Shown here piece by piece: positions 1 to 64,000 of a stretch of DNA of 64,000 nucleotides. The stretch lies in the IMG/VR virus record IMGVR_UViG_3300047091_000002, positions 32,001-96,000 of that record. One strand, 5' to 3'. The notes beneath the pieces are model-generated. The model was not told the origin of the DNA. It did not search any database and saw only the letters and a program-made list of their open reading frames with translations. Each line of letters starts with the position of its first letter. Positions within the stretch are counted from its first letter, which is position 1. The position numbers and the translations under genes were made by a program. Source of the DNA: a virus.

Positions 1-1
1 T

Positions 2-211
2 TCGGAGTATAATTATTGGCGTTACCTAAATATTGATTCTATTATAATTCCTCAAGTAGATTCGTGGGATGAAGTTCACGATATATTGGATTTTTATAAA
101 AATAATCCCGTAAAATTGCAACAAGCTGCAAATTTAGCAGGTTCTTGGTGGCTCAACTATAAAAGAAATCTCGTAAATAATTTGATATGCGACATAAATC
201 AACTAAAGTAA
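2..211 (+). CDS. 3' end of a CDS truncated by the window edge; possibly glycosyltransferase/exostosin-like
   Basis: Open frame from base 2 (SEYNYWRYLNIDSIIIPQVDSWDEV...WWLNYKRNL...NQLK*) to TAA at 209-211; lies next to GT genes; function is a guess. Confidence 0.4.
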   Translation, partial: SEYNYWRYLNIDSIIIPQVDSWDEVHDILDFYKNNPVKLQQAANLAGSWWLNYKRNLVNNLICDINQLK

Positions 212-954
212 ATAAAAACATTATATACTTACTCAGAAATAATCTAAATGGCAAATTATACATTGGGCAAACTGTTCAAGGATTTTCTGAAAGATGGTCA
301 AAACATAAAAACGCTGCTTTTGGTTCTAGGGGTAGGTCTCTAATACACAAAGCAATTAGGAAGTATGGAAGTGAAAATTTCTCCTCAAGAGAACTTGCTA
401 CCGTAGTATCTACTAATCCTTGTGAGTGGTTGAATATTTTAGAGGTATTTTTTATAAAATATTTTAACAGCGTCCATCCTAATGGATATAACCTACCCTA
501 TGGTGGTAAAAATGAACAGAGAAGTCAAAAAACTAAACAAGCTCTCAGTAAGTCTTTACGTGGAAATACTAATCGAGTAGGAAAGCATCATTCTGAAGAA
601 TCAAAAGAGAAGATAAGAATCTCCAATACTGGGAAAAGGCGGTCTTTACAGGCTCGATTAAATATAAGCAAGGCTCATATCGGATTACCGAGTAACTGGA
701 AGGGCAGAAAACACTCGGAAGAAACTCGTTTAAAAATGAGTAGAGACAGAAAAGGTAAACGGATTGGAGAAAAACGAAAACCGCATACAGCAGAAACAAA
801 AGCCCTGTTAAGAAGCTTAAATCTTGGTAGAGTCCCACCTAATAAAGGTGTTCCCATGTCACCGGAACAGAGATTAAAGGTAAGCATTGCAAAGAAGAAA
901 TATTTTGCTGAGAAACGACTGCGGGAGCAACTAGATGCAAATTCAAAATCCTAA
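187..954 (+). CDS. GIY-YIG homing endonuclease with NUMOD3-type repeats
   Basis: IIYLLRN..NGKLYIGQT and NGYN motifs; repeated HSEE(S/T)K/R-K(I/M)S motifs in the C-terminal half. Confidence 0.9.
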   Translation: MRHKSTKVNKNIIYLLRNNLNGKLYIGQTVQGFSERWSKHKNAAFGSRGRSLIHKAIRKYGSENFSSRELATVVSTNPCEWLNILEVFFIKYFNSVHPNGYNLPYGGKNEQRSQKTKQALSKSLRGNTNRVGKHHSEESKEKIRISNTGKRRSLQARLNISKAHIGLPSNWKGRKHSEETRLKMSRDRKGKRIGEKRKPHTAETKALLRSLNLGRVPPNKGVPMSPEQRLKVSIAKKKYFAEKRLREQLDANSKS

Positions 955-1717
955 GTTATCAATCATTATGCCCTGTTCGCCAATCATCAGCCACCCTAGT
1001 ACAGAGATAATAGAAGAATCTATACGACGTATTAGAGCCTATCCTGAATTAAAAGATGTAGAGATTTTAATATGTTGTGATGGAATCCGAGCAGAGCAGG
1101 AACATTATAGAGAAAATTACGAAGAATATAAACGCCGATTAATTGATCTATGTAAATTCGATTCTGATTTTAAGGGCTGTTTACCTATTATCTTTCAAGA
1201 ACATTATCACCAGGTAAAGATGCTTACAGAGGCTTTAAAGATGGTAAAAACTCCTCTTATATTCTTTGTAGAGGCAGATACTTTCCCTATAAGAGAGATA
1301 GATTTCTCAAGTATTATTAACTCATTTGAAGACCCTAGAGTTAATTATATTAGATTAAGTATCTTCGACCATATTCTAGGTGAACACTCACATTTATATT
1401 TTGGAGAATTGGAAAGTATCCAGGGATGTCCTTTACTAAAGACCTCTCAATTTTCGGCTCGTCCTAATATAGCAAGAAAAGAATGGTACGAGAAACTTAT
1501 AGAAGAATACTTTGATGGTGATTGTATCTGTTTTGTAGAAGATATAATAGACCCCCAAGCTCAAATCTCTATTAGAGACAGTACAAAACCATTTGATTAT
1601 TGGGGAATGTATCTATATCATCCAGATACAAAAGATATTACCCGTTCTGCGACTAATAACGGAAGAGGATCAGAGTCGAAGTATTTCCAAAGATTTCCAA
1701 ATAAGGTTGACAAATAA
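935..1717 (+). CDS. GT-A fold (GT2-like) glycosyltransferase
   Basis: LSIIMP..., ILICCDG, FFVEAD (DxD-like) motifs. Confidence 0.75.
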   Translation: MQIQNPKLSIIMPCSPIISHPSTEIIEESIRRIRAYPELKDVEILICCDGIRAEQEHYRENYEEYKRRLIDLCKFDSDFKGCLPIIFQEHYHQVKMLTEALKMVKTPLIFFVEADTFPIREIDFSSIINSFEDPRVNYIRLSIFDHILGEHSHLYFGELESIQGCPLLKTSQFSARPNIARKEWYEKLIEEYFDGDCICFVEDIIDPQAQISIRDSTKPFDYWGMYLYHPDTKDITRSATNNGRGSESKYFQRFPNKVDK

Positions 1718-1744
1718 AGAAAATTCTGATACAGTGATAGTACC

Positions 1745-1951
1745 ATGCAAAATATAGATACAGTTTATATAATATTTCGAGAAAGTTATATGGGGTATCC
1801 TGCTGCTATCCATTCAATATGGCTTTCTAGAGAAGACGCTGATAAAGAATTTGAAAAAATAAAGACATCTGCATATTCTGATGCAGATTATAACTGTTAT
1901 TACAGAGATATAATCCCTATAGGAGAACCTAAAGAGTGGTGGAATGTATAA
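1745..1951 (+). CDS. hypothetical protein
   Basis: ORF in a tightly packed + strand gene run. Confidence 0.6.
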   Translation: MQNIDTVYIIFRESYMGYPAAIHSIWLSREDADKEFEKIKTSAYSDADYNCYYRDIIPIGEPKEWWNV

Positions 1952-1997
1952 GATTAATGCAACGCAAGCACCTATACTTTAGAATTTAAAAGCCTTT

Positions 1998-2312
1998 ATG
2001 AAAATAGAAACACAAAAAGATTTAGCTGATTTAATAGAATCTGGAACAATGGGTAGATTTGGAAAAATATGCCAAGTTGATCCACGGATAATGGAAAAAC
2101 TCTTTAAATCTGAACAAGAAATTCAAGATTTCTGTAAGCAATACGGATATAGAGCTAATAATGGTAGGTTAGGTCTTCCACTATCACGGGAGTTCTTTTT
2201 TAGAGATTTCTGTAGAGATTGGTATAAAGATGGTAATATTGAGAGATCCTGGCAAATAAGAGAAGAATGGGAGCAAAATAAACATATGTCCAATACGTGG
2301 AAAAATGAGTAG
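1998..2312 (+). CDS. hypothetical protein
   Basis: ORF in a tightly packed run. Confidence 0.6.
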   Translation: MKIETQKDLADLIESGTMGRFGKICQVDPRIMEKLFKSEQEIQDFCKQYGYRANNGRLGLPLSREFFFRDFCRDWYKDGNIERSWQIREEWEQNKHMSNTWKNE

Positions 2313-2314
2313 GC

Positions 2315-2503
2315 ATGATTAAAAATATAAAATCATTATGGAAACAACTACGCTGTCCGCACACTAGAACAATTAAATATTATCCCGTAAATGATAGCGT
2401 AGATTGGCGTTCTTTTGGAAAATCAATGGGTAAAATTCGCGGCGTACTGTTTGAAGGATGTTTAAATTGCTATAAAGTATCTGTAAGAAATTATATGGAG
2501 TAA
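2315..2503 (+). CDS. hypothetical protein (Cys/His; possible Zn ribbon)
   Basis: CPH...CLNC. Confidence 0.55.
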   Translation: MIKNIKSLWKQLRCPHTRTIKYYPVNDSVDWRSFGKSMGKIRGVLFEGCLNCYKVSVRNYME

Positions 2504-2504
2504 C

Positions 2505-2750
2505 ATGAATAACAGATTTTTAACAATGGCTAAACAATTAGCAAAATCAGAAATGCCTTTATGCGGATGCGATCATCAATTAGGTTGTCTTCTATGTGAT
2601 TTTGATTTTAATTATGGTGAAATTAGTGGTTACTACAAAAATGATATATTGTACAATAGCATAGATTCAATGGCAGGGGTAGTAGAAAATCATAACGAAG
2701 ATTGTCCTTGGAGATTAGCTAAAGAACTGCAAAAAGAAGAATTAATTTAA
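2505..2750 (+). CDS. hypothetical protein (Cys-rich)
   Basis: CGCDH..GCLLC...HNEDCPW. Confidence 0.55.
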   Translation: MNNRFLTMAKQLAKSEMPLCGCDHQLGCLLCDFDFNYGEISGYYKNDILYNSIDSMAGVVENHNEDCPWRLAKELQKEELI

Positions 2751-2752
2751 TT

Positions 2753-3184
2753 ATGAAACCAACAAAAAATACAATAGCATATAATGGATTAGGGTTTCTC
2801 GGATTAATTACCAAAGATGAACAACAAGAAGTAGAATTTCCAGATGGTACTAAGGCTCTAGCTTGGGTAGGTATACATCTTACTGATACTAAAGACCATT
2901 TTCCAGGAGATTTTTGGTACAGTAGAGGTCCAGAAATTGTAGGATTTTTACCTGAACCGGAAAGGTATAAGTTTGAGAGCGACGGTGATGGGCATCGATA
3001 TTTAATTCCGATTGAAAAATCCGAAGAATTTGATAGATGGACAGATCATGAATCACGCCTCTGGTATCCTGGAATATCCGATGAAGACTTTGAAAAAGAA
3101 AAAGAATCGTATAACGGAGAAGATTTTAATAATTTTGTTATAGATAGCGTAAATGATTATACATTTGAAAATCCAAAGAAATAG
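2753..3184 (+). CDS. hypothetical acidic protein
   Basis: 143-aa ORF in run. Confidence 0.6.
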   Translation: MKPTKNTIAYNGLGFLGLITKDEQQEVEFPDGTKALAWVGIHLTDTKDHFPGDFWYSRGPEIVGFLPEPERYKFESDGDGHRYLIPIEKSEEFDRWTDHESRLWYPGISDEDFEKEKESYNGEDFNNFVIDSVNDYTFENPKK

Positions 3185-3186
3185 AA

Positions 3187-3360
3187 ATGATAGAAGATAA
3201 AGATAATTTATTTTATAAATGTCCTTCTTGCGACGACGTATATGGCAGTTGGCTCGAAGGTAGAAACTGCTGTGATGTCATTTTAGTATATCAATGTAGA
3301 AACTGCGAAATGCTGTACGAAGATTCAGATAAAGCAGAAGAATGTTGTCAAGATAAATAA
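3187..3360 (+). CDS. small double Zn-ribbon-like protein (not in ORF track)
   Basis: Manual translation MIEDKDNLFYKCPSCDDVYGSWLEGRNCCDVILVYQCRNCEMLYEDSDKAEECCQDK*. Confidence 0.6.
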   Translation: MIEDKDNLFYKCPSCDDVYGSWLEGRNCCDVILVYQCRNCEMLYEDSDKAEECCQDK

Positions 3361-3373
3361 TAAAAGGAAAATA

Positions 3374-3571
3374 ATGCCACACGATAAAAATGGAAATAGT
3401 TTAGAAGTTGGAGATCACATAATAATAGAGGGAATAATTTCTCAAGTTTTTACCGGGGAGGAATATTGCAATATTAATGTAGAAACACTTGAGCCGATGT
3501 TTCCCGGAACTAATAAATCATTGTTAACACTCAATGCAAAACAAGTTAAACGGGTTGTCAACGGCGCTTAG
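3374..3571 (+). CDS. hypothetical protein (KOW/SH3-like)
   Basis: DKNGNSLEVGDHIII; RBS AAGGA. Confidence 0.6.
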   Translation: MPHDKNGNSLEVGDHIIIEGIISQVFTGEEYCNINVETLEPMFPGTNKSLLTLNAKQVKRVVNGA

Positions 3572-3584
3572 ATAAAATTAATAA

Positions 3585-4499
3585 ATGCTCATTACTATAA
3601 TAAGTAATTTACAATCGAATAAAGGCTTGTCAGTTGATTGTAGACTTGTCAGAGGGCTTCTAGAAGAATGGGGACATACTATAACAGAATGGGATTTTAG
3701 ATCTACTCAATTACCACTTACAGCAGATCTTAACATATTTCTGGAAGTAGTGGTTCCCTTCTTCTTTTCTTCTGCTCAAAGAAACTGGCTATTTGTAAAT
3801 CCTGAATGGGTAGTAGAAGATTATATTCCTCATTTGCCTAGACTAGATAAAATACTTTGTAAAACCAGATACGCGGAACGACTTCTATCTCCTAAATATC
3901 CAGAACAAGTATTTTACACTGGCTTTATAGCGGAAGACCACTTAGATTCGGAGATATATAAGTCACGGATATTCTTTCATAATGCCGGAGATTCTATTAT
4001 TCGTGGAACCGATGAATTAATACAGGCGTGGGAAAAATATAAATTTTCTTACCCTTTAATTATTGCCTCGCAGAATCATCACGGACCCAGTACAAATCCA
4101 AATATTAAATTTGTAGGAAGATTAGAAAGACAAGAATTGCTGGATAAACAAAATAGCTGTTTATTCCACGTTTTAATGTCAGAAAGTGAGGGATTTGGAC
4201 ACTCGCTGCACGAGGGTCTAGGATGTTCTGCAATTGTAATTACTACGAATGCCGCTCCAATGGCCGAATTCTGGGGATGCCCTAAAGAATTAATGGCTGA
4301 ACCAGTTTCCTCTTATAAACTTAGGATGGCAGATGCTTATAAAGTTTCTGCTGATAACATAGCAATTGCAGTAGAAAGAACTTGGTATCTAAATTCTGAT
4401 TTTATCAAACTGTATCAGCAGCAGGCTAGAGAATACTTTCTTCAAACTAACGGCACATTTAAGGAAAACTTCAAGAGATTAATTGACGAGATATGCTAG
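3585..4499 (+). CDS. GT-B fold (GT4-like) glycosyltransferase
   Basis: SESEGFGHSLHEGLGCSAIVITTN matches the GT4 EX7E motif. Confidence 0.85.
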   Translation: MLITIISNLQSNKGLSVDCRLVRGLLEEWGHTITEWDFRSTQLPLTADLNIFLEVVVPFFFSSAQRNWLFVNPEWVVEDYIPHLPRLDKILCKTRYAERLLSPKYPEQVFYTGFIAEDHLDSEIYKSRIFFHNAGDSIIRGTDELIQAWEKYKFSYPLIIASQNHHGPSTNPNIKFVGRLERQELLDKQNSCLFHVLMSESEGFGHSLHEGLGCSAIVITTNAAPMAEFWGCPKELMAEPVSSYKLRMADAYKVSADNIAIAVERTWYLNSDFIKLYQQQAREYFLQTNGTFKENFKRLIDEIC

Positions 4500-4684
4500 A
4501 AGATAAAGAAACAGTTTCTACAATAGCGAAACGATATTTTTATCCTTGGGATCACAAGAAGAATGGAAATTTTCCTAAACAAGAAATACGAGATATTCAT
4601 GCATTAATAGATACTATTTTCATACAAGAAGAAATAATTAAGAGATTGCAGGAATTACTAGGAGATACAAATTATGGGAGATAG
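4493..4684 (+). CDS. hypothetical protein
   Basis: Overlaps the neighbouring genes as expected for coupled translation. Confidence 0.55.
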   Translation: MLEDKETVSTIAKRYFYPWDHKKNGNFPKQEIRDIHALIDTIFIQEEIIKRLQELLGDTNYGR

Positions 4685-5039
4685 GGCAAACGTAAAATTT
4701 ATAGAACAAGATGGAACTAGTTTATTTTTATATACGCATTGGCGCGGTAGTGATTTACCTGAAATAATACAATCGGCATTAAGTCACAAACAACGTTGGG
4801 ATGATGAACAATACTTAGCGCGTATAATATTTTGCGAAATGATAAAAGGCGATGAGTCTGGGCATTCCGGCTTTGGTATTTCCACATATTGTGGCGATGG
4901 AGATGATAAAATACTTGAAATAAACGTTTCTAACCAACAGGTTGGTATTAATGAAAATCTATATAGTTTCAATGATTATGTTAAATTAAAATTATCTGGA
5001 AATAGGGGATGGAGTGTTCTACGAGGTTGCAGAAAATGA
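4674..5039 (+). CDS. conserved-type phage hypothetical protein
   Basis: MGDRANV...LYTHW.G...RWDDEQYLARIIFCEM pattern typical of small phage proteins. Confidence 0.65.
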   Translation: MGDRANVKFIEQDGTSLFLYTHWRGSDLPEIIQSALSHKQRWDDEQYLARIIFCEMIKGDESGHSGFGISTYCGDGDDKILEINVSNQQVGINENLYSFNDYVKLKLSGNRGWSVLRGCRK

Positions 5040-5800
5040 ACTTGATTGTAATTCCTTGTTTTCGTAGACCGGAATTCTTGGCAATATGTCTCGAAGAAAT
5101 AGCTAAAGCTGAGAACTCTAATCAATACTACTATTTATTTTGTGCTGATGAAGGCTATGATCCGACTATAAGAGATGTGCTTAAAAATTTTCCTCTCAAA
5201 TGGAAATTTAGCGAATTACGAGATAAAATTGATATTGGTAATAATCAAAACGTCTTGGAAGGACTTCGTTGGGGATTTCTATGCGCTTTAAATAGTGGGG
5301 CTTCTACAGTACATTTAATAGAAGAGGATGTGATTATCTCTAAAGACTATTTTACATTTCATGAAGAGGCTCAAAAAAGATTTGAGAATAATCTAGCTAT
5401 TTTTGCTATAATAGGCTCTACTTCGCAACAAGCAACAGATCTATACTTTGATCCTAAATATTCTGATAGTTCAAGGTATCAAGGAATAGGAGTATCCTTT
5501 AATCTAAAAAATCTTAATAAAGTTATTCGACATTGTAATAATTTCTATTATGAAGATCCTCAAAACTATTTAAGAGCTACATTTCCCAGCAGTAAATATC
5601 CTCTTAATCTATATACTCAAGATAGACTTATAGATAGAATAATTGAAAGAAATAATATGCATTGTATTTATCCTGGTTTATACCCCGCAGTAGCAAAGCA
5701 TTGCGGTTATTACGGAATGAACCATTCCGGTTGTGAATTACAGGGAACTTTAGAGCAGAAAATAAATCAATTTAGAAATTATGTTAACGGTAAATTATAA
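5009..5800 (+). CDS. GT-A fold glycosyltransferase (likely start MNLIV at 5036)
   Basis: IVIPCFRRPEFL, LFCADEG, HLIEEDVII motifs. Confidence 0.75.
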   Translation: MECSTRLQKMNLIVIPCFRRPEFLAICLEEIAKAENSNQYYYLFCADEGYDPTIRDVLKNFPLKWKFSELRDKIDIGNNQNVLEGLRWGFLCALNSGASTVHLIEEDVIISKDYFTFHEEAQKRFENNLAIFAIIGSTSQQATDLYFDPKYSDSSRYQGIGVSFNLKNLNKVIRHCNNFYYEDPQNYLRATFPSSKYPLNLYTQDRLIDRIIERNNMHCIYPGLYPAVAKHCGYYGMNHSGCELQGTLEQKINQFRNYVNGKL

Positions 5801-5965
5801 ATGGAATATCAAGGTATAAAAGAATCTCTAGACGCAATAAGAGTATTTCAACTTATCGGCTACTTGGCGCAAATGTTTGTAACGCTTATACTTTTCTGCG
5901 CAGTATTTTATGGTATTCGATGCGGTAGAGAAGCCATTATAAAGAAACTTGAGGATAGTAAATAA
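5801..5965 (+). CDS. small membrane protein (not in ORF track)
   Basis: MEYQGIKESLDAIRVFQLIGYLAQMFVTLILFCAVFYGIRCG...; TAATG coupling to the next gene. Confidence 0.5.
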   Translation: MEYQGIKESLDAIRVFQLIGYLAQMFVTLILFCAVFYGIRCGREAIIKKLEDSK

Positions 5966-6159
5966 TGGAAGACATCTTATTTAAACTATTTATAGGACTA
6001 CAAAAATATATATTTGTATTTTTTATTATTGGATATATAACTATGGGAATAGGATTCTTTGTTTCCTTTAAACTAATGGCATCATATAGAGACGATATTA
6101 TGGAAAAGTTGGAACTACTTAAATCTTATGAACGATATTCTAGAAACTCAAATAATTAA
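5965..6159 (+). CDS. small membrane protein
   Basis: Hydrophobic stretch YIFVFFIIGYITMGIGFFVSF. Confidence 0.55.
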   Translation: MEDILFKLFIGLQKYIFVFFIIGYITMGIGFFVSFKLMASYRDDIMEKLELLKSYERYSRNSNN

Positions 6160-6556
6160 ACTTTGTGCTTTAAATAAGAAACATTTTGCTGCTCAAGATT
6201 TTCTTATATCTGAACCCATGATTTCAATTGCAAGTATTGATTCTGCAAAAATCATAGGAAATATAAACCGGAAATTCGTGAATTTATGCAGTCTGCAAGA
6301 TTGGGGAGCAATTTCTGATTTGCCAGAAATAACCTTAGACATGGCTACTAGAGCAGCAAATGTTAAAATAAATTTTTCCAGAATAGAGCCATTGAGTATA
6401 CCTTTATCTCCATTTGATTCTGCTGGCTCTTATATTAATGCTATATCTTATAACTGCTTATTATACAAAACCGATTCAAGTAATATAACACTTAGAAAAA
6501 TATTAAATCTATACCGTTCCTTTATTAATTACGTCTACGTATATTACAAATTATAA
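6128..6556 (+). CDS. hypothetical protein; last gene of the + strand block
   Basis: Its stop abuts the stop of the convergent - strand gene at 6556/6557. Confidence 0.55.
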   Translation: MNDILETQIIKLCALNKKHFAAQDFLISEPMISIASIDSAKIIGNINRKFVNLCSLQDWGAISDLPEITLDMATRAANVKINFSRIEPLSIPLSPFDSAGSYINAISYNCLLYKTDSSNITLRKILNLYRSFINYVYVYYKL

Positions 6557-7381
6557 TTACGGAACTCTTTTAAGTATAAAGTACAATTTGCCAAATTGGT
6601 ATGCTGGCTCTAAAATATATTTAACTGCTCTCCAAGTTTTATTCCAGAAACCATGCACCGGGACTGGATAAAAACTGTCATGTATAAATTTTCTTGTATC
6701 TGTACTTATTCCATGTAAATCTTCTGTAACTCCCGATAGATTAGTTCCTATAGGAGTATAGGCTTTAATTAATCCGTCTGAGTCAATAACGACTGCATTG
6801 AGATTTGAGAGAAGTTCTGCGACTTGGGGTGTCGTAGCCTCGACTAGAGTAGAAAATCCCTTAGAACCCCGTTCTAGCGCCATTACAGCCCCTTGTAGAT
6901 GCGGAGTAGTTTCTTCTATAGCCCGATCTACGTGAAGTATTACTCCAGTCAGGGCTGTACCGTTATTATTTAGTTGTTTAGTTCCCTCTTCTATAAGATT
7001 ACGACTGGCAACTAAATTAGTATCTAAAGTCAACATTCTTTGCTGAACACTGAATGAAATTGATCTGAGTTCAATTCTAGCATCACCTACAAAACCAACT
7101 AATTCGTTTTCTACACGGGTAAGACCTTCTACAGTATCACGACTTCCTTTAGCAACGGCACGAACCTCCTGAATAGTTCCCGTAAGTTCATCTAGGGCAA
7201 TATTTAATTTGGCTGAACTTGCTCCTGCAATATTATTGGCATTACGCCAAGACCATAATGCCCATATCAGCATCAAGCCAATCAAAACAGTTATAGCAAA
7301 ATATCCAGCTTCTCTATAAGTCCGAAATCTCTGTTTGCTTGTCTCAAGATGTTCTCTAACTAAATCTGTATTCTCGCTCAT
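6557..7381 (-). CDS. membrane-anchored coiled-coil protein (MCE-helical/spanin-like)
   Basis: N-terminal TM (YFAITVLIGLMLIWALWSW), long heptad-like helical region, Trp/Tyr-rich amphipathic C-terminus. Confidence 0.6.
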   Translation of the reverse strand: MSENTDLVREHLETSKQRFRTYREAGYFAITVLIGLMLIWALWSWRNANNIAGASSAKLNIALDELTGTIQEVRAVAKGSRDTVEGLTRVENELVGFVGDARIELRSISFSVQQRMLTLDTNLVASRNLIEEGTKQLNNNGTALTGVILHVDRAIEETTPHLQGAVMALERGSKGFSTLVEATTPQVAELLSNLNAVVIDSDGLIKAYTPIGTNLSGVTEDLHGISTDTRKFIHDSFYPVPVHGFWNKTWRAVKYILEPAYQFGKLYFILKRVP

Positions 7382-8661
7382 TATAACTCCAATTTGTACT
7401 GAAATGCCGGAATAACCCTATTATACGTAGGATCATTATCTGCCTCTTTAAGACTGGATAATCTCATATCTCCTACTGGATATTGACGAGTGGATTCAAC
7501 AATCCACTGCGCTATCGGAGTTTGCAATTGCCCAATCGATTGGGCAAAAGTATCAGCTCCATTCATAGGAGGATTGATAAATAAATGTACTCCATTAGAT
7601 AGCAAGGCATAAAGTCCAAAATGTACGTGCCCTACATAAACAATTTGAGCCTTTTCCGCATCGTTTCTACAAGCATTGAATTTATCTATTTGCGTAGAGA
7701 TTGCCTCAATAGGAACTACCTTAGCAGGATTCCCAGTATTAAACACTGTATCCCCGTGCAGAATTAATACATTATGATCAAAGACTTTATAAGTAGTATA
7801 AGGAGTTAAGGGTTGATGAAAATAAAGTCTTTCTTCTTTACGAAATGCTTCTCTAACTATTTCCATTATAATAGTTAAAAAAGAATCGTACTTTTGGCTT
7901 CTGGCTCTTTCCCTACCTTTAACAGTGGTAATCATTCTATCGTGATTACCCGGAGATACAAATACATTGATCTGCGGATAATAATCTAATTCATAATCTA
8001 ATAGAGCAATAAGGTATCTAGCAGTACCTAGAACTTGCCAAGTAATAGGATCAATATTATGATCTTCTGCATGAATTAGACCTTGTATTTGATCTCCGTC
8101 AATATTTAGATTGAGTCCACCGCATTCTTTTCTATGATCTAACTTATAATTCGCAAGTTCAACTGCAAATTTTCCTAGTCTTCGAGCAGCAATTTCCCAA
8201 TTAAAAGCATTTCCTTCTACTTCTCTAGGATCTATAGTGCAACCAAAATGATTATCCGATAAATGTCCCGTAACAAATCTTTCCACTTTTTCCGGTTTAG
8301 GAATATAGACTTTTTTTCTAGTAGATACTTGTATGGGCTGCTCTTTAAGAGCATCAATAACGGATTGTTTAAATTTATCTAATCTATGAAGCTCAGTTCC
8401 AAGTTCCTTTTCAAGTCTGCTTACGTACTTATTTCTTTCCTGAGTACCTCTAATAGCTCCAAGATCCTTAAGACATTCACTACCAAACACGTCTTTTACA
8501 AATGAACTAAAGCTACCGAACCTCTTCCTAAATTCCCATTCTCCATATTGCCCTCCACCTTTTTCATATCTGGAAAAAGTCATATCATAAGATTCAAATT
8601 CAATTGCTTTTGCAGATTTACGTACATCCTCGATAAGATTTTCGTATGTAACTTTACTCAT
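7381..8661 (-). CDS. calcineurin-like metallophosphoesterase
   Basis: SDNHFG, DGDQIQG, PGNHDR, LHGD, GHVH motifs. Confidence 0.85.
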   Translation of the reverse strand: MSKVTYENLIEDVRKSAKAIEFESYDMTFSRYEKGGGQYGEWEFRKRFGSFSSFVKDVFGSECLKDLGAIRGTQERNKYVSRLEKELGTELHRLDKFKQSVIDALKEQPIQVSTRKKVYIPKPEKVERFVTGHLSDNHFGCTIDPREVEGNAFNWEIAARRLGKFAVELANYKLDHRKECGGLNLNIDGDQIQGLIHAEDHNIDPITWQVLGTARYLIALLDYELDYYPQINVFVSPGNHDRMITTVKGRERARSQKYDSFLTIIMEIVREAFRKEERLYFHQPLTPYTTYKVFDHNVLILHGDTVFNTGNPAKVVPIEAISTQIDKFNACRNDAEKAQIVYVGHVHFGLYALLSNGVHLFINPPMNGADTFAQSIGQLQTPIAQWIVESTRQYPVGDMRLSSLKEADNDPTYNRVIPAFQYKLEL

Positions 8662-8682
8662 TTTTCTCCTGAGTAGCTGAAA

Positions 8683-9237
8683 TTAATACTTGATTCTATC
8701 GGCAAGTCCTAATTTAACAGCCGATTCGGAATCCATATATGTATCAACATCAAATCTCTTAAGGAATTGTTTTATGGTAACGGGAGGAGTCATTCTACGA
8801 CAAAGAATTTCCCAAGCCCTATTACGAATCCTTTCAGATTCACGGGCATAAGCCGAAACCTCTCGTATTCGAGATTCTGTTATTTTACTATAACCTTCAT
8901 GAAGCATTATAGTAGCATTCGGAGAAAGCTCTCTAATATCGCCTGCTTGTAGAATGACCGTGCCCATAGACATTATATCCCCATAACCAACGATTCTGAC
9001 TCGGTTATTCTTACAATGTCTAATAGCATCATAAATTGCCAAACCATTAGACATGCATCCACCGGGACTATTTAATATTAATGTAATATCGCCAGCGGTA
9101 GAACTTAAAACATGCAAAGCGGATATAATTTTGCTGAATGCTTTTTGTGTTACTTCTCCAGTATAAATAACTGTCCTCGTAGGTATATATAAACCATTAA
9201 TAAACAAATGATCTATATAATCATGCTTTGTTGCCAT
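8683..9237 (-). CDS. clpP: ClpP-like serine peptidase
   Basis: LNSPGG...GLAIYDAI, IMSMGTVILQAG (catalytic Ser), IMLHE (His), DTYM...AVKLGLADRI. Confidence 0.85.
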   Translation of the reverse strand: MATKHDYIDHLFINGLYIPTRTVIYTGEVTQKAFSKIISALHVLSSTAGDITLILNSPGGCMSNGLAIYDAIRHCKNNRVRIVGYGDIMSMGTVILQAGDIRELSPNATIMLHEGYSKITESRIREVSAYARESERIRNRAWEILCRRMTPPVTIKQFLKRFDVDTYMDSESAVKLGLADRIKY

Positions 9238-9242
9238 AAAAT

Positions 9243-9749
9243 CTAACTATTGAATAATAATGATTCCGCCGCCCGTCTTCGCACTAATCCCTTCAACGTT
9301 TTTCCACCAGCTTTTGACCACTTGCCAAATTCTTGACTTGCTCCAGAATAATCACCTTTGTTAATCTTCTTAAGCAACGTAGAATTTCTAAGAGAATTTA
9401 CACCAAGATTAAACGCGAAAGATACAAGTGCGGCAAATTGATTATCTGTTACTGGAACTTTAACTAGATTCTCAACAGGTATTGAATGTATTTTAATATC
9501 CACCCTAAGTAACTCGTTTGCTTCATCTAAAGTAATTCCATTGGGATACAAATCATGCGCTATCATTCCGGCATTAGGAATTTTAGTAGTTAGAAACCCA
9601 TTTCCATACTTGATTGCGTGCCCAAATCCTATCGTATAAATCCCAACCGCGTCAATATATGGATCTAGATTAACCGTTTTAGGATTACCATCTGCAATAC
9701 CTTCAAAACTTTTAATAAGATCGATACCAGCTTGATTTACTTCTCTCAT
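9243..9749 (-). CDS. endolysin, GH24 phage lysozyme
   Basis: LIKSFEG...YIDAVGIYTIGFGH; QFAALVSFAFNLG; LKGLVRRRAAE. Confidence 0.92.
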   Translation of the reverse strand: MREVNQAGIDLIKSFEGIADGNPKTVNLDPYIDAVGIYTIGFGHAIKYGNGFLTTKIPNAGMIAHDLYPNGITLDEANELLRVDIKIHSIPVENLVKVPVTDNQFAALVSFAFNLGVNSLRNSTLLKKINKGDYSGASQEFGKWSKAGGKTLKGLVRRRAAESLLFNS

Positions 9750-10060
9750 TACGGTTCCTTAATAGCTTCTTTATTCATAATATCATTGTGTAATCGGATA
9801 TTTATTCCCTTTTTATCGGGAGTAGGAAAACACTCCAATTCAGTTAATTTATGATTACTTAATATTCTAAAGTAAGTAGCTGCAAAAGCGTTGCGATCAG
9901 ATATTACTTGAGTTTGTATAGTTTGAATTTGAGCTATTAAAAGTTCATTATTCTTGATTGCCTGTTCCGCAATTTCCAAGGATCTTGCAGCAGATTCTAA
10001 TTGAACTTGCTCATCTTCAGTTAGTTCGAGGGAAATTATTTCGTTTAATCCATTATCCAT
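9749..10060 (-). CDS. hypothetical coiled-coil protein
   Basis: TAATG coupling to the endolysin. Confidence 0.6.
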   Translation of the reverse strand: MDNGLNEIISLELTEDEQVQLESAARSLEIAEQAIKNNELLIAQIQTIQTQVISDRNAFAATYFRILSNHKLTELECFPTPDKKGINIRLHNDIMNKEAIKEP

Positions 10061-10088
10061 TAACTATTATACACTCCAATCTCAAAAT

Positions 10089-10190
10089 TTAATTTTCCAG
10101 CAATACAGGAAGACATAATACACAAAATAATATCAGCAAAGCCAATATCTGTATACCTACTTCACGCAGAGTAAATGTTTTATACCTCAT
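10089..10190 (-). CDS. 33-aa single-TM peptide (not in ORF track)
   Basis: MRYKTFTLREVGIQILALLILFCVLCLPVLLEN* with purine-rich upstream. Confidence 0.35.
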   Translation of the reverse strand: MRYKTFTLREVGIQILALLILFCVLCLPVLLEN

Positions 10191-10196
10191 TTTTCT

Positions 10197-10637
10197 CTAT
10201 TTAATCCTTTGAATAAGTCTCTTCAACCTATCAAACCAATAGTATACACTAAATCTATGCACTTTGTCAAGTCTTTTCTTTCCTACTGGGTGATATATTT
10301 TTTGCAAGTCGCGATGCAGTAAGTGTCTACTGATTATAAAACAGATAAGTGTTGCTATAGGCGGTCCCAATGCAGTAACATAATGGATAAGATTTACTGG
10401 AATAGTAATATACATACCTAAGATTGGTATAGTGATATAGGCATGGTTTGCCATAGGAGGTAATATTAAAGCCACCATTAATCTTAGTACCAAGCCCAAC
10501 AAAGATACGCTAAAAGCTGCTATTTCCCATTTCCAAGTAGGTGAAGAAAGTTGCTTCTTAAGAGACCATTCTTGGTAGATAAGAAACCCGAATAATAGAA
10601 AATAACCAATTAACCATATTACTACAACAATATCCAT
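10197..10637 (-). CDS. multi-pass membrane protein (holin-like candidate)
   Basis: 3-4 hydrophobic segments and a basic C-terminal tail. Confidence 0.6.
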   Translation of the reverse strand: MDIVVVIWLIGYFLLFGFLIYQEWSLKKQLSSPTWKWEIAAFSVSLLGLVLRLMVALILPPMANHAYITIPILGMYITIPVNLIHYVTALGPPIATLICFIISRHLLHRDLQKIYHPVGKKRLDKVHRFSVYYWFDRLKRLIQRIK

Positions 10638-11020
10638 TATATCGCCTGTATATCTAATTTATATTTATGAATAACCGCAGTTAGCATAAATGATGCCGCC
10701 AGTCGCTCTCCAGACGCTTGAGATGGATCGGAAATAAGCGAGTTAAGATCTTTTGCAAATAATTTAGCATCGTCTGTACTTAAAGTTCCCGCTAAATAAC
10801 CGTCAATAAGTTTATCTCTGTCAGGGGTTATTGGATGATGGAGTATAGCAGCGGCATGTTGTTCCATCATGGACCAAAACAAACCTACCTTAGTCTCTAC
10901 CTCTTTAAGTCTATCTAAAACATTACGGGAATCCTGCGACTTATTAAAAAAAGCCTGATACAGGATTCCCAAGACGGTTACTACAATCGCTGCTGTGGCG
11001 AGTATATCAGTTATAGACAT
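10637..11020 (-). CDS. single-TM protein with cytoplasmic helical domain
   Basis: ILATAAIVVTVLGILYQAFF then a helical domain. Confidence 0.6.
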   Translation of the reverse strand: MSITDILATAAIVVTVLGILYQAFFNKSQDSRNVLDRLKEVETKVGLFWSMMEQHAAAILHHPITPDRDKLIDGYLAGTLSTDDAKLFAKDLNSLISDPSQASGERLAASFMLTAVIHKYKLDIQAI

Positions 11021-11035
11021 AAACTAAATTAGTTG

Positions 11036-11260
11036 TTATTCGATTTCTACACCATTAAGAATATCTTCATTAATGGAATCGTAACAGTGTAGAAGTAGAT
11101 TAAGACAATCAATACCAGCTTCTTGCTGTTGAGAAGTAAGAACCCCATCAATACGGGTTTGTAGATCAGTTTCACCCATCGAATTATTGATAGATGCTGA
11201 TACTGCACTAGCAGCTAATTTATTGGAGCAGATTAAAAGTTTGCAAGATGCGTTCGCCAC
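11036..11260 (-). CDS. hypothetical protein (likely GTG start at 11260)
   Basis: AAGGA upstream of GTG; the longer ORF-track start overlaps the HNH promoter. Confidence 0.35.
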   Translation of the reverse strand: MANASCKLLICSNKLAASAVSASINNSMGETDLQTRIDGVLTSQQQEAGIDCLNLLLHCYDSINEDILNGVEIE

Positions 11261-11289
11261 TTGACATTTTCCTTTCTTTATGTTAAAAT
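11261..11289 (+). promoter_or_regulatory. sigma70-type promoter for the HNH gene (leaderless)
   Basis: TTGACA-17 nt-TAAAAT with extended -10 TG; ATG 6 nt after -10. Confidence 0.8.
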
Positions 11290-11295
11290 AATTAT

Positions 11296-11946
11296 ATGAA
11301 TAACATAAAACCAAATTATGGCCGTTTGAAAATTATAAAAGAAGCGCCAATTCGTAAGAATCATAGATATATGCTATGTCAATGCGAATGTGGAACAATA
11401 AAAGAAGTTGCGTTAACTTCTCTGAAACAAGGATTCACTCTGTCTTGCGGTTGTTTTGGTAAAGAACAACGTCGAAAAGCACTTACAACTCACGGTCTTA
11501 CGAAAACTCCTGAATACTGGGTATTTCAACACATGCATCAAAGATGCGAAAATCCCAAAGATGCGGAATACCACAATTATGGCAAACGCGGAATATGTGT
11601 ATCCCCTAGGTGGAAAACTGTTGATGTTTTCTATAAAGATATGGGACCACGCCCATCTCCGCAACATTCTTTAGACCGCATTGATAACAATAAAGGATAT
11701 TATCCTGAGAACTGTAGGTGGACAACATCGCAGACCCAGAACAATAATAAACGGGTTAATAAAATTATCTCCTTTCAAGGAGAATCATTAACTGTTACTC
11801 AATGGGCTACTAAACTCGGATGGAATCCAAGTATTATATACTCTCGCTTACGAGATAATTGGAATATTGACGATACATTATCCTATCCAATTATTAGAGG
11901 TGGTTGGGCTGCTCGTCGTGCAAGGGGTTGGAACCCAAACATTTAA
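11296..11946 (+). CDS. HNH homing endonuclease, antisense to the late operon
   Basis: CQCECG...SCGC; YGKRGICVSPRW; HSLDRIDNNKGYYPENCRW. Confidence 0.9.
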   Translation: MNNIKPNYGRLKIIKEAPIRKNHRYMLCQCECGTIKEVALTSLKQGFTLSCGCFGKEQRRKALTTHGLTKTPEYWVFQHMHQRCENPKDAEYHNYGKRGICVSPRWKTVDVFYKDMGPRPSPQHSLDRIDNNKGYYPENCRWTTSQTQNNNKRVNKIISFQGESLTVTQWATKLGWNPSIIYSRLRDNWNIDDTLSYPIIRGGWAARRARGWNPNI

Positions 11947-11956
11947 AATAAAATAA

Positions 11957-12256
11957 TTATTTTCTAGTACGTTTTTCAGCATTTTGTAATCCTTGCATTT
12001 CAGCTACAGTTGTAGCTAGAATTTGATATTGCGCGCTAAGATATTCAAGTTTTTGTTGTAGTTGTTGTATGGATTCTTTTTGGCTCTCTTGTCCACGAGA
12101 TATTCCACCGGACCAGTACCCTCCAGCGAGGGTCTGTGCAAAAATAAATATTAAAATAGTTACGCAGATTGCGTATATTCCAACTAAATCCTTCTTATCG
12201 TTATTCCTGATCTCGCTATGAACCGTTGGATGAGTAGAAGAAAGGTGTTGATCCAC
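11957..12256 (-). CDS. single-TM coiled-coil protein (holin/hemolysin-like)
   Basis: TM LVGIYAICVTILIFIFAQTLAGGYW followed by a coiled coil. Confidence 0.6.
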   Translation of the reverse strand: MDQHLSSTHPTVHSEIRNNDKKDLVGIYAICVTILIFIFAQTLAGGYWSGGISRGQESQKESIQQLQQKLEYLSAQYQILATTVAEMQGLQNAEKRTRK

Positions 12257-12270
12257 TAACGAGTCTCCTC

Positions 12271-12699
12271 TTACTTTTTAGTTCGCAGAATAGTTGCGAC
12301 AGCGCATCTTTCTCCATTAAACATCCGAGGATGTAAGCCTATGGCTACCGGAAATTCAGAACCATCTTTATGTTGTGCTACCAAGTTCATATCGGTAGTT
12401 CCCATAGGGCGGGACGATGGGAGATGAGAATAGCTGCCAAAATGTTTATCATGATTAGTGTGAAATCTTTCTGGTATAAGAAAATTTAAAGATTTTCCAA
12501 AGAGTTCACCCTCTATATAGCCGAACATTGTATCTGCTAAAGGTGTTGAGTAAACTATCACCCCCTCATCTAACAATACAATGATAGCTGGGACGCATTG
12601 AGAAATAGCATCACTAGCTGCGCTTTTATCAAGCGTGGCTCTTAATGCACTTGCTCTATTTTTAAGATCTTCTAATGAGCTTGTCTCTGAATTAACCAT
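12271..12699 (-). CDS. stand-alone PAS domain protein (likely start MVNSE at 12699)
   Basis: IIVLLDEGVIVYS..ADTMFGY..ELFGKSLNFLIPERF..HD..RPMG..HKDGSEFPVAIGL is a classic PAS S-box/PAC pattern; no output domain. Confidence 0.88.
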   Translation of the reverse strand: MVNSETSSLEDLKNRASALRATLDKSAASDAISQCVPAIIVLLDEGVIVYSTPLADTMFGYIEGELFGKSLNFLIPERFHTNHDKHFGSYSHLPSSRPMGTTDMNLVAQHKDGSEFPVAIGLHPRMFNGERCAVATILRTKK

Positions 12700-12929
12700 A
12701 TAATAATTCCCGTTATTAACGCAAGTCCTTCCAGTCCTATAGCCCCCATACAACCGTAAACTATAGTCTGTAGTCGCCCGACTTTCTCTTTCTCAACTGC
12801 TGAGTCAACTTCGAGTTTAGATACTCGTAATTCTTGCAATGTATCTAACTTTTTAGAAACTACCTGTAGTTCCTTAACGATATTTTCCATAATGACCGCG
12901 AGTTCGGTCATCTGATCACGTTCTGGCAT
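12672..12929 (-). CDS. coiled-coil protein with C-terminal TM (XhlA/holin-like)
   Basis: Heptad region, then IVYGCMGAIGLEGLALITGIIIWLI. Confidence 0.6.
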   Translation of the reverse strand: MPERDQMTELAVIMENIVKELQVVSKKLDTLQELRVSKLEVDSAVEKEKVGRLQTIVYGCMGAIGLEGLALITGIIIWLIQRQAH

Positions 12930-13214
12930 TTATGATCTTCTTCCACTAAAATAGTAAGCTAAATAGAATAGTATTATAGCAGTTCCCGCAGTTAAAAAGG
13001 CTCTGAGAATCCAAAAATTATCTCCTTCTGGAAATATAGAAATATAAAATCCTAATATTCCAGATGTAATAAAGGTGAAAAGAGGAAGAAGTCTAAGTCT
13101 GCTGGCGATTGGATTAGTTTTATATTTTTGCAGACTAAGAAGTAAAGCTATCGACCCTCCAGCTACACAAAACGACACAATTCCATTAATTACTCCTACC
13201 AGATCATTTTTCAT
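12930..13214 (-). CDS. three-TM membrane protein (holin-like)
   Basis: Three hydrophobic segments and a basic tail. Confidence 0.6.
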   Translation of the reverse strand: MKNDLVGVINGIVSFCVAGGSIALLLSLQKYKTNPIASRLRLLPLFTFITSGILGFYISIFPEGDNFWILRAFLTAGTAIILFYLAYYFSGRRS

Positions 13215-13528
13215 TTTCTTCTTACCTCTTGTGCCAAATTCTCGAAAACACTCTTCATATTATCGGTCCCTTTTTCAACCGCGCTCGCTGTCTGTTGAAG
13301 CGCGGTTTCAAGTTTCATTAAATCCTCACGTCGAGCATTCATCGAAGATAATAACTGCTCATCTTTTTTATCAATTCGTTGCATTAGCCATCGAACAATC
13401 AATCCAAATGCTGTAATGAGAAATAAAAGGACTATTAAGATTAATGTAGCACTTAATCCTACTTCCTTTACTGCTTGTGTAGCATCTGAGATAGATTGAA
13501 AAAAATTAAATATATAATAAATATTCAT
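13211..13528 (-). CDS. single-TM coiled-coil protein (BhlA-like holin candidate)
   Basis: VGLSATLILIVLLFLITAFGLIVRWLM followed by a coiled coil. Confidence 0.6.
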   Translation of the reverse strand: MNIYYIFNFFQSISDATQAVKEVGLSATLILIVLLFLITAFGLIVRWLMQRIDKKDEQLLSSMNARREDLMKLETALQQTASAVEKGTDNMKSVFENLAQEVRRK

Positions 13529-16500
13529 TATATCAAATATCCGAATAAATCTACTTTTAGTGTTGCTGCACTACCAAATGCACTATTTACTTTTAATTGA
13601 ACCTTAAATCCAGAATTAATTAATTCTCCAGTTGCTATATTAGCAGAAGTATCCGTGTATATAATTTGTTTATATACTGCGCTGCTTGTAAAATATGCTG
13701 CTATATCAGCATTCGTTAAATTACTCGATGTTTCTTCATTTACGGTTCTGAATGATGCGGAAAGAGTCGTGAGATCTGTACTGGGACTTCGTAGAATTAT
13801 TCTAGTTAATACAAGTGTTTTTCCAATCGGCACTGTATAGGCATCCTGCAAGGATGTGGTATTAACATCCAAAATAAATCCGTTTACTAAAATTTGCTCT
13901 GTTGGCGTATCAGACCAGGATAAAATTACATCCCCACTAGATGGTGCAGCAGCCTTGAGAAATTGTCCTGCGGACGGATCATTTGTAGGTAATGTAAAAA
14001 TTAATGCGTTGGTAGCATTTCCGGCTCGGATTGATGTTAAATTAGTTGTTGACGAATTAGCTAACTTAAGTAAACCTGTCTGGGTTGATACTACTCCAAC
14101 CTGGATTGAGGTATTGATTGTCGGAGTCTGAGAAAAACTAGGCGCTCCTGCGTTAGCTGTTAATATACTATTAGCAGCACCTTGAGAAGTAACTTGAATT
14201 GCCGAGGTAGAATTACCATATAAAACACCATTAGATGTAAATGTGGTAGTTCCAGTACCACCTTGTCCTACTACGATACCAGCAGTAGCAGACAACTCAG
14301 TTGTAGTAATTGCCGATAATCTCGCCAGTGGAACAGTGCCCGATCCTAGATCAGATGCAGAAAGAATCGCCCATAAAGCATCTGTTCCATCACTTCTTAA
14401 ATACCTTGCGCTAGAACCTAATGCAAGTCTAACATCATTAGTGCCATCATTAACTATTAAATCACCACGAGTAGTAGTAGGACTTAATGCATCGAATGCA
14501 GCAGTTTGAGTAGATTGACCAGTTCCACCACGAGAAATTGCTAATTGCCCTGACCAACCTAACGTATGCGTAGAGCTAACACTTGTTATAGTAACATTTG
14601 TATCATCTACAAATGTTTGAGTAGATGCAGTTAAACCGTTGAAACTTGTAACTATTGAACTTGCGCCTACAATTATTTCCGAAGAATCGGAAAATAACAT
14701 AACAGCTTCTGTAGCACCTCCCCCATCATCTCTAATAAAAAATCTAGCTTTATTAGCTGCTGGAGCAGATGGAGTAGACATTTCAGTAAACTCTAATGCT
14801 GCACCTGCTACGGCTGGATTCGTAAGAGCAAGAATGCCGGCAGCACTTCGGATAAGTCGCAAGTCAGAACTTCCACCCGAAGCAGATGTAGAACTCCATT
14901 GGAAGTAGGCTGCCGCTTTCTGGGCTATTCCACTTGCATCAATTCTTACATCATCTCCACCAGCAGTTCCTATATTAAAAAAATTAGTTATTACTGACGA
15001 AACGCCCACAAAAGAATATGCATAAGCAGAACAATAATCGCTATCATCAGCAAGTCTAAACCATATAGTAGCAGATTCTCTTTTTATTGCAGGAAACGCA
15101 CTTGATGTACCACCAAATAGTAGCATATCAAAATTGTTACCCGCGTTATTTAACAGGGTTAATTTACTATCAGCAGAGGATTTAATCTGGGATCTGGATG
15201 AAAATATAGATGCTCCGGTAGAAGCCAATGTAAGACTAGAAAATGTAGGAGAGCTAGAAGTTCCAATATCTTGCGAGGTGCCGATAACTACCGACCCTCC
15301 TAAAGATACTGGACTTCCAGAAATCGAAATTTGATTTGTTACTCCCGTTATTGTAATACTAGAGTTTGCAAGTTTAGAGTTGGCTATTGCAGCACTGGAA
15401 TTAATATCCGCATTAAGTATAGAATTTCCTAAACTTAATTTTGAGTAAGCTATCGCAGCGGAAGCACTTACATCAACATTTACTACTGATTTATTCAATA
15501 TAGATGTATAATCTATAGTACCAGTAACAATTACTCCATCGGCATCCACTATAAACTTATCTACTGGGCTGCCAGCCATATCAGTAATATGTATAAGATT
15601 TCCTGTAAATCCTCCTATAGGCACTCTACCACTGAAAAGTGGTCCCGTAGTAAGACTATTACCTATTAAATCGAAGACTGGTTCATCTGTTGCGCTGCCA
15701 TGAATAATCAAAACATCTGCTAATCCGCCCTTAACTATTTTAAAGTATTCTCCATAGTATATCAAATCCATTCCAATAGGGCTATATGACCATAACAAGT
15801 CCTTGAAGGTTGATCCTAAACTATTATAGATAATTAGTTGAGAACCTCCTCCAATACTAATAGAGAAGTCTGTATTAGCAACAGCACTTAATAGATTGGC
15901 TGTGATGCCAGTCTTATCGTTAAGTTTGATTAAATCCAGATATGTAGAGTCATCGAAACTATATTGAAATTTCCACGTTACGTGCTGCTCTCCACCCTCT
16001 ACAACCGGAACAAGATACGTTCTAACATATGAAGTTGTATCGGCGGCTGGACTACCTTCTACATTCCAAGCATGCCCTGTAAATTTAATTGCTGGAGAAT
16101 ATTGCTGATCTACTAACGCCGTAGAAGGAGTATTATTTTCAAGAGATAGTGCATACGTGGGAGTTTCAGCAATTGCATTTTTTATAATAGTTTGAACTAG
16201 ATTAAATACATTAGCAGTGTTCTCAAAAGCTACATTTGAACTAAGTCTTGCATCTGCGAGAGTTCCAGTAGTTAAATCAGTGGCACTACGAGTTGCTAAA
16301 TCGGCTAAACTAGATCCAGATTTAGATATTTTAGTCCAGGCTATTGCGGCTGCGTTATCTATTTGACTATTAGTAATTCCAGCTAAACGATTTACACTTA
16401 AAGTTCCAGATTGAATATCCGCTGCATCTATAGCAGTCCAAGCAGATGTACCTGTTCCAGTTCCCTTTAAGAATATTCCAGAGGTAGGAGTAGAACTTCC

Positions 16501-16854
16501 TGTGCCTAATTTAGTTTCTGCTGCGATAATCGCAAGAGAATGAATCATATGATGAACAGATACTATAAATAACTCTACCGAAACACCGGATGCGTGACTT
16601 ACTACTGTCGTACTATCTCTACCCCTAACAACATCTAAAAAGTGCGTAGAATCTTTTGATCCATAATAACAGATTTCAGTATTATTTATAGTAATTGCAC
16701 CAGTAGCAGGAAATGAAGACGTGCTGGATACTGTAATAATGGTATCAGTATCGCTATGAGAACCATTAAGCGTAGTAGTAGCATTATTACGAGTCTCTTG
16801 CAGCGATGAATTAGTATCAAGAGAGGTCGGGAAATTAGGAGTATCTGTTGGCAT
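13528..16854 (-). CDS. tail fibre / receptor-binding protein
   Basis: 1108 aa, very rich in G/S/T/A; fibre motifs (AAIAxSKL repeats, GGTG, LAISRGGTG); directly after the tail tip genes. Confidence 0.8.
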   Translation of the reverse strand: MPTDTPNFPTSLDTNSSLQETRNNATTTLNGSHSDTDTIITVSSTSSFPATGAITINNTEICYYGSKDSTHFLDVVRGRDSTTVVSHASGVSVELFIVSVHHMIHSLAIIAAETKLGTGSSTPTSGIFLKGTGTGTSAWTAIDAADIQSGTLSVNRLAGITNSQIDNAAAIAWTKISKSGSSLADLATRSATDLTTGTLADARLSSNVAFENTANVFNLVQTIIKNAIAETPTYALSLENNTPSTALVDQQYSPAIKFTGHAWNVEGSPAADTTSYVRTYLVPVVEGGEQHVTWKFQYSFDDSTYLDLIKLNDKTGITANLLSAVANTDFSISIGGGSQLIIYNSLGSTFKDLLWSYSPIGMDLIYYGEYFKIVKGGLADVLIIHGSATDEPVFDLIGNSLTTGPLFSGRVPIGGFTGNLIHITDMAGSPVDKFIVDADGVIVTGTIDYTSILNKSVVNVDVSASAAIAYSKLSLGNSILNADINSSAAIANSKLANSSITITGVTNQISISGSPVSLGGSVVIGTSQDIGTSSSPTFSSLTLASTGASIFSSRSQIKSSADSKLTLLNNAGNNFDMLLFGGTSSAFPAIKRESATIWFRLADDSDYCSAYAYSFVGVSSVITNFFNIGTAGGDDVRIDASGIAQKAAAYFQWSSTSASGGSSDLRLIRSAAGILALTNPAVAGAALEFTEMSTPSAPAANKARFFIRDDGGGATEAVMLFSDSSEIIVGASSIVTSFNGLTASTQTFVDDTNVTITSVSSTHTLGWSGQLAISRGGTGQSTQTAAFDALSPTTTRGDLIVNDGTNDVRLALGSSARYLRSDGTDALWAILSASDLGSGTVPLARLSAITTTELSATAGIVVGQGGTGTTTFTSNGVLYGNSTSAIQVTSQGAANSILTANAGAPSFSQTPTINTSIQVGVVSTQTGLLKLANSSTTNLTSIRAGNATNALIFTLPTNDPSAGQFLKAAAPSSGDVILSWSDTPTEQILVNGFILDVNTTSLQDAYTVPIGKTLVLTRIILRSPSTDLTTLSASFRTVNEETSSNLTNADIAAYFTSSAVYKQIIYTDTSANIATGELINSGFKVQLKVNSAFGSAATLKVDLFGYLI

Positions 16855-17327
16855 TAATGTTCTCCAGTGCGTCTAAAAGGTTTAGCTAAAAGCGCTTTAG
16901 CTCTGGAAATTTCCGAAGGCGTAAATTTATTAATCAATTTTTTCCTATTAGTTGATTGTGGTATAAGTGCTAAAACTAGAAATAAGAATTCATCTCCAGA
17001 GTCTCCTACGTTTAATCCATTTAAAAAAGAGCAATCTAAAATCATTGCTACTCCAGTCCAATTACATCTCTTTGCTGAACACGGCGCAGCGCCAGAAGTA
17101 AGAGAAAATCTAACATCGGCAGATGAAAAATCCGCATCGTCAAAAATCGTATCGAAAATTTTACAATCAATCAAGGATCGAATTTTACAATTAGATAAAT
17201 TACAAGAATACAATTCACATGAATAAAAATCAGGCAACGGATCGGAGAATCTGCAATTTACGAAAATCGTATCTCTATATACTCTCGCAATATGTTTAGA
17301 AATTGTCTCGCCCTCTATTCGTTCCAT
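16854..17327 (-). CDS. degenerate pentapeptide-repeat protein (likely start MERIE at 17327)
   Basis: FVNCRF, LYSCNLSNCKI, IFDDADFSSADVR; TAATG coupling at both ends. Confidence 0.55.
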   Translation of the reverse strand: MERIEGETISKHIARVYRDTIFVNCRFSDPLPDFYSCELYSCNLSNCKIRSLIDCKIFDTIFDDADFSSADVRFSLTSGAAPCSAKRCNWTGVAMILDCSFLNGLNVGDSGDEFLFLVLALIPQSTNRKKLINKFTPSEISRAKALLAKPFRRTGEH

Positions 17328-17809
17328 TAGATTTCGCCGCGTTCTCGCTGATATTTTCTTTGTATAATAATGGGGTTCGCTAGTTCCCGACATTGCGTTA
17401 AAACATTCTTTTTTGTTAATCCGGTTAATTCTATCCAATCTCCAGTAGCATTATCCACTTTTCCGAACATTGAAGTGGTAAGAACAATTCTTACGAAAGT
17501 CCTGAATTCACAAGCTGTCGGAGTTTTACTTTCTATTTCAATATTCAAAATATTACCGAACTCTAGTTGTCCTTCCTTCGGGTTTAACTTATTACATTCT
17601 TCCTGCAATCTCAATAACCTCTCGTGAAAGATTCGCAATCTACCTAAAACTTCAATATACTTTTTGGAATCTATAGAAGACTCGTGTGTAAAATACGATA
17701 CCATTCGCATTCCACCTGGATAGTGAATGGCTAACTCTCTCATTATAGATTGTTTATTGCAGGTATCACATTTTACTTCTCGCTCTTTATCTTGTTTTAA
17801 TTCTATCAT
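17327..17809 (-). CDS. hypothetical protein (CxxC near N-terminus)
   Basis: 160-aa ORF coupled to neighbours. Confidence 0.55.
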   Translation of the reverse strand: MIELKQDKEREVKCDTCNKQSIMRELAIHYPGGMRMVSYFTHESSIDSKKYIEVLGRLRIFHERLLRLQEECNKLNPKEGQLEFGNILNIEIESKTPTACEFRTFVRIVLTTSMFGKVDNATGDWIELTGLTKKNVLTQCRELANPIIIQRKYQRERGEI

Positions 17810-17811
17810 AA

Positions 17812-20800
17812 TTAATAAACTGGATAATTATTAGGATAATTATTAGTTGCTTCCAAATCTCCATTAATAGGATTACCGGGATTATACGGAGGTGGAAATT
17901 GGCTGCTTGGTGGTAGAGGAACGTAATTACTAAAACTACTCCAACCATCACTTCCGGCACCTCTATACATATTTCTATATCTAATTCGTAAAGATCTAGT
18001 TAATGTTCCAGCAGGAGAAATCTTATAAAGAACTCCCGGTCTAAAGGGAATTATTTCACTTGTTTGTAGCGATCCGGGGCTAGTAAACTTCTGAAATTGA
18101 ATATCGGTTACAGAAAATGCATTTACTCCACTTGGAACCTGGACTTCTATAACATTTACAGGAGAACCGGATTCATCTACCCCCCGTGTAACTCGCATCG
18201 GACCTGTACCAGCGGGAACGGTTAAGGCGGTATCGGAAAAAACATTATCAAACCCGTTAAGAATCGTTATATCAATAACACTATTTCCTATAACGTCTTC
18301 TAATGGTCTCGAATAAGTTGAAAGTGGTCCAACCGTAGTCCATACACTAAAAGTTCCACGGTTCTGCATATTTTGAACTCTAGCATGAAACCATAGATTT
18401 TCTAGCACATCTGTCTTTCTTTTAAACGTAATTGGACCAGATCCGGTTTTCTCTTTACGAACATTCACTCCGGGAGTGGCAGAATTCGCCATTTGCACTT
18501 GCCATTCAAGTTGAGAATTAACATTCGATAGCGGAATAACTGGAGTAACAATAAATACTCCAAAATATTCTTGTACGTCTATTGATTGCGGTGCCGAAGG
18601 TGCTGCAATATCACCGGGAATATTGTCTGCCTCATTCGGTAATATTGTAGATGTAACGGCGGCAGTACCGTTGGTCTCCACCCCAGAAACTATGTTAACC
18701 GCCAATACTGTAGCGAACACCCCGTTAGTAATAAATGTAGATGCTATTTCGGATCGCTTTAAATGTGTAGTATGATGCGTATCGGTAACTAAAATAGTTG
18801 CAGCAGCTTGGGAAGCTGCAATTTGTCCGGTGTGAGGATCCATGAAAGTCCCCCCTAACCCAGATGTATAAAATATCTTATATCCTATTAAAGATTTAAC
18901 ATTGGAACTAGATCTAATCCATGTAGTTTTCCAACCCCTCTTATTGGTAAAGGTTAAATTTAAATTAGTTACAGCATTCGCGGCAGCAGTATCCTCTGTT
19001 TGAGCGTCATCTCTTATTGGAATTACTAACGGGGATGTAGTAGATGTTCCATCGGTTTCTACTCCGTTTACTACATTTACCGGAATTACTTTAATTCTTA
19101 CACCTGCTTGAAATTGCAATGCTATCTCAGAAAATTTCAAATGCGTTGTATGGTGGGTATCAGTAACTAAAATAGTTGCACCAATTTCAGTATTAGGAGA
19201 TGCTAGTTGTCCTGTATTAGCATTCATAAAATTCGTACCTAAAATATCTACATAGGAAATTTTATATCCTTTTATTGAACTTATATTAGATGCTGGTCTA
19301 ATCCACGTACCCTTCCACCCCTTACGATTTGTCCAAGTAAGTGCTATATTACCTACTACAGATGCAGCCGCCGTATCTTCTGAAATAGCATCTCCGGGTA
19401 AAGTTTGAGTAGTCGAATACTCAGTAAATGGTCCAGCACTTAATGTTCCGGTTGTTTGATTAAAATTATAGGATCGCACTGCTATTTTTAATCCATTAAT
19501 CTGAAATATACTGGCTAATTCCAATCTTAAAATATTTAAATTAATTTCATTTGGTTCAGTAAAAAATTCAGAATTAGCATCTGTAGTTATTGGTGTTCCC
19601 GGATTATTAATATCAACCCAATTATTTGAATCATTTCCGGCACGAATTTTAAAGCCGTACTTGGCTATTGCTTTAGGAGATTCGTCTGGACTAGACTGTA
19701 TGTGAGTCGGAGTATCCCACCGAGCTTTTGTTAACTTTTTATTTACTTTAAACGTAAGTCCAGCTTGCACTGCGGTTGCTTGGGAAGTTGAATTCACCCA
19801 ATTTGCCGCATCTCTATCGAATACGAAATCCGAATTTCCAGTAAGTGCTGCAATAGATGTAGTTGTTCCTGACGAGCCGAATCCTATATTAGAAGAAGGA
19901 TTCGTAGTTTCTATCGGACCTGTCGAGCCATTAGTAAAATTATATATGCGAGCTATTATCCCTATTCCCCCAGTAATAGCTCCGGCAGGAAGCGTTGCCT
20001 TGGTAACATGTCCGTGAAATCTAGATGGGCCAAAAAATCCCGAATTTCCGCCCCTTCCGAATGTTGCCGTAGTTGATGCAGTCGAAACGATACCAATATC
20101 CGCACCAGTATCAGGATTAAAGAGATTTCTTGCTACAGTAGTTCCGTTAGCAGTTGCGGGATAGAAGAAGCCGAATTCGTGGTCATGCACAGTATTATTG
20201 TTATTTGCAGATTGATTTAATTTAACAATAATTCCTTTGGAATTTTTCCAAGTCGCCGTTCCTGTAGCAACATCTGGGGCACCAACATCTACCGCGCCAC
20301 CACTAGAATCCGAACCCGGCGTTATTAACGAACTTGTTGATGTATTAGTCGATTCAGTCAATACTCCACCAACAATATTAGTTCCCCAAATCCGAAGCCT
20401 TACTCCAGAAGCTAAAAATATAGGATCAACTTGAGAACGTTTCAATTTAAGATGAAGGTGGCTACCTTCTACCTTGAATTTTGCTTGATTCTCCGTAGTT
20501 CCAGATGCAAAGGCTACTCCGGTATCAGGATCCATAAATCTAGCAGGTACGGAATCATTGAAAATTGATGCGTAATAAAATTGATGCGATGTTGCGTTAG
20601 TTGCAGGTCTATCCCACGTACCTTTAAATCCGAATCCATCTTTCCATCTTAATAAAATATTTTGCGGTGCGGATTCCATCGCAAGATCTCCGGTTGTAAC
20701 AGGAAGCCCCGAAGTAGTATTTAAAACAGTGGAAAAGTTAGTAGACCAACGCCCGTTTTTCTTTTGAGCTAGTACGGATACGAAATATGTTTGACCGGAT

Positions 20801-23800
20801 GTAATTGTTATTCCGCCGAATACCTCATCATTATAAAATCTTCTATGCGATACCGATTGAACATCTATAGCCTGAACATCTACATTTTTCGCAGTATTTC
20901 CAACATTATAAACCGTAACAATACCATTTCCTCGAATGGCATTAAGAGTTTTCGATACCCCCGGTGTATCGGTTCCATCAGTTGCTATAGTTATATCTTG
21001 TCCCGGTCCTTTTGTTCCGAATGGAACAGTAGATATAAGAACTAAGTATCTACGAACGGAGACTTCTTCTATAGCATCCCAATCGAATAAATATCCATCA
21101 TTTTTCTGTCTTATACTTCCACCAATTACAGTTTGTAATGTGTTTGTGAGTCCTGCTATACCGGGATGAAATTGAAAAGGTGCGGCATCGAATATAGCAT
21201 CTGTTTTGAAACTTTCTATTGGAGGCGGAGTACCAATATATCCTATTAAATATACTTTTTCAACAGTTTGTTGTTGCCCTACTTCTCGAATTTTAGGTCC
21301 ATAAAATACTATATCAGATGGAAAATAAGTACGATGTTTCTTTTTAGCCCACCTGAAATCTCGATTCATTATGATGTCTACATAACCATTTGCTAAATCC
21401 TCATCACTTACGTCTTGCAGATGGGAGTGAACTATTCGATTATCATCATAATTTCCTATAGAGTAATCTTCTACAGGATCAGATTCTTTCATCCGCATCT
21501 TTATAGCAGAATTACTTTGCCCAAGATGGATTCTATATTTACCTGAAAACTCTACTCCAGCAGTTTGATCATCATCATCCTCTATTGCTCCTCCTAAAAC
21601 TTGCGGAGCGGATTGGAAGAAATCAACAAGTGATATAGATCCTACAGTAACAGTTGGATTTGTTGCATCAAAGGGGGTTACAATAGTTCCCTCATCACCA
21701 AATCTATCTACCCAAGCAGCGGATGCCCATATAATATCATCTTTATCGGTATCTTTAAAATCCAAATGATACCGAGATATTCCAGTATCGGAAACTATTT
21801 TATGTGTTACAATAACTCCATCATCACTATCCTGATTGAATTCACTTCTTAATGTAACATCAGAAGTTCCAACATCCTTTCTTAATACGAAAAATCTAAT
21901 AAACTCTGCTCTACCAGTTATTTCCTTACCTGTAGGTGGTGGTCCCACACGAACTACTAATCTGCCACCGGGTTTAATTTTTACTACTTCAAATGGTGTA
22001 GGTGCTGGAAGTGTAGGAAGAGTACAAGCAAGTTCAAGAAAATCGCCACTATATTTATCTCCCATTCCTTGAACTCTAACTTTAATTGATTTAGACAATG
22101 GTTCATAAGGAAGAGGATACGATTCGTTGAATATCTCATCCACTTGCCTCCATATAGGAGGTGTTATAGGATCATTATCTTCATCAAGCAATCGTTGTAT
22201 TTGATAGATTTGGGCACCAGAAGGTCTACCCCAAGTATAAGTGATTAAATTAGTTTTTGCAGAATAGTGACAATGTACTGTAGATGTATCAATAGATAGG
22301 GGCGGATAAATCACCTCAACAAATAATTTATGCACCTTACTACCATCAGAAACAGTACCTCCAATAAATACTGGGGCTTCATGCAAATCTCCAGTAGCAT
22401 AATCAGCAGGATCAAATGATGAAGATGCCGGTTTTCCTGCTAAAGTAATCGAACCTCCAGAAATTCCCAAGGTAACATTATCAATATCATTCCAAGTACC
22501 GGAAGATATTCTAGGTCCGGTAGCCATTAAAGGTCTAAATCCAGGTCCGAAATCTTCTTGTTTTGCTAAGAGTTCTCGGTTAATTAACTCTACAGAATCC
22601 GGTTCTCCCAAAGTAATATGATAGTTGAGTACGCATACAATACTATTTGTCGAAGGATCATAATCACCGCCTAAAAATTCAACACTTACCTCACTTATGG
22701 GGACTGTAGCCGGTTCAATTAAATATTCGCTAGGTACATCTACAGCGAAAGTCTTAGGAGGAATAGGAAAATGACTTGTAAATATCGATTCTCTAAGTAT
22801 AGTTCCTTTAGGAAGAGGGAAAGCAAAATCATTTATAATTGCTTGACCTATAGAAGTACATTCCGCCTCGGTAATGGCAGTTTCGGATTGTATTAAATCT
22901 CCTTGACGAACTCCGAATACTGCCTGACTCGCCGCATCCTCTACAACAACATCGGCTTGTTTAGCCTCGTCATAATTAAGAAGAAGTCTAATAACTCCTC
23001 TAAGAGGTAATCTATCCCCAACGAAAGTGGCTATAGCACCATTCCCCGATTTGGATATTGAAATATCGGCAGTAGTACCCTGCCCAGTATCTACTCTAAG
23101 TCTTCTTCCCGGTTCTCCAGTATAAGGATTGGCTAAAAGTACAACATCAATTGCAGGACCGTAACTTGCGCTCCAACCCCTTGCGCTTATTCCCGATCCC
23201 CCGGAAATAATTAATTTAGGTTTCCCAAATCTATTACTTGGAGCCGCACCAGAATAAACTATCTTTTCTGTAACTATTACAGTTGTTCCATCGCCAGAAG
23301 CAATTTGATCCGTTACCAAGAGCCCGTCCGGTATAGGATCTATTTCTATCGTATTTCCACTTCGAGATTTTATAGTTACAAATCCTCGAATATCTTCTGG
23401 ATCTCCATTAGAAAATATTCTTATAGAATCGGGTAAATCATTTACAGTGTGTCCAGAAGGAAAAGAAAGAGTTAGTATATTACTCGATATTCCAGTAATA
23501 GTAGCTAAGACAGTAGATCCAGCATCCGCATTTAATAGACTTTCTGCTATTGTTACTTGCAATCCACCGGGGGTAAATTGAGCTAACCAATTGTACGAAT
23601 ATTGAATTGTGCCAGAAGGTGCGGGACCTCCTTGCATAAATGGTGTTGCCTGAGAAAAAGTTGCTCCTCCTACTACTGCACCCATCGAGCCTGGGTTTAC
23701 TGAAACTCCTAATACAGTGATATTATTTCTACCAATAAATCCGCATACTACGCCTGATCCAGTATTATGAATATCCGATACTTCAACAGTAGTGGGATAG

Positions 23801-24708
23801 TGAATAGGAGTTATTTTCGGTAAGGTAGTTTCATCAGTAGCACCTATATCCCCACCATCCATTGAGACATTAAGTAACTCGGCAGCATCAAGTCCGTAAG
23901 GCGTAGCTCCTAATTTAAATGATGAATCTAAAGCATCTATCTCTCTAAATTCCATTACAGTAGAGTTAGGACCACCGGCAACATTTCCCTTAATTCTTTG
24001 GTAATTGATTATTTGCTCAGAAGGAACAATAGGTTCTTTAAACGGTGAAAAATCGTGATCATCTTTATCTACTGAAAGTCCCGATATGCCAAAACTCGAT
24101 TCATAATTAGCAGTAATTCCCAATCCACCGGGACTAGATGGATCTAATATAGCGATATAATTACCGGCAGCTACATTTTGTTGTCTTAATATATCCGATA
24201 ATTTGCCAAAATCCTCTGTATTAAGATATGGTACGCTATTACCATCAACTATATTGGTTACAACTAACGTAGAATCAAGAAGTGGAATAAGAGTTCTTAA
24301 AATCTCCCCAGATGTAGATTCAATAAATTCCATCTTCGGAAGAGGAATTCTATCGCAAGCCGTCAATCTATCAATTAAATCATACGTATAAACAACGATA
24401 GGTGCGGAAGCCGCTCCAGCATAAAAAGTAGTCTGGGTAGTTACGGGAATCATTTGAAACACCTCTCCCGTAGGAACTACTATACTGAATGCACTTTGAA
24501 CTCCCGGAGCGGCTTCTGGATTATCGGTAGCATCAATCATTACAGAAGCTACAGCACCTAATCCTTTTCTTACGGTTAATTGAAATTTCTCCCACACGAC
24601 GGAATGAGAAAAATCCGAGTTTCCACCAATTAACCGAAGATCGGTCTTTGTACTAGCCGTTGCTCCATACAGAGCAACTCCATATTTTTTCGTGTTATAT
24701 TTCGCCAT
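17812..24708 (-). CDS. large tail tip / central fibre protein with Fn3-like repeats
   Basis: 2298 aa, downstream of the TMP; beta-rich; W-x-R-P...Y-x-I Fn3-like motifs repeated. Confidence 0.8.
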   Translation of the reverse strand: MAKYNTKKYGVALYGATASTKTDLRLIGGNSDFSHSVVWEKFQLTVRKGLGAVASVMIDATDNPEAAPGVQSAFSIVVPTGEVFQMIPVTTQTTFYAGAASAPIVVYTYDLIDRLTACDRIPLPKMEFIESTSGEILRTLIPLLDSTLVVTNIVDGNSVPYLNTEDFGKLSDILRQQNVAAGNYIAILDPSSPGGLGITANYESSFGISGLSVDKDDHDFSPFKEPIVPSEQIINYQRIKGNVAGGPNSTVMEFREIDALDSSFKLGATPYGLDAAELLNVSMDGGDIGATDETTLPKITPIHYPTTVEVSDIHNTGSGVVCGFIGRNNITVLGVSVNPGSMGAVVGGATFSQATPFMQGGPAPSGTIQYSYNWLAQFTPGGLQVTIAESLLNADAGSTVLATITGISSNILTLSFPSGHTVNDLPDSIRIFSNGDPEDIRGFVTIKSRSGNTIEIDPIPDGLLVTDQIASGDGTTVIVTEKIVYSGAAPSNRFGKPKLIISGGSGISARGWSASYGPAIDVVLLANPYTGEPGRRLRVDTGQGTTADISISKSGNGAIATFVGDRLPLRGVIRLLLNYDEAKQADVVVEDAASQAVFGVRQGDLIQSETAITEAECTSIGQAIINDFAFPLPKGTILRESIFTSHFPIPPKTFAVDVPSEYLIEPATVPISEVSVEFLGGDYDPSTNSIVCVLNYHITLGEPDSVELINRELLAKQEDFGPGFRPLMATGPRISSGTWNDIDNVTLGISGGSITLAGKPASSSFDPADYATGDLHEAPVFIGGTVSDGSKVHKLFVEVIYPPLSIDTSTVHCHYSAKTNLITYTWGRPSGAQIYQIQRLLDEDNDPITPPIWRQVDEIFNESYPLPYEPLSKSIKVRVQGMGDKYSGDFLELACTLPTLPAPTPFEVVKIKPGGRLVVRVGPPPTGKEITGRAEFIRFFVLRKDVGTSDVTLRSEFNQDSDDGVIVTHKIVSDTGISRYHLDFKDTDKDDIIWASAAWVDRFGDEGTIVTPFDATNPTVTVGSISLVDFFQSAPQVLGGAIEDDDDQTAGVEFSGKYRIHLGQSNSAIKMRMKESDPVEDYSIGNYDDNRIVHSHLQDVSDEDLANGYVDIIMNRDFRWAKKKHRTYFPSDIVFYGPKIREVGQQQTVEKVYLIGYIGTPPPIESFKTDAIFDAAPFQFHPGIAGLTNTLQTVIGGSIRQKNDGYLFDWDAIEEVSVRRYLVLISTVPFGTKGPGQDITIATDGTDTPGVSKTLNAIRGNGIVTVYNVGNTAKNVDVQAIDVQSVSHRRFYNDEVFGGITITSGQTYFVSVLAQKKNGRWSTNFSTVLNTTSGLPVTTGDLAMESAPQNILLRWKDGFGFKGTWDRPATNATSHQFYYASIFNDSVPARFMDPDTGVAFASGTTENQAKFKVEGSHLHLKLKRSQVDPIFLASGVRLRIWGTNIVGGVLTESTNTSTSSLITPGSDSSGGAVDVGAPDVATGTATWKNSKGIIVKLNQSANNNNTVHDHEFGFFYPATANGTTVARNLFNPDTGADIGIVSTASTTATFGRGGNSGFFGPSRFHGHVTKATLPAGAITGGIGIIARIYNFTNGSTGPIETTNPSSNIGFGSSGTTTSIAALTGNSDFVFDRDAANWVNSTSQATAVQAGLTFKVNKKLTKARWDTPTHIQSSPDESPKAIAKYGFKIRAGNDSNNWVDINNPGTPITTDANSEFFTEPNEINLNILRLELASIFQINGLKIAVRSYNFNQTTGTLSAGPFTEYSTTQTLPGDAISEDTAAASVVGNIALTWTNRKGWKGTWIRPASNISSIKGYKISYVDILGTNFMNANTGQLASPNTEIGATILVTDTHHTTHLKFSEIALQFQAGVRIKVIPVNVVNGVETDGTSTTSPLVIPIRDDAQTEDTAAANAVTNLNLTFTNKRGWKTTWIRSSSNVKSLIGYKIFYTSGLGGTFMDPHTGQIAASQAAATILVTDTHHTTHLKRSEIASTFITNGVFATVLAVNIVSGVETNGTAAVTSTILPNEADNIPGDIAAPSAPQSIDVQEYFGVFIVTPVIPLSNVNSQLEWQVQMANSATPGVNVRKEKTGSGPITFKRKTDVLENLWFHARVQNMQNRGTFSVWTTVGPLSTYSRPLEDVIGNSVIDITILNGFDNVFSDTALTVPAGTGPMRVTRGVDESGSPVNVIEVQVPSGVNAFSVTDIQFQKFTSPGSLQTSEIIPFRPGVLYKISPAGTLTRSLRIRYRNMYRGAGSDGWSSFSNYVPLPPSSQFPPPYNPGNPINGDLEATNNYPNNYPVY
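18620..20700 (-). repeat. about five tandem ~125-140 aa Fn3-like repeats in the tail tip protein
   Basis: Recurring G(W/F)KGTW.R, FMDP.TG and TILVTDTHHTTHLK (identical in two copies). Confidence 0.75.
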
Positions 24709-24722
24709 ACAAGATTAATTAT

Positions 24723-25340
24723 TTAAAATTTCACAAACAATCCAACTTTACCACCATACGATTCTCCAATGTAGTGCTTACTAGGATCGAATGTAGCGAC
24801 AAATCTAGCTATAGAAACTCTGCCCGAACTATAAAATCCTATATTACCTATTATAGGTTTAAAATATTCTACAACTACTGTCATACCCTTCAATGAATTC
24901 GGATCAGCTAGGGTCCCGCGTATAGGTCCAAGAAAGCTAAGAGTTCCTACAAAATCACTTGCTTTAATTCCTATTCCTACTGAATCACGAGATACGGTTT
25001 TGGTGTACTTGGAATTTCTATGGCTTGTAATTGATCCACTTCCTAATATAAATATATTATCGGTTAGATAGAACCTAGCACCTATTCCACATACTAAAGT
25101 ATGCCCATCAGATAAGAAAGTTTTTTCTGATGCCAACCACTCAGTATTAAGGATGCCTTCCCAACGAGGTGAGAATTTATAATATCCTGTTAAACTAGCC
25201 CCGCTGGTAGGTGCTTTATAGGAAAATTGAGAATTATCTGCAATATCATATGCAACAACTATTTTAGCTTTCTCCTGCGCTCCGCAAGAAAGACTAACTA
25301 AACATAATAGAATGAAAGAATAAAGAATCTTTCTAAACAT
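24723..25340 (-). CDS. outer-membrane beta-barrel protein (Lom/OmpX-like position)
   Basis: Signal peptide (MFRKILYSFILLCLVSLSCGA/QE), alternating beta strands, C-terminal GLFVKF beta-signal. Confidence 0.7.
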   Translation of the reverse strand: MFRKILYSFILLCLVSLSCGAQEKAKIVVAYDIADNSQFSYKAPTSGASLTGYYKFSPRWEGILNTEWLASEKTFLSDGHTLVCGIGARFYLTDNIFILGSGSITSHRNSKYTKTVSRDSVGIGIKASDFVGTLSFLGPIRGTLADPNSLKGMTVVVEYFKPIIGNIGFYSSGRVSIARFVATFDPSKHYIGESYGGKVGLFVKF

Positions 25341-25348
25341 TTTTCTCC

Positions 25349-28300
25349 TTATTGATTTACAGTTCTATACCTTGATAGAAGACTTGGATTAATACGTCCC
25401 GAAAGTTGTAATTGCTTACTCGCGTCGATCCCAACTTTTTGAGTCTCAACGGGTTGCCCATTTACTCTTAAATTAAGATTAATATCCTGCGTAGCTCCGA
25501 TAGAACGAGTTAAACTGGGTAACTTATCAACCACTCCTTGCCAAGCAAGAGCGGCTTGAGTTAGTTTATCCGCTGCAAGTCCTAAATCAGCGGCGGAATC
25601 TCGACTTAATTTGCGGATGAATTTTTCTATATCGAGCCTTTGGTTAACAAAATCGAGTTTTTGTTTTTCTCCGGCTAACTGATCTTCTATTTCTTTTTGC
25701 TGTTTGCGAAAATCTCTTTCGAGTTCTACAAGACGTTTTCGTTTGCTTTCCGCTTCGGAAACTTTAGGATCGATTCTACCCTCTAATAGTATATCTCTCT
25801 GACTTTTAGCAAAATCATCGGCACTCTTTTTTAATTGATCAAGCAAATCGGCTTGAGTCTTTTTAATCTCATCCGTAATTTCACCAATGGATAGTTTTAA
25901 GAAATCTCGAATATCTCCTATAGCATTTAAGGCATCTTGAGGATTTTCAAAAGAATCGAAAAATTCCTTAACTTGTTTTTTAAGATCCGTTATTTGTTTA
26001 GCAAAATCTCTAACATTTGCCGGAAGTTTTAGAAGTTCTAACGCAGTTCTAAAATTATCCTGAACTTCCTTCGCTTTATCTCTAAGATTAGCTATCTCAT
26101 CATTTATATCCTTTGTTATTTGTTTTAACTGATCTGCACCACCTTTACGACCACTTAATTGTCTACGAGCATCTTCAAGTTTTGTCTGTAATTGTCGTAT
26201 CCCATCACCTAAACCAATAGCTCCATTAGAGATAGCTTTTTTAAGATCATCTATTCCAGCAGTAATCGCTTCCGCCATCTCTTTGGTTTTTTGTTTAGCT
26301 CTAGCTCCAAAGAAGGAAACGATTCCTCCGACAGTTTCTACTATAGCGCCTATAGTCTTAGCTACTGGATGTGGTATTTGCGATATGCCACGACCAATAG
26401 TAGAAATTATTTGTCCCTTATCTCCGCTTCCTATAGCCCCTATTATATCCGCCGCAACATTTAAAGCTGTAAGAGCAAAAGCACCAACTTTTTGTACGAC
26501 ATTTGCTTTTCCGGGCGTGGCAAAACGACCAAGTATATCATCTACACTAGATCCAAATTCACTAGTATCCGCACCATTGAGTAAATCTCCCCCGATACTA
26601 GGCGTAACTCTTCTAGGTCTTGTTTCTTCTCCAGATACAACTTGCTTAAATCCTAAAGCTGCTTTAATTATTATATCTAGAAATTGATTTCCAGTAACTA
26701 AAAGCCTATCATCGAAGTTTTTTCCAGCATTTTCTATTGTTCCAGCAGCTTTCTCTAATGCCTCCGCCGGAGATTTAGGTCTTCCACGCTTGGAAAGAGT
26801 TTCTAATAAGTTCGCAAGTCCTTCAAATACACCGGATAATTTATTAAAAGGAAGTCCCTTAAATTTCTTAGTAAACTCGTCAAATTCTGGGTCCGGTAAA
26901 GACTTGATAGCATCAGCAACTTTTCTAAGTCCTTGAGATGTAAGAAATAAGGGGTTAGAAAGTTCAAAAGCACGATTCTTTAATTCAAATAATTTCTCAT
27001 TCAAATCATCTATTTGAGATTTAAGATCTAGTTGTTTACGAGCTACTTCTGGATTTTGATTCGCGGTCCCAACATTAGGAAATTCAGTATTTAATCTCTG
27101 TTGTAATCCTGCTTTTTGTTGTTCAAGTAATTGAAGTCTTTCCTGAGTTATTCTAAGTAACGCATTACGAGATTCATTCTCATTTAAAATCCCGATCTCT
27201 TTTTGCTTTTCAACAATACGTTCTATAATGTCAAGTCGCTTAAGATCGAATTCGTTTAATTCATTTTGGAGTTTTAACTGATCTAGCTGGATGTCTCTTT
27301 GCTCTACAAGATGCTTTAATAGCGCTACAGCGCTCTCTCTGCGATTTTTATCAAGTTCTAATAGTAACTCAGCCTTCTTACTTTGATCAACATTTAAATC
27401 GATTAGAACCTGCGTAGCTTCTGCAACCTGTTTGACTTTTTCAGGATCGAGTTTTAGCTGACCACCAACAGTTATTATTGAAGCTTGGAGATCTACAATC
27501 TGCCGCTGTATTTCTCGTCCTTGGTTGGCTAGATCATCAAGAATAGCCTTACTTGCTTTCGGAGAAGTAGCACGTTTCTTATCTAAATCAACTAATTTAG
27601 TTTTTAATTCTGCAATTTTATCTGCAATTTGAAAGAATAAATCAAAGCCTCCAGCAGAATTAAAGAATTGAGTAAATTCATCTTCGGAAGTAAGTTTCTG
27701 AACTCCAATTGCTTCCTTAAAGGAGCCTACAAGATTTTTGATTCGTTCTCTGGCAGTTAGAATTTCTTGTTCAAAATCAGCGTTTAGAAAAGGAAATAAT
27801 TGTTCCTTTAACTGCTGTTCTCTTATTTCTCTTTGTTTTTTACTCGCCTCGAATTGCGCTTGCTCGTTTTGTCCACCACTGAATATACCTAATCCAAATA
27901 AAATATCGGTGATTTGAGCGCGAGATTGTTCTGCTCTATTAAGTAATTCAAAATTGGCATCAACCTCTTTTTTCTTTAGATCAAGTCTTTCCTTTGTAGC
28001 TTTACGAACTGTATCCGTAATTTGATCTTCGGCTTTTCCTAAATCTTCTACTCTTTTAATAAAAACATCTATCTTTTCGCCAGTTAACTTCTCGAAAGAT
28101 TCTAAGTCTCTATCTCGAAGATCGGTTTTCTTTTTGTCTTTCTTTTTATCTCTTGGACCTTGTTTTTGATCTGCGATTAATTTAGCAAAACCAATGTTTG
28201 CATCAATTAACTCTTGTCTAGCTCTCGAAACTTGATCATTAAGATTAAAGGCATTCTCTATCAGTTGAGATTCAAACTCCGATGCTGCTTGAAAAGGAAT

Positions 28301-31060
28301 CTCTCCTGCCTGCGCTAATTCCTGAATAATTTTACGACGGCGATTTACGTATCTCTCGGATTCTTTCTCGACTAAATCTCCAACTTTTTTAAGTAAAGAA
28401 AGTTGTCTCTCTACTTCCTTTAAGAAATCGGAAAGTTGATCTCGCTCTCCACCTTTTTTCTTTTTCCCTTCTGTAGATGGAAGTTTGGTAGGAGTTTTTA
28501 ACAAAGAGGCTATAACAGTTTTCTTGCGCTCTAAATCAGCAATCTCTTCTTCTGTTTTAGCTTGCGCTATTTGGGCTGCAAGCGCAGCGTCGGCATTAAG
28601 AAAAAATGCCCCACTTGTTGCTGCAAGTGCTACTGCTAATTGCTGTTCAGCAAAGATTTTTTGTTTTGTTGCAATCGTACTATCAATAGTAGCAATTGAT
28701 TGTTTAACTATCTGGGCAGTAGTATATCCCGTAGCTTGGGATAATAAATTAAGTCGATTGATTGCCTCTGTTCTTTCTAATCCAGAAATTTGAAGTATTT
28801 TATTATATTCTCGTAATTTAATGGTGGCATCATCACCAAGGGCATTTGCCCCACGAAGTTCTACTCTATATTCCTCTAGTATTTTTTGATTTTTAGCTAA
28901 TTCACCAGCCTGATTCTCAAAAGATTTATTACTAAAATTTATAAGCTCAGCAAGTTTTTGGATTTCAGGATTAAAATCCTTAACTTTTTCTAGAAATGCT
29001 TCTGGATTTTTTAATATTTCATCAAATGTAACACCGAGCGCCTGCCCCGCTATTTTAAGATCTTCAATAGTCTTTTGAAATTTTTCTATATCGGCTTGAT
29101 CAAGTGCAGATCCTAGTGTTTCTTTTGGATCTATGATAGGTTTTCTGGAAAGAAAATTTTCAAGTTCATCTTTTAAATTTTTAGTTTTCTTTGCAAAATC
29201 CGAATTAATTAATCTTCCAAATGCATCTGCTTGTTTTTGTGTCCTAGCACTTAATTTTTCAAGAGCTTGGTCAATATCTTCAAGTCCCTTTTTAGTTAAT
29301 TTACCCGTTTCAAGCGCTTTAACAGTAGAATCATCAAGTAATTGAAGAAGCGTATCTCGAAGTTTAATTAATTCCTGCTCTTGTTCTTTAGTTCTATTTT
29401 TTATATCCGAGAGAGCTTTTAATTCAAGCGCCTCATTTAAGATATTATAAGATTTAGCTAAATCACTTATATGTTGCTCGCTTTTTTGAAGTTGTTTATC
29501 TAATTCTTCTTCGCCTTTTCTTCGTTCATCGGCACTGCCTGACCATTCATCAATAAGACTTTTAATAAATATTATTGCCGCTATAATTAATGCTGCTCTA
29601 CTTAAAAACCCCACTATAGCAGTTGTGACTACCCTTGTTCCTGCTGCAACACCAATTAAAGCAGCCTGAGAACCTTTCATAGCAGCAGCATAAGCTAATT
29701 GTCCGGCAGTAGCCGCCTCTGTAGCAGTGGCACCGGCTGCGAGCGCAGCAGTTTCAGCTTCCGTTAGCGCAGTTAAAGCCCCTGTTTGAATCACAACTTG
29801 CTTAATGGCCTCTGCATAAGCAAGTTTTGCAGATGTTATAATACCTAAAGGTGCCCGAAGTCTTATTAAAGATGCAAATACTCCATTAATTAAGCCAGTA
29901 AAAATTTTTATAATTAGAATAAACGATACAAAATTTGCAAGTGGACCACTTACTAAAGTTGAAAGTGTTCTAAGAAATGCGTTAAGAACCTTTAACAGGG
30001 TCCCAAGACTTATTACTCCAGTATCGAGTCTTTCTCCAAATGCGGTAAACAGATTAACTAATTCTCTAATTACCCCTCTAACATCCGGCAATAATTTGGT
30101 TAAAGCATCTTGGATCTTATTTACATCTTTATTAAATACGGCACTGAAAGGACTGAAGGAATTATCATCATTAATAAATTTATCTCGAATGTTAATTAAT
30201 TCTCTTCGTAATGTTTCAAATATAGGTTGAACTGCTCTAGCCCCACCTATTTGAAAAATATCCGCAATAGATGCCTTAACATTGATAAAATTATCCGAAA
30301 CTTCTTTAGCTAATGCTCCGAAAGATCGAGTTTTAGCTTCGATGAATTCAAATACTGTTCCAGTGCGTATCGCTTCTTTTAATAATTTTCTTTGCTCTGC
30401 GGTAACTAAACCAAGATTTCTTCCTAGTTGATTGGTTGCTCGAACTGTGCCCGTAAGAATCTGAGCAATGGATGTTCCTACCTTACTCTGCTCTATGCCA
30501 AAAGCACCTGCCGCTAGAACAAGTCTTTTGGTGATTATCTCTATTTGTTCTTGGGAAAGTCCTATTTGCTGTCCCACTGCTAACGCAGTTTGTAGAGTTT
30601 GAACATATTCTTTAGTGGTAGTTACAGTTTGAACTGCCGAAATTTGTGCAGCTTGAAAAAGTCGTTCGGATTCTATTCTTAAGGCGGCTAAAAGATCAGG
30701 AGTTAATTGTCCTTTTCTTTCTGCTATTGGTGCAGCTAAAATAGCTACGAAGGATGTTGAAAGTCTTTGGAATTCAGCGGCATTTCCTATACTCTCCTTT
30801 AAAAGAGTGTTGAATAATCTTAAAGCGCCGAATACGCCTGCCGCACCTAATCCAATTCCTAAAGCAGCTAAAAATCTACCTCCAAATCTAGTTACAGAAT
30901 TTCCAAGTGTGTTAAAACCTTGAGAAGCTGCAATAGCACCTTGCTTCACAGAGACTAATCGTATGTTACCCTGCTGAAGACTTCCCAACATTTGATTCAT
31001 AGCGCCAATGAATTGTTGGGCATTGCCTACAAAATTGAAAGTAACTGTGAAATTAGCCAA
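25349..31060 (-). CDS. tape measure protein
   Basis: 1903 aa helical protein; N-terminal TMP domain, Ala-rich TM-like segments; TTG start. Confidence 0.92.
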   Translation of the reverse strand: MANFTVTFNFVGNAQQFIGAMNQMLGSLQQGNIRLVSVKQGAIAASQGFNTLGNSVTRFGGRFLAALGIGLGAAGVFGALRLFNTLLKESIGNAAEFQRLSTSFVAILAAPIAERKGQLTPDLLAALRIESERLFQAAQISAVQTVTTTKEYVQTLQTALAVGQQIGLSQEQIEIITKRLVLAAGAFGIEQSKVGTSIAQILTGTVRATNQLGRNLGLVTAEQRKLLKEAIRTGTVFEFIEAKTRSFGALAKEVSDNFINVKASIADIFQIGGARAVQPIFETLRRELINIRDKFINDDNSFSPFSAVFNKDVNKIQDALTKLLPDVRGVIRELVNLFTAFGERLDTGVISLGTLLKVLNAFLRTLSTLVSGPLANFVSFILIIKIFTGLINGVFASLIRLRAPLGIITSAKLAYAEAIKQVVIQTGALTALTEAETAALAAGATATEAATAGQLAYAAAMKGSQAALIGVAAGTRVVTTAIVGFLSRAALIIAAIIFIKSLIDEWSGSADERRKGEEELDKQLQKSEQHISDLAKSYNILNEALELKALSDIKNRTKEQEQELIKLRDTLLQLLDDSTVKALETGKLTKKGLEDIDQALEKLSARTQKQADAFGRLINSDFAKKTKNLKDELENFLSRKPIIDPKETLGSALDQADIEKFQKTIEDLKIAGQALGVTFDEILKNPEAFLEKVKDFNPEIQKLAELINFSNKSFENQAGELAKNQKILEEYRVELRGANALGDDATIKLREYNKILQISGLERTEAINRLNLLSQATGYTTAQIVKQSIATIDSTIATKQKIFAEQQLAVALAATSGAFFLNADAALAAQIAQAKTEEEIADLERKKTVIASLLKTPTKLPSTEGKKKKGGERDQLSDFLKEVERQLSLLKKVGDLVEKESERYVNRRRKIIQELAQAGEIPFQAASEFESQLIENAFNLNDQVSRARQELIDANIGFAKLIADQKQGPRDKKKDKKKTDLRDRDLESFEKLTGEKIDVFIKRVEDLGKAEDQITDTVRKATKERLDLKKKEVDANFELLNRAEQSRAQITDILFGLGIFSGGQNEQAQFEASKKQREIREQQLKEQLFPFLNADFEQEILTARERIKNLVGSFKEAIGVQKLTSEDEFTQFFNSAGGFDLFFQIADKIAELKTKLVDLDKKRATSPKASKAILDDLANQGREIQRQIVDLQASIITVGGQLKLDPEKVKQVAEATQVLIDLNVDQSKKAELLLELDKNRRESAVALLKHLVEQRDIQLDQLKLQNELNEFDLKRLDIIERIVEKQKEIGILNENESRNALLRITQERLQLLEQQKAGLQQRLNTEFPNVGTANQNPEVARKQLDLKSQIDDLNEKLFELKNRAFELSNPLFLTSQGLRKVADAIKSLPDPEFDEFTKKFKGLPFNKLSGVFEGLANLLETLSKRGRPKSPAEALEKAAGTIENAGKNFDDRLLVTGNQFLDIIIKAALGFKQVVSGEETRPRRVTPSIGGDLLNGADTSEFGSSVDDILGRFATPGKANVVQKVGAFALTALNVAADIIGAIGSGDKGQIISTIGRGISQIPHPVAKTIGAIVETVGGIVSFFGARAKQKTKEMAEAITAGIDDLKKAISNGAIGLGDGIRQLQTKLEDARRQLSGRKGGADQLKQITKDINDEIANLRDKAKEVQDNFRTALELLKLPANVRDFAKQITDLKKQVKEFFDSFENPQDALNAIGDIRDFLKLSIGEITDEIKKTQADLLDQLKKSADDFAKSQRDILLEGRIDPKVSEAESKRKRLVELERDFRKQQKEIEDQLAGEKQKLDFVNQRLDIEKFIRKLSRDSAADLGLAADKLTQAALAWQGVVDKLPSLTRSIGATQDINLNLRVNGQPVETQKVGIDASKQLQLSGRINPSLLSRYRTVNQ

Positions 31061-32221
31061 TTATATAATGACTCCGATATTCGCTAAAAAGGTTTGAAAG
31101 TTAGGATCCGCTAGAAGAACGAATCCGCCTCTAACAGTTCCACCTGATGCTGGCGGTAGGGCAGCCAAAGCACCTCCAGAATAAATTGCTTTGAATCTTA
31201 ATGTAGATTTCCTAGAAGGAGATGCTTGAATATAAGGAACAACTTGGTCTTTTCCTACTCCTAAAAATATTCCTGAAATAATAGACCAATTAGGAAGTCT
31301 AATTAATTTATTCCAAAATGGATCATTCGGTTGAATACTTGACGGGCCTTGAGCATTTAAATTACCAAGAGCTAAACCCTGACTCAAATTAGGAATTAAG
31401 CCCTTTATCTGTCTCAAAGTACCGCCTATAACAGTTTTTAATTGCGCTTGGGTCCCTGCAACTTGAGCAACTTTCAGCAATTGGGCATGATTAATTCTTC
31501 CTTTTTGAGTTATACTCGTAATAACTCGTCTTGCTCCAAAACTATTTTCTAGATCTTGTTGATTGGTATTGATCGGAGAAATAGGAATTGGAGAAGTTCC
31601 AGATCTAAGAACTGGAATATCTTTTGGATTAGGAGAACTTCCTCCAACTATAGATAATTGAATTCCTATTCCGCGATCAACACCGCCGGATTTCTTAAAT
31701 TTCGTACTGGCCCGTGTAGTTCTAAAATTCTTTTTTATTCTCCCAGCAGTAAATGATCTTGTAATTATTGGATTAGCCCGTGAAATAGGATTATTTCTAG
31801 GTAAAACATCTTTATCGTCCGTAGAAGTATTTGCCCAAGCTCCAAATAAAGATTGAACTTCTTGATCTAGTTGGGCCTGAACGGCGGCGTTACCTCGTGT
31901 GATTATATCATATCCTTTAGCTGCCCTAACTCCAAAAGAAAGATTAAGATCAGGACTTGTAGTGATAAATGCTAATGCTTTTCCTTTCGGAGCAGCAAAA
32001 GATTTTCTTCCGGTATTTACTGCATCAAAATAAAAGAAATTTCCTCCTCCTTTTTCGGATGACGCGGCCCAATTATCCATTTTTAAACCAAAATTTACCG
32101 TGGGTTTATTAAATACCGAGCCGATATTCTTTTTATGCTCATCTATTAATTTCTTAAAGAATGCTGTCCATTCTGGTAGATTGGATACAACTGAAAATAA
32201 AGGACCATTGAAAGTTGGCAT
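31061..32221 (-). CDS. hypothetical basic virion-associated protein
   Basis: 386-aa ORF between chaperones and TMP; stop abuts the TMP start. Confidence 0.6.
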   Translation of the reverse strand: MPTFNGPLFSVVSNLPEWTAFFKKLIDEHKKNIGSVFNKPTVNFGLKMDNWAASSEKGGGNFFYFDAVNTGRKSFAAPKGKALAFITTSPDLNLSFGVRAAKGYDIITRGNAAVQAQLDQEVQSLFGAWANTSTDDKDVLPRNNPISRANPIITRSFTAGRIKKNFRTTRASTKFKKSGGVDRGIGIQLSIVGGSSPNPKDIPVLRSGTSPIPISPINTNQQDLENSFGARRVITSITQKGRINHAQLLKVAQVAGTQAQLKTVIGGTLRQIKGLIPNLSQGLALGNLNAQGPSSIQPNDPFWNKLIRLPNWSIISGIFLGVGKDQVVPYIQASPSRKSTLRFKAIYSGGALAALPPASGGTVRGGFVLLADPNFQTFLANIGVII

Positions 32222-32223
32222 TT

Positions 32224-32970
32224 TTATGTACCTAAATGTTGTTGACTGTATCTTCCAGCACGATCTGGTCCCATTTCATCAAAGGATTTCCATTTACGCC
32301 CCTCGAAAAATATTTCATCCTCAGTTCCATGAGAAGATTCACTCCCAGAACTAGATTCATCTTTAGCTTTCTTATAAGCCCAAGCAGATGATTGTCCTTT
32401 TAAATAAACTTGTGGGACGGTAGTTTCTAATGCCTCTGACCGAGAACAATGATAAGCTGATTGAAGTCGTTCAATTAAACATTCGGGATTGTCGTCAGAT
32501 GGATCGGGTTCTCTCTGTTTCTCTTCATCATCCGGGTGTGGAAATAACTTTCTTATTCTTCCTATTTCAAAGTTATGCACCCATTGTTGTAGAGTAGCAT
32601 TAAGCAGTGCCAAAGGATTCTTAAAATTTACGGCATTTTCTAAAGAAGTATTTAGCGATAATGCTCCGCATCTTGGTAAGGTATCAAGTAAAATAGATCG
32701 AACTTCTACCTTATATACCTCCAGAAAATCTAATAAAGGTAATTCACTATCTACAAATAATTTATATAGTTCTTCTAAAGGTGAAATAGCAGAACGAAAT
32801 CTCTCTAGATTACCCAATCCAAGATGCAGAATTGGCAAATAAGAGCCATTTATACACGCATATCTATTTGCCAAATCAGGAGTATTAAGTAATAATCTAG
32901 CCTTATCCTGTGCAGTTAGACTAAGATTGGGCGAGGATTCCGAACTCTTCGATGACACGTTTTGCCTCAC
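32224..32970 (-). CDS. tail assembly chaperone, T-like part
   Basis: Position upstream of TMP; LIERLQSAYHCSRSEALETTVPQVY resembles T-part motif; no internal Met near the start (GTG at 32970 or 32958). Confidence 0.6.
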   Translation of the reverse strand: MRQNVSSKSSESSPNLSLTAQDKARLLLNTPDLANRYACINGSYLPILHLGLGNLERFRSAISPLEELYKLFVDSELPLLDFLEVYKVEVRSILLDTLPRCGALSLNTSLENAVNFKNPLALLNATLQQWVHNFEIGRIRKLFPHPDDEEKQREPDPSDDNPECLIERLQSAYHCSRSEALETTVPQVYLKGQSSAWAYKKAKDESSSGSESSHGTEDEIFFEGRKWKSFDEMGPDRAGRYSQQHLGT

Positions 32971-33514
32971 CTATTTCAGCAAATAAGTTATCTGCCTTAA
33001 TTTGAAGGAGAACTGCTTTAACTAAATTAGGATTCCAAGGACGCTTTGCCAATCTCATAACTTCCGACTCAGTGATTCTAGGATTAGTACCACGACATAC
33101 CATCGCAACTAATTTAGGCAACGTTTCTCCTAATTCACGAACGGCAGATCCCACATCTATTTCATTAAGCAGGGCAACAGTATCGGAATCGGTTAAATCA
33201 ATTTCAACTTTTCCATCTTCGGTAGGTTGACTATTCTGAACTCCGTAATTACCCATAGTTCCTATCAAATTCAAAGCTCTCATAACTACAGGAACTACCC
33301 CTAAAAGGAATTCACTGGCATCTCGATATACTTGATCGGAGTCATCTTGACGATCTGCAAAAGCTATAACATCAAAATTCAAGTCTCCTAAATTAAATTT
33401 ATTGCTAATCACCTCTTCCTCTACAGATGTAAGAAGTTGTTTTCTATATGTAGTAGGAATTGTACCAGTTTCAATGTTTACTTCTTGTATTCTCGCTTTT
33501 CTTTCTCGTGGCAT
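32921..33514 (-). CDS. tail assembly chaperone, G-like
   Basis: Directly after the tail tube gene; RBS AGGAGA. Confidence 0.65.
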   Translation of the reverse strand: MPRERKARIQEVNIETGTIPTTYRKQLLTSVEEEVISNKFNLGDLNFDVIAFADRQDDSDQVYRDASEFLLGVVPVVMRALNLIGTMGNYGVQNSQPTEDGKVEIDLTDSDTVALLNEIDVGSAVRELGETLPKLVAMVCRGTNPRITESEVMRLAKRPWNPNLVKAVLLQIKADNLFAEIGEAKRVIEEFGILAQS

Positions 33515-33539
33515 TTCTTTCTCCTATAATTAAAAAAAT

Positions 33540-33568
33540 TTGACAAATTGAATTATTTGAGTTATAAT
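33540..33568 (+). promoter_or_regulatory. perfect sigma70 consensus promoter, antisense to the tail operon
   Basis: TTGACA-17 nt-TATAAT. Confidence 0.75.
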
Positions 33569-33619
33569 ATTTGCAGATTGGGATTAAACCAATATTTGGC
33601 AGGATTCTTGATGAATTGT

Positions 33620-33662
33620 ACCGGAGAGAGTTACGGGAATTTCCCTCTCCGGTTAATTTTTT
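33620..33662 (+). terminator. intrinsic terminator-like hairpin
   Basis: ACCGGAGAG (33620-28) / CTCTCCGGT (33645-53) followed by TAATTTTTT on +. Confidence 0.7.
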
Positions 33663-33675
33663 ATGAAGTTATGTA

Positions 33676-34314
33676 TTAGGCTAATAGTCTTACGTGCTGC
33701 AAGATAACATCTCGATCTCCAGCAGCGGCATTATTGTATCCAAACAATCCCCATTTACCCGCTACAGCATTAATAGGTTCTACAAAATCGGAAACCGACA
33801 TATCTCCATCATTAATTGCTAATGGAGTATAATACCAATCCTGTTGTGCAGTAACAGAGTTATCATCCGAAACAAGATTAATATTCCAATCTTGAACTAC
33901 TAGAAGCGATACGTAGCCCCCTAGCGTTCCACCATACCACATCGTTTGATAGGCTCTACTGGGAGAAGCGGCACCCGTAGTAAGTGGGGCAGGCATACCA
34001 GTTGCTTTAGCGATAATCGGCAATTCATAACGCATAAAGTTTGCTTCAACTTGTCCCGATTGTGCTGTAATAAATCTTGCCCTCTCAACAGGGATCGAGC
34101 CTGTCGAAACAGACGTAGTAGTTCGATTCAAAGTGACCTTTACCTGACCTTTTTCCGTAGGTCCAAGATAAGACCATCCGGCAGGAAAAGCCTCATTTTC
34201 AATAGGTGTTACTGTAGAAGGAAGTGCAAGATTTGCAGCACCTATCAACATAAATCTACCGGGCAATGGAAAACTGTAAGCATGAACTGTACCAGAGGTA
34301 CCTAACTTCGCCAT
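33676..34314 (-). CDS. major tail (tube) protein
   Basis: GWSYLGPTEKGQVKVT motif; 212 aa; synteny. Confidence 0.8.
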   Translation of the reverse strand: MAKLGTSGTVHAYSFPLPGRFMLIGAANLALPSTVTPIENEAFPAGWSYLGPTEKGQVKVTLNRTTTSVSTGSIPVERARFITAQSGQVEANFMRYELPIIAKATGMPAPLTTGAASPSRAYQTMWYGGTLGGYVSLLVVQDWNINLVSDDNSVTAQQDWYYTPLAINDGDMSVSDFVEPINAVAGKWGLFGYNNAAAGDRDVILQHVRLLA

Positions 34315-34338
34315 TTTTATCTCCTATCAATCAAGTTA

Positions 34339-34575
34339 TTAACTCGCGGACACATTTGCCCGAAGTCGTTCATACTCTCTGCACCCGGTAATAAATTTTC
34401 TGGATGCGGTATCAGGGAGACCCGATTCTAGAGAGAATGCTAAAAATTGGTTCTGCTCGGCGGTTAAAGTGTCTGTAGGTCTAGAAAAAGCCTTAGACAT
34501 TATCCATATCTCCCAAACACGCCGAGCATTGTCAACTGTAGTGCCCATAAGGGCTGCGAGTCTCGCGTAATCCAT
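34339..34575 (-). CDS. hypothetical protein
   Basis: RBS AGGAGA; in the structural operon. Confidence 0.55.
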   Translation of the reverse strand: MDYARLAALMGTTVDNARRVWEIWIMSKAFSRPTDTLTAEQNQFLAFSLESGLPDTASRKFITGCREYERLRANVSAS

Positions 34576-34592
34576 TATATTTCTCCTAATTT

Positions 34593-35156
34593 CTAAAATG
34601 AAAAATCGTGATAATTAATATTTAAGCTAATCGAATTTCTAATATCACCACTCTCAAACGCAGCGGAATCATCTCCAAATTCATAGCCGCCGGTATCAAA
34701 CCAATCCCCAGAAAATTTTGTATTAAGCGGCAAAGATCCAGTATAATCCCATATTTCAACTACTCCATCGGATAAAGTTTCTAAAACTTTCTGCATTACG
34801 TTTCTTACCTCTGTACTGATAAGAACGGGATCGATATTTCCATCTATTTCTCGAAATGTAGTTATTTTTACCGGAAGTAAATATCGTTTATTTTTAGGAA
34901 ATCTATGAACAGATGCATCCTGTTCTGGAAAGAATTCTATATTAACTCCCTTGTAAAGAGGATCTTGCCCTTGTTCTAGTACTGTTATTCCATATTGCAA
35001 GGTCGAACCATCTGTCATCGAAATAACTGGAAATTGCACATACCCATATGAATTATACGTAAGTACGGAATCCATTTGTCTAGTTCCAAGGGAAAGATAA
35101 AGAGCTAATTTTCGATAAAAACTTTGTCTTATCGCATCTCGATAATTAGTTGGCAT
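34593..35156 (-). CDS. putative tail terminator / completion protein
   Basis: Size, acidic beta-rich C-terminus, position before the tube gene. Confidence 0.55.
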   Translation of the reverse strand: MPTNYRDAIRQSFYRKLALYLSLGTRQMDSVLTYNSYGYVQFPVISMTDGSTLQYGITVLEQGQDPLYKGVNIEFFPEQDASVHRFPKNKRYLLPVKITTFREIDGNIDPVLISTEVRNVMQKVLETLSDGVVEIWDYTGSLPLNTKFSGDWFDTGGYEFGDDSAAFESGDIRNSISLNINYHDFSF

Positions 35157-35328
35157 TTTCCTTTTCAGTTAACGCAGCAGAAGCCAATAGTGAAAACATT
35201 TTTAAGGCTTCTTGAATATCAACACATTCAAATTCTTCCGTTTTTGGTTCATTATTTCCAGATTGAGTAGTAAGTGTATACTTCATATAAATTAAATAGC
35301 ATTTAAATTTACAGCTTCCCGCATGCAA
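35146..35328 (-). CDS. small hypothetical protein (likely start MKYTL)
   Basis: Overlaps the next start; ends AGGAAAATGC. Confidence 0.4.
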   Translation of the reverse strand: MHAGSCKFKCYLIYMKYTLTTQSGNNEPKTEEFECVDIQEALKMFSLLASAALTEKENAN

Positions 35329-35422
35329 TCATCGCAAAGATATATGTATTCCTGTGACTTTTTAAAATAAAATAATTTACGGAATCTAGTCCGTAGTATT
35401 TACTGTATTTTTTATCCACATA

Positions 35423-35878
35423 TTATGGTTTCTTATATGCGCGAGCTAGTATAATATACTGAGCCTGAACTCTCCCAAGAATCGGTTTTACGAAACCTCT
35501 TTCTATTATATAAACTGCGGATCCGTATTGAATTCCGCCTTTTTGTTGTCCTGTGATACTTGAAAGAAATTCTTCGCACCTATCAGATAGAGTATTCGTA
35601 GGAAGACGATCTACAAAACTATCTGCTAATATTTTGAAAATTCTTTGATCTTGTTCTATACCGCCGCCAAAATAGGCTGAAATATCTTCTCCCGGCTGAT
35701 CTTGTATAATTGGAGGAGGATCAATTGTAAAAGTTTCTGTAGTTACACCGGGTGGTTTAAATTTATCAATAACGGTATTTGTATATCTTAAAAAAGAGAC
35801 AGGGCGATCACTTCCACCTAACTTTTTAAATAACTTTCGATACTTCCCCAATACTCGTTGTTCGGTTTGTCTCGGCAA
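35423..35878 (-). CDS. putative head closure / head-tail joining protein
   Basis: Synteny after the adaptor; TTG start. Confidence 0.55.
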   Translation of the reverse strand: MPRQTEQRVLGKYRKLFKKLGGSDRPVSFLRYTNTVIDKFKPPGVTTETFTIDPPPIIQDQPGEDISAYFGGGIEQDQRIFKILADSFVDRLPTNTLSDRCEEFLSSITGQQKGGIQYGSAVYIIERGFVKPILGRVQAQYIILARAYKKP

Positions 35879-35880
35879 AT

Positions 35881-36744
35881 TTAATTCCTATAATCATTTA
35901 GCAGCGATTGGGCATCCTCTGGTATGGGATCAATACCCATTCTTGATAAACGATCTGTAATTACATCGAGAGTAGACGTTAATCTTAATGTATTAGGTTC
36001 ATAGGTTAGACGATCTTCGATAGTCATTGCAATAGCGTGCTTAATTTCTTCTGGTACTACTCGATAAACTCCAATACCAATCGCCTGATTTCCTGTCAGT
36101 ACAGGAGAAATAGTCAATACATTTCCCGTTACATCAATAACTAAATACTCCGGTACTGTTCCAGCAGTGGTATCTCCAATTGTAATAGAAGTTTCACCCT
36201 CTATCACACCTGTAGAATCTACTACAGTAATTTGATTTGCTCCACTAGATGCACCTATAGCTAATTTAGTATCTACTAAGAACCCTGCTTTAACTTCTAT
36301 AGTTGCATACCAGCCATAGGCTCCGCGAATACGAGAAAGTTCTCCCCCATAATAAAGTCTTCCATAATCAATATCAAGAGAAGAAAAAAGTTCTATTCTG
36401 CCCGATGATAAGTCAAGAAAATCTTCCAGATCAGCGGGAATTGATACATCAATCCATCTACCTAATTTTTCTCGTTGTCCATATGGAGTTCGCCTGAAAG
36501 GAGTAATTCTAAGTCCCGTGGTATAAGCTCTAGGAAATATATTCAAAATCGGTCGAATCGGAATTCTTCCTACTAACGAAGCATTAAATTCAAAGGATTT
36601 TTTATAATATTTTATTGAAAGACTTCTCTTACAATAAGCATCAATAAGCCTAGATGCAGTCTTAATAATAGATAGCTCTTGTCCCAATGGAATATCAGTA
36701 CGTGTCACATAATCTGTAAGTTCAACAGTCTTAAGATAGTTCAT
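35881..36744 (-). CDS. head-tail adaptor/connector protein
   Basis: ASRLIDAYCKR...VPEEIKHAIAMTIE; gp6-like pattern with insertion. Confidence 0.7.
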   Translation of the reverse strand: MNYLKTVELTDYVTRTDIPLGQELSIIKTASRLIDAYCKRSLSIKYYKKSFEFNASLVGRIPIRPILNIFPRAYTTGLRITPFRRTPYGQREKLGRWIDVSIPADLEDFLDLSSGRIELFSSLDIDYGRLYYGGELSRIRGAYGWYATIEVKAGFLVDTKLAIGASSGANQITVVDSTGVIEGETSITIGDTTAGTVPEYLVIDVTGNVLTISPVLTGNQAIGIGVYRVVPEEIKHAIAMTIEDRLTYEPNTLRLTSTLDVITDRLSRMGIDPIPEDAQSLLNDYRN

Positions 36745-37229
36745 TAATCTTTTAGAGTAGACGCAGCTTGTTTAGCTGTAATTCCCTTACGACCAACATT
36801 TGCAGGATGTGTTATTTCTTTAGCTTGTTTAATACGATTTTCTTGCCATTCTCGATATTCACGAGGATTCTTAAGATAGTCAGGTTGTTTCACTCCTGAT
36901 TTTTTAATTTTTTCTGCATTTCTACGTGCAATTACCTCGTTATCTCGTTTTTTACGTATCTCATCGAGTCTATCACTCGCCTCTCTAGCTCGTCCTGCTA
37001 CGAGATCGGAGTTAGATTTTCCATAATCGGTTGCATGAAATCCCGATCCAGATACAGCATTTGCTCCCCCTAGACAAAAATTAGAATTGGCTGGTTGAAG
37101 ATGAAATATTTTATTTCTATTACACATCTCGCAAAAATGCAAGCACCTCTTCTTAGTGCTGGCTCCAATTTTCTCCAATGTTTCAAATACAGAATCGCAT
37201 TCAGGACAAATATATTGTCTAAGTGGCAT
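36744..37229 (-). CDS. FmdB-like Zn-ribbon protein
   Basis: MPLRQYICPECDSVFE...C...FCLGG...GSGFHATDY. Confidence 0.75.
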   Translation of the reverse strand: MPLRQYICPECDSVFETLEKIGASTKKRCLHFCEMCNRNKIFHLQPANSNFCLGGANAVSGSGFHATDYGKSNSDLVAGRAREASDRLDEIRKKRDNEVIARRNAEKIKKSGVKQPDYLKNPREYREWQENRIKQAKEITHPANVGRKGITAKQAASTLKD

Positions 37230-37255
37230 TTATTTTATTCTCGCTTTTAAATAAA

Positions 37256-37561
37256 TTATTCTATCTTTAAATTTTCGTAAACAACATTAATAAGAATCTG
37301 CACCCAATTATCTTTAATATCTACAGCATCTTTAGTAGCCATTGCTTTGATATTATCGAAAGCCTGCTGTTCCCACACTTTAAGATCCGCAGTACCATGA
37401 ATTTCTCGAAGTTTCTTTAGTTCATCTATAGCAGTATCTTTATATTTCTCGAAAAATTGTTTAAATCCTTCACGAGTAAATATCTCAAGAACTACTTTCT
37501 CGATACCCTGTGCTATCTTGGTTCCCTTTATCTTCGACCAAAGCTTCCTTAATCCGAACAT
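37256..37561 (-). CDS. hypothetical protein
   Basis: RBS AAGGAG. Confidence 0.6.
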   Translation of the reverse strand: MFGLRKLWSKIKGTKIAQGIEKVVLEIFTREGFKQFFEKYKDTAIDELKKLREIHGTADLKVWEQQAFDNIKAMATKDAVDIKDNWVQILINVVYENLKIE

Positions 37562-37811
37562 CTGCTATCTCCTTTTGCAGGGAGACTTTATCCAGCCTCT
37601 CTCGCAATTCTTGTATTTCGTTTATAAATTGTTTATTTTGTCCTAGAGAATGTATCGCCTTAGCACAGGCATCTGCCCAGCGATTATCGAATTCCCAAGG
37701 AGTAAGTCTCGCAATAACTGAAAATAAACCTATTACTACACCTGCACCTATTAATAGACTATCCCAATTATGTACCACCCAATTAGCAGTTCCTAATAAA
37801 TCTATAGACAT
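37485..37811 (-). CDS. small membrane protein (holin-like)
   Basis: WVVHNWDSLLIGAGVVIGLFSVIARLTP...DN pattern. Confidence 0.55.
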   Translation of the reverse strand: MSIDLLGTANWVVHNWDSLLIGAGVVIGLFSVIARLTPWEFDNRWADACAKAIHSLGQNKQFINEIQELRERLDKVSLQKEIADVRIKEALVEDKGNQDSTGYRESSS

Positions 37812-37821
37812 AAACTCAATT

Positions 37822-37854
37822 GGCGGGATGAGCCGCGAGAAAACCCATCCCGCC
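37822..37854 (-). terminator. hairpin downstream of the capsid gene
   Basis: GGCGGGATG / CATCCCGCC inverted repeat. Confidence 0.6.
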
Positions 37855-37890
37855 GCCTTTAGCTCGAAGTTACCTCCGAACTAAATTTAA

Positions 37891-38946
37891 TTACAGAGAC
37901 TTTGTAGCACCGTAGAGGGTGCGACTAAAGCGGGTATCAACTCCTTTAGTTTTTCCATCTCCCGGATTAGGATCCAAGGGAGAAATAAAACTATGTTCAA
38001 TCCAAATTACTGAACTGAATCGTCCGTAATCCGTGATCTCCCAAGGTCTAACTTCTACCGGCATTCCTATTAACTGAACCAGCGGCCCAGCACCCTGTCC
38101 TCGTAGGAAATCTTCTCGTTCTCGATTAATTAGACCTTCCGCAGAACCTAACGGGAAAAGACCGAACAAAGAAGTACCAAACATAAATGCCTGAGAAGCA
38201 TTAAACGTGGGAGAAGTTCCACCAGTTTTCTTAGGAATATTATTGGATTCAATGAAACGAACACCTCCGTAGACTCCAAGTTCCCCAGTGAAAATCGGGG
38301 CGCTGGACGCAATACCACGAGTAGTAGCATCAAGGAATTTTTGTTCTTGTAAAAGCGTACTCTTAATAAGAGGATCAATTATTGCAATGAAGTTTCCATC
38401 GGGGAATTGCGGAATATGGGCATCCGACATCGAACCAGCAACCTTGAGGAAAAAATCCGTGGTATAGTAATCAGTTCCAGCAAGGGTAGCAAGTGATGTC
38501 CCACCAACATAATTGCGATACGTATTTTGCTCAAAGCGATAACGGGCCAACGAATCTCGCCAATTATGGTAATCCTCTGCGAGAACAGAACCATTAATTT
38601 CTGCAATATCATGAATAGAGTGTTTTACATCATATTCTTTAAGTTGATAAGCATTTTTCAAGAGATATTCTTCAAGAGTAATCTCTTGTTTATTCATCGA
38701 AAAATTCTGTACCGCATTATCGGATACTTTCGATGCTAGGGTCGCAAGCTTACGATCCGTAGTAGGATCACTTACAGGATCGGCAAATACTGGACCTTCT
38801 ACCCTGATAGTATCTCCGGGTTGGGCAGTAAAGTCGAACTGCTCCATAACAAATTGGTGAAAAATGTACTTAGGTACAGGTTCCATGTGAAGTCGCTGTT
38901 CCATCAAAGGAATCAGTTCATCTGGATAAGTCGGGGTCGTCGCCAT
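37891..38946 (-). CDS. major capsid protein (HK97 fold)
   Basis: 351 aa; GDTIRV, FIAIIDP, GELGVYGGVRFIESN; RBS AAGGAG; downstream of scaffold. Confidence 0.85.
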   Translation of the reverse strand: MATTPTYPDELIPLMEQRLHMEPVPKYIFHQFVMEQFDFTAQPGDTIRVEGPVFADPVSDPTTDRKLATLASKVSDNAVQNFSMNKQEITLEEYLLKNAYQLKEYDVKHSIHDIAEINGSVLAEDYHNWRDSLARYRFEQNTYRNYVGGTSLATLAGTDYYTTDFFLKVAGSMSDAHIPQFPDGNFIAIIDPLIKSTLLQEQKFLDATTRGIASSAPIFTGELGVYGGVRFIESNNIPKKTGGTSPTFNASQAFMFGTSLFGLFPLGSAEGLINREREDFLRGQGAGPLVQLIGMPVEVRPWEITDYGRFSSVIWIEHSFISPLDPNPGDGKTKGVDTRFSRTLYGATKSL

Positions 38947-39016
38947 CTTTTATCTCCTTTAGAATCGTATCTTAGCGCAGTCCCTTTGATGGAAGCAGCG
39001 CAAATAAAATAGTAGT

Positions 39017-39886
39017 TTACGCTACAGCGCGGCTTTGTGCCGCAATAACCTTATCAATCGTAGGTCTATTTAAATTATAAAATTTACGAGCCTCTACTTT
39101 AGCTTCTGCATGTTTCCGATGTTTATCTACCGGATTCAATCCACTAAACGGGGCTAGAAATTCGGCAGCAGTTTTTTCCTGGTCCTGCCAATCTGCATAG
39201 ATTGCCATTTCAGAATCGCTAATACCTTCCATCTCTCTATCCACTCGCATGGGTTTACGGCTACCATCCTTGCGAGAAATTTCTGCATCTATCTCGGATT
39301 TATTCTGATTATAAATGCGTCTACGTTCCATTTTCTCTTCGGGATCATCTGTTTTCGCTAAAGCAAAATATCGTTTACTATACGAAGAAAGTTTAGAGGC
39401 ACTTGCCGAATCCTGTCCAGAAACCTCTTCAATATCAGGCGGCTGTGATCGAATTTGCAAATGTTCAGAGATAAGTTTATTCTGTTCCTGAACATCATCT
39501 GACGTTTGCTTTGCATTAGATGCAAGTTCGGTAAAAGCTGCAAGCTGGCTATCTGCTTGAGCAAGGGCAGTAGATAGCCTCTCAGTCTCAATCTCTAAAC
39601 TCTGAACATGCGTATCAAGAGATGCATTTTCCCCAATCACTTTCTCAAGATCTTTGGCAAGAGCTTCATTTTCGTTGGCTAATTCGGAATTAATTTTAGC
39701 TAAAGCGGCTGCACGAGTATCTTCTGATGCAGTAGCTTCCTTCAAACTGTCATTCTCTTCGGTCAGAGCTTGAACGATGTTAGCGTTCTCAGTAGCTACA
39801 TCCTCAAGTTCTTTAACTCTTGCTTCAAGTTCTTTAACCCGCGCAAGCGCTTGTCCCATTTCTACGGGAGCTTCAATCTTAGGCAT
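39017..39886 (-). CDS. capsid scaffolding protein
   Basis: Long acidic coiled coil between protease and capsid genes. Confidence 0.7.
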   Translation of the reverse strand: MPKIEAPVEMGQALARVKELEARVKELEDVATENANIVQALTEENDSLKEATASEDTRAAALAKINSELANENEALAKDLEKVIGENASLDTHVQSLEIETERLSTALAQADSQLAAFTELASNAKQTSDDVQEQNKLISEHLQIRSQPPDIEEVSGQDSASASKLSSYSKRYFALAKTDDPEEKMERRRIYNQNKSEIDAEISRKDGSRKPMRVDREMEGISDSEMAIYADWQDQEKTAAEFLAPFSGLNPVDKHRKHAEAKVEARKFYNLNRPTIDKVIAAQSRAVA

Positions 39887-39897
39887 TTTTCTTTCTC

Positions 39898-40911
39898 CTA
39901 TGAAGTAATAGTTTGCGAACCTACTGGCATGGCTAACTTAGTGTTATCCCAAGTAAGATGCTCCGTAGTAAACGCTTGTGAATTTGCATGTCTGTGAAGA
40001 AGCGCAGTTGCTTTTTCGATAGCTTGCGCCTCCGTTTTGTTGGGCATCAATTGTATGCCTGCCCTGGTAACTGCTCCGTCTGATACAAGTCCAAATGTCA
40101 GAGCGTCGTCAACACCTGTCATAACACAACTAATTAGATTACCTTCTTCTGTTCTTCCTCCTGTGAAACCATGTTCATCACACTCTGTAAAACAGAAAGA
40201 ATGCGTAAGAGGAGTCATACATTCGGAACAGAGATCGGTTCCCGGAGTAGTAGAGAAACATACCGATTCATCCTTAATTAGACCTGATTTAATTTTTGAT
40301 ATGGTATCATCTCCTGCTATAAAAGGAAACGCTACTGTTCCCCATAAGGCAGTATATACTCCATCATAGGCATTTCCGCCGGGAAGTATAGACATCATTT
40401 TATCAGTAGGTCTATTAGGATGAAGATTTGAACTAGGATCATACCCTAACCCTAAATCAATAATTCTACATCTAGCATCTTGAACTCTAAAGGAATGATT
40501 AAAATCGTTTGCTCGACCTAAATATTTAGTATAAAGATCGGATAATCCTTTAAAACTCATTACTGCGGAGCGATCTCTAATCAAATCATTGTCAAACAGA
40601 AGTATTTGAGCTACAAAACCGTTTTCATCAAGAATTCCTCCGCCGGTAACTTCTTTATATCGTGCAATCTCTTCTTTAGTGGGCGGTCCAGCATTGCGAG
40701 TCATTCCCAAGGTTTCATAACTAGGTGCCTCAGCCCTACCTACGGGGATATTAACATCGGCTATACCTAATTCAGAAAGAGTAGAAAACAACATCCTGTG
40801 GGCTTCTGTGGATGTTATCATTTTTCCAGAAGATGTAGTGATATTATACCACTTAAGAAGTCGTTTACGAACAGATTTACGTTCTTGCTCAGTCAATTTT
40901 ATTAGTGCCAT
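39898..40911 (-). CDS. prohead maturation protease
   Basis: DRD-like start, NH, ESVCFS, CxxC..C.H insert, FGLVSDGA; synteny. Confidence 0.7.
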   Translation of the reverse strand: MALIKLTEQERKSVRKRLLKWYNITTSSGKMITSTEAHRMLFSTLSELGIADVNIPVGRAEAPSYETLGMTRNAGPPTKEEIARYKEVTGGGILDENGFVAQILLFDNDLIRDRSAVMSFKGLSDLYTKYLGRANDFNHSFRVQDARCRIIDLGLGYDPSSNLHPNRPTDKMMSILPGGNAYDGVYTALWGTVAFPFIAGDDTISKIKSGLIKDESVCFSTTPGTDLCSECMTPLTHSFCFTECDEHGFTGGRTEEGNLISCVMTGVDDALTFGLVSDGAVTRAGIQLMPNKTEAQAIEKATALLHRHANSQAFTTEHLTWDNTKLAMPVGSQTITS

Positions 40912-42481
40912 AAATACCCAACTCTTCTCTTACTATTTGACGAAGTTGATTTTCACGTTCTGCATCATCTATCAATAACTCTTTTAATAATAAACGTTGT
41001 ACTGAATTAACTTGAGTTTGATTTTCTTCATCATTATTATCAGCACCAACTCCCTTACCTTGATCGTTATTATTTGATATATCTGGAGATGACGCGAGTG
41101 GAAAAATACCGTTTTCTCTTTCTCGCATCATAGCCCTTACTAACGCTTTAGAATCTTGATAACCTAATTGTTGGTGGGCTGTTTCAAGGGGAATCATCCC
41201 AATTGTCCACTCAAGACTAACTCTTTTAGTCTTTTGACTACGAGATTCACCTATATCGGGCCAAGTAATCTTCCAATCAATTCTCTTTACGCCGTACTTC
41301 TCAGGATTATTTTTATCGTAGCCGTGAAGGGCAAATTCAAGATCAATTGCTGGTCCGAGATGTTCTGTAAAATCTTGCCTAAGAGAATTAATCTTACGGG
41401 CATATTTTTGGTCTAGAGAATTGGATAAATGTCTTCCAGCTATATCCTTTGGATTCCCCGTTATGTGTCCGGGTATCCCCAAAGCCTCAACAAAACGATT
41501 TTCTAAATCTCTATGAGTCTCTAATAAAGCTCGTATAGAATCGGCATCACTAGTATTAGGAAATTCAATTTCAACTTCTCCGGTTCTTACTACATAAAAG
41601 CGGTTAATATCTGCTGGATTATCTCTAAGTTCTTGCTTATAATCCTTTATCTCTTTTTCAGAAGGTCCATCTAAACGACCTTGTTTGCCTAATTTATGTA
41701 ATTCCGGCGGAACTGCCCTAGTATGAATAGCTACTATAAGATCTAACTCAATAAGTTTAAATTGTTCCCAACGACCTTTCAGCGGTTCATAAATAGAATC
41801 TCCAAAGGGTTTATAATCTTTTCCTCTATACTTGAAATGAACTATTTGTTGCGGAATTGTCCAATGAACGGGGTATCTATCACGGGCTATCAAACATTGA
41901 TCGTATCCTATCAAGTGACCTAAATCATCGTGTACGGGGCGCATTTGCCAAGTCGGCAGCATCATAATACAATCTACCTGACCTAGACCTGTTTCAGTAT
42001 TTAGATCGATATGCTGTTCCACAAAACAATTTCCAGCTTCAACCATTTCGTGGATAATATGTTTGGTTCTATATCCAACTCCGGTTCGATTAGCAAAACT
42101 TTCACCGATAACTTGCATATCTTCGCAAAGCTTTTCAGCTACTTCTTCCGAAGCTTCAGAGTCATCTAGCGGCTCTACTTTAACGGAGATGCCCCAGGCG
42201 CACCGCTCTCCATTTTCATCAAGAGCCGCATCCTCTGCCATTTGCCAAAGTGCCTGATCCGCAGGGGGCATGTTGGCTTTTACATCCATTATATAGGAGA
42301 AAAGAGAAAAATCTCTTGTAGGGCGTTCTATGCGAACATTCCCCTGCTGCCCTAATAATTGAAGACGTTCTTTTTGGAGAGGAGGTTTACCAGATCTAAG
42401 GGGCGGTTTCTCGCTAACACGCCCCATCATACGATCTATTATTTCTCGAAGAAGTTTGAGTACCGAACGTGGTCTCGCCAA
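40889..42481 (-). CDS. portal protein
   Basis: 530 aa; IVHFKYRG..PFGDSIY; ALGIPG; TTG start. Confidence 0.85.
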   Translation of the reverse strand: MARPRSVLKLLREIIDRMMGRVSEKPPLRSGKPPLQKERLQLLGQQGNVRIERPTRDFSLFSYIMDVKANMPPADQALWQMAEDAALDENGERCAWGISVKVEPLDDSEASEEVAEKLCEDMQVIGESFANRTGVGYRTKHIIHEMVEAGNCFVEQHIDLNTETGLGQVDCIMMLPTWQMRPVHDDLGHLIGYDQCLIARDRYPVHWTIPQQIVHFKYRGKDYKPFGDSIYEPLKGRWEQFKLIELDLIVAIHTRAVPPELHKLGKQGRLDGPSEKEIKDYKQELRDNPADINRFYVVRTGEVEIEFPNTSDADSIRALLETHRDLENRFVEALGIPGHITGNPKDIAGRHLSNSLDQKYARKINSLRQDFTEHLGPAIDLEFALHGYDKNNPEKYGVKRIDWKITWPDIGESRSQKTKRVSLEWTIGMIPLETAHQQLGYQDSKALVRAMMRERENGIFPLASSPDISNNNDQGKGVGADNNDEENQTQVNSVQRLLLKELLIDDAERENQLRQIVREELGIYGTNKID

Positions 42482-42511
42482 GATTTTCCTAAATAGGTAA
42501 GTTATTATAAA

Positions 42512-42868
42512 TTACACTTCAAAAGCTATTTGAATGTTTCCAGCCAAATTAGAAGCCCCACTTATGGAGGCTCGACTAGGGTAGTTGCCAGTTTTGATTT
42601 CTCCTACTTCTCTTGCTAATTCCGCTGAGAACATTGCAAAGGCTTCAGATGTTTCATCATCAAGACCGGGAACAAAATTAACCTGAAACGTTTGCGCTCT
42701 TTCGTTAGAAAAGACCATTACAAATCGTATCGCGTCTTTTCCAACTGCTACAGTAAGTGTGGTATAGTCTTCATCGTGCGGATTACGAAGAGTTTGGTTT
42801 ATTTGAACAGCAATAGATTCAATATTATAATCGAATCCAAGATCAGTAGTCAGATTAAAAATCGCCAA
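42512..42868 (-). CDS. hypothetical protein
   Basis: 118 aa; TTG start. Confidence 0.55.
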   Translation of the reverse strand: MAIFNLTTDLGFDYNIESIAVQINQTLRNPHDEDYTTLTVAVGKDAIRFVMVFSNERAQTFQVNFVPGLDDETSEAFAMFSAELAREVGEIKTGNYPSRASISGASNLAGNIQIAFEV

Positions 42869-42898
42869 CTATTGTCCCCCTTAGATACTAAAAATATA

Positions 42899-43666
42899 TT
42901 ACCAACTTGGAATATATCGAGTTATCCCATTATCATCCACGGGAATCCATTTTGTGGGATTTCCAGTGACCGGACCTGCTGTAAGAGTCGGTACATTGCT
43001 AGTGCTTCCAGCAGGAAAAGCATTATTAAATGCTCGCATCAAAAAATTAGGATTAAAACTATAATAATCTCTAACCATTATATCACGAAATGCACTTGCC
43101 GCATCATTTAAAATTTTTACTACCTGATCACCGCCATCAGATTTAATACAAAGTCCCGCAGCACCAAGTACAAAGGTCGATGCCCGTATTACGCCCCAAT
43201 TAGCTAAAGTACCGGAGCTATTAAAGGTATAAACTGAGAGAGTACCCTGCCCAAAATTGTCGTCTGTAAATACTATAGCGGGATTATTCGTTTGTGATCC
43301 GTTAAATATAAACGCTCCAGAGTTTCGAGCAATTCCTAATGTTATCGCTACGCCGTTATCAGTAACCAGTGACGAGCCGCCCGAAGCGTTAATAGTTGTA
43401 TCCGTAATACTTAAATTAGTTCCAAGGCTTAGATACTTATGGGCAGTTCCACTATGATCCCAAAATAGAAGTCTATCACTTCCAGGTGAAGTCAGGGCTG
43501 CAATATCTGAAAGATTTGAATTAAGTGGTTGTCGTGAACTAATAAGATTCCCAACTTCAACATAATTCGTTACCGGAGTATCTCCAGACATATCAGCAAT
43601 CGCTAGACGATCTAATAGTCCCGGAACTCCGAGTTCTAATAACTCCCAAATAGTTTTATTAGCCAT
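42899..43666 (-). CDS. fibre/whisker-like virion protein
   Basis: LSDIAALT...LSLGTNLSITDTTINASGG; C-terminal GNPTKWIPVDDNGITRYIPSW typical of fibre tips. Confidence 0.6.
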   Translation of the reverse strand: MANKTIWELLELGVPGLLDRLAIADMSGDTPVTNYVEVGNLISSRQPLNSNLSDIAALTSPGSDRLLFWDHSGTAHKYLSLGTNLSITDTTINASGGSSLVTDNGVAITLGIARNSGAFIFNGSQTNNPAIVFTDDNFGQGTLSVYTFNSSGTLANWGVIRASTFVLGAAGLCIKSDGGDQVVKILNDAASAFRDIMVRDYYSFNPNFLMRAFNNAFPAGSTSNVPTLTAGPVTGNPTKWIPVDDNGITRYIPSW

Positions 43667-43701
43667 TTATCCTTTGAAATCTCGCTAATAAAATTGTTAG
43701 A

Positions 43702-43860
43702 TTATTCAATTACTATGAAGATTCCATCTTCAGTAACAAGATTTATATCGGGAGAAACAAGTAGTCTGAATTGTTCTTCGTGCATGTAGCCACTTCCAGA
43801 TGTACCGGATTTTCCTAATTGAGATCCATAGCAAGTAACTAAATACCCAAGTGATTTCAT
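43702..43860 (-). CDS. 52-aa hypothetical protein (not in ORF track)
   Basis: MKSLGYLVTC...LVTEDGIFIVIE*; abuts the upstream stop. Confidence 0.5.
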   Translation of the reverse strand: MKSLGYLVTCYGSQLGKSGTSGSGYMHEEQFRLLVSPDINLVTEDGIFIVIE

Positions 43861-44160
43861 TTAATCCCCAAATACATATTGTGCTATAGCTCCAGAAGTC
43901 TCCTCAATTATTTGAAGAGTTACTCCCTCAAGGTCAATTATAACTGGTTGATCCCCCACCTTAAGAACAAATCCTACAGTAGCAGATGGAACATCATTTG
44001 ATCCGAGTGTAAATCTGATATTTTGGGCTAATGCTTGTATAAGAATTTTTCCACGAGTTCCAGCAATAGAAGAAAGATCTGTAACTGTTGAAAGAGTGGT
44101 ATCTGAAACATGATCTCCCTGCGGATAGAATTTGTTGACTACTGCGATTTCATCTGGCAT
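43861..44160 (-). CDS. small beta-rich virion protein candidate
   Basis: ILIQALAQNIRFTLG...PSATVGFVL pattern. Confidence 0.55.
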   Translation of the reverse strand: MPDEIAVVNKFYPQGDHVSDTTLSTVTDLSSIAGTRGKILIQALAQNIRFTLGSNDVPSATVGFVLKVGDQPVIIDLEGVTLQIIEETSGAIAQYVFGD

Positions 44161-46186
44161 TATTAGCTCCGGCTAAATTAGTTTGTTGATTTTCAGCTAA
44201 CTTTCTCGCAGCTTCTTCCTTATCTAATCTTTCTTGAATTACTGCGTAATCTTTTATTGGTCTTCCCCAACCATCTAGGTTTCTCTTAGCAGTAGTTCCG
44301 AATCTTCCATTTGCATATATGGCTGTTCCTACAGGAATTCTAAATTTATCTGATATTTCTCTTAATTGAGAACTGGTGATAACGTTGCGAATATTATCTT
44401 GGGTCACGCGAATAGAAGAAGCGGATGTAGGTCTATAGGACTGCCCCATACGAGAGGCTTCTTTTGCTATCCAAGCACCAATGGCTGTATCAGGAGTTAC
44501 ATCAATATCGTCGTATGTAAATGTCTGCATATCCCAAATAAAAGTACAAAGCGGACATCCGCAGGTTGTTGAATCTTTAGGATTAAGTTCCACTATATGA
44601 TGCCTTGGATGAGGAACCGGAACTCTCCAGCCACCTTGAGAAAATTCAATATCCAACCCAGGAAGTCCAATTTCCCTATCCATTTTATTTATTTTTCCAG
44701 TATGGAAGGGTTGTATCACATTATGACAGGTTAATCCCATCGTTGGGAACCATTTAATAATCTCTTCTTGGAGAGTATTACTTTCAACAAATATTAAACG
44801 AGGTCTGTATTCAAGATAGGCGGCTTCTAATTGATAACAGAAGGTAGGTTGATCCCAGTACGGTCCTTGGCTTGGGGCCATTTTTATATCAAGAACCTGC
44901 TTTACACCATCAGGTCGAATACCGAGAATAAAAATTACCGTACCGCGTCTTTTTGCGCTTGACATATCGCAACCAATATAAACGGGCCATGTTCTATCAA
45001 AATATGAAGGATGCGAAGAATCGCTTGCTAACTTCCAATCTTCTGAGTAAACGTATACTCTACCGGGAAGAAAATTAGGAAAGAATAAATCTCCAGATGC
45101 TTGAGGTCTTTGCCTGAATCCTTTTTGATATGCCTTCTGCCCTAATTTAGATTCGATTTTCTTTAAATAATCGGGTGATCGAAGCGCCCATCCTGGACCA
45201 GTAAATTCTATAGGATTTGCAATAGGACGATCCAAATAACTTTGAAACTTTGTAGTATCTATTCGGTTATCGAATATTTCATCTCTCCAATTCTTAAAAT
45301 CCTCTGGTACAGGATGTTGATCATCTTGCATTGCCCCATAAATCGAATAATCTAGATGTGTGCGATCTTCCGAAACTGCCTGCACCATCGTACAATAGGC
45401 ATCAGGGCTTGCTATAAACCTTGTTGCATAAATATCTTGTGCGTGGTATCTCGTACCAATAGCGCAAAGAATAGAATCCATACAAAGAATTTCACCATCA
45501 ATTGCTACTACTTGTTCTCCGCTTGCACGAGAAAGCCATTGAGTCGAAAACAGGCGATCTAACTCATCTCTTTTAGCTACACTGGAACTATTAGATTCTG
45601 ATGCAATATCATCAGGAATAATCACATCAGCACGAGCGCCATTTCCAGCATTAGCGGTATAACCATATGCGCTAAGGGACGAATCAACAGAACTTACAAA
45701 TCCGTCTATTCCATCAAGTGAATAGCGTTTAATATTTAAAACATGTTGATTCCAACTTCGGTCTTCATCAGCCTGAACATGAGGAAATACTTCTTTATAC
45801 TCTGGGGAAAACTTGATATAACGACCGACTTCCTCTAGCCGTTCACTTGCTGCCTTATCCGTAGCAGATACTAACATTATTCTAAGATTAGGGTTCCTTC
45901 CAAGTAGCCATAAAGGAAGGGCAAGGGCTATCGTTACAGTTTTACAAAATGTCATCGGAGCAATAATAAGACATTCTTTATTATTTTTCCAGCAATATCG
46001 AAGGTGTTTCCACCAAGCCATTTGATGCGGAGCAACTGTAACTTTACGACCCTGCTTATCCCTAATAACATATTCAAGAAAATGCATAAAATCCAATCTG
46101 GCTAGTTGAATTTTAGCTAATTTCTTTTTGTATTCTTGAGGAATTACAGGCTGTTTTTGTTTACGGGGTCTAATCTTGGATGGCAT
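44150..46186 (-). CDS. terL: terminase large subunit
   Basis: Degenerate Walker A (APMTFCKT), Walker B (VIIPDDI), GTRYHAQD, RNase H-like IGCD / ESN / PDT. Confidence 0.88.
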   Translation of the reverse strand: MPSKIRPRKQKQPVIPQEYKKKLAKIQLARLDFMHFLEYVIRDKQGRKVTVAPHQMAWWKHLRYCWKNNKECLIIAPMTFCKTVTIALALPLWLLGRNPNLRIMLVSATDKAASERLEEVGRYIKFSPEYKEVFPHVQADEDRSWNQHVLNIKRYSLDGIDGFVSSVDSSLSAYGYTANAGNGARADVIIPDDIASESNSSSVAKRDELDRLFSTQWLSRASGEQVVAIDGEILCMDSILCAIGTRYHAQDIYATRFIASPDAYCTMVQAVSEDRTHLDYSIYGAMQDDQHPVPEDFKNWRDEIFDNRIDTTKFQSYLDRPIANPIEFTGPGWALRSPDYLKKIESKLGQKAYQKGFRQRPQASGDLFFPNFLPGRVYVYSEDWKLASDSSHPSYFDRTWPVYIGCDMSSAKRRGTVIFILGIRPDGVKQVLDIKMAPSQGPYWDQPTFCYQLEAAYLEYRPRLIFVESNTLQEEIIKWFPTMGLTCHNVIQPFHTGKINKMDREIGLPGLDIEFSQGGWRVPVPHPRHHIVELNPKDSTTCGCPLCTFIWDMQTFTYDDIDVTPDTAIGAWIAKEASRMGQSYRPTSASSIRVTQDNIRNVITSSQLREISDKFRIPVGTAIYANGRFGTTAKRNLDGWGRPIKDYAVIQERLDKEEAARKLAENQQTNLAGANNAR

Positions 46187-46347
46187 TAACTCTTTTATAC
46201 AACTCTTCGCCCTTGTATTAAATCAATAATTAAAACAATTAAAGCTATTACAAGAAATAGATGAATTAATCCTCCGATACCGCCAATTAATCCCAGTAAC
46301 CATAGAATTAGTAAGATAAGAAATACGTACCAAAGCATAGTATTTAT

Positions 46348-46731
46348 CTAAAAAGGTCTGCATCCTTTATCATATCCGACTAGAAATCCACGTTTATACT
46401 CTTCACTGTTTGCATGCCTATAATCGAATACAAAGTTCGGTTCGCAGGGGAAGTTACGTCTATAATCTCGTCTACCATTATATAAACCATCCCAATAACC
46501 ACGTTGGTAATCATCGTGTATAAATTGTCTTCGATGCCAATAAGGATAGCGTCGATCAAGTCGAGGTAATATATAAAGTCTAAACTTTAAACGATTTTGA
46601 TTTCCTCGTCGCTGCTCATACCTATGACGTGGTTGCTCACTTCTATGTTGAGGAAAAGCTGTTACGGATAAAAGCAGTATCGCAAGTAAACTCGCTATAA
46701 CTGATTTAATCTTTCTCATTTTCATCTCCAA
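46348..46731 (-). CDS. secreted Arg/Tyr-rich protein
   Basis: Signal peptide; YQRGYWDG..GRRD...EEYKRGFLVGYDKG. Confidence 0.65.
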   Translation of the reverse strand: MEMKMRKIKSVIASLLAILLLSVTAFPQHRSEQPRHRYEQRRGNQNRLKFRLYILPRLDRRYPYWHRRQFIHDDYQRGYWDGLYNGRRDYRRNFPCEPNFVFDYRHANSEEYKRGFLVGYDKGCRPF

Positions 46732-46743
46732 CTAAAAGAAAAT

Positions 46744-46767
46744 GAGCCGACCAACTAAGATCGGCTC
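46744..46767 (-). terminator. intrinsic terminator
   Basis: GAGCCGA/TCGGCTC stem followed by a U-rich tract on -. Confidence 0.65.
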
Positions 46768-46785
46768 TAATACAGTAAAATCAAC

Positions 46786-46995
46786 CTACCCCTCTGCTGG
46801 GGTATTACTTACTATCGCCTCTCCCAGCCGTATTGCTTGCGCTCGCATCCCATCTACGATAGCCTGAACTCGAACAGGATCTTCCTTCTCGGCTTCCACG
46901 CGATCTGCAAAACCGTTAATCAAGGCAACCGCAGAATCCACTACGGTAGTAATATTAGCAACCTCCGCCTCAAGCGGACTAAGATCTGTAGGCAT
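46786..46995 (-). CDS. small helical protein, paralog A
   Basis: RBS AAGGAG; similar to the C-terminus of 47039-47389. Confidence 0.7.
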   Translation of the reverse strand: MPTDLSPLEAEVANITTVVDSAVALINGFADRVEAEKEDPVRVQAIVDGMRAQAIRLGEAIVSNTPAEG

Positions 46996-47038
46996 TTTTA
47001 AAAGCTCCTTTCGTTAATTAACACTAACAGAAGGTTAC

Positions 47039-47389
47039 TCAACTATTTGGGATATTCTCTTGAACGGCACTACTAAGTGCCTCAGTCTGTTCTCTAAGTT
47101 TATTGGCTAATACCTGGACTTTGGGATCTTCATTAGTTTCTAATTCATCCGCAATGCCCTGAACAAGAGTTTTAATAGATTCGTCAAGCGCGGTTCCCGC
47201 CGCTATCTTTTCCGTAAGAGCAACTAGATCTGCCGATTGTTCTTTCTCTGTTTTGAAAATAATTCTCAAAAGTCGAGAAGTGTGATCCCGAACTTCTTCT
47301 ATCTGGCTAGATAGATTTTGAAGATCGAAAAAGAATGATAAAACGTTCGGATCTCTCGATTCGATTGTAATCTTTGTAGATTCGCTCAT
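47039..47389 (-). CDS. small helical protein, paralog B
   Basis: DL..L....T....S...L..G.A..E...DP.VQ.....R.Q...L..A...N.P shared with paralog A. Confidence 0.7.
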   Translation of the reverse strand: MSESTKITIESRDPNVLSFFFDLQNLSSQIEEVRDHTSRLLRIIFKTEKEQSADLVALTEKIAAGTALDESIKTLVQGIADELETNEDPKVQVLANKLREQTEALSSAVQENIPNS

Positions 47390-47390
47390 A

Positions 47391-47585
47391 CTAAAAACCT
47401 GTTAGTTTAGTGGCATTAGCGAATGCGAAAGCCATCATTCCCGCGATAGCGCACCATTTTCCAAGTTCGGCTATTTTTCGGTTAGTAACATCTAAGTAAA
47501 ATATAGTACCAACTATAAACATCAATATTGGCACAAGAGCTGTTAACATTTTAATATCTTCTATACTTATTATAGCAAATATCAT
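47391..47585 (-). CDS. small two-TM protein
   Basis: Two hydrophobic segments. Confidence 0.5.
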   Translation of the reverse strand: MIFAIISIEDIKMLTALVPILMFIVGTIFYLDVTNRKIAELGKWCAIAGMMAFAFANATKLTGF

Positions 47586-47602
47586 GCCAAACTATAAAAT
47601 CT

Positions 47603-47674
47603 CAAAAAAGGGTGGAACCGACTCCAGACACGGCAGGGTTTATGAGACCTAACTGTGGACTTCCTCTTTCCGCG
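47603..47674 (-). pseudogene. degenerate tRNA-Met(CAT)-like element
   Basis: GGT-CTCATAA-ACC anticodon arm, short D-like AGG-AAGT-CC, altered T loop; acceptor stem does not close. Confidence 0.25.
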
Positions 47675-47677
47675 AAT

Positions 47678-47839
47678 TTATTCGGTTCGAGATTCTACGA
47701 AATCGTACATGTGTTGAAACATGTCATTAGCAATAGTCACCAGTTCATTTCCTAGTGTTGAATTTGTTTCTAGTTCGATAGAAACCTTTTCAGATGCGAT
47801 TCCAATCTGTGTCTCTAAACCAGTTTTAATTTTTACCAT
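47678..47839 (-). CDS. 53-aa hypothetical protein (not in ORF track)
   Basis: MVKIKTGLETQIGIASEKVSIELETN...VESRTE*. Confidence 0.45.
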   Translation of the reverse strand: MVKIKTGLETQIGIASEKVSIELETNSTLGNELVTIANDMFQHMYDFVESRTE

Positions 47840-48076
47840 ATTTAACTCACTAAGTGTTAAAAGATTTTACAATAAAGATAGGCAAGTTAGGGGCACATTC
47901 TTGAAACCAAGGTACGTAATCATAAGCGTACCTATGACCGCAATTGATATTTATTTTTGATGGTACGACTATATTAGGCACGGATTCATACGCAGTCCGT
48001 AGAAACTTTACAAGTTCATACACCTTTAGATGCCTTAGAGACTCTGAAAAAATATCAACATTCCAAACTATCGTAT

Positions 48077-48724
48077 TTAACTCGCTAAATCTGCCTCTAA
48101 CTGCTCTTTCGATTTCGATTCATATCCTTCAAACGGATTGACTTGTTTCGGCTCACTCTTTTTATTTGAACCTGTCAAGGTAATTAACTGCAAATTAAAA
48201 TTCCGCATTTCCATTGAGATTCTAGTGATTGAGTTTATATGGCCCTGTCTGGCGTGAACTAATTTAAGGTAAAAATCTCTATCTGTTTCTGCGAACTTCT
48301 CTCCCGACGGTATAGTACCTGGATGCAATTCAGGATTAAACTCTACGGATTTTCCACCTGATAGTAAGTAGTTAATACCTCTATCCAACTCTGCTATCTT
48401 ACTATTAATTTCGTGTAACTTAACTATTAAAGAGCCTATCATCCGGCGGGTAGATTCTATTAACTTTAGTTTCTCAAGTTCGGGATCTCGAATTTCGAGT
48501 TCCCGCTTCATCAACTCTACCGCAGCCATTACAGCATCTTCTTTTACATTTCGTTCTTTACGAAATCTAATGGCTACTGCGGTTTCACTTTCACCGCTTA
48601 TAACAGAGTCCCAAATCTCACAAGCCTCGGATTGGCTTACATATTCACGAGGTCTTCCAGTTCTGGTTTTTTCTTCTGGAATTAATTCTTTAATTTGTTC
48701 AAAAAGTTCTTCTGCTGGTTGCAT
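48077..48724 (-). CDS. putative terminase small subunit
   Basis: N-terminal GRP/HTH-like segment, helical body, upstream of terL. Confidence 0.55.
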   Translation of the reverse strand: MQPAEELFEQIKELIPEEKTRTGRPREYVSQSEACEIWDSVISGESETAVAIRFRKERNVKEDAVMAAVELMKRELEIRDPELEKLKLIESTRRMIGSLIVKLHEINSKIAELDRGINYLLSGGKSVEFNPELHPGTIPSGEKFAETDRDFYLKLVHARQGHINSITRISMEMRNFNLQLITLTGSNKKSEPKQVNPFEGYESKSKEQLEADLAS

Positions 48725-48830
48725 ATTCTAGGAGGTGGTAGGTCAACACTATGCAAGTCTAAGCTCGCTTATCCGTTTTAATTACGGGGCGCAATGCGCT
48801 ATTAGAGTGTCTAGCACCCATCTTCACCCC

Positions 48831-48989
48831 CTAGAAACTTTTTATACTCTGTCGAACTAGAGATTCTTTAAACTGCCTAAGAAGTTCAGGCTTATTCTTA
48901 GCCTTGGCTTCCTTCTCTACTTTTTCCTGAATCTCTTTTGTCAGTAAGTCTTTAGCCAACTGCTGAATACTGGGAACCATCGAATTCAT
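48831..48989 (-). CDS. 52-aa hypothetical protein (not in ORF track)
   Basis: MNSMVPSIQQLAKDLLTKEIQEKVEKE...SIKSF*. Confidence 0.4.
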   Translation of the reverse strand: MNSMVPSIQQLAKDLLTKEIQEKVEKEAKAKNKPELLRQFKESLVRQSIKSF

Positions 48990-49113
48990 TTTTATTTTAT
49001 CCTCTACTATTAATATATTATTTAATGAATTAGTTACTATAATTTTTGTAACTTATTGAAAACAAAATAGATAGTATATGGACTTTTTCCGTGCATACCG
49101 GCTCCATAATTCG

Positions 49114-49764
49114 CTATATTCTACTATCTATTGCACTTATTGACACGGAATTCTGCTCCACTTGATTTCGATAATCATCATAAGAAAAATTTCCACGATT
49201 TAAAGCCTTACGATTCTCTCTTAACCACTTGTTTACTTCAGGATCATTACCATAACGATCCTTTAAATCTCTGTAATTGCTCTTTCTAGGACGACCTGCT
49301 TTGGATTTAAGTGCATCTAGTTTCTTTCTCTTTATATCAGGAATAGAAAAATCCGATACATAGTGAATTATTGCATCTTCAATATCCCCGGTTTTCTTAC
49401 GGGCTAAATCACAATCAATCTTAAAACATAAAGCCCAGGGATAACTCATTCCTGAGTAAGATAGAGATGATTGAGGGGCATAAAGAGATCCCGCTGTAGT
49501 ATATTGAAACTTTAATGGTTTTTGCCCATCACCATCTTTAATCATTATCGGCTTAACGCTCACCGCATTACGATAATTCTTCTTTTTTAATCCAACGTGA
49601 TTTTCATCATCGTGGACTACGGAAACATCATAATTCCCGTGACGCAAATAAACACGCACCATCGTCTTATAATGAGTTCGCACAGGAGCCGCAAGTTTAT
49701 TATATATTTGTTTTAGTTGCTCAATGGAATTATAATCCGGTAATTTATCTTCTTTATGTACCAT
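49114..49764 (-). CDS. hypothetical basic protein (possible DNA binding)
   Basis: 216 aa; GRPRK AT-hook-like motif. Confidence 0.6.
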   Translation of the reverse strand: MVHKEDKLPDYNSIEQLKQIYNKLAAPVRTHYKTMVRVYLRHGNYDVSVVHDDENHVGLKKKNYRNAVSVKPIMIKDGDGQKPLKFQYTTAGSLYAPQSSLSYSGMSYPWALCFKIDCDLARKKTGDIEDAIIHYVSDFSIPDIKRKKLDALKSKAGRPRKSNYRDLKDRYGNDPEVNKWLRENRKALNRGNFSYDDYRNQVEQNSVSISAIDSRI

Positions 49765-49775
49765 AATTAAAGTAG

Positions 49776-49793
49776 GGGAGGATTTCTCCTCCC
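49776..49793 (-). terminator. hairpin with GAAA loop
   Basis: GGGAGGA-GAAA-TCCTCCC on - strand after the 49805-50230 gene. Confidence 0.55.
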
Positions 49794-49804
49794 GTGAAGT
49801 ACCA

Positions 49805-50230
49805 TTAAAGAATTTTTATCATCGCTGATTCTGCAATGACTCGTCTAGTATCTAAATCAAAGCTGACAAAGGAGGCTGTGGCAACAAAGTTTCCAGTAAC
49901 CCCGGAAGGAATAACATAATGAAATGTGTCCTGATCGGCAGATTCCCCCGCAAGGGTTTTCTGACCAGAAAATATCTCATCTATAGTTCCATCAGGTCTT
50001 GTCATAGTAACCGTTAACAAGAAATCACCCGATCCCATATGACAATTCTGGTACTTCACATCCATAATTATTTCAACAGGATTTAACGGATCATCTACAA
50101 AAATATCCGGTATCTGAGCAGGCAGACAATCCATGCAAACAGGCGCAGCATGGATTGCCGTAGCAAACTGGACAGCAAATCCAAAAACAAACAAACTGAC
50201 GAGTATTAGTGTGGCTAGAACTTTCTTCAT
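49805..50230 (-). CDS. secreted/periplasmic Ig-like beta protein
   Basis: Signal peptide MKKVLATLILVSLFVFGFA; beta-sandwich-like pattern; RBS AAGGAG. Confidence 0.65.
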   Translation of the reverse strand: MKKVLATLILVSLFVFGFAVQFATAIHAAPVCMDCLPAQIPDIFVDDPLNPVEIIMDVKYQNCHMGSGDFLLTVTMTRPDGTIDEIFSGQKTLAGESADQDTFHYVIPSGVTGNFVATASFVSFDLDTRRVIAESAMIKIL

Positions 50231-50401
50231 TATTCTCCTTGTATTTTTTTAAAGTTGTACCGCATTCACGGCATCTCCAGTCACAAGTACCAGCTTTCGT
50301 CCAACAATCACTATACGATTAGGTAGCCGGATCATGGTCGTTTTAAACCGACTTGATACCGATGGATTTTCTAGTAACGAATTACTTTCCATACATTAGA
50401 T

Positions 50402-50430
50402 AGTGTAACATATATTTCATTATTTGTCAA
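50402..50430 (-). promoter_or_regulatory. sigma70-type promoter
   Basis: TTGACA-17 nt-TACACT with extended -10 TG. Confidence 0.7.
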
Positions 50431-50453
50431 GCTTTATTCTTAACTATATGAAT

Positions 50454-50801
50454 CTATTGATCATAAGCGTCTTGAATTGCCTCATCTAGTCTACGCAATA
50501 AAGCTTCTGCATCACACTGTTCCCAAATAGCAAATAATTGATCGTTATCGAACATACCGTCTCTATAGGTGTCGTCAAAATCCATAAGTAGACCTGTGCC
50601 ATAACTTCTAGCATCAAATAACTTATCGGAGAATTCTATAGTATCATTACAAGCAATTGCACTATTTATTTTTTGATACCGGAAATCATTCTCATAAGAT
50701 TCATCCTTAATACATAAATCTCCAAATATACAAGGTTCATATTTAGAGAATAATGTGCCTTTTGGCAAACTTAGAAAAGTCTCACGATTAACTATTTTCA
50801 T
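50454..50801 (-). CDS. conserved-type phage hypothetical protein
   Basis: MKIVNRETFLSLPKGTLFSKYEPCIFGDLCIK. Confidence 0.65.
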   Translation of the reverse strand: MKIVNRETFLSLPKGTLFSKYEPCIFGDLCIKDESYENDFRYQKINSAIACNDTIEFSDKLFDARSYGTGLLMDFDDTYRDGMFDNDQLFAIWEQCDAEALLRRLDEAIQDAYDQ

Positions 50802-51012
50802 ATTTCTCTGTAACTAAAGTAGTTTCTTTTCTATTCATATACTCTAATTGATATTTTAACCACTCGTTTATTTTATAATCCCTTAACGACTGCAAATCAC
50901 AGCAGGAATTAAATAATAGACTTAATCTGCAAAGATCCTTGTAGGTAAGATCTATTTTTTCTAAATTCATATTATATTCCATATATTCGCTTATCCCAAT
51001 AAGACTTTTCAA
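50788..51012 (-). CDS. hypothetical protein
   Basis: Overlapping, coupled ORF. Confidence 0.5.
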   Translation of the reverse strand: MKSLIGISEYMEYNMNLEKIDLTYKDLCRLSLLFNSCCDLQSLRDYKINEWLKYQLEYMNRKETTLVTEKYENS

Positions 51013-51129
51013 TCTCAGTTAAATCTTCATAAACTTTAAAGCCTTCCCCGGTCCAATATTTCCAAATCGGCGGACCTCATTTAATAGGATTAGACTTAGG
51101 TAATTCAATAGTTTCTAAATCAGAATTAC

Positions 51130-51582
51130 TCATTTAATTGTTCCGTATTGTTTAAGTCTGCCGATGATCTTATCATAACATATCTCTGAACAGGCAAGAA
51201 TAGATGCAATTCCCTCTGAATTTTCCTGCTTATAGCATACCCAATCTCGTTCAGAAGAATACTTATTTGCTACAGCCTTAGTACCAAGTTCAAAAATTCC
51301 GCATTCAGCGCAGATAAACATTTTATTTATGTAGGAAAATCTCTCAGGATAAAGAGACCTTATTGTGGTATCTCTAATACCCTCGAATTCATCATCCTTT
51401 ACTAAACCAAATTTAACGTGTGGATGTAAATAATCCGTAATAAATCTGTAGTCATTTTGTAATTTTATATTATCTAAACTCATAATTCCCCTTTTCCAAA
51501 CTTTTCCGCCCCTATCTCCAATAAAGTATTCCCTATAGCAGAAAGCGTAACTAATAGAAGAAGAAAGATAATTAGTTCCCAA
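51130..51582 (-). CDS. hypothetical protein (likely start MSLDN; CxxC motifs)
   Basis: CAECG...CSEICY. Confidence 0.5.
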   Translation of the reverse strand: MGTNYLSSSISYAFCYREYFIGDRGGKVWKRGIMSLDNIKLQNDYRFITDYLHPHVKFGLVKDDEFEGIRDTTIRSLYPERFSYINKMFICAECGIFELGTKAVANKYSSERDWVCYKQENSEGIASILACSEICYDKIIGRLKQYGTIK

Positions 51583-51671
51583 TCCGGTAAGCCCCCGTCA
51601 ATACCAAATAATATAATAGTGAAAATAAGGACCGCATCTATAAACCATCTAAGAATTCTATATTTAAACAC
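51480..51671 (-). CDS. small two-TM protein, leaderless
   Basis: GTG 6 nt after the -10 box. Confidence 0.55.
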   Translation of the reverse strand: MFKYRILRWFIDAVLIFTIILFGIDGGLPDWELIIFLLLLVTLSAIGNTLLEIGAEKFGKGEL

Positions 51672-51677
51672 TATGAT

Positions 51678-51706
51678 ATTATAACATAATTAAATTAATT
51701 TGTCAA
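51678..51706 (-). promoter_or_regulatory. perfect sigma70 consensus promoter
   Basis: TTGACA-17 nt-TATAAT with extended -10 TG. Confidence 0.8.
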
Positions 51707-51719
51707 GTATTAAAGTGCA

Positions 51720-52930
51720 ATATTTAAAACTTTTGAAAAGTATAGAAAATATATTAGGAAAATATCGAAATGTGTGAAGTGCCTAATCTTATCTAATTCT
51801 AAATTTCTATCTAAACTTAACAAAATCCAACATTTAGAAAGATTAAAATCGATAAGCATTTATTTAGAGAGACAGTGAAGACTTTTGATAAACCTTTCTC
51901 GCCACAATACCCTTAATATTTATATATATTTTATATAAGATTAGAGCAATTTATATACCAGGTTGATGTGGCTAGTGAGAACTTTCTCTTTCAGAGAAAG
52001 AGCGTTTTTGTTCCTTTGTTTTCTATACCTTAATCAATACTGACTGGTAGGTAGGTAGAACTACCGTTTGGTAGGTGATTATATATGTTGATATATATAG
52101 AGTTATAAAGCGTTTAGTAGATGATACATAGGTGTGGGAATAAGGTATATATAGTTCTATTATGAAACATAAGAGAATAAATATAATAGAATGAATATGT
52201 TAGATAAAGCCTAACATATATTTATCTACTACATTTGTAGTTAGTTGCACAATAATGCAGCACTACTCTGCGATGAGAGGGTGTCATTTATGTTGAGGTT
52301 TTTGATGTTTTTCTAAAAATAGATGTGCAGGAGTATAATGATAAAATCGGGTGCTTAGAAAGATATATAAATATCATAAGTATATGATAATAAATAAGAT
52401 AATGAATAAATAAATATAATAAGATAGACTAGATGCATTGAGAAGTAGACAGAGTATTAGAGTATCATATCTCTATAGCTATATACTACTATCTATCTAA
52501 GTATAAGAAAATAAAGAAGTAAGTATAATAAAAGAAAATAGATATAAATATCGTAAATATAAGAAAAGAATAGAGATAATAGAAATAGAGTGAATGTAGA
52601 CAGTACATATCCTTATCTATTCGGTATATTATATGGTACTAACTAGGAAAGTATATCTATATAGTTTGGTATATGGTTCATGCTGTATCTTGTGGCGTGT
52701 ATAGGGCTATGTAATTGTTATACATCCTTATCTGCTTACTATCTTGTAGAGTGTGCATTGTGATGTGTAAGGCAGTATGATTATACTGCTATACTCTCTA
52801 TAGCATGTGCAGTGCATAGATGTTGTTATCTATAGGGTATATCCGTATATGCTATGGTGGGCCAGTGTGTTGTAGCCCTTATATGTCCTATATAGAGGAA
52901 TAGTTCTATTGAGCTTGTGTTGTATACGTT
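51720..52930. other. AT-rich non-coding strand-switch region (candidate genome end, origin or pac region)
   Basis: No ORF of 60 aa or more; divergent promoters flank it; C-poor purine tract at ~52330-52600. Confidence 0.5.
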
Positions 52931-52936
52931 TTTATA

Positions 52937-52966
52937 TTGACATTCCCTTATACTCTATGTTATACC
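52937..52966 (+). promoter_or_regulatory. sigma70-like promoter
   Basis: TTGACA-18 nt-TATACC with TG upstream of -10. Confidence 0.5.
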
Positions 52967-53004
52967 CTTTATTCGGTTCTAAATTTTAGGTTGGAGGGTA
53001 GGAA

Positions 53005-53142
53005 ATGAACAATCAGTGTGCAGCAGTTATTCTAGTTTTAGTAGCAATCGTCGTTGTGTGGGGCGATATTCTTATTCATAACAGCAAGGTGGTAAGGGTG
53101 GCAGGTAAGGGTAGCGCAGGCAGTAAGTATAGCAAAAGATAG
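53005..53142 (+). CDS. 45-aa single-TM peptide (not in ORF track)
   Basis: RBS GGAGG; MNNQCAAVILVLVAIVVVWGDILIH...; own promoter and terminator. Confidence 0.55.
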   Translation: MNNQCAAVILVLVAIVVVWGDILIHNSKVVRVAGKGSAGSKYSKR

Positions 53143-53173
53143 TTGTAGGTCAATAAATTCTCATCGAATGTAT

Positions 53174-53203
53174 AGGCTAGGCTATCGCAGTCTAGCCTTT
53201 TTT
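53174..53203 (+). terminator. intrinsic terminator (AGGCTAG family)
   Basis: AGGCTAG...CTAGCCT-TTTTT. Confidence 0.75.
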
Positions 53204-53797
53204 GTGTCTACTCGACTATTTTAGCTGCGTTAGCTTAAACTGCGTTAGCATCTTTAGTTTGTAAGCCTGTAATTAGTAATGTCTAATCTATTAGTATTAC
53301 AGTATCATCGTTCCTGTAATTCCCTTTTCAGTAAGTCTATATCTCTTGTGTCACACTATATAAGATTTATTTATTTAGTGTATAAGGTTTATATAGAAAA
53401 CCGGGGATTTATCGCATTATCGGACTCAAGTTAAGTTGTTCATTCTAAAGGTAGTTAGGGGAAGTGCAAAAAAGGGTATACCGCAGTACCCTCTACATCT
53501 GGGCTTTGATGAGTCTACTATATTAGTTTCTATCAGTTACAAGGGTTTCAACAGGAAAAGGGCAAGTTGTGGAAAACTCGTTACAGGGCATCCTAGAGCG
53601 TTTTTTCTGGCATTATAGTTGCTTCGCGTGTGCGCGTTCTATTCTACTCTATTTCGAGATAATAAGATGTAATTTGTAAAACAGGATATATCTCTTACAA
53701 AGTAGTTTGTAAGTATCTATCAAGAGTACAGAGGTTACTTCAAGTTCCTTGAGCAAGTGCTATGCCAATTATTTTTATATATTCCTTTATTTTTTGC

Positions 53798-53825
53798 TTG
53801 ACATTAGTTTGAATCTGTAGATAAT
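53798..53825 (+). promoter_or_regulatory. sigma70-like promoter
   Basis: TTGACA-16 nt-GATAAT. Confidence 0.5.
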
Positions 53826-54097
53826 AGGGGCTGTCGCAGGAAAGCGGCAAAATCGAGCAAGGCGCGGGGAGCGCAAGGATTTGAATAAACCAAGTGGCTT
53901 GCGCGATTAACTCGAAAGGGTGAAAGGCAAGTTTAGAATAAAGGTTTGTAACTTGCGAAGTTGTTTACTGGCTAGACTTTGATTCGCTTAGATGTTCGAT
54001 TCTAACCGATGAAATCCGCAAGTAAAAGATAGATAAAATGCAACCAGTATCTACAGTATTTAATAAAAGAAAAGGCTAGGCGCAAGTCTAGCCTTTT
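53826..54097 (+). ncRNA. candidate ~270-nt structured ncRNA or leader
   Basis: ORF-free, GC-richer, several hairpins (CTC-GAAA-GGG inside CTTGC/GCAAG; TTAGA-TGTTCGAT-TCTAA); bounded by a promoter and a terminator. Confidence 0.5.
54070..54097 (+). terminator. intrinsic terminator (AGGCTAG family, GCAA loop)
   Basis: AAAAGGCTAGGC-GCAA-GTCTAGCCTTTT. Confidence 0.8.
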
Positions 54098-54106
54098 GGG
54101 GTTGTT

Positions 54107-54298
54107 ATGGTCAAAAGTGAGATCAAAAGAGGGATGCGAGTATATGATTGCCGGTCAATGCGATATGGTATCGTATTGGCGGTTTTTTCTTCTAGTGTGA
54201 AACTGAGACTTGAGGATAGACAAGGCGAGGTTAGAAAGTATCCTCTTGAGACTGTTTCCTCAGTTTCGACTATAAGTAAAGAGAGGGTAATTCTATGA
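54107..54298 (+). CDS. small SH3/KOW-like protein
   Basis: IKRGMRVYD...YGIVLAV...VKLRL; ATGA coupling to the next gene. Confidence 0.55.
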   Translation: MVKSEIKRGMRVYDCRSMRYGIVLAVFSSSVKLRLEDRQGEVRKYPLETVSSVSTISKERVIL

Positions 54299-55323
54299 AT
54301 AAAAATGCTAGAAAAAAGGCATATAAGGCGAGTGAAGAAAAGAGCTTGCATACTCGCAAGATAGTACCCTCAGAGGGTATATCAGCTATTTTAGTTGATA
54401 AGCAAGTAGCGGCAAGCATAAAGCGAATAGTAAATGATAAGGTAGATACCGCGCTACTTCGTGAGCGCATAGGGCTATTTTCTCGATTAGATAAGATTAG
54501 TTTTGAATCTTCTTTCGCTTTGCAAGTAAAATCACTTAAGGTAATATTATTTGCCTCAGATGGTTCGAGTAGGCGTATCGGAGCGGGAAGGCGTAATGAT
54601 GTACTTAGTATGTCTTATAAGCCTAATGCGGGTTCGCATCAAAGGGGTGATACGCACAGGCGAGAATGGACAGAGCTTAAAAAACTAAATGTTCATACAC
54701 CCTCTAAGCTCTTAACCCGCTCTGCTCTAATAGATGCAGAGTTTTTGACTGCTAGGGTGGAAGGCAAATTGATTGAATTTTTATCGGGATCAATGAGGGC
54801 AATTACCCTTGCCACTTCGGGCAATAACGTAGCGGTATCGGGAAGTCAATATAATGACTTTCAATTAATTCGCAAACGCAAGGGCAATAAGCAATTAGCA
54901 AGCAAGTCGGATGCGGGGGGATTTGTATATCACTCCAAATTTGAATATAGCGGACCTATTAACGCAGAAGGGGAACGGGGAACCATAATCGGTATCCCTG
55001 CTGGCAGGCGTAAATTTGATAAAGAAGGTAATAAAATTGAGTACGCCAGCGATGAACCAGAATTGCCTGTTGATTTATCAACTAAAACTATCCCTGAATC
55101 TAAATCAAGGGTGGGCAACGCAAGGAAAGAAATTCGATTTGGCAAGGCTGATACCCGCAAACCGGCGGTGGGGGCTGATCCTGCGAAGTTAGATTATTAT
55201 CGCAGAATAGATAAAGAATCGGCTTTGCGCGAATCAAAATTGATTGTAGCGTCACTTGTTGCGCGTTCTTCAATCGAGATTGTTTTAACTCTTTTAGCTA
55301 CTCAAATTAACCTATTTGAGTAA
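54295..55323 (+). CDS. orphan basic early protein
   Basis: 342-aa ORF rich in K/R/S. Confidence 0.65.
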   Translation: MNKNARKKAYKASEEKSLHTRKIVPSEGISAILVDKQVAASIKRIVNDKVDTALLRERIGLFSRLDKISFESSFALQVKSLKVILFASDGSSRRIGAGRRNDVLSMSYKPNAGSHQRGDTHRREWTELKKLNVHTPSKLLTRSALIDAEFLTARVEGKLIEFLSGSMRAITLATSGNNVAVSGSQYNDFQLIRKRKGNKQLASKSDAGGFVYHSKFEYSGPINAEGERGTIIGIPAGRRKFDKEGNKIEYASDEPELPVDLSTKTIPESKSRVGNARKEIRFGKADTRKPAVGADPAKLDYYRRIDKESALRESKLIVASLVARSSIEIVLTLLATQINLFE

Positions 55324-55375
55324 ATGTTGCGATAGTCTCTAAAGAGTCAGTTAGTACAGTAGAATACCCTCTCTT

Positions 55376-55408
55376 ATGCCTAGACTCTTAAATGAGTCTA
55401 GGCATTTT
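55376..55408 (+). terminator. intrinsic terminator
   Basis: ATGCCTAGACTC / GAGTCTAGGCAT 12-bp stem, then TTT. Confidence 0.8.
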
Positions 55409-55454
55409 GTATTGAGTAGTCCTTTGATTACTCTAATTTAACTTAAAAAGGAAA

Positions 55455-56462
55455 ATGAACCCTATGACTAATGAAGTGAACAACTTAACAGATGCAAGCG
55501 CATCTGAGGTAACTAACAATGCAACAGAACAGAAGAAAACTCCTAAACCAGCGAAGCAAGTAACCCAATCTCAACCTAGCCTGATGGAACGGGCTATCGG
55601 ATATTGCAGGCAGCTTGATAAAGAAATCAAGAGAGAGGGGAAGGCTGGCGCAGGGATTAGCCGCGATGCGGCGATTGCAGAGACTCAAGAGAGTATGCGG
55701 TTGATGTTTGCAATTACCGTGCTAGGTACTTTCGCGACTGTCGCAAAGCTTTTCAGGCAATATCACACTAGACTCAAATCAGAGGTAGAAAACTTTGATG
55801 AAGGTCTATTCTGGAAGGATGATAAGATTGCTCAAGAGATAATCAACCGGGCATCAAGCTCGATTGATACTGAGCTTAACGGTACGCCTAAATTGACTAA
55901 AGAGGGCACTGTTAAATACAAGCGTGATAAGGTAGTGTCACGCCTAGCTAACATAGTTGCCCCCTTGATTCAATTAGGAATTAGGTCAGAGGATATTATG
56001 CTACGTCTAATGCTCAAGATGAAATTGGACTCTAGCGCCGATTTCGCAAAAGCATTAGATACGGTAGTTAGAGGGTGTGAATTGTTTCGTCCGGTTTACT
56101 CAGCCGTGCGGTATCTCAAATATGCGGGTCTAATTGTTGCAAAGAAGGAAGATAAACAGCAAGAATTTGACTTGTACAGAGTGATTGCGAATCGGGCTGA
56201 CATTGATGGATTGACAAGTCAAGGGGCTGCAAATGCGCTTAATGATGTAGTCAATACCGCGTATCAGTTTTTTACAAAAGAGCCGTCGAAGATACTTACT
56301 CCTGAGCAAGTTGCGTTCGTAGTGGAACAAGTAAATGCTCATAACGCAGGAGTTAGAGCGAGAATTCAGAAGGGAGAGAAGAAAGCGGACATCCCTAGCC
56401 TGTTGTGGGAAAATGTCAAGCTGGCAAAGTCTAACGCCGCGAGCGCTGGCACAAATGCGTAA
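55455..56462 (+). CDS. orphan helical early protein
   Basis: 335 aa; RBS AAGGA. Confidence 0.7.
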   Translation: MNPMTNEVNNLTDASASEVTNNATEQKKTPKPAKQVTQSQPSLMERAIGYCRQLDKEIKREGKAGAGISRDAAIAETQESMRLMFAITVLGTFATVAKLFRQYHTRLKSEVENFDEGLFWKDDKIAQEIINRASSSIDTELNGTPKLTKEGTVKYKRDKVVSRLANIVAPLIQLGIRSEDIMLRLMLKMKLDSSADFAKALDTVVRGCELFRPVYSAVRYLKYAGLIVAKKEDKQQEFDLYRVIANRADIDGLTSQGAANALNDVVNTAYQFFTKEPSKILTPEQVAFVVEQVNAHNAGVRARIQKGEKKADIPSLLWENVKLAKSNAASAGTNA

Positions 56463-56497
56463 GTAATCAAGGGTAAATCACTACAAGTAGACCGTTT

Positions 56498-56529
56498 AAG
56501 GTTAGGTACTGAGAAGTATCTAGCCTTTT
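56498..56529 (+). terminator. intrinsic terminator (GAGA loop)
   Basis: AAGGTTAGGTACT-GAGA-AGTATCTAGCCTT-TT. Confidence 0.75.
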
Positions 56530-56707
56530 GCGGTTGAATAGTTTGATTGAATGCTCCCGTTTAGGCGATACTTTGCAACAACTAAGCAACAAGTCTAAGT
56601 TGAATTCTAGCTATAGGTTACGAATAAGTTAACTAGATAGCAGATTCTAAAATGATTAGTTTGTGTGCGGGTATCGCCTATTACTAAATTAGTGAAGGAG
56701 GAAGAGT

Positions 56708-56854
56708 ATGCCTGAGAACTTTGAAAGCAGTTTAGTATCTGAATTTACTCAAAACTGGATTGACGATCTACAGGCTAAGATTAAAGCAAAAGGACTCAAT
56801 CCAAATATGGTTAGGTACGTATGCGAAGATTGCGACCAGAATTCTTACGCATAA
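56708..56854 (+). CDS. 48-aa protein with CxxC (not in ORF track)
   Basis: RBS AAGGAGG; MPENFESSLVSEFTQNWIDDLQ...YVCEDCDQNSYA*. Confidence 0.55.
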   Translation: MPENFESSLVSEFTQNWIDDLQAKIKAKGLNPNMVRYVCEDCDQNSYA

Positions 56855-56911
56855 GGGGGGTAAGCTATGAAACCAAGCTGCGGGGTTTTAATTTCTGACT
56901 AACAGAATAAA

Positions 56912-56939
56912 ATGTAGAGGGTAACAGTACCCTCTACAT
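56912..56939 (-). terminator. hairpin terminator of the PD-(D/E)XK gene
   Basis: ATGTAGAGGGTA / TACCCTCTACAT 12-bp stem; TTTT follows on -. Confidence 0.7.
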
Positions 56940-57353
56940 AACATCAAAATTTGAAGGTATATACATAATTTCGTTTTTATTATCGGGAAAGACTAACGCC
57001 AAAACATCGTATTTAGTTGTATTTACTGGCTTTGCATAGGTTATCTTTCCCTTATGAGATATTCTTGCGGTTTTAATTTCTATTCTATAGAGTTGGTCAT
57101 TTTTTTGCGCTATGATGTCAGCAGAACAAGACGGGGAAACAGCCCTAAAAACCTCGAACCCTCTATGAAGTAGATCAGCGCACACTATTAACTCGGACGC
57201 AGCCCCCGTACTAGCTGGCGTACTGGCAGATATTGTAAGCGGTTTAGGAAGCGCGTAACTTAGAGATTTACACTTTTTAGTACAAAAAAGTTGTCGGTAT
57301 TTATATACAGATTTGTATTGCTTACCGCAATTTTTACAAGATTTGTAAAACAT
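56934..57353 (-). CDS. PD-(D/E)XK endonuclease with N-terminal Zn finger (homing-endonuclease-like)
   Basis: CKNC...FCTKKC; GAASELIV...GFEVF...ADIIA...RIEIKT. Confidence 0.8.
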   Translation of the reverse strand: MFYKSCKNCGKQYKSVYKYRQLFCTKKCKSLSYALPKPLTISASTPASTGAASELIVCADLLHRGFEVFRAVSPSCSADIIAQKNDQLYRIEIKTARISHKGKITYAKPVNTTKYDVLALVFPDNKNEIMYIPSNFDVM

Positions 57354-57359
57354 TTTAAT

Positions 57360-57388
57360 ATTTTATCACAGTTACAGCGATTTGTCAA
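57360..57388 (-). promoter_or_regulatory. sigma70-type promoter for the PD-(D/E)XK gene (leaderless)
   Basis: TTGACA-17 nt-TAAAAT with TG; ATG 6 nt after -10. Confidence 0.8.
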
Positions 57389-57405
57389 ATACGTTTGGGA
57401 CATCT

Positions 57406-57437
57406 AGGCAAGGTATCTAATACGGTATCTTGCCTTT
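57406..57437 (+). terminator. terminator-like hairpin
   Basis: AGGCAAGGTATC / GGTATCTTGCCT then TT. Confidence 0.6.
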
Positions 57438-57564
57438 AAGCATTGCTAGGTTTGTTTGTAGGTTAGTTACTAATGAAAGTGAGGTATCTATATGCTGCCC
57501 TAGATAATCTGCGGTTGCGAGATTAAAAAGGCATACAAACAAAGAATACAATTTTAACGCAATT

Positions 57565-57595
57565 GGCAAGGTGGATTTATTCTATCTTGCCTTTT
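57565..57595 (+). terminator. terminator-like hairpin
   Basis: GGCAAGGTGGA / TCTATCTTGCC then TTTT. Confidence 0.65.
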
Positions 57596-57729
57596 GCTGT
57601 CGCTAGGTTCGATTTTAAGAGGTTTTTACTTCTAGAATGAATCTTTCCTAGTCTAAGGCGCAACGATTCGTTAAAAACGATTCTAGCGCATTTATTAACA
57701 TACTCTATGCCTATAGATATTTTCTAGGG

Positions 57730-59312
57730 TATAGGGTTTAACCGATTCTGCAATATCGGAAAAATTGCAATGCTAAACACTCTTTATCGAAGTGGCGGAA
57801 AGCACGTTAGCGGGACGCTGACCCTTATTCGCAAGCATTATAAGTAAATCGGTTATGTCAGAGTAACGAGTCAGATCAATGACGTTCAACACAATTGACT
57901 GTGATATTTGACTTGCTGATTAATCCATTAGCGACGTATAGGGCAAGGGCTGATTACGTTAAGCTATAAAGTTTTGTTATTGACCGGAGATGACCGAGGC
58001 CACATTGTAAAATGAGGGTACACGCTACCTCCCAACGCAGTGACGAAGGAAAACTGCGTTCAAGATGCGACGAAAGCACCTTGTCTCAATAACAAATCAG
58101 GCAATACCCGTGAAGTGGTGGAGTAGTCGGTTCTAGGTTGGAAGTAGAAGGAAACTTCTATATAATATCTAGTGACGCTGGCAAAGAGTGGCAGAGGGAA
58201 ATTAAATATAAATTTTCTTTATAGGGGCTGCCCTTCCTAGCTATAGGGTTTAACCCGTCGTAAGTAGTATAAAAAACGACAAGATACAGCCGTCACTTTA
58301 GGTTCCTAGAACATAGACAAAATTACATAGACAGGATTTCGTGAATGCTATGGCTACTCACGAAACTAGGGACTTTTATTCCTAGTAGTACGAGATTGAC
58401 GACCGGGGCGTGTCTCATTTAGCAATCGGTATGTTTATTATAGAGAATTGCATATTGAGCGTGTGAACGTGTGTGTCGTCAACCGAACGGCTACCTTATG
58501 TGATAGTTAAAAAAGCCTAGTCAGATAGTCCAATAGATGTAAAACTGCGTAATCACGGAGTACCGACTGGTACTCTAGCTGGCAAAACCTTAGTGAGATA
58601 TGTAATTGAGCATATCAAAACTCTTTGTACCTAGTTTCGTGGTCGTTGCGCGTTCTTTTTTGTAGCATCATGCGAGGATAAAAAAGAACAAGTTTAAGAA
58701 ACCTACGCAGTTTTACTAAATTAGTCAATCGTGAAATCTTCGTGATTCCAGATAACATGCTGGGCGAGATTACTCGTTGCTATAACTCATAGTGTGACGA
58801 GACTCGATAAATGATTGACTAATTTAGTCACATCGAGCGATAATAGAGTATATAACTCTGGAGCTTGGACCTAATCACTGACGATAAACTCTATGATTAG
58901 CGGGTAGAACGCGAATGCCCGAATAGCCGATAGCTGCGGATCAATTGTAATGGATAGTCATCAAGGATTTTCCACCTCTTAAACTCCTGGATTCTCCGTA
59001 TACATCCCCATATGACTATCTGTTTCAGTTGATCCATATGCGACGAAGGCTTAATTTGCGCGTCGTTTCTTGATTCATCTAAAAGAAACGTTACAACCAG
59101 ATGACAACCTACCTTAGATTATTCTCTATTAACCTCAAAGTTCCCTGTAATGCAGTCTCAAAGTTCCTTAGCGATTTGAAAAGACATTTCGGATAGATTT
59201 ATTCTATCGGAATTAACGATAAACGATTACAGTGATTTGAGTACAATTCAGATAACTATATTAGTTATTGGAGCTAACGACAAGTTAATATGGTAATTTA
59301 AGGTAGGTTGAA
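57730..59312 (+). ncRNA. candidate giant (~1.6 kb) multi-domain structured ncRNA; may be more than one RNA
   Basis: No ORF of 60 aa or more on either strand; more than 15 nested helices verified by eye, including 13-bp, 16-bp and 11-bp long-range stems; GAAA tetraloop; G-U pairs favour + strand; ends 11 nt before tRNA-Glu. Confidence 0.7.
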
Positions 59313-59321
59313 AGATAATTT

Positions 59322-59394
59322 GGGGCTATGGACAAGTGGTTAAGTCGTTTCCCTTTCAAGGAAAAGATCGAGGGTTCAAATCCCTCTAGCCCTA
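59322..59394 (+). tRNA. tRNA-Glu(TTC)
   Basis: Cloverleaf: GGGGCTA/TAGCCCT acceptor, GAC/GTC D stem, TTTCC-CTTTCAA-GGAAA anticodon arm, GAGGG-TTCAAAT-CCCTC T arm; no encoded CCA. Confidence 0.92.
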
Positions 59395-59443
59395 CATAAT
59401 ATCGAAAATAGATTTTTAGAAAAACAATAGAAAGGCATCACCA

Positions 59444-59593
59444 ATGATTTCAACAGTACAGGAATTAATTGATCAATTGAAAAAATTTGATCCGTTGGCA
59501 AAACCGATGATCTACAATCCCAACATGGAATGCGATGAGGAAATACACGCCATAACAGCATTTCCCCAAGAGAATGTTGTTATTTTAGATTAA
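59444..59593 (+). CDS. 49-aa hypothetical protein (not in ORF track)
   Basis: MISTVQELIDQLKKFDPLAKPMIY... typical small phage ORF. Confidence 0.5.
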   Translation: MISTVQELIDQLKKFDPLAKPMIYNPNMECDEEIHAITAFPQENVVILD

Positions 59594-59718
59594 TGACTTG
59601 GAAAAAAGAGGTTGATTCTGTGAGCGCAAGCTTATACGGAAATTACAGCATTGAAAGCTTAAAAAGAATTCATACTGGTTCGCGCCTAGTGTGTCTTTCG
59701 ATAGGTTCTGCGTAAAAC

Positions 59719-59946
59719 TTGGAGGTTTTAATGTCTTACCACGCCAACTACTACGACCGGGAGCCTTACCACTTTGAGCAAATCTCTTTTGAAGAAATGC
59801 TTGGATGGGTCGCTCGTGAAAGTAAGCTAACCGGTGAAAAGCAATCTGATCTTATGAGCCTGATCTGCGGAAACGGGATGCGAAATTCATTTGGAAATAT
59901 TGTCCGCAGAGTTGGCCCGGACAGATTCTATATTTACCTTTACTGA
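59719..59946 (+). CDS. hypothetical protein (likely start MSYHA)
   Basis: RBS GGAGG. Confidence 0.55.
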   Translation: MEVLMSYHANYYDREPYHFEQISFEEMLGWVARESKLTGEKQSDLMSLICGNGMRNSFGNIVRRVGPDRFYIYLY

Positions 59947-60101
59947 TGCCCGTTTACTGAGATAACCGTTATGAAATTTTTACAACTCCTAATCAATCAA
60001 TTCGCGATCAACGTCACAACCGCAGATGGCGAAGACCTAAACATCAATGTCCTCAACCTGACGGCGGTTACAAAATCCAAGTATTGAATCTATGAGGTAT
60101 T

Positions 60102-60446
60102 ATGTTCTCAACTACAATAGAATCTGGGGGAATGAAGAGATCCCTTACGTTATTTGTTGACGACATAGATGTAGGATTTATTTTTATCCGTATTGACAAA
60201 TTAACGGGGACATTTTCTACTCTTAATGTTTATTATAAATATAGAGGGAAGGGATACGCCCAACAAATACTTAAAGATGCTATTAAGCATTGCCAACTCC
60301 TCGGACTACGGAAAATTGAAACCTCTATTCTTGCCAAAAACAAAACCTCAATGCACATACACAAGAAAGTCGGATTCGAGATAGTTTCATCAAAATCTAC
60401 CATTCAAGGAAAAGAATTCTTTTTACGGAAAATTTTGTCTAAATAG
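60102..60446 (+). CDS. GNAT-family acetyltransferase
   Basis: LNVYYKYRGKGYAQQIL (motif A) and N..SMHIHKKVGF (motif B). Confidence 0.82.
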   Translation: MFSTTIESGGMKRSLTLFVDDIDVGFIFIRIDKLTGTFSTLNVYYKYRGKGYAQQILKDAIKHCQLLGLRKIETSILAKNKTSMHIHKKVGFEIVSSKSTIQGKEFFLRKILSK

Positions 60447-60455
60447 GAGAATAGC

Positions 60456-60659
60456 ATGGACAACAAACAATTTGTACGAATCGCTTGGCTTGCTATCGAA
60501 CAACTTCAAAATCGGTACGAAAATGATAGAGAATGGAGAATAGGATACCGAGATGAAGCCCTTGAGATATTTGATTCTTTGACTGATAAGCAAAGAGAAG
60601 AGATGTATCAGCAATACAGAGTATCAAGGCACGACATTGAAACGTGGGGAGGTTATTAA
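60456..60659 (+). CDS. hypothetical protein
   Basis: RBS AGGAGA. Confidence 0.6.
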   Translation: MDNKQFVRIAWLAIEQLQNRYENDREWRIGYRDEALEIFDSLTDKQREEMYQQYRVSRHDIETWGGY

Positions 60660-60739
60660 TGCCAACCCACATCTGTCTTGTAACTAATATTTAAGATGGT
60701 CCTTGTTACGAATGTGATGCAGAAAGTGAGAAATTAATC

Positions 60740-61099
60740 ATGGATAACGAAAAGACAGCTTCCATAAATCTAGATGGCATTAAAATGAAGGTAGTTTCAT
60801 CTAGTGGAGTTATTGGTTCCGAAACTATTTTTACTTTTTGGCAAACTGGGAATCTTGTGTACGCCGATTACGTTGGCGGAGATATAATTAAAGGATTTCT
60901 AGCGGGAAAAAGTTCAAATAACGGAGAAGAACTTGACTTTCGATATGTTCAGTTAGACATCAATGGAAATTTTGACAGTGGCACTTCAACATGCGATGTT
61001 TTTAGAAACAAAAAAGGAAATATTGAAATGCGGGAATACTTTGCGTGGACCTCTCGAAAAGGAGAGGGAAAAAATATACTGAAGGAAATAAAAGAATAA
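60740..61099 (+). CDS. small beta-barrel protein (family often labelled 'N-acetylglutamate synthase')
   Basis: ETIFTFWQTGNLVYADYVGGDIIKGFL...LDFRYVQ...G.S.C...E.F.W pattern. Confidence 0.6.
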   Translation: MDNEKTASINLDGIKMKVVSSSGVIGSETIFTFWQTGNLVYADYVGGDIIKGFLAGKSSNNGEELDFRYVQLDINGNFDSGTSTCDVFRNKKGNIEMREYFAWTSRKGEGKNILKEIKE

Positions 61100-61280
61100 T
61101 TATGTTGCCTAAATTAGTTAAGAGAAACGCAATCCAACCTAAACAACTAATTCTGAAGCCTACCTTACGAGACCTCTCGCGTAATCTAACTCTGATAGTT
61201 AAAGAATTTAGGGCTACGAAGAGGTTGGAGAATTCCAGAAACCAATTTCAACAACTATTTAAGTAAAAGAGACTTCGGAT

Positions 61281-61556
61281 ATGAATAAAAGGATAATTTC
61301 TTGGAGCGTTGGTGAAGTAACATTCAGTCGGGGTTTTATCTTCGGAAATTATAATAATTCCTACTCGGCATTTACTAAGTTAATTAAAGAAGCCAAGAAG
61401 GATTTCCCTAGCCTGTCTAACGAAGACATCGAGTTAAGTAAAATAACCAAAAGCTCTTATATGAAGGGCTTTATCTTTGTTAGCTTCCCCGTCAGAGCTA
61501 AGATGGTTCACAAAGAGTATTCAAATTGGAGTAGATTCGATTTTGATGATCATTAG
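61281..61556 (+). CDS. hypothetical protein
   Basis: ORF in early run. Confidence 0.55.
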   Translation: MNKRIISWSVGEVTFSRGFIFGNYNNSYSAFTKLIKEAKKDFPSLSNEDIELSKITKSSYMKGFIFVSFPVRAKMVHKEYSNWSRFDFDDH

Positions 61557-61564
61557 GAGGATGT

Positions 61565-61705
61565 ATGAAACTATATAGATTTTATTGGAATGGCGGGAGA
61601 ATGATTGATAAGACTGGCGAAACACCACAAGAAGCTATCCAAAAAATAGAATTCAAAGATATTCTTGATGCCCCGGATAGTTACGAAGAAATTTTTGAAG
61701 AATAA
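61565..61705 (+). CDS. 46-aa hypothetical protein (not in ORF track)
   Basis: RBS AGGAGG; MKLYRFYWNGGRMIDKTGETPQEAI... Confidence 0.55.
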   Translation: MKLYRFYWNGGRMIDKTGETPQEAIQKIEFKDILDAPDSYEEIFEE

Positions 61706-61914
61706 AAGAGCTTAATGAAAACGGACACGTTAAAATAACATTCGGAGGTTAGTTATGACTACAGTTATATATGAGAAGATTGATCCCAGTCTAGGCAGTA
61801 TAACAGCAGCAGGGTGGGTTGCATTGACATTGTTTGCATTGCACCTAATTGCAATTTCCATAAACCATATAAAAGTAACAACCTTGAACCTTAACCAACG
61901 ATAAAGGATATACT

Positions 61915-62151
61915 ATGAGATATAAATCTGATAAAACACTTGGATGCGGTTGTTTTTTGTTAATTATTGCATTTAATCTTACCGTTGGCGCTCTAGCATT
62001 TCAATACTCTCTCTCTACAGTATTCGGGAAAAACATCCCTTGGTACGGAGATGTTATTGCGGGGTTATTTCTAGGGGAATTTACAATTCCTTGTGCTATC
62101 GTTTGTTGGATTATAACACTTTGCGGAGTTGAAGCTCCCTTTGTAAGATAA
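61915..62151 (+). CDS. small membrane protein
   Basis: GCGCFLLIIAFNL...PWYGDVIAGLFLGEFTIPCAIVCWII. Confidence 0.65.
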   Translation: MRYKSDKTLGCGCFLLIIAFNLTVGALAFQYSLSTVFGKNIPWYGDVIAGLFLGEFTIPCAIVCWIITLCGVEAPFVR

Positions 62152-62174
62152 AGATGGGGTAGAGGAACCCTAAA

Positions 62175-62495
62175 ATGACAGAAAGAATTTTTGCATGTTG
62201 CGGAGGAACCAGCCCTTATCATATAAAATATTGTCAGTATGCGCCCGAAAACAAAGATAAGCAGCTTGTAGTCAAGCCAGTAATTCCCTTACTAGGCGAT
62301 GATGGAAAGCCGAATGGGCGTTATTATGCTGATTTCCCAGAGAAAACCATAATACACGGATGGAATACGGAGAGGGTTGCCGTATATGCATACGGAGTTG
62401 CTCCAAAAAATGTAATATGTGAAGAACCTAGATATTTTTCGTATGTCGGTACGTGTTTAACAGAAGTTCAATATATTGATTCGGAGGAATGTTAG
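62175..62495 (+). CDS. hypothetical protein
   Basis: RBS GAGGA; CCG...H..YC. Confidence 0.55.
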   Translation: MTERIFACCGGTSPYHIKYCQYAPENKDKQLVVKPVIPLLGDDGKPNGRYYADFPEKTIIHGWNTERVAVYAYGVAPKNVICEEPRYFSYVGTCLTEVQYIDSEEC

Positions 62496-62681
62496 ATGTC
62501 AACAATTATAATTTCTTGTCACTGCGAGAATTCCTATCAGGATGAAAAATATGGATTCCATAAAAGAGTTCATAACCTTACAACACTACCCAAAATTTCA
62601 GAAGGACAGCAGACAAAAGGTGGTAGACCAGTTAAAGCCAGATGCACAATCTGTTCAAATGTTAAAGAAGTTAAAAATTAG
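62496..62681 (+). CDS. small Zn-binding protein
   Basis: CHC..SYQDEKYG..KRVHN...RCTIC. Confidence 0.6.
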   Translation: MSTIIISCHCENSYQDEKYGFHKRVHNLTTLPKISEGQQTKGGRPVKARCTICSNVKEVKN

Positions 62682-62690
62682 GAAAATACA

Positions 62691-63131
62691 ATGGATATTG
62701 AAAAGGATTTGCAAAATCTTGCCGTACTTAGGGCAAACAACAAGGGACACATAATTGGTATTTTTAATGCGCTCGATGAAAATATACAAGAGGCTATATG
62801 CCCTAGATGTAATAAATCTGTATTTATCAATTTGAAACGATTCTCATCTCAACTTATGACAGGTAGGGCATTATTTGAAGAATGCCAAGAATCGCTGCTA
62901 ACAGCAAAATTTGGATTTGAAGTTACTGAAAATCTCTCGAATTATCCAAGCGTATATCAAGATGAAACCACCCTTAGAGTCATCTTAACTGGTTGGAAGG
63001 GGTCAACCGTAATCTATGAGGCTCTAAAATTCGCTTTGGAAAATGATTTTCTTACCAAATGCGCGGCAGACGGAGTTTCTAAAGAAGAAGTTCAACAAGC
63101 TTTACATGCTCTAGGCGGAGTAGTTGACTAG
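62691..63131 (+). CDS. hypothetical protein (CPRC)
   Basis: RBS AGGA. Confidence 0.55.
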   Translation: MDIEKDLQNLAVLRANNKGHIIGIFNALDENIQEAICPRCNKSVFINLKRFSSQLMTGRALFEECQESLLTAKFGFEVTENLSNYPSVYQDETTLRVILTGWKGSTVIYEALKFALENDFLTKCAADGVSKEEVQQALHALGGVVD

Positions 63132-63458
63132 AAAAACGAGGTTATTATGAGAAGTAACAAATACTTCCATCCAGAAAAATATTCCAATTCCATTACTATT
63201 TTAGATAGATTAGTTGATACAAGCCCGATGTCTAAAACAGGGAATGATTGGATAAAAAGGATAAGGGGCAGATTAATGGAGTCAGAAAATTATCTTGCGT
63301 GGGAGTATAAAGTCAAAAAATCATGAAGGCTACGATTATTAAAACTACTATCATCTGTATAGTTCAATGTCCCAATTGCAAATACAAACAAGACTACGCA
63401 AATCAAAGAGAACCCGGAGATCCCTTTTGGTGCTGTATGTGCAATTGGAAAGGCGAGG

Positions 63459-63689
63459 TTGGTAAAAATGCCGCTTAAAGAATATGAAGTTAGAAATATA
63501 CTTACAAATACGATAGTTGTGGAAGCTTATTTGGATTTACTTAGTCGCAATCTTTTTACCCATCCAAATTCATACCCAGAAGATGTAGAAAAAGAACTTC
63601 CAAAAATAATAGAAATGGTAGGAATACTTTCTCGAACCACAACTAGACTATTAGAAATCTATGATAACCGTAATTCTAATCTCACCTAA
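63459..63689 (+). CDS. hypothetical protein
   Basis: ORF overlapping the next start. Confidence 0.5.
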   Translation: MVKMPLKEYEVRNILTNTIVVEAYLDLLSRNLFTHPNSYPEDVEKELPKIIEMVGILSRTTTRLLEIYDNRNSNLT

Positions 63690-64000
63690 AGACGAATTTA
63701 ATGTTGCTCAATCCTTAAGAAATCTAGCAGAATTAGCCGGAGATGAGCCAGCTAAATTAGTTGTTGTTAATCGTAGATACGTACCGGCAACAGGAGAAAA
63801 AGGCGATAGAAAACCCCGACCCTTTAGAATGAAGGCGTATGACCACGTTCAAGTTGAATATCATGAATCAATTCCTAATTGGGCTTATCTTGATTCTGGA
63901 AGAACTGTTGTGGTAGAATGTTTAGACTGGGCTACATCCCTTCCTACCTTTAAACACCCTAAAAATCCTATCTATATATTCGGACCAGAAGATGGAAATA
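63661..64000 (+). CDS. SpoU/TrmH-family (SPOUT) RNA methyltransferase, truncated by the window end (not in ORF track)
   Basis: Manual translation MITVILISPKDEFNVAQSLRN...VVVECLDWATSLPTFKHPKNPIYIFGPEDGN: SpoU motif 1 (PK..NV...R) and motif 2 (IFGPEDG). Confidence 0.8.
   Translation, partial: MITVILISPKDEFNVAQSLRNLAELAGDEPAKLVVVNRRYVPATGEKGDRKPRPFRMKAYDHVQVEYHESIPNWAYLDSGRTVVVECLDWATSLPTFKHPKNPIYIFGPEDGN

Follow-up and report, generated by a model that had tools for sequence, protein, structure and literature searches.

A stand-alone viral relative of heme-binding PAS domains is encoded with a holin-like membrane partner in uncultured phages

The PAS gene lies in the late operon of an orphan phage, between the tail-fibre gene and the endolysin gene. 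The source record is a complete 119,487-bp virus genome with direct terminal repeats, and the window analyzed here is the 64,000-nucleotide stretch from base 32001 to base 96000 of that record. A minus-strand late operon carries the terminase, portal and head genes followed by genes for very large tail proteins, the last of which is an 1108-aa tail fibre (Table 1). No relative of the capsid protein was found in IMG/VR either, and the phage is classed as an orphan. From the tail fibre onwards, the gene order is membrane proteins, the pair formed by the PAS gene and its membrane partner, further membrane proteins and a soluble lysozyme. A promoter and terminator scan of positions 8500 to 17000 returned 33 promoters compared to 32.8 in shuffled sequences and no clear operon boundary.

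Table 1. Late-operon genes and features around the PAS gene, in window coordinates.
Feature	Position	Strand	Remarks
Large terminase	44150-46186	-	late operon
Portal	40889-42481	-	late operon
Major head protein	37891-38946	-	late operon
Tail fibre, 1108 aa	13528-16854	-	
105-aa protein	13211-13528	-	N-terminal TM helix and coiled coil; first gene after tail-fibre gene
94-aa protein	12930-13214	-	3 predicted TM helices; directly upstream of 85-aa partner
Partner gene, 85 aa	12672-12929	-	coiled coil and C-terminal TM helix
Stand-alone PAS gene, 142 aa	12271-12699	-	ATG at 12699
His83 codon	12451-12453	-	F-alpha histidine
99-aa protein	11957-12256	-	N-terminal TM helix and coiled coil; starts 14 nt past PAS stop
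HNH endonuclease	11296-11946	+	phrog_374, E 1.8e-59
Promoter-like site of HNH gene	11261-11289		
127-aa membrane protein	10637-11020	-	one N-terminal TM helix
146-aa membrane protein	10197-10637	-	about 4 TM helices
Endolysin, 168 aa	9243-9749	-	phage lysozyme family; PF00959 E 1.8e-37; phrog_7 E 4e-48

Small membrane proteins flank the pair on both sides. The predicted helices of the 94-aa protein give it a class-I-holin-like architecture without a family assignment; a Bax1-I match below the Pfam cut-off and a 'phage holin' lead (0.84) are both weak. The 105-aa protein has weak phrog matches only, and the 99-aa protein following the PAS gene weakly matches the Rz-like phrog_214 (E 0.0015). 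A spanin reading of these neighbours with an N-terminal TM helix and coiled coil is not supported for the window: their matches to Rz-like phrogs are weak, and the minus strand of positions 9200 to 13700 contains no ORF with a lipobox as found in o-spanin-type lipoproteins. The HNH gene, which has its own promoter-like site, is probably a homing insertion splitting the block of membrane-protein and endolysin genes. Beyond it, the 127-aa and 146-aa membrane proteins have no family matches in Pfam or PHROG, and a 103-aa protein is encoded between them and the lysozyme. Hydropathy analysis of the 168-aa lysozyme reveals no N-terminal TM, SAR or signal segment; the enzyme is soluble and therefore needs a holin. 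The original prediction had placed the PAS gene inside a holin/endolysin region. This fits the small membrane proteins found between tail fibre and endolysin, but the endolysin itself is located 2.5 kb downstream of the PAS gene on the same strand, with five small ORFs and the reverse-strand HNH gene in between.

The 142-aa PAS protein consists of a helical N-cap and a single complete PAS domain. Pfam PAS (PF00989) matches residues 37-136 at 25.9 bits with a cut-off of 22.6, and no second domain or output domain is detected by Pfam before the ORF ends at position 12271. The HisKA and HATPase_c domains of a histidine-kinase output are absent from this PAS-only protein, as is a C-terminal HTH, for which neither the Pfam search nor the structural model offers a candidate. 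AlphaFold2 prediction from the single sequence was unusable (pLDDT 41.5), and a model based on an alignment of 35 homologous sequences was taken instead (pLDDT 93.8, pTM 0.80). In this model the N-cap spans about residues 3-35 and is followed by the PAS core, with strands at residues 38-42, 47-51, 106-109, 115-127 and 130-139 and helices at residues 53-58, 71-74 and 77-92. The five strands form the antiparallel sheet of a PAS fold, flanked by helices C-alpha to F-alpha. A Foldseek search with the model yielded 434 PDB matches at E<=1e-3, with a PAS domain in every match listed. The protein is thus what it had been described as from the DNA letters, a complete PAS domain with a short N-terminal helix, here about 35 residues long, and no output.

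Stand-alone homologues of the PAS protein form a phage family distinct from bacterial PAS domains. Searching short proteins with the profile identified ~30 stand-alone homologues (E 1e-23 or better), which are 124-169 aa long and share 32-51% identity with the PAS protein of the window (P0001). In a quick maximum-likelihood tree of 32 phage PAS proteins, picked by length and profile score, and the 140 best-scoring bacterial PAS domains (122 columns), the stand-alone phage proteins occupy one side of a branch separating them from the bacterial domains (SH-aLRT 99). One change suffices to separate phage and bacterial PAS sequences on this tree, and 0 of 500 shuffles gave a count as low. Among bacterial sequences, the nearest relatives come from multi-PAS sensor kinases, whose PAS domains show 35-46% identity. 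We read the DNA around 11 homologues (L002, L003, L005, L007, L008 and L010 to L015), and one further locus was followed from its gene list. All 11 other loci are located on uncultured phage-like contigs of unlike types, most of them clearly phage, with GC contents from 37 to 62%. Phage genes on these contigs encode a Crass_capsid protein, an SU10_portal protein together with Phage_capsid_4, a DNA polymerase A together with a PIF1 helicase, a PhageMin_Tail tape measure protein and a 2612-aa virion protein; the locus known from its gene list has a GpA terminase together with RusA. Among the 50,697 deposited phage records of INPHARED, no relatives were found by DNA or tblastn searches (P0001, P0245, P0225 and the partner). 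A pattern scan of IMG/VR found no family member beyond this record, GTDB species genomes yielded no member, and a scan of JGI metagenomes returned a single match at 25% identity. So far, the stand-alone PAS family belongs to uncultured phages.

The PAS gene and the gene for a tail-anchored partner represent a conserved two-gene phage module. A partner gene is found directly upstream of the PAS gene in 12 of 12 loci, window included, and its product, 60-143 aa long, has a coiled coil in its N-terminal part and one TM helix near its C-terminus in every case. Most partners also have a short basic tail and, halfway through the membrane, a Glu or Gln residue. For the window partner, hydropathy analysis locates the TM helix at about residues 58-82 with a mid-membrane Glu. 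In 10 of the 12 loci, the end of the partner gene and the beginning of the PAS gene overlap by 1-28 nt (28 nt in the window), which suggests translational coupling. Partners are mutually homologous, as seen for the window and L010 proteins (36% identity over 84 aa, E 6e-19 in a small database). The same two loci share a further gene: the 99-aa protein of the window is homologous to the product of a 143-aa gene of L010 (6017-6448, blastp E 9e-13 in a small database), which is located two genes upstream of the pair. The L002 protein P0017 (255 aa) has a TM segment and a tail joined to the C-terminus of its PAS domain, an arrangement found on one contig and possibly an assembly error. That the homologues might be randomly placed host fragments, a concern raised together with the original prediction, is contradicted by their synteny in phages and by their single branch apart from bacterial PAS domains.

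The partner resembles XhlA and gp24.1 in its architecture as a tail-anchored protein, with family membership below threshold. No significant Pfam or PHROG family was found for it. In the ESM Atlas, its nearest named clusters are both 'XhlA' (0.94 and 0.93, with 189 and 177 shared features), and Pfam XhlA (PF10779) is the family matched by most partners (4/11, best E 0.0057, below the cut-off). An hhalign comparison of the partner alignment with the single SPP1 gp24.1 sequence gave no match. The gene overlapping the PAS gene had been called holin-like; the overlap is real and extends over 28 nt, but the product is better described as an XhlA/gp24.1-like tail-anchored protein with a sub-threshold family score. 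Complex prediction for the PAS protein and residues 1-62 of the partner gave no answer (score 0.00, without controls) and carries weight neither way.

In 5 of 10 informative loci, a known or candidate cell-wall hydrolase is encoded no more than 2.5 kb from the PAS gene. These are the phage lysozyme of the window (2.5 kb, beyond the HNH insertion), a divergently encoded Hydrolase_2 protein in L012 (1.1 kb), a LysM protein in L007 (1.9 kb) and DUF5675 proteins in L011 (0.3 kb) and L013 (0.8 kb). DUF5675 has been proposed to be a C82-like peptidase lysin (bioRxiv 10.64898/2026.04.11.717860). Using a rough null of a ~10% chance for a random gene to lie that near a single endolysin, the binomial probability of this count is near 0.002, with the loci partly dependent and two of the 'lysins' being candidates only. 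Hydrolase proximity is thus suggestive of a link between the pair and the lysis region. Among additional neighbours, a 135-aa protein of L011 has both a lipobox and a C-terminal TM helix, and the next gene in L005 encodes a DUF6549 protein that begins and ends with a TM helix; both are u-spanin-like by architecture only. L005 also contains a weak LydA-holin match two genes upstream, and in the window, L005, L011, L012 and L013 small multi-TM proteins are encoded immediately before the pair. In the other five informative loci, no hydrolase is located nearby.

The pair may instead be unrelated to lysis and have a different late role at the membrane, for example in excluding superinfecting phages, in remodelling the membrane or in disturbing host signalling, the last including a decoy that heterodimerises with host PAS kinases. 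Such roles would fit the five informative loci without a nearby hydrolase as well as the location of the pair, given that the stretch just after the tail-fibre genes is also a usual place for exclusion and moron genes. The nearest bacterial PAS domains belong to sensor kinases and, at 35-46% identity, make heterodimers conceivable. However, the pairing with a phage-encoded membrane protein is strict and coupled in 12 of 12 loci, and strict coupling to a dedicated phage partner points to an internal partner rather than to a host target. In unrelated phages, known or candidate lysins are repeatedly found next to the pair, as are the two neighbours whose likeness to u-spanins is one of architecture only, arguing for a role in lysis. 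The clear separation of the phage clade from host domains is also not what a mimic that follows a single host kinase would show. The earlier idea of a decoy that poisons host PAS kinases is unsupported, and we consider a role outside lysis, taken as a whole, to be unlikely while still deserving attention.

Sequence and predicted structure both assign the phage PAS protein to the FixL/DosP/FG214 cluster of heme-binding PAS domains. In a single-sequence search of the PDB, RmFixL (1d06) and 10jx were each matched at E 1e-10 and BjFixL at E 3e-8 to 2.5e-7, while E. coli DosP was matched weakly and no other kind of PAS domain was found below E 0.9. A profile built from 35 homologues retrieved 14 distinct PDB sequences at E<=1e-3, all of them heme-binding PAS domains, led by FG214 (10jx, E 1.9e-23) and including RmFixL (E 2.4e-18), DosP (E 2.8e-15) and BjFixL (E about 6e-14). 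Ranks 1-33 of the Foldseek search are likewise all FixL, FG214 or DosP/EcDOS, with RmFixL at the top and FG214 at rank 2-3; non-heme PAS domains (LOV and others) appear only below rank 33. FixL and DosP have been placed in PAS 'cluster 3' in a genome-wide survey covering bacteria, archaea and eukaryotes, which reports that heme binding within the cluster depends primarily on the F-alpha His, the one determinant that never varies, and that only 60% of the cluster keeps this residue (Xing et al., 2023, PMC10468136).

The F-alpha histidine and several further pocket positions are highly conserved in the phage family. HMMER aligns His83 with the proximal heme ligands of BjFixL (His200), FG214 (His156) and EcDosP (His77), and its motif also falls on the RmFixL equivalent. 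In the same alignment BjFixL Arg220 and Arg206 correspond to Asp103 and Ser89, so that both parts of the original comparison with FixL, a retained proximal His and an absent distal Arg, are confirmed. We counted residues in 1000 related PAS domains (31 phage, 969 bacterial) aligned to the family profile. His83 is a histidine in 31/31 phage homologues and 943/969 bacterial domains. Met99, equivalent to FG214 Met172 and a possible alternative distal ligand, is found in 30/31 phage and 442/969 bacterial sequences, His86 (FG214 His159) in 29/31 and 209/969, and Arg97 (BjFixL His214) in 28/31 and 532/969. Ile120 and Leu122 align with BjFixL Leu236 and Ile238, which, like His214, we take to have heme-pocket roles in the FixL structures. 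In the column of BjFixL Arg220, phage sequences most often have K, D, E or S, and Arg is present in 572/969 bacterial relatives; one column earlier, 12/31 phage members have an Arg. FG214 His175, the distal ligand, corresponds to Thr102 and is not conserved in the phage family (FG214 numbering from bioRxiv 10.64898/2026.03.15.711900).

Lacking a kinase and with BjFixL Arg220, Arg206 and His214 all replaced, the phage protein belongs to the cluster without being a FixL, and it probably does not act as an O2 switch in the manner of FixL. In FixL, Arg220 contacts bound O2 and Arg206 is located at the propionate; with both of them and FG214 His175 replaced, any distal-side sensing chemistry of the phage protein probably differs from that of FixL and FG214. 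A retained histidine alone is no proof of heme. Judging from the residues and relatives described above, we lean towards the phage PAS protein being a heme binder.

The PAS fold could also function without a cofactor as a protein-binding adaptor, either a constitutive antiholin or a chaperone for the tail-anchored protein, with the conserved histidine in a structural role or in contact with the partner. Many PAS domains have no known ligand, the distal-side residues of FixL and FG214 are not kept, and two features specifically conserved in the phage family, His86 and a Leu-His-Pro-Arg patch (residues 122-125), are not FixL heme-pocket residues, all of which would suit an adaptor. If no cofactor were bound, however, there would be no ready explanation for the invariant F-alpha His, the conserved Met99 and Arg97 and the hydrophobic positions of the pocket, and all nearest solved relatives bind heme. 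We regard a cofactor-less adaptor as quite unlikely. A functionless piece of a host sensor kinase that was captured recently, conceivable given the abundance of the PAS family in bacterial kinases (36,634 library matches), is scarcely credible and was set aside in view of the ~30 full-length stand-alone homologues, their conserved synteny and translational coupling, their separate monophyletic branch, the 37-62% range in GC content and the below 50% identity of the closest bacterial domains.

Our preferred explanation, put forward tentatively, is that a cytoplasmic stand-alone heme-PAS sensor regulates a holin-type partner and thereby sets the time of lysis. The PAS protein would bind heme b via His83; Met99 could serve as the sixth ligand, and the position of Arg97 would allow contact with a propionate. 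It would be made together with the tail-anchored partner and dock on the cytoplasmic coiled coil of the latter, probably through its own 35-residue helical N-cap. A change in heme ligand or redox state (O2, NO, CO or Fe2+/Fe3+) would then alter the conformation or oligomeric state of the PAS protein, as in FG214 and FixL, and this alteration would hold back or release the membrane partner. The state of the PAS protein could in this way set the moment at which an XhlA-like/multi-TM holin opens the membrane to the endolysin, making the PAS protein a sensor-equipped, cofactor-bearing, RIII-like antiholin. The observations pointing towards such an antiholin are the coupling of the two genes and the L002 fusion. 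Heme binding, partner binding and lysis control are the parts of this mechanism that we infer. The more far-reaching statement that a heme gas or redox sensor directly gates a two-component holin (XhlA-like plus multi-TM) in many uncultured phage lineages seems to us somewhat doubtful.

For a lytic phage, no life-history trait matters more than the timing of lysis, whose known means of control are holin dosage, dual-start antiholins and the response of T4 RI/RIII to superinfection. If the proposed mechanism is correct, this would be the first phage to read an intracellular gas or redox signal to time the bursting of its host, with a lysis clock set by the respiratory or oxygen state of the host and not by holin concentration alone. 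A cofactor-bearing antiholin would represent a class of lysis control not described so far, with a bearing on phage ecology across oxic-anoxic gradients, and the 142-aa sensor together with its 85-aa membrane partner would offer synthetic biology a minimal portable heme switch. Independently of any lysis output, the FixL/DosP heme-PAS cluster is now extended to viruses, and a conserved stand-alone PAS form with a dedicated membrane partner is defined. A literature search for a PAS domain associated with a holin or lysis cassette, or for a phage-encoded heme sensor, found nothing relevant; as far as sequence assignment goes, the phage protein is a viral representative of the heme-PAS cluster that stands alone and has its own membrane partner of holin type (XhlA-like).

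Comparison with solved heme-PAS proteins highlights both shared pocket features and different outputs. The best profile match of the phage PAS protein is FG214 of Fimbriimonas ginsengisoli (PDB 10jx/10jy), and both proteins possess an F-alpha motif with two His three residues apart and an Arg-x-Met-Gly loop. In FG214, the heme state switches the monomer-dimer state, leading to the release of a partner domain (bioRxiv 10.64898/2026.03.15.711900). Unlike the phage protein, which lacks an output domain and has Thr102 in place of the distal ligand, FG214 belongs to the one-component transcription factors and contains an HTH. FixL (S. meliloti 1D06/1EW0; B. japonicum 1DRM, 1DP6, 1XJ4 and 8JS5) has the proximal His in common with the phage protein, an FG loop differing by one residue in length and distal hydrophobic residues at the positions of Ile120 and Leu122. 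In contrast, FixL contains a histidine kinase, which the phage protein lacks, and keeps the arginines and the histidine replaced in the latter.

Known XhlA systems come from Bacillota phages, and to our knowledge none has a PAS partner. XhlA of PBSX, gp24.1 of SPP1 and the partner described here are all about 80-90 aa long with an N-terminal coiled coil, one C-terminal TM helix and a short basic tail, and SPP1 gp24.1, at 83 aa, has the same layout of a coiled coil followed by a C-terminal TM helix. XhlA and gp24.1, each with one C-terminal TM helix, cooperate with the two-TM holins XhlB and gp26, respectively, and the SPP1 and PBSX holin components are harmless alone while both together kill at once (PMC6316719). 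As with XhlA and gp24.1, the partner gene is located beside a gene for a multi-TM holin-like protein in a late operon that also encodes the endolysin.

Two further phage systems provide parallels in logic. The T4 antiholins RIII (cytoplasmic) and RI (periplasmic) act on the holin T and delay hole formation upon a signal. RIII has no sequence or fold relation to the phage PAS protein and neither a sensor fold nor a cofactor; the likeness lies in a small soluble protein that is encoded with lysis genes and binds the soluble domain of a holin, as is proposed here. VqmA_Phage of vibriophage VP882 is a quorum-sensing receptor composed of a PAS domain and an HTH that binds DPO and acts on the lysis-lysogeny switch. 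It is a DNA-binding transcription factor with DPO rather than heme as its ligand, whereas the protein described here lacks an HTH and is encoded in a late/lysis block. Both are phage-encoded PAS proteins, and VqmA_Phage links a small-molecule signal to a lysis decision.

An HNH endonuclease gene lies in the middle of the membrane-protein/endolysin block of the window, in an orientation opposing this minus-strand block, and is immediately preceded by a near-consensus promoter-like site (11/12, TG). The HNH gene looks like a homing-endonuclease insertion dividing a lysis cassette. Directly following the endolysin, a soluble phage lysozyme, is the gene for a ClpP-type 'head maturation protease'; it lies about 29 kb from the genes for the portal and major head proteins, an unusual position for a prohead protease. 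The tail module of this 119-kb phage contains two very large ORFs; PHROG returned no match for the tested ORFs adjoining them.

Features of the window and of uncultured phage-like contigs (L numbers) carrying a homologous PAS pair
Feature	Location	Strand	Family match
ClpP-type protease	window 8683-9237	-	phrog_94, E 6e-28
HNH endonuclease gene and upstream promoter-like site	window 11261-11946	+	phrog_374, E 1.8e-59
Tail-module ORF, 2298 aa	window 17812-24708	-	
Tail-module ORF, 1903 aa	window 25349-31060	-	
P0017, 255 aa	L002 2584-3351		
DUF6549 protein, 215 aa	L005 7450-8097		
Virion-type protein, 2612 aa	L008 1-4129		
DUF5675 gene	L011 7716-8171		PF18925, E 1e-26
DUF5675 gene	L013 4521-5000		
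CAP/SCP-domain protein	L014 2079-2657		PF00188

In the metagenomic relative P0017, an in-frame fusion joins the PAS domain to a TM helix and a tail of ~90 amino acids. Unless produced by an assembly error in its single 3.4-kb contig, this protein would represent a naturally occurring version of the sensor that is tethered to the membrane.

In other relatives, the following genes lie near the PAS pair, that is, the PAS gene and its upstream tail-anchored coiled-coil/TM partner. Immediately 3' of the PAS gene on a crAss-like contig, the DUF6549 protein carries TM helices at its two ends, a u-spanin-like layout, and DUF6549 may be a spanin-type family. The CAP/SCP-domain protein, encoded by the second gene past the pair after a 63-aa two-TM protein, possesses a lipoprotein-type signal with the lipobox LVGC and is an unexpected element in a phage late region. 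Upstream of the pair on a 70-kb phage contig, the virion-type protein has precomputed Pfam matches to Peptidase_M15_3, GGDEF (weak) and ART-PolyVal (faint).

In two phages belonging to separate PAS clades, the PAS pair is followed, 0.3-0.8 kb further downstream, by a DUF5675 gene. DUF5675 has been proposed as a C82-like peptidase lysin (2026 preprint, bioRxiv 10.64898/2026.04.11.717860), and these two loci would represent independent context support for that assignment.

Follow-up and report, generated by a model that had tools for sequence, protein, structure and literature searches.

Introduction

The phage RNAs GOLLD and ROOL build cage-like assemblies. Both are large non-coding RNAs with elaborate folds that occur in phages and prophages, typically lie beside tRNA genes and have no known protein partner (PMC12286853). 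The large virulent phage K (Kayvirus) likewise produces two abundant lncRNAs that adjoin tRNA genes (PMC9241854). Each independent family of tRNA-adjacent phage RNAs helps to reveal the features that such large RNAs have in common. Host enzymes also release structured segments from phage RNAs, as in the early transcripts of phage T7, which are cut by RNase III, and in the stable RNAs of the phage T4 tRNA cluster, species 1 and 2; the processing of T7 early transcripts is the established RNase III case, with which duplex lengths can be compared. At the DNA level, the first-step-transfer DNA of phage T5 contains, at its inner end, untranslated regions of 0.2-1.2 kb that are rich in palindromes and other inverted repeats, and one of these regions is split by the insertion of an endonuclease gene (10.1101/866236).

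Here we describe a phage locus that shares features with each of these systems. The window, i.e. the whole stretch of DNA that was analysed (64,000 nt), comprises bases 32001-96000 of a 119,487-bp virus record classed as complete, and coordinates refer to the window unless stated otherwise. Like GOLLD (RF01998) and ROOL (RF03087), the locus belongs to a phage, adjoins a tRNA gene and is dense in helices; the location that characterizes GOLLD, in a phage or prophage near a tRNA, is found here in a complete 119-kb virus with tRNA-Glu 11 nt downstream. Unlike GOLLD and ROOL, the stretch is about twice their length and is not matched by their covariance models, and in place of their compact pseudoknotted fold it is predicted, from sequence alone, to form locally closed domains that follow one another in a chain and include long perfect duplexes.

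As in phage K, the putative RNA is uncatalogued and lies next to a tRNA gene in a large phage; the phage K lncRNAs are abundantly transcribed, whereas ours is a candidate proposed from its sequence, and no record in the phage collection resembles the stretch in sequence. Long duplexes together with a directly abutting tRNA would follow the same processing logic as the T7 and T4 RNAs, although each of the latter is a single hairpin or an RNA of about 140 nt, and the present candidate is a 1.6-kb array. With the T5 regions the locus has in common kilobase-scale untranslated inverted repeats, a phage of about 120 kb, a nearby endonuclease gene and putatively early DNA that is poor in restriction sites; it differs from them in its lack of DnaA boxes and direct repeats, in the unrelated phage that carries it and in a strand asymmetry that points towards RNA.

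Results

Phage and genomic setting

The record, which encodes a terminase, a portal protein and a major capsid protein, is that of a tailed phage, and its 127-bp terminal repeat resembles an assembly overlap. The late genes form a minus-strand block at 6.5-51.6 kb of the window. The early and middle genes form a long rightward block, which starts past a strand-switch gap of 2.5 kb (51583-54087). When 5.8 billion proteins were searched with the terminase, one relative with 42% identity was found, plus three partial-length matches with 26-33% identity, and tblastn of the terminase against 50,697 phage records gave zero matches. For the 335-aa early protein encoded just upstream of the stretch, near-length relatives were not found, and an exhaustive HMMER search returned three weak matches only. 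The TnpB-like transposase of the phage shares 65% identity with its counterpart from an Acidobacteriota MAG. Judged from its proteins, the phage lineage appears to be almost unsampled.

The left edge of the stretch is formed by a free-standing PD-(D/E)XK endonuclease gene (56934-57353, minus strand). This gene opposes the direction of the early genes and has its own strong promoter (57388-57360) and terminator (56939-56912).

Absence of coding capacity

An ORF-free stretch of 1,968 nt (57354-59321) extends from the endonuclease gene to tRNA-Glu. A preceding inspection of this DNA, to which we refer as the sequence-only reading, had claimed that no ORF of 60 aa or more occurs over about 2 kb, and this was borne out: an ORF of at least 60 aa with a start codon is absent from 57354-59375 on both strands. 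The same reading had described the genome as otherwise gene-dense, which is true only in part, since the strand-switch gap is a second gap, of 2.5 kb.

The longest open frame on the + strand of the stretch is 40 codons. Alternative genetic codes were rejected, as nothing long opens when TAA, TAG or TGA is read, singly, as a sense codon. Pseudogene remnants were sought with the ten longest stop-to-stop peptides, whose best PHROG match did not fall below E 0.02, and traces of pseudo-tRNAs were also not found in the stretch. Small ORFs with a ribosome-binding site number only two, of 25-26 codons and with weak sites. We conclude that none of the six frames of the stretch is coding, whether with the standard stop codons or with a recoded one. 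Its GC content is 0.39-0.43, versus 0.30-0.36 in the other gaps of this AT-rich genome, and lies above the genome mean.

Inverted repeats and excess folding energy

All twelve helices that had been listed in the sequence-only reading are Watson-Crick complements at their coordinates. Three of them, given as 13, 11 and 16 bp, extend to 13 bp, to 17-19 bp (59105-23/59292-310) and to 16-18 bp (58715-32/58811-28), respectively; some of the listed helices compete with alternative pairings. Perfect inverted repeats of at least 10 bp (span of up to 300 nt) number 6 here, whereas 145 other genome segments of the same size average 1.0 and contain at most 4; those of at least 12 bp number 4, and the 145 other segments average 0.08 and contain at most 1. 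Moreover, 5 of the 36 inverted repeats of at least 11 bp in the whole genome fall within this 1.6 kb. Long perfect inverted repeats are thus enriched about ten-fold in comparison with other same-size segments of the genome.

With base pairs limited to a span of 400 nt, the minimum free energy of the whole region on the + strand is -461.5 kcal/mol, versus -373 kcal/mol in dinucleotide shuffles (z about -10), so that the region does fold better than its shuffles. The z-score is -9.0 for the 3' half (58531-59321) and -3.4 for 57730-58720. The excess folding energy of the region is the greatest in the genome, and in a composition-corrected scan of 397 segments of 600 nt, 7 of the 13 with the strongest excess folding lie at 56.5-59.5 kb. 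Neighbouring protein-coding ORFs also show strong excess folding over the whole segment (-60 kcal/mol), and part of the folding signal may therefore be regional. Local z-scores over 150 nt are not distinctive (mean of -1.27 in the stretch versus -1.48 in two neighbouring ORFs); since the stretch does not outscore these ORFs at that scale, the signal resides in helices that span 80-270 nt. The stretch has few GNRA or UNCG loops and few of the other features by which ornate RNAs are recognized, which was counted against an RNA reading.

Predicted domain architecture

The strong helices are arranged sequentially and are mutually compatible. In the resulting model, about nine domains of 50-206 nt, each closed locally, follow one another in tandem, without long-range closure. 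Closure of the region as a whole was considered and rejected, since pairings with a span above 320 nt are about as numerous as chance predicts (6, versus 5.7 in shuffles). A single, globally folded giant RNA is accordingly unsupported, and locally closed domains in tandem take its place.

Domain 1 (57739-57855, + strand, as are all the domains) is closed by a 9-bp helix, TAACCGATT/AATCGGTTA. Domain 2 (57973-58096) is closed by a perfect 11-bp helix and encloses two adjacent hairpins, both of which carry GACGAA(A/G) in their loops. Domain 3 (58130-58312) has an 8-bp closing helix, an inner helix (58171-77/58291-97) and a hairpin with a GAAA tetraloop (58144-58161); its fold has competing alternatives. 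Twin 8-bp hairpins (58337-58386) make up another of the nine domains, and domain 5 (58396-58482) follows with an 8-bp closing helix, TTGACGAC/GTCGTCAA.

Domain 6 (58539-58716) is closed by a perfect 13-bp helix and contains three or four hairpins, including one of 12 bp (58652-63/58678-89). It abuts domain 7 (58715-58828), whose closing helix is a perfect 16 bp, or 18 bp with one G-U pair. Domain 8 (58938-59035) forms a rod of 10 + 13 bp, in which three of the pairs are G-U. Domain 9 (59105-59310) is an irregular rod of 206 nt with a closing helix of 17-19 bp, and ends 11 nt short of the tRNA.

The centre of the twin hairpins (58359-58373) can instead pair with 58627-58641 over 14 of 15 bp. 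This pairing crosses the closing helix of domain 6 and is incompatible with the two local hairpins; therefore it would represent a pseudoknot, or else a switch or alternative state.

Two short motifs recur in the region. TATAGGG has four + strand copies within 57730-58250, out of 14 in the genome, and three of the five copies of GACGAAR-G genome-wide lie in the stretch, two of them in the adjacent hairpin loops. The TATAGGG repeats were considered as T7-like promoters and rejected, as the sequence upstream of them is not conserved. Internal tandem duplication was likewise rejected (self-similarity not significant), and so was a likeness between domains 3 and 6 (z 1.6, not significant).

Strand asymmetry

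The helices are nearly all Watson-Crick, with few wobbles. Near-perfect Watson-Crick pairing is also typical of DNA-level or recent inverted repeats, a point that we counted against an RNA reading. At the non-Watson-Crick positions of the imperfect helices, G-U (G-T) occurs five times and A-C zero times. The excess folding energy is -88 kcal/mol on the + strand versus -53 kcal/mol on the minus strand; this difference arises in the 3' half (-61 on the + strand versus -34 on the minus strand), and the 5' half is symmetric. Domains 7 (z -6.1 on the + strand versus -4.4 on the minus strand) and 8 (z -5.1 versus -2.7) score better on the + strand, and domain 2 scores slightly better on the minus strand.

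The strand asymmetry moderately favours a + strand RNA. The 5:0 ratio of G-U to A-C, the greater excess energy on the + strand and the better scores of domains 7 and 8 on that strand argue for RNA rather than duplex DNA. The suggestion in the sequence-only reading that G-U wobbles favour the + strand thus receives weak to moderate support. A-rich unpaired positions were tried as a strand indicator and proved uninformative, because shuffles gave identical results. That the two strands fold equally well in the 5' half was counted against an RNA reading.

Transcription signals and tRNA-Glu

Rightward early units in this genome are followed by cassettes made of a hairpin and a T-tract (54070-54110 and 56500-56551), and two cassettes of the same type lie on the + strand at the left of the region. 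The first (57407-57460) has the form GGCAAG...CTTGCC TTT, followed by a conserved tail. In the second (57565-57617), a terminator-like hairpin (57565-57591) precedes the tail TTTTGCTGTCGCTAGGTTCG, and this cassette is the probable left boundary of the RNA unit. A relative has such a cassette as well, and there it precedes the counterpart of the 335-aa early gene by about 20 nt. Given these positions, the cassettes appear to punctuate rightward early transcripts rather than to stop them absolutely.

Strong promoters of the genome follow the pattern TTGACAAAT-N-TATAAT, and no strong + strand promoter of the TTGACAAAT type was found directly upstream of the stretch. A weak sigma-70-like candidate is present at 57695-57723 on the + strand (TTAACA-17-TATTTT, 9/12 matches; or GATATT with a 15-nt spacer), with a predicted start near 57730. 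The 9/12 match as the only promoter directly upstream, and the two terminator-like hairpins that precede the region, were counted against an RNA reading.

No + strand terminator was found from 57591 to at least 61000. The tRNA-Glu (UUC; 59322-59394, + strand) lies 11 nt past domain 9, with no terminator or promoter between the two, and small ORFs come after it. The stretch is co-oriented with the early genes, with all of the punctuation cassettes and with the tRNA. On the minus strand, a promoter-like site (59283-59255) and a terminator-like site (58294-58275) are both weak.

Search for families and relatives

When the stretch was scanned with the 4,227 models of Rfam 15, both at the gathering score and at E<=10, tRNA alone was matched. 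The covariance models of GOLLD and ROOL gave no match even at E<=10, and the kinship with these RNAs that had been proposed is not borne out. Among the other known RNAs, OLE, HEARO, raiA, group I/II introns, RNase P, tmRNA, 6S, hammerhead and small ribozymes also had no Rfam match. The scan of known large RNAs was thus negative for every family that the sequence-only reading had named in this respect (GOLLD, ROOL, OLE, group I/II introns and RNase P), and its proposal of a ribozyme or a self-assembling RNA found no support.

Sequence searches found no homolog of the stretch in phage, plasmid, viral-contig or metagenome collections: phage records and plasmids gave none, and neither did five exact-seed scans of viral and metagenome contigs. 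In 401 Acidobacteriota genomes, picked via relatives of the phage's TnpB, two matches of 26-30 nt at chance level were the only ones. Contigs that share the kinase-like gene or the kinase module have no homolog of the stretch, and those that share the 3' half of the tRNA have nothing else in common with it. Exact-protein look-ups for the nearest relative (terminase 42% identical) did not reach a homolog of the stretch, since the contigs end before it. These contigs, which come from several samples in one JGI series, all break off either at the strand switch or no more than about 2 kb from it, within the gene that corresponds to the 335-aa one (34% identity over 90 residues). As far as sequence comparison can tell, the locus appears to lie outside every described RNA family.

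Discussion

The stretch is non-coding, non-randomly self-complementary, contiguous with a tRNA and without a match to any known family; therefore, a new structured RNA locus is the leading reading. In these respects the new RNA class that had been suggested at the outset is favoured, but its conception as a single, globally folded giant molecule is not supported. Stated specifically, the locus would be a + strand, early-transcribed non-coding RNA locus of a family absent from Rfam, with transcription, processing and function all deduced; we give this a little less than an even chance. The broader proposition that some function at the RNA level, on the + or the minus strand, explains the structure is probable. 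In contrast with that broad claim, it is unlikely that the whole of 57.6-59.3 kb constitutes one functional RNA of about 1.6-1.7 kb, which would be the largest non-ribosomal structured phage RNA known. We regard the locus as a credible candidate for a large phage RNA beside a tRNA.

In the proposed mechanism, an RNA of about 1.6-1.7 kb that begins past the cassette at 57565-57617 would fold into about nine independently closed domains, among them several whose closing duplexes, at 13-19 bp, would be unusually long and almost free of mismatches. The final helix lies 11 nt before tRNA-Glu, no terminator intervenes and small ORFs follow, from which we infer that the RNA would be co-transcribed with tRNA-Glu and with the downstream small early ORFs, and that RNase P cleavage at the 5' end of the tRNA would set the 3' end of the upstream RNA. 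A double-strand-specific nuclease, e.g. RNase III, would probably trim or dissect the RNA at its long duplexes; stems of 13, 16-18, 23 and 17-19 bp are present, which correspond to the roughly one to two helical turns of an RNase III substrate. The product may be one large RNA or several stable structured RNAs, and may act early in infection, in host takeover or in the evasion of defence.

If there were a single RNA, it would be made early in infection, be freed from tRNA-Glu by RNase P and have no catalogued relatives, and its rod-like domains and the loop motifs GACGAAR and TATAGGG might be docking sites for host proteins or for its own copies. The modelled tandem-domain layout fits a processed multi-domain early RNA, or an array of RNAs, better than one globular giant. 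A true RNA here would be about twice the size of GOLLD or ROOL and of a different build, with stem-closed modules in a string and long duplexes. It would extend the range of sizes and forms known among viral non-coding RNAs, and would suggest roles for them in early infection.

The most serious rival is a DNA-level element, although we think it unlikely. The repeats would then be a cis-acting, inverted-repeat-rich boundary of the first-entering early DNA, like the injection-stop (iss) regions of T5, or another DNA-level signal, for recombination or for the replication of single-stranded intermediates. T5 provides the precedent, with untranslated inverted-repeat regions at the inner end of the first-step-transfer DNA (10.1101/866236), and the present repeats are nearly perfect Watson-Crick and have an endonuclease gene at the edge of their region. 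A GATC-poor segment (51.2-57.9 kb), with 5 sites in 6.7 kb versus a genome-wide density of 3.2 per kb, begins at the strand switch and reaches 57.87 kb, which is the start of the hairpin-dense stretch. Furthermore, the contigs of the nearest relative break repeatedly at the strand switch or shortly beyond it, as they might if a genome end lay there.

However, T5 regions are defined by DnaA boxes, paired within the inverted repeats, and by direct repeats, and these, as well as iterons, are absent here; the DnaA-box motif TTWTNCACA does not occur in 57354-59321 and occurs 4 times in the window, versus 6.3 expected by chance. The inverted repeats of the stretch are spaced arms, not palindromes, and arms that lie 80-270 nt apart are hard to extrude from duplex DNA. 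A strand asymmetry is not expected of a system of DNA palindromes, and the GC content is above, not below, the genome mean. Nor does the phage have T5 kinship (no tblastn match of its terminase in the phage records), and its replication genes are far off, at 10-17 kb versus about 89-91 kb for the ORF-free stretch in whole-genome coordinates (window start, 32,001). If the stretch did turn out to be a DNA signal at the edge of the first-entering DNA, a two-step entry like that of T5 would exist outside the T5 group.

A structured 5' leader would also account for the signals that surround the tRNA. It would act in cis only, on the tRNA and the early ORFs, and yield no independent RNA product, with proposed roles as RNase III sites, in attenuation or anti-termination, or as a switch at 58359-73/58627-41. 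The lack of a terminator between the region and the tRNA and ORFs agrees with such a leader, as do duplexes of 13-19 bp, which are long enough for RNase III, and the 14/15-bp alternative pairing, with which two local hairpins are in competition. The early units are punctuated by hairpin cassettes, and that of the relative lies about 20 nt upstream of a gene. To our knowledge, phage RNA processing sites are single hairpins between genes, whereas nine closed multi-hairpin domains exceed what the regulation of one tRNA needs, and 1.6-1.9 kb is very long for a leader in a size-constrained phage genome. We consider a role purely as a leader rather improbable, somewhat more so than a DNA element.

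Less probable still, and in our judgement poorly likely, is that the stretch is a functionless spacer or decayed DNA, with repeats that arose by template-switch (quasipalindrome) mutation or by the decay of a gene or tRNA gene. Perfect helices suggest youth, and neither a homolog, in the collections searched, nor a recognisable RNA motif was found. Against this, phage genomes rarely retain 2 kb of junk, traces of pseudogenes and pseudo-tRNAs are absent, the enrichment of repeats is extreme and confined to the stretch, the strong helices are sequential and mutually compatible, and the GC content is elevated.

It is very improbable that the minus strand encodes the functional RNA, in whole or in part: in the 5' half both strands fold equally well, domain 2 is slightly better on the minus strand and the two weak signals at 59283-59255 and 58294-58275 would suit it, but the 5:0 ratio of G-U to A-C and the greater + strand excess energy in the 3' half stand against it, and the neighbouring signals and genes, except for the endonuclease cassette, point rightward.

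Beyond the + strand structured RNA locus that we favour, the genome of the same phage holds two more promoter-led, ORF-free, strongly folding units.

Additional candidate RNA units

Beyond the end of the 64-kb window, a unit at window 76335-76900 (L016:13335-13900, in the part of the phage genome that follows the window) is a second candidate for a structured RNA gene of this phage. It is headed by a strong promoter matching consensus at 11/12 positions (TTGACAAAT...TATAGT), behind which ~530 nt lack ORFs on the + strand and have a GC content above that of the surroundings. Folding of this segment gave a z of -5.3 against 100 shuffles, with long hairpins at its end, and a search of Rfam returned no match for the unit. 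The unit is enclosed by a GATC-free gap of 3.5 kb (window 75724-79197).

The first rightward unit (window 53798-54110) probably gives rise to an early RNA of its own, ~270 nt long. It starts with a near-consensus promoter on the + strand (TTGACA-16-GATAAT, 11/12), ends with a bidirectional terminator-like hairpin (window 54070-54097) and lacks any credible ORF. The 600-nt segment scored at this site ranks among the genome's strongest outliers for excess folding (z -3.7), and the unit has no match in Rfam.

Early genes, hairpin cassettes and endonucleases

Two rightward early ORFs of 342 aa (window 54295-55323) and 335 aa (window 55455-56462) matched no family in Pfam or PHROG. Relatives of the 335-aa protein are all very distant, and every one lies in fragments of related phages. 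The mRNA region of the two ORFs shows unusually strong excess folding, at -60 kcal/mol versus shuffles.

A conserved intergenic cassette, consisting of a hairpin GGC(A/T)AG...CT(A/T)GCC followed by TTTTGC-GTTG-TAGGTT, recurs between rightward early units (window 54070-54110, 56500-56551, 57407-57460 and 57565-57617) and also occurs just upstream of a gene in a distant relative (L047:31-86). Given this distribution, the cassette may be a lineage-typical signal for processing or partial termination.

These rightward hairpin cassettes lie on both sides of a free-standing PD-(D/E)XK endonuclease gene on the minus strand (window 56934-57388). This gene has its own strong promoter and terminator, and resembles a mobile endonuclease cassette that has entered the early region. 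Further GIY-YIG-like and HNH endonuclease genes are located at window 187-954, L016:16073-16666 and L018:10013-11143, the last two in other parts of the same genome.

GATC depletion and variation at the strand switch

Only 5 GATC sites are present in the 6.7 kb of window 51170-57870, versus 3.16 per kb genome-wide, and window 51166-54121 has none. The end of the GATC-poor segment (57870) is the beginning of the hairpin-dense stretch. In the nearest relative, all assemblies (L002, L036 and L038-L045, from at least 8 samples of one JGI series) break at the strand-switch region or at most ~2 kb past it, and gene content there varies among samples; together, these observations suggest that the genome ends there, or that a long repeat or a hypervariable early region is present.

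TnpB-type gene and an unrelated phage

Before the window, in L017, the phage encodes an IS605/TnpB-type "transposase" of 368 aa (whole-genome 6279-7385; phrog_506, E 4e-104). A guide (omega) RNA would be expected in the 673-nt ORF-free gap after it (whole-genome 7631-8303). The closest relatives of the protein, at 65% and 53% identity, come from Acidobacteriota MAGs, a weak hint at an Acidobacteriota host.

A kinase-like gene is shared with L030, a 69.7-kb contig of an unrelated phage. At L030:7480-9054 and 15890-16518, this contig encodes a Ro60/TROVE protein, whose gene is adjoined by ORF-free gaps that possibly encode Y RNA, and carries an array of seven tRNA genes.
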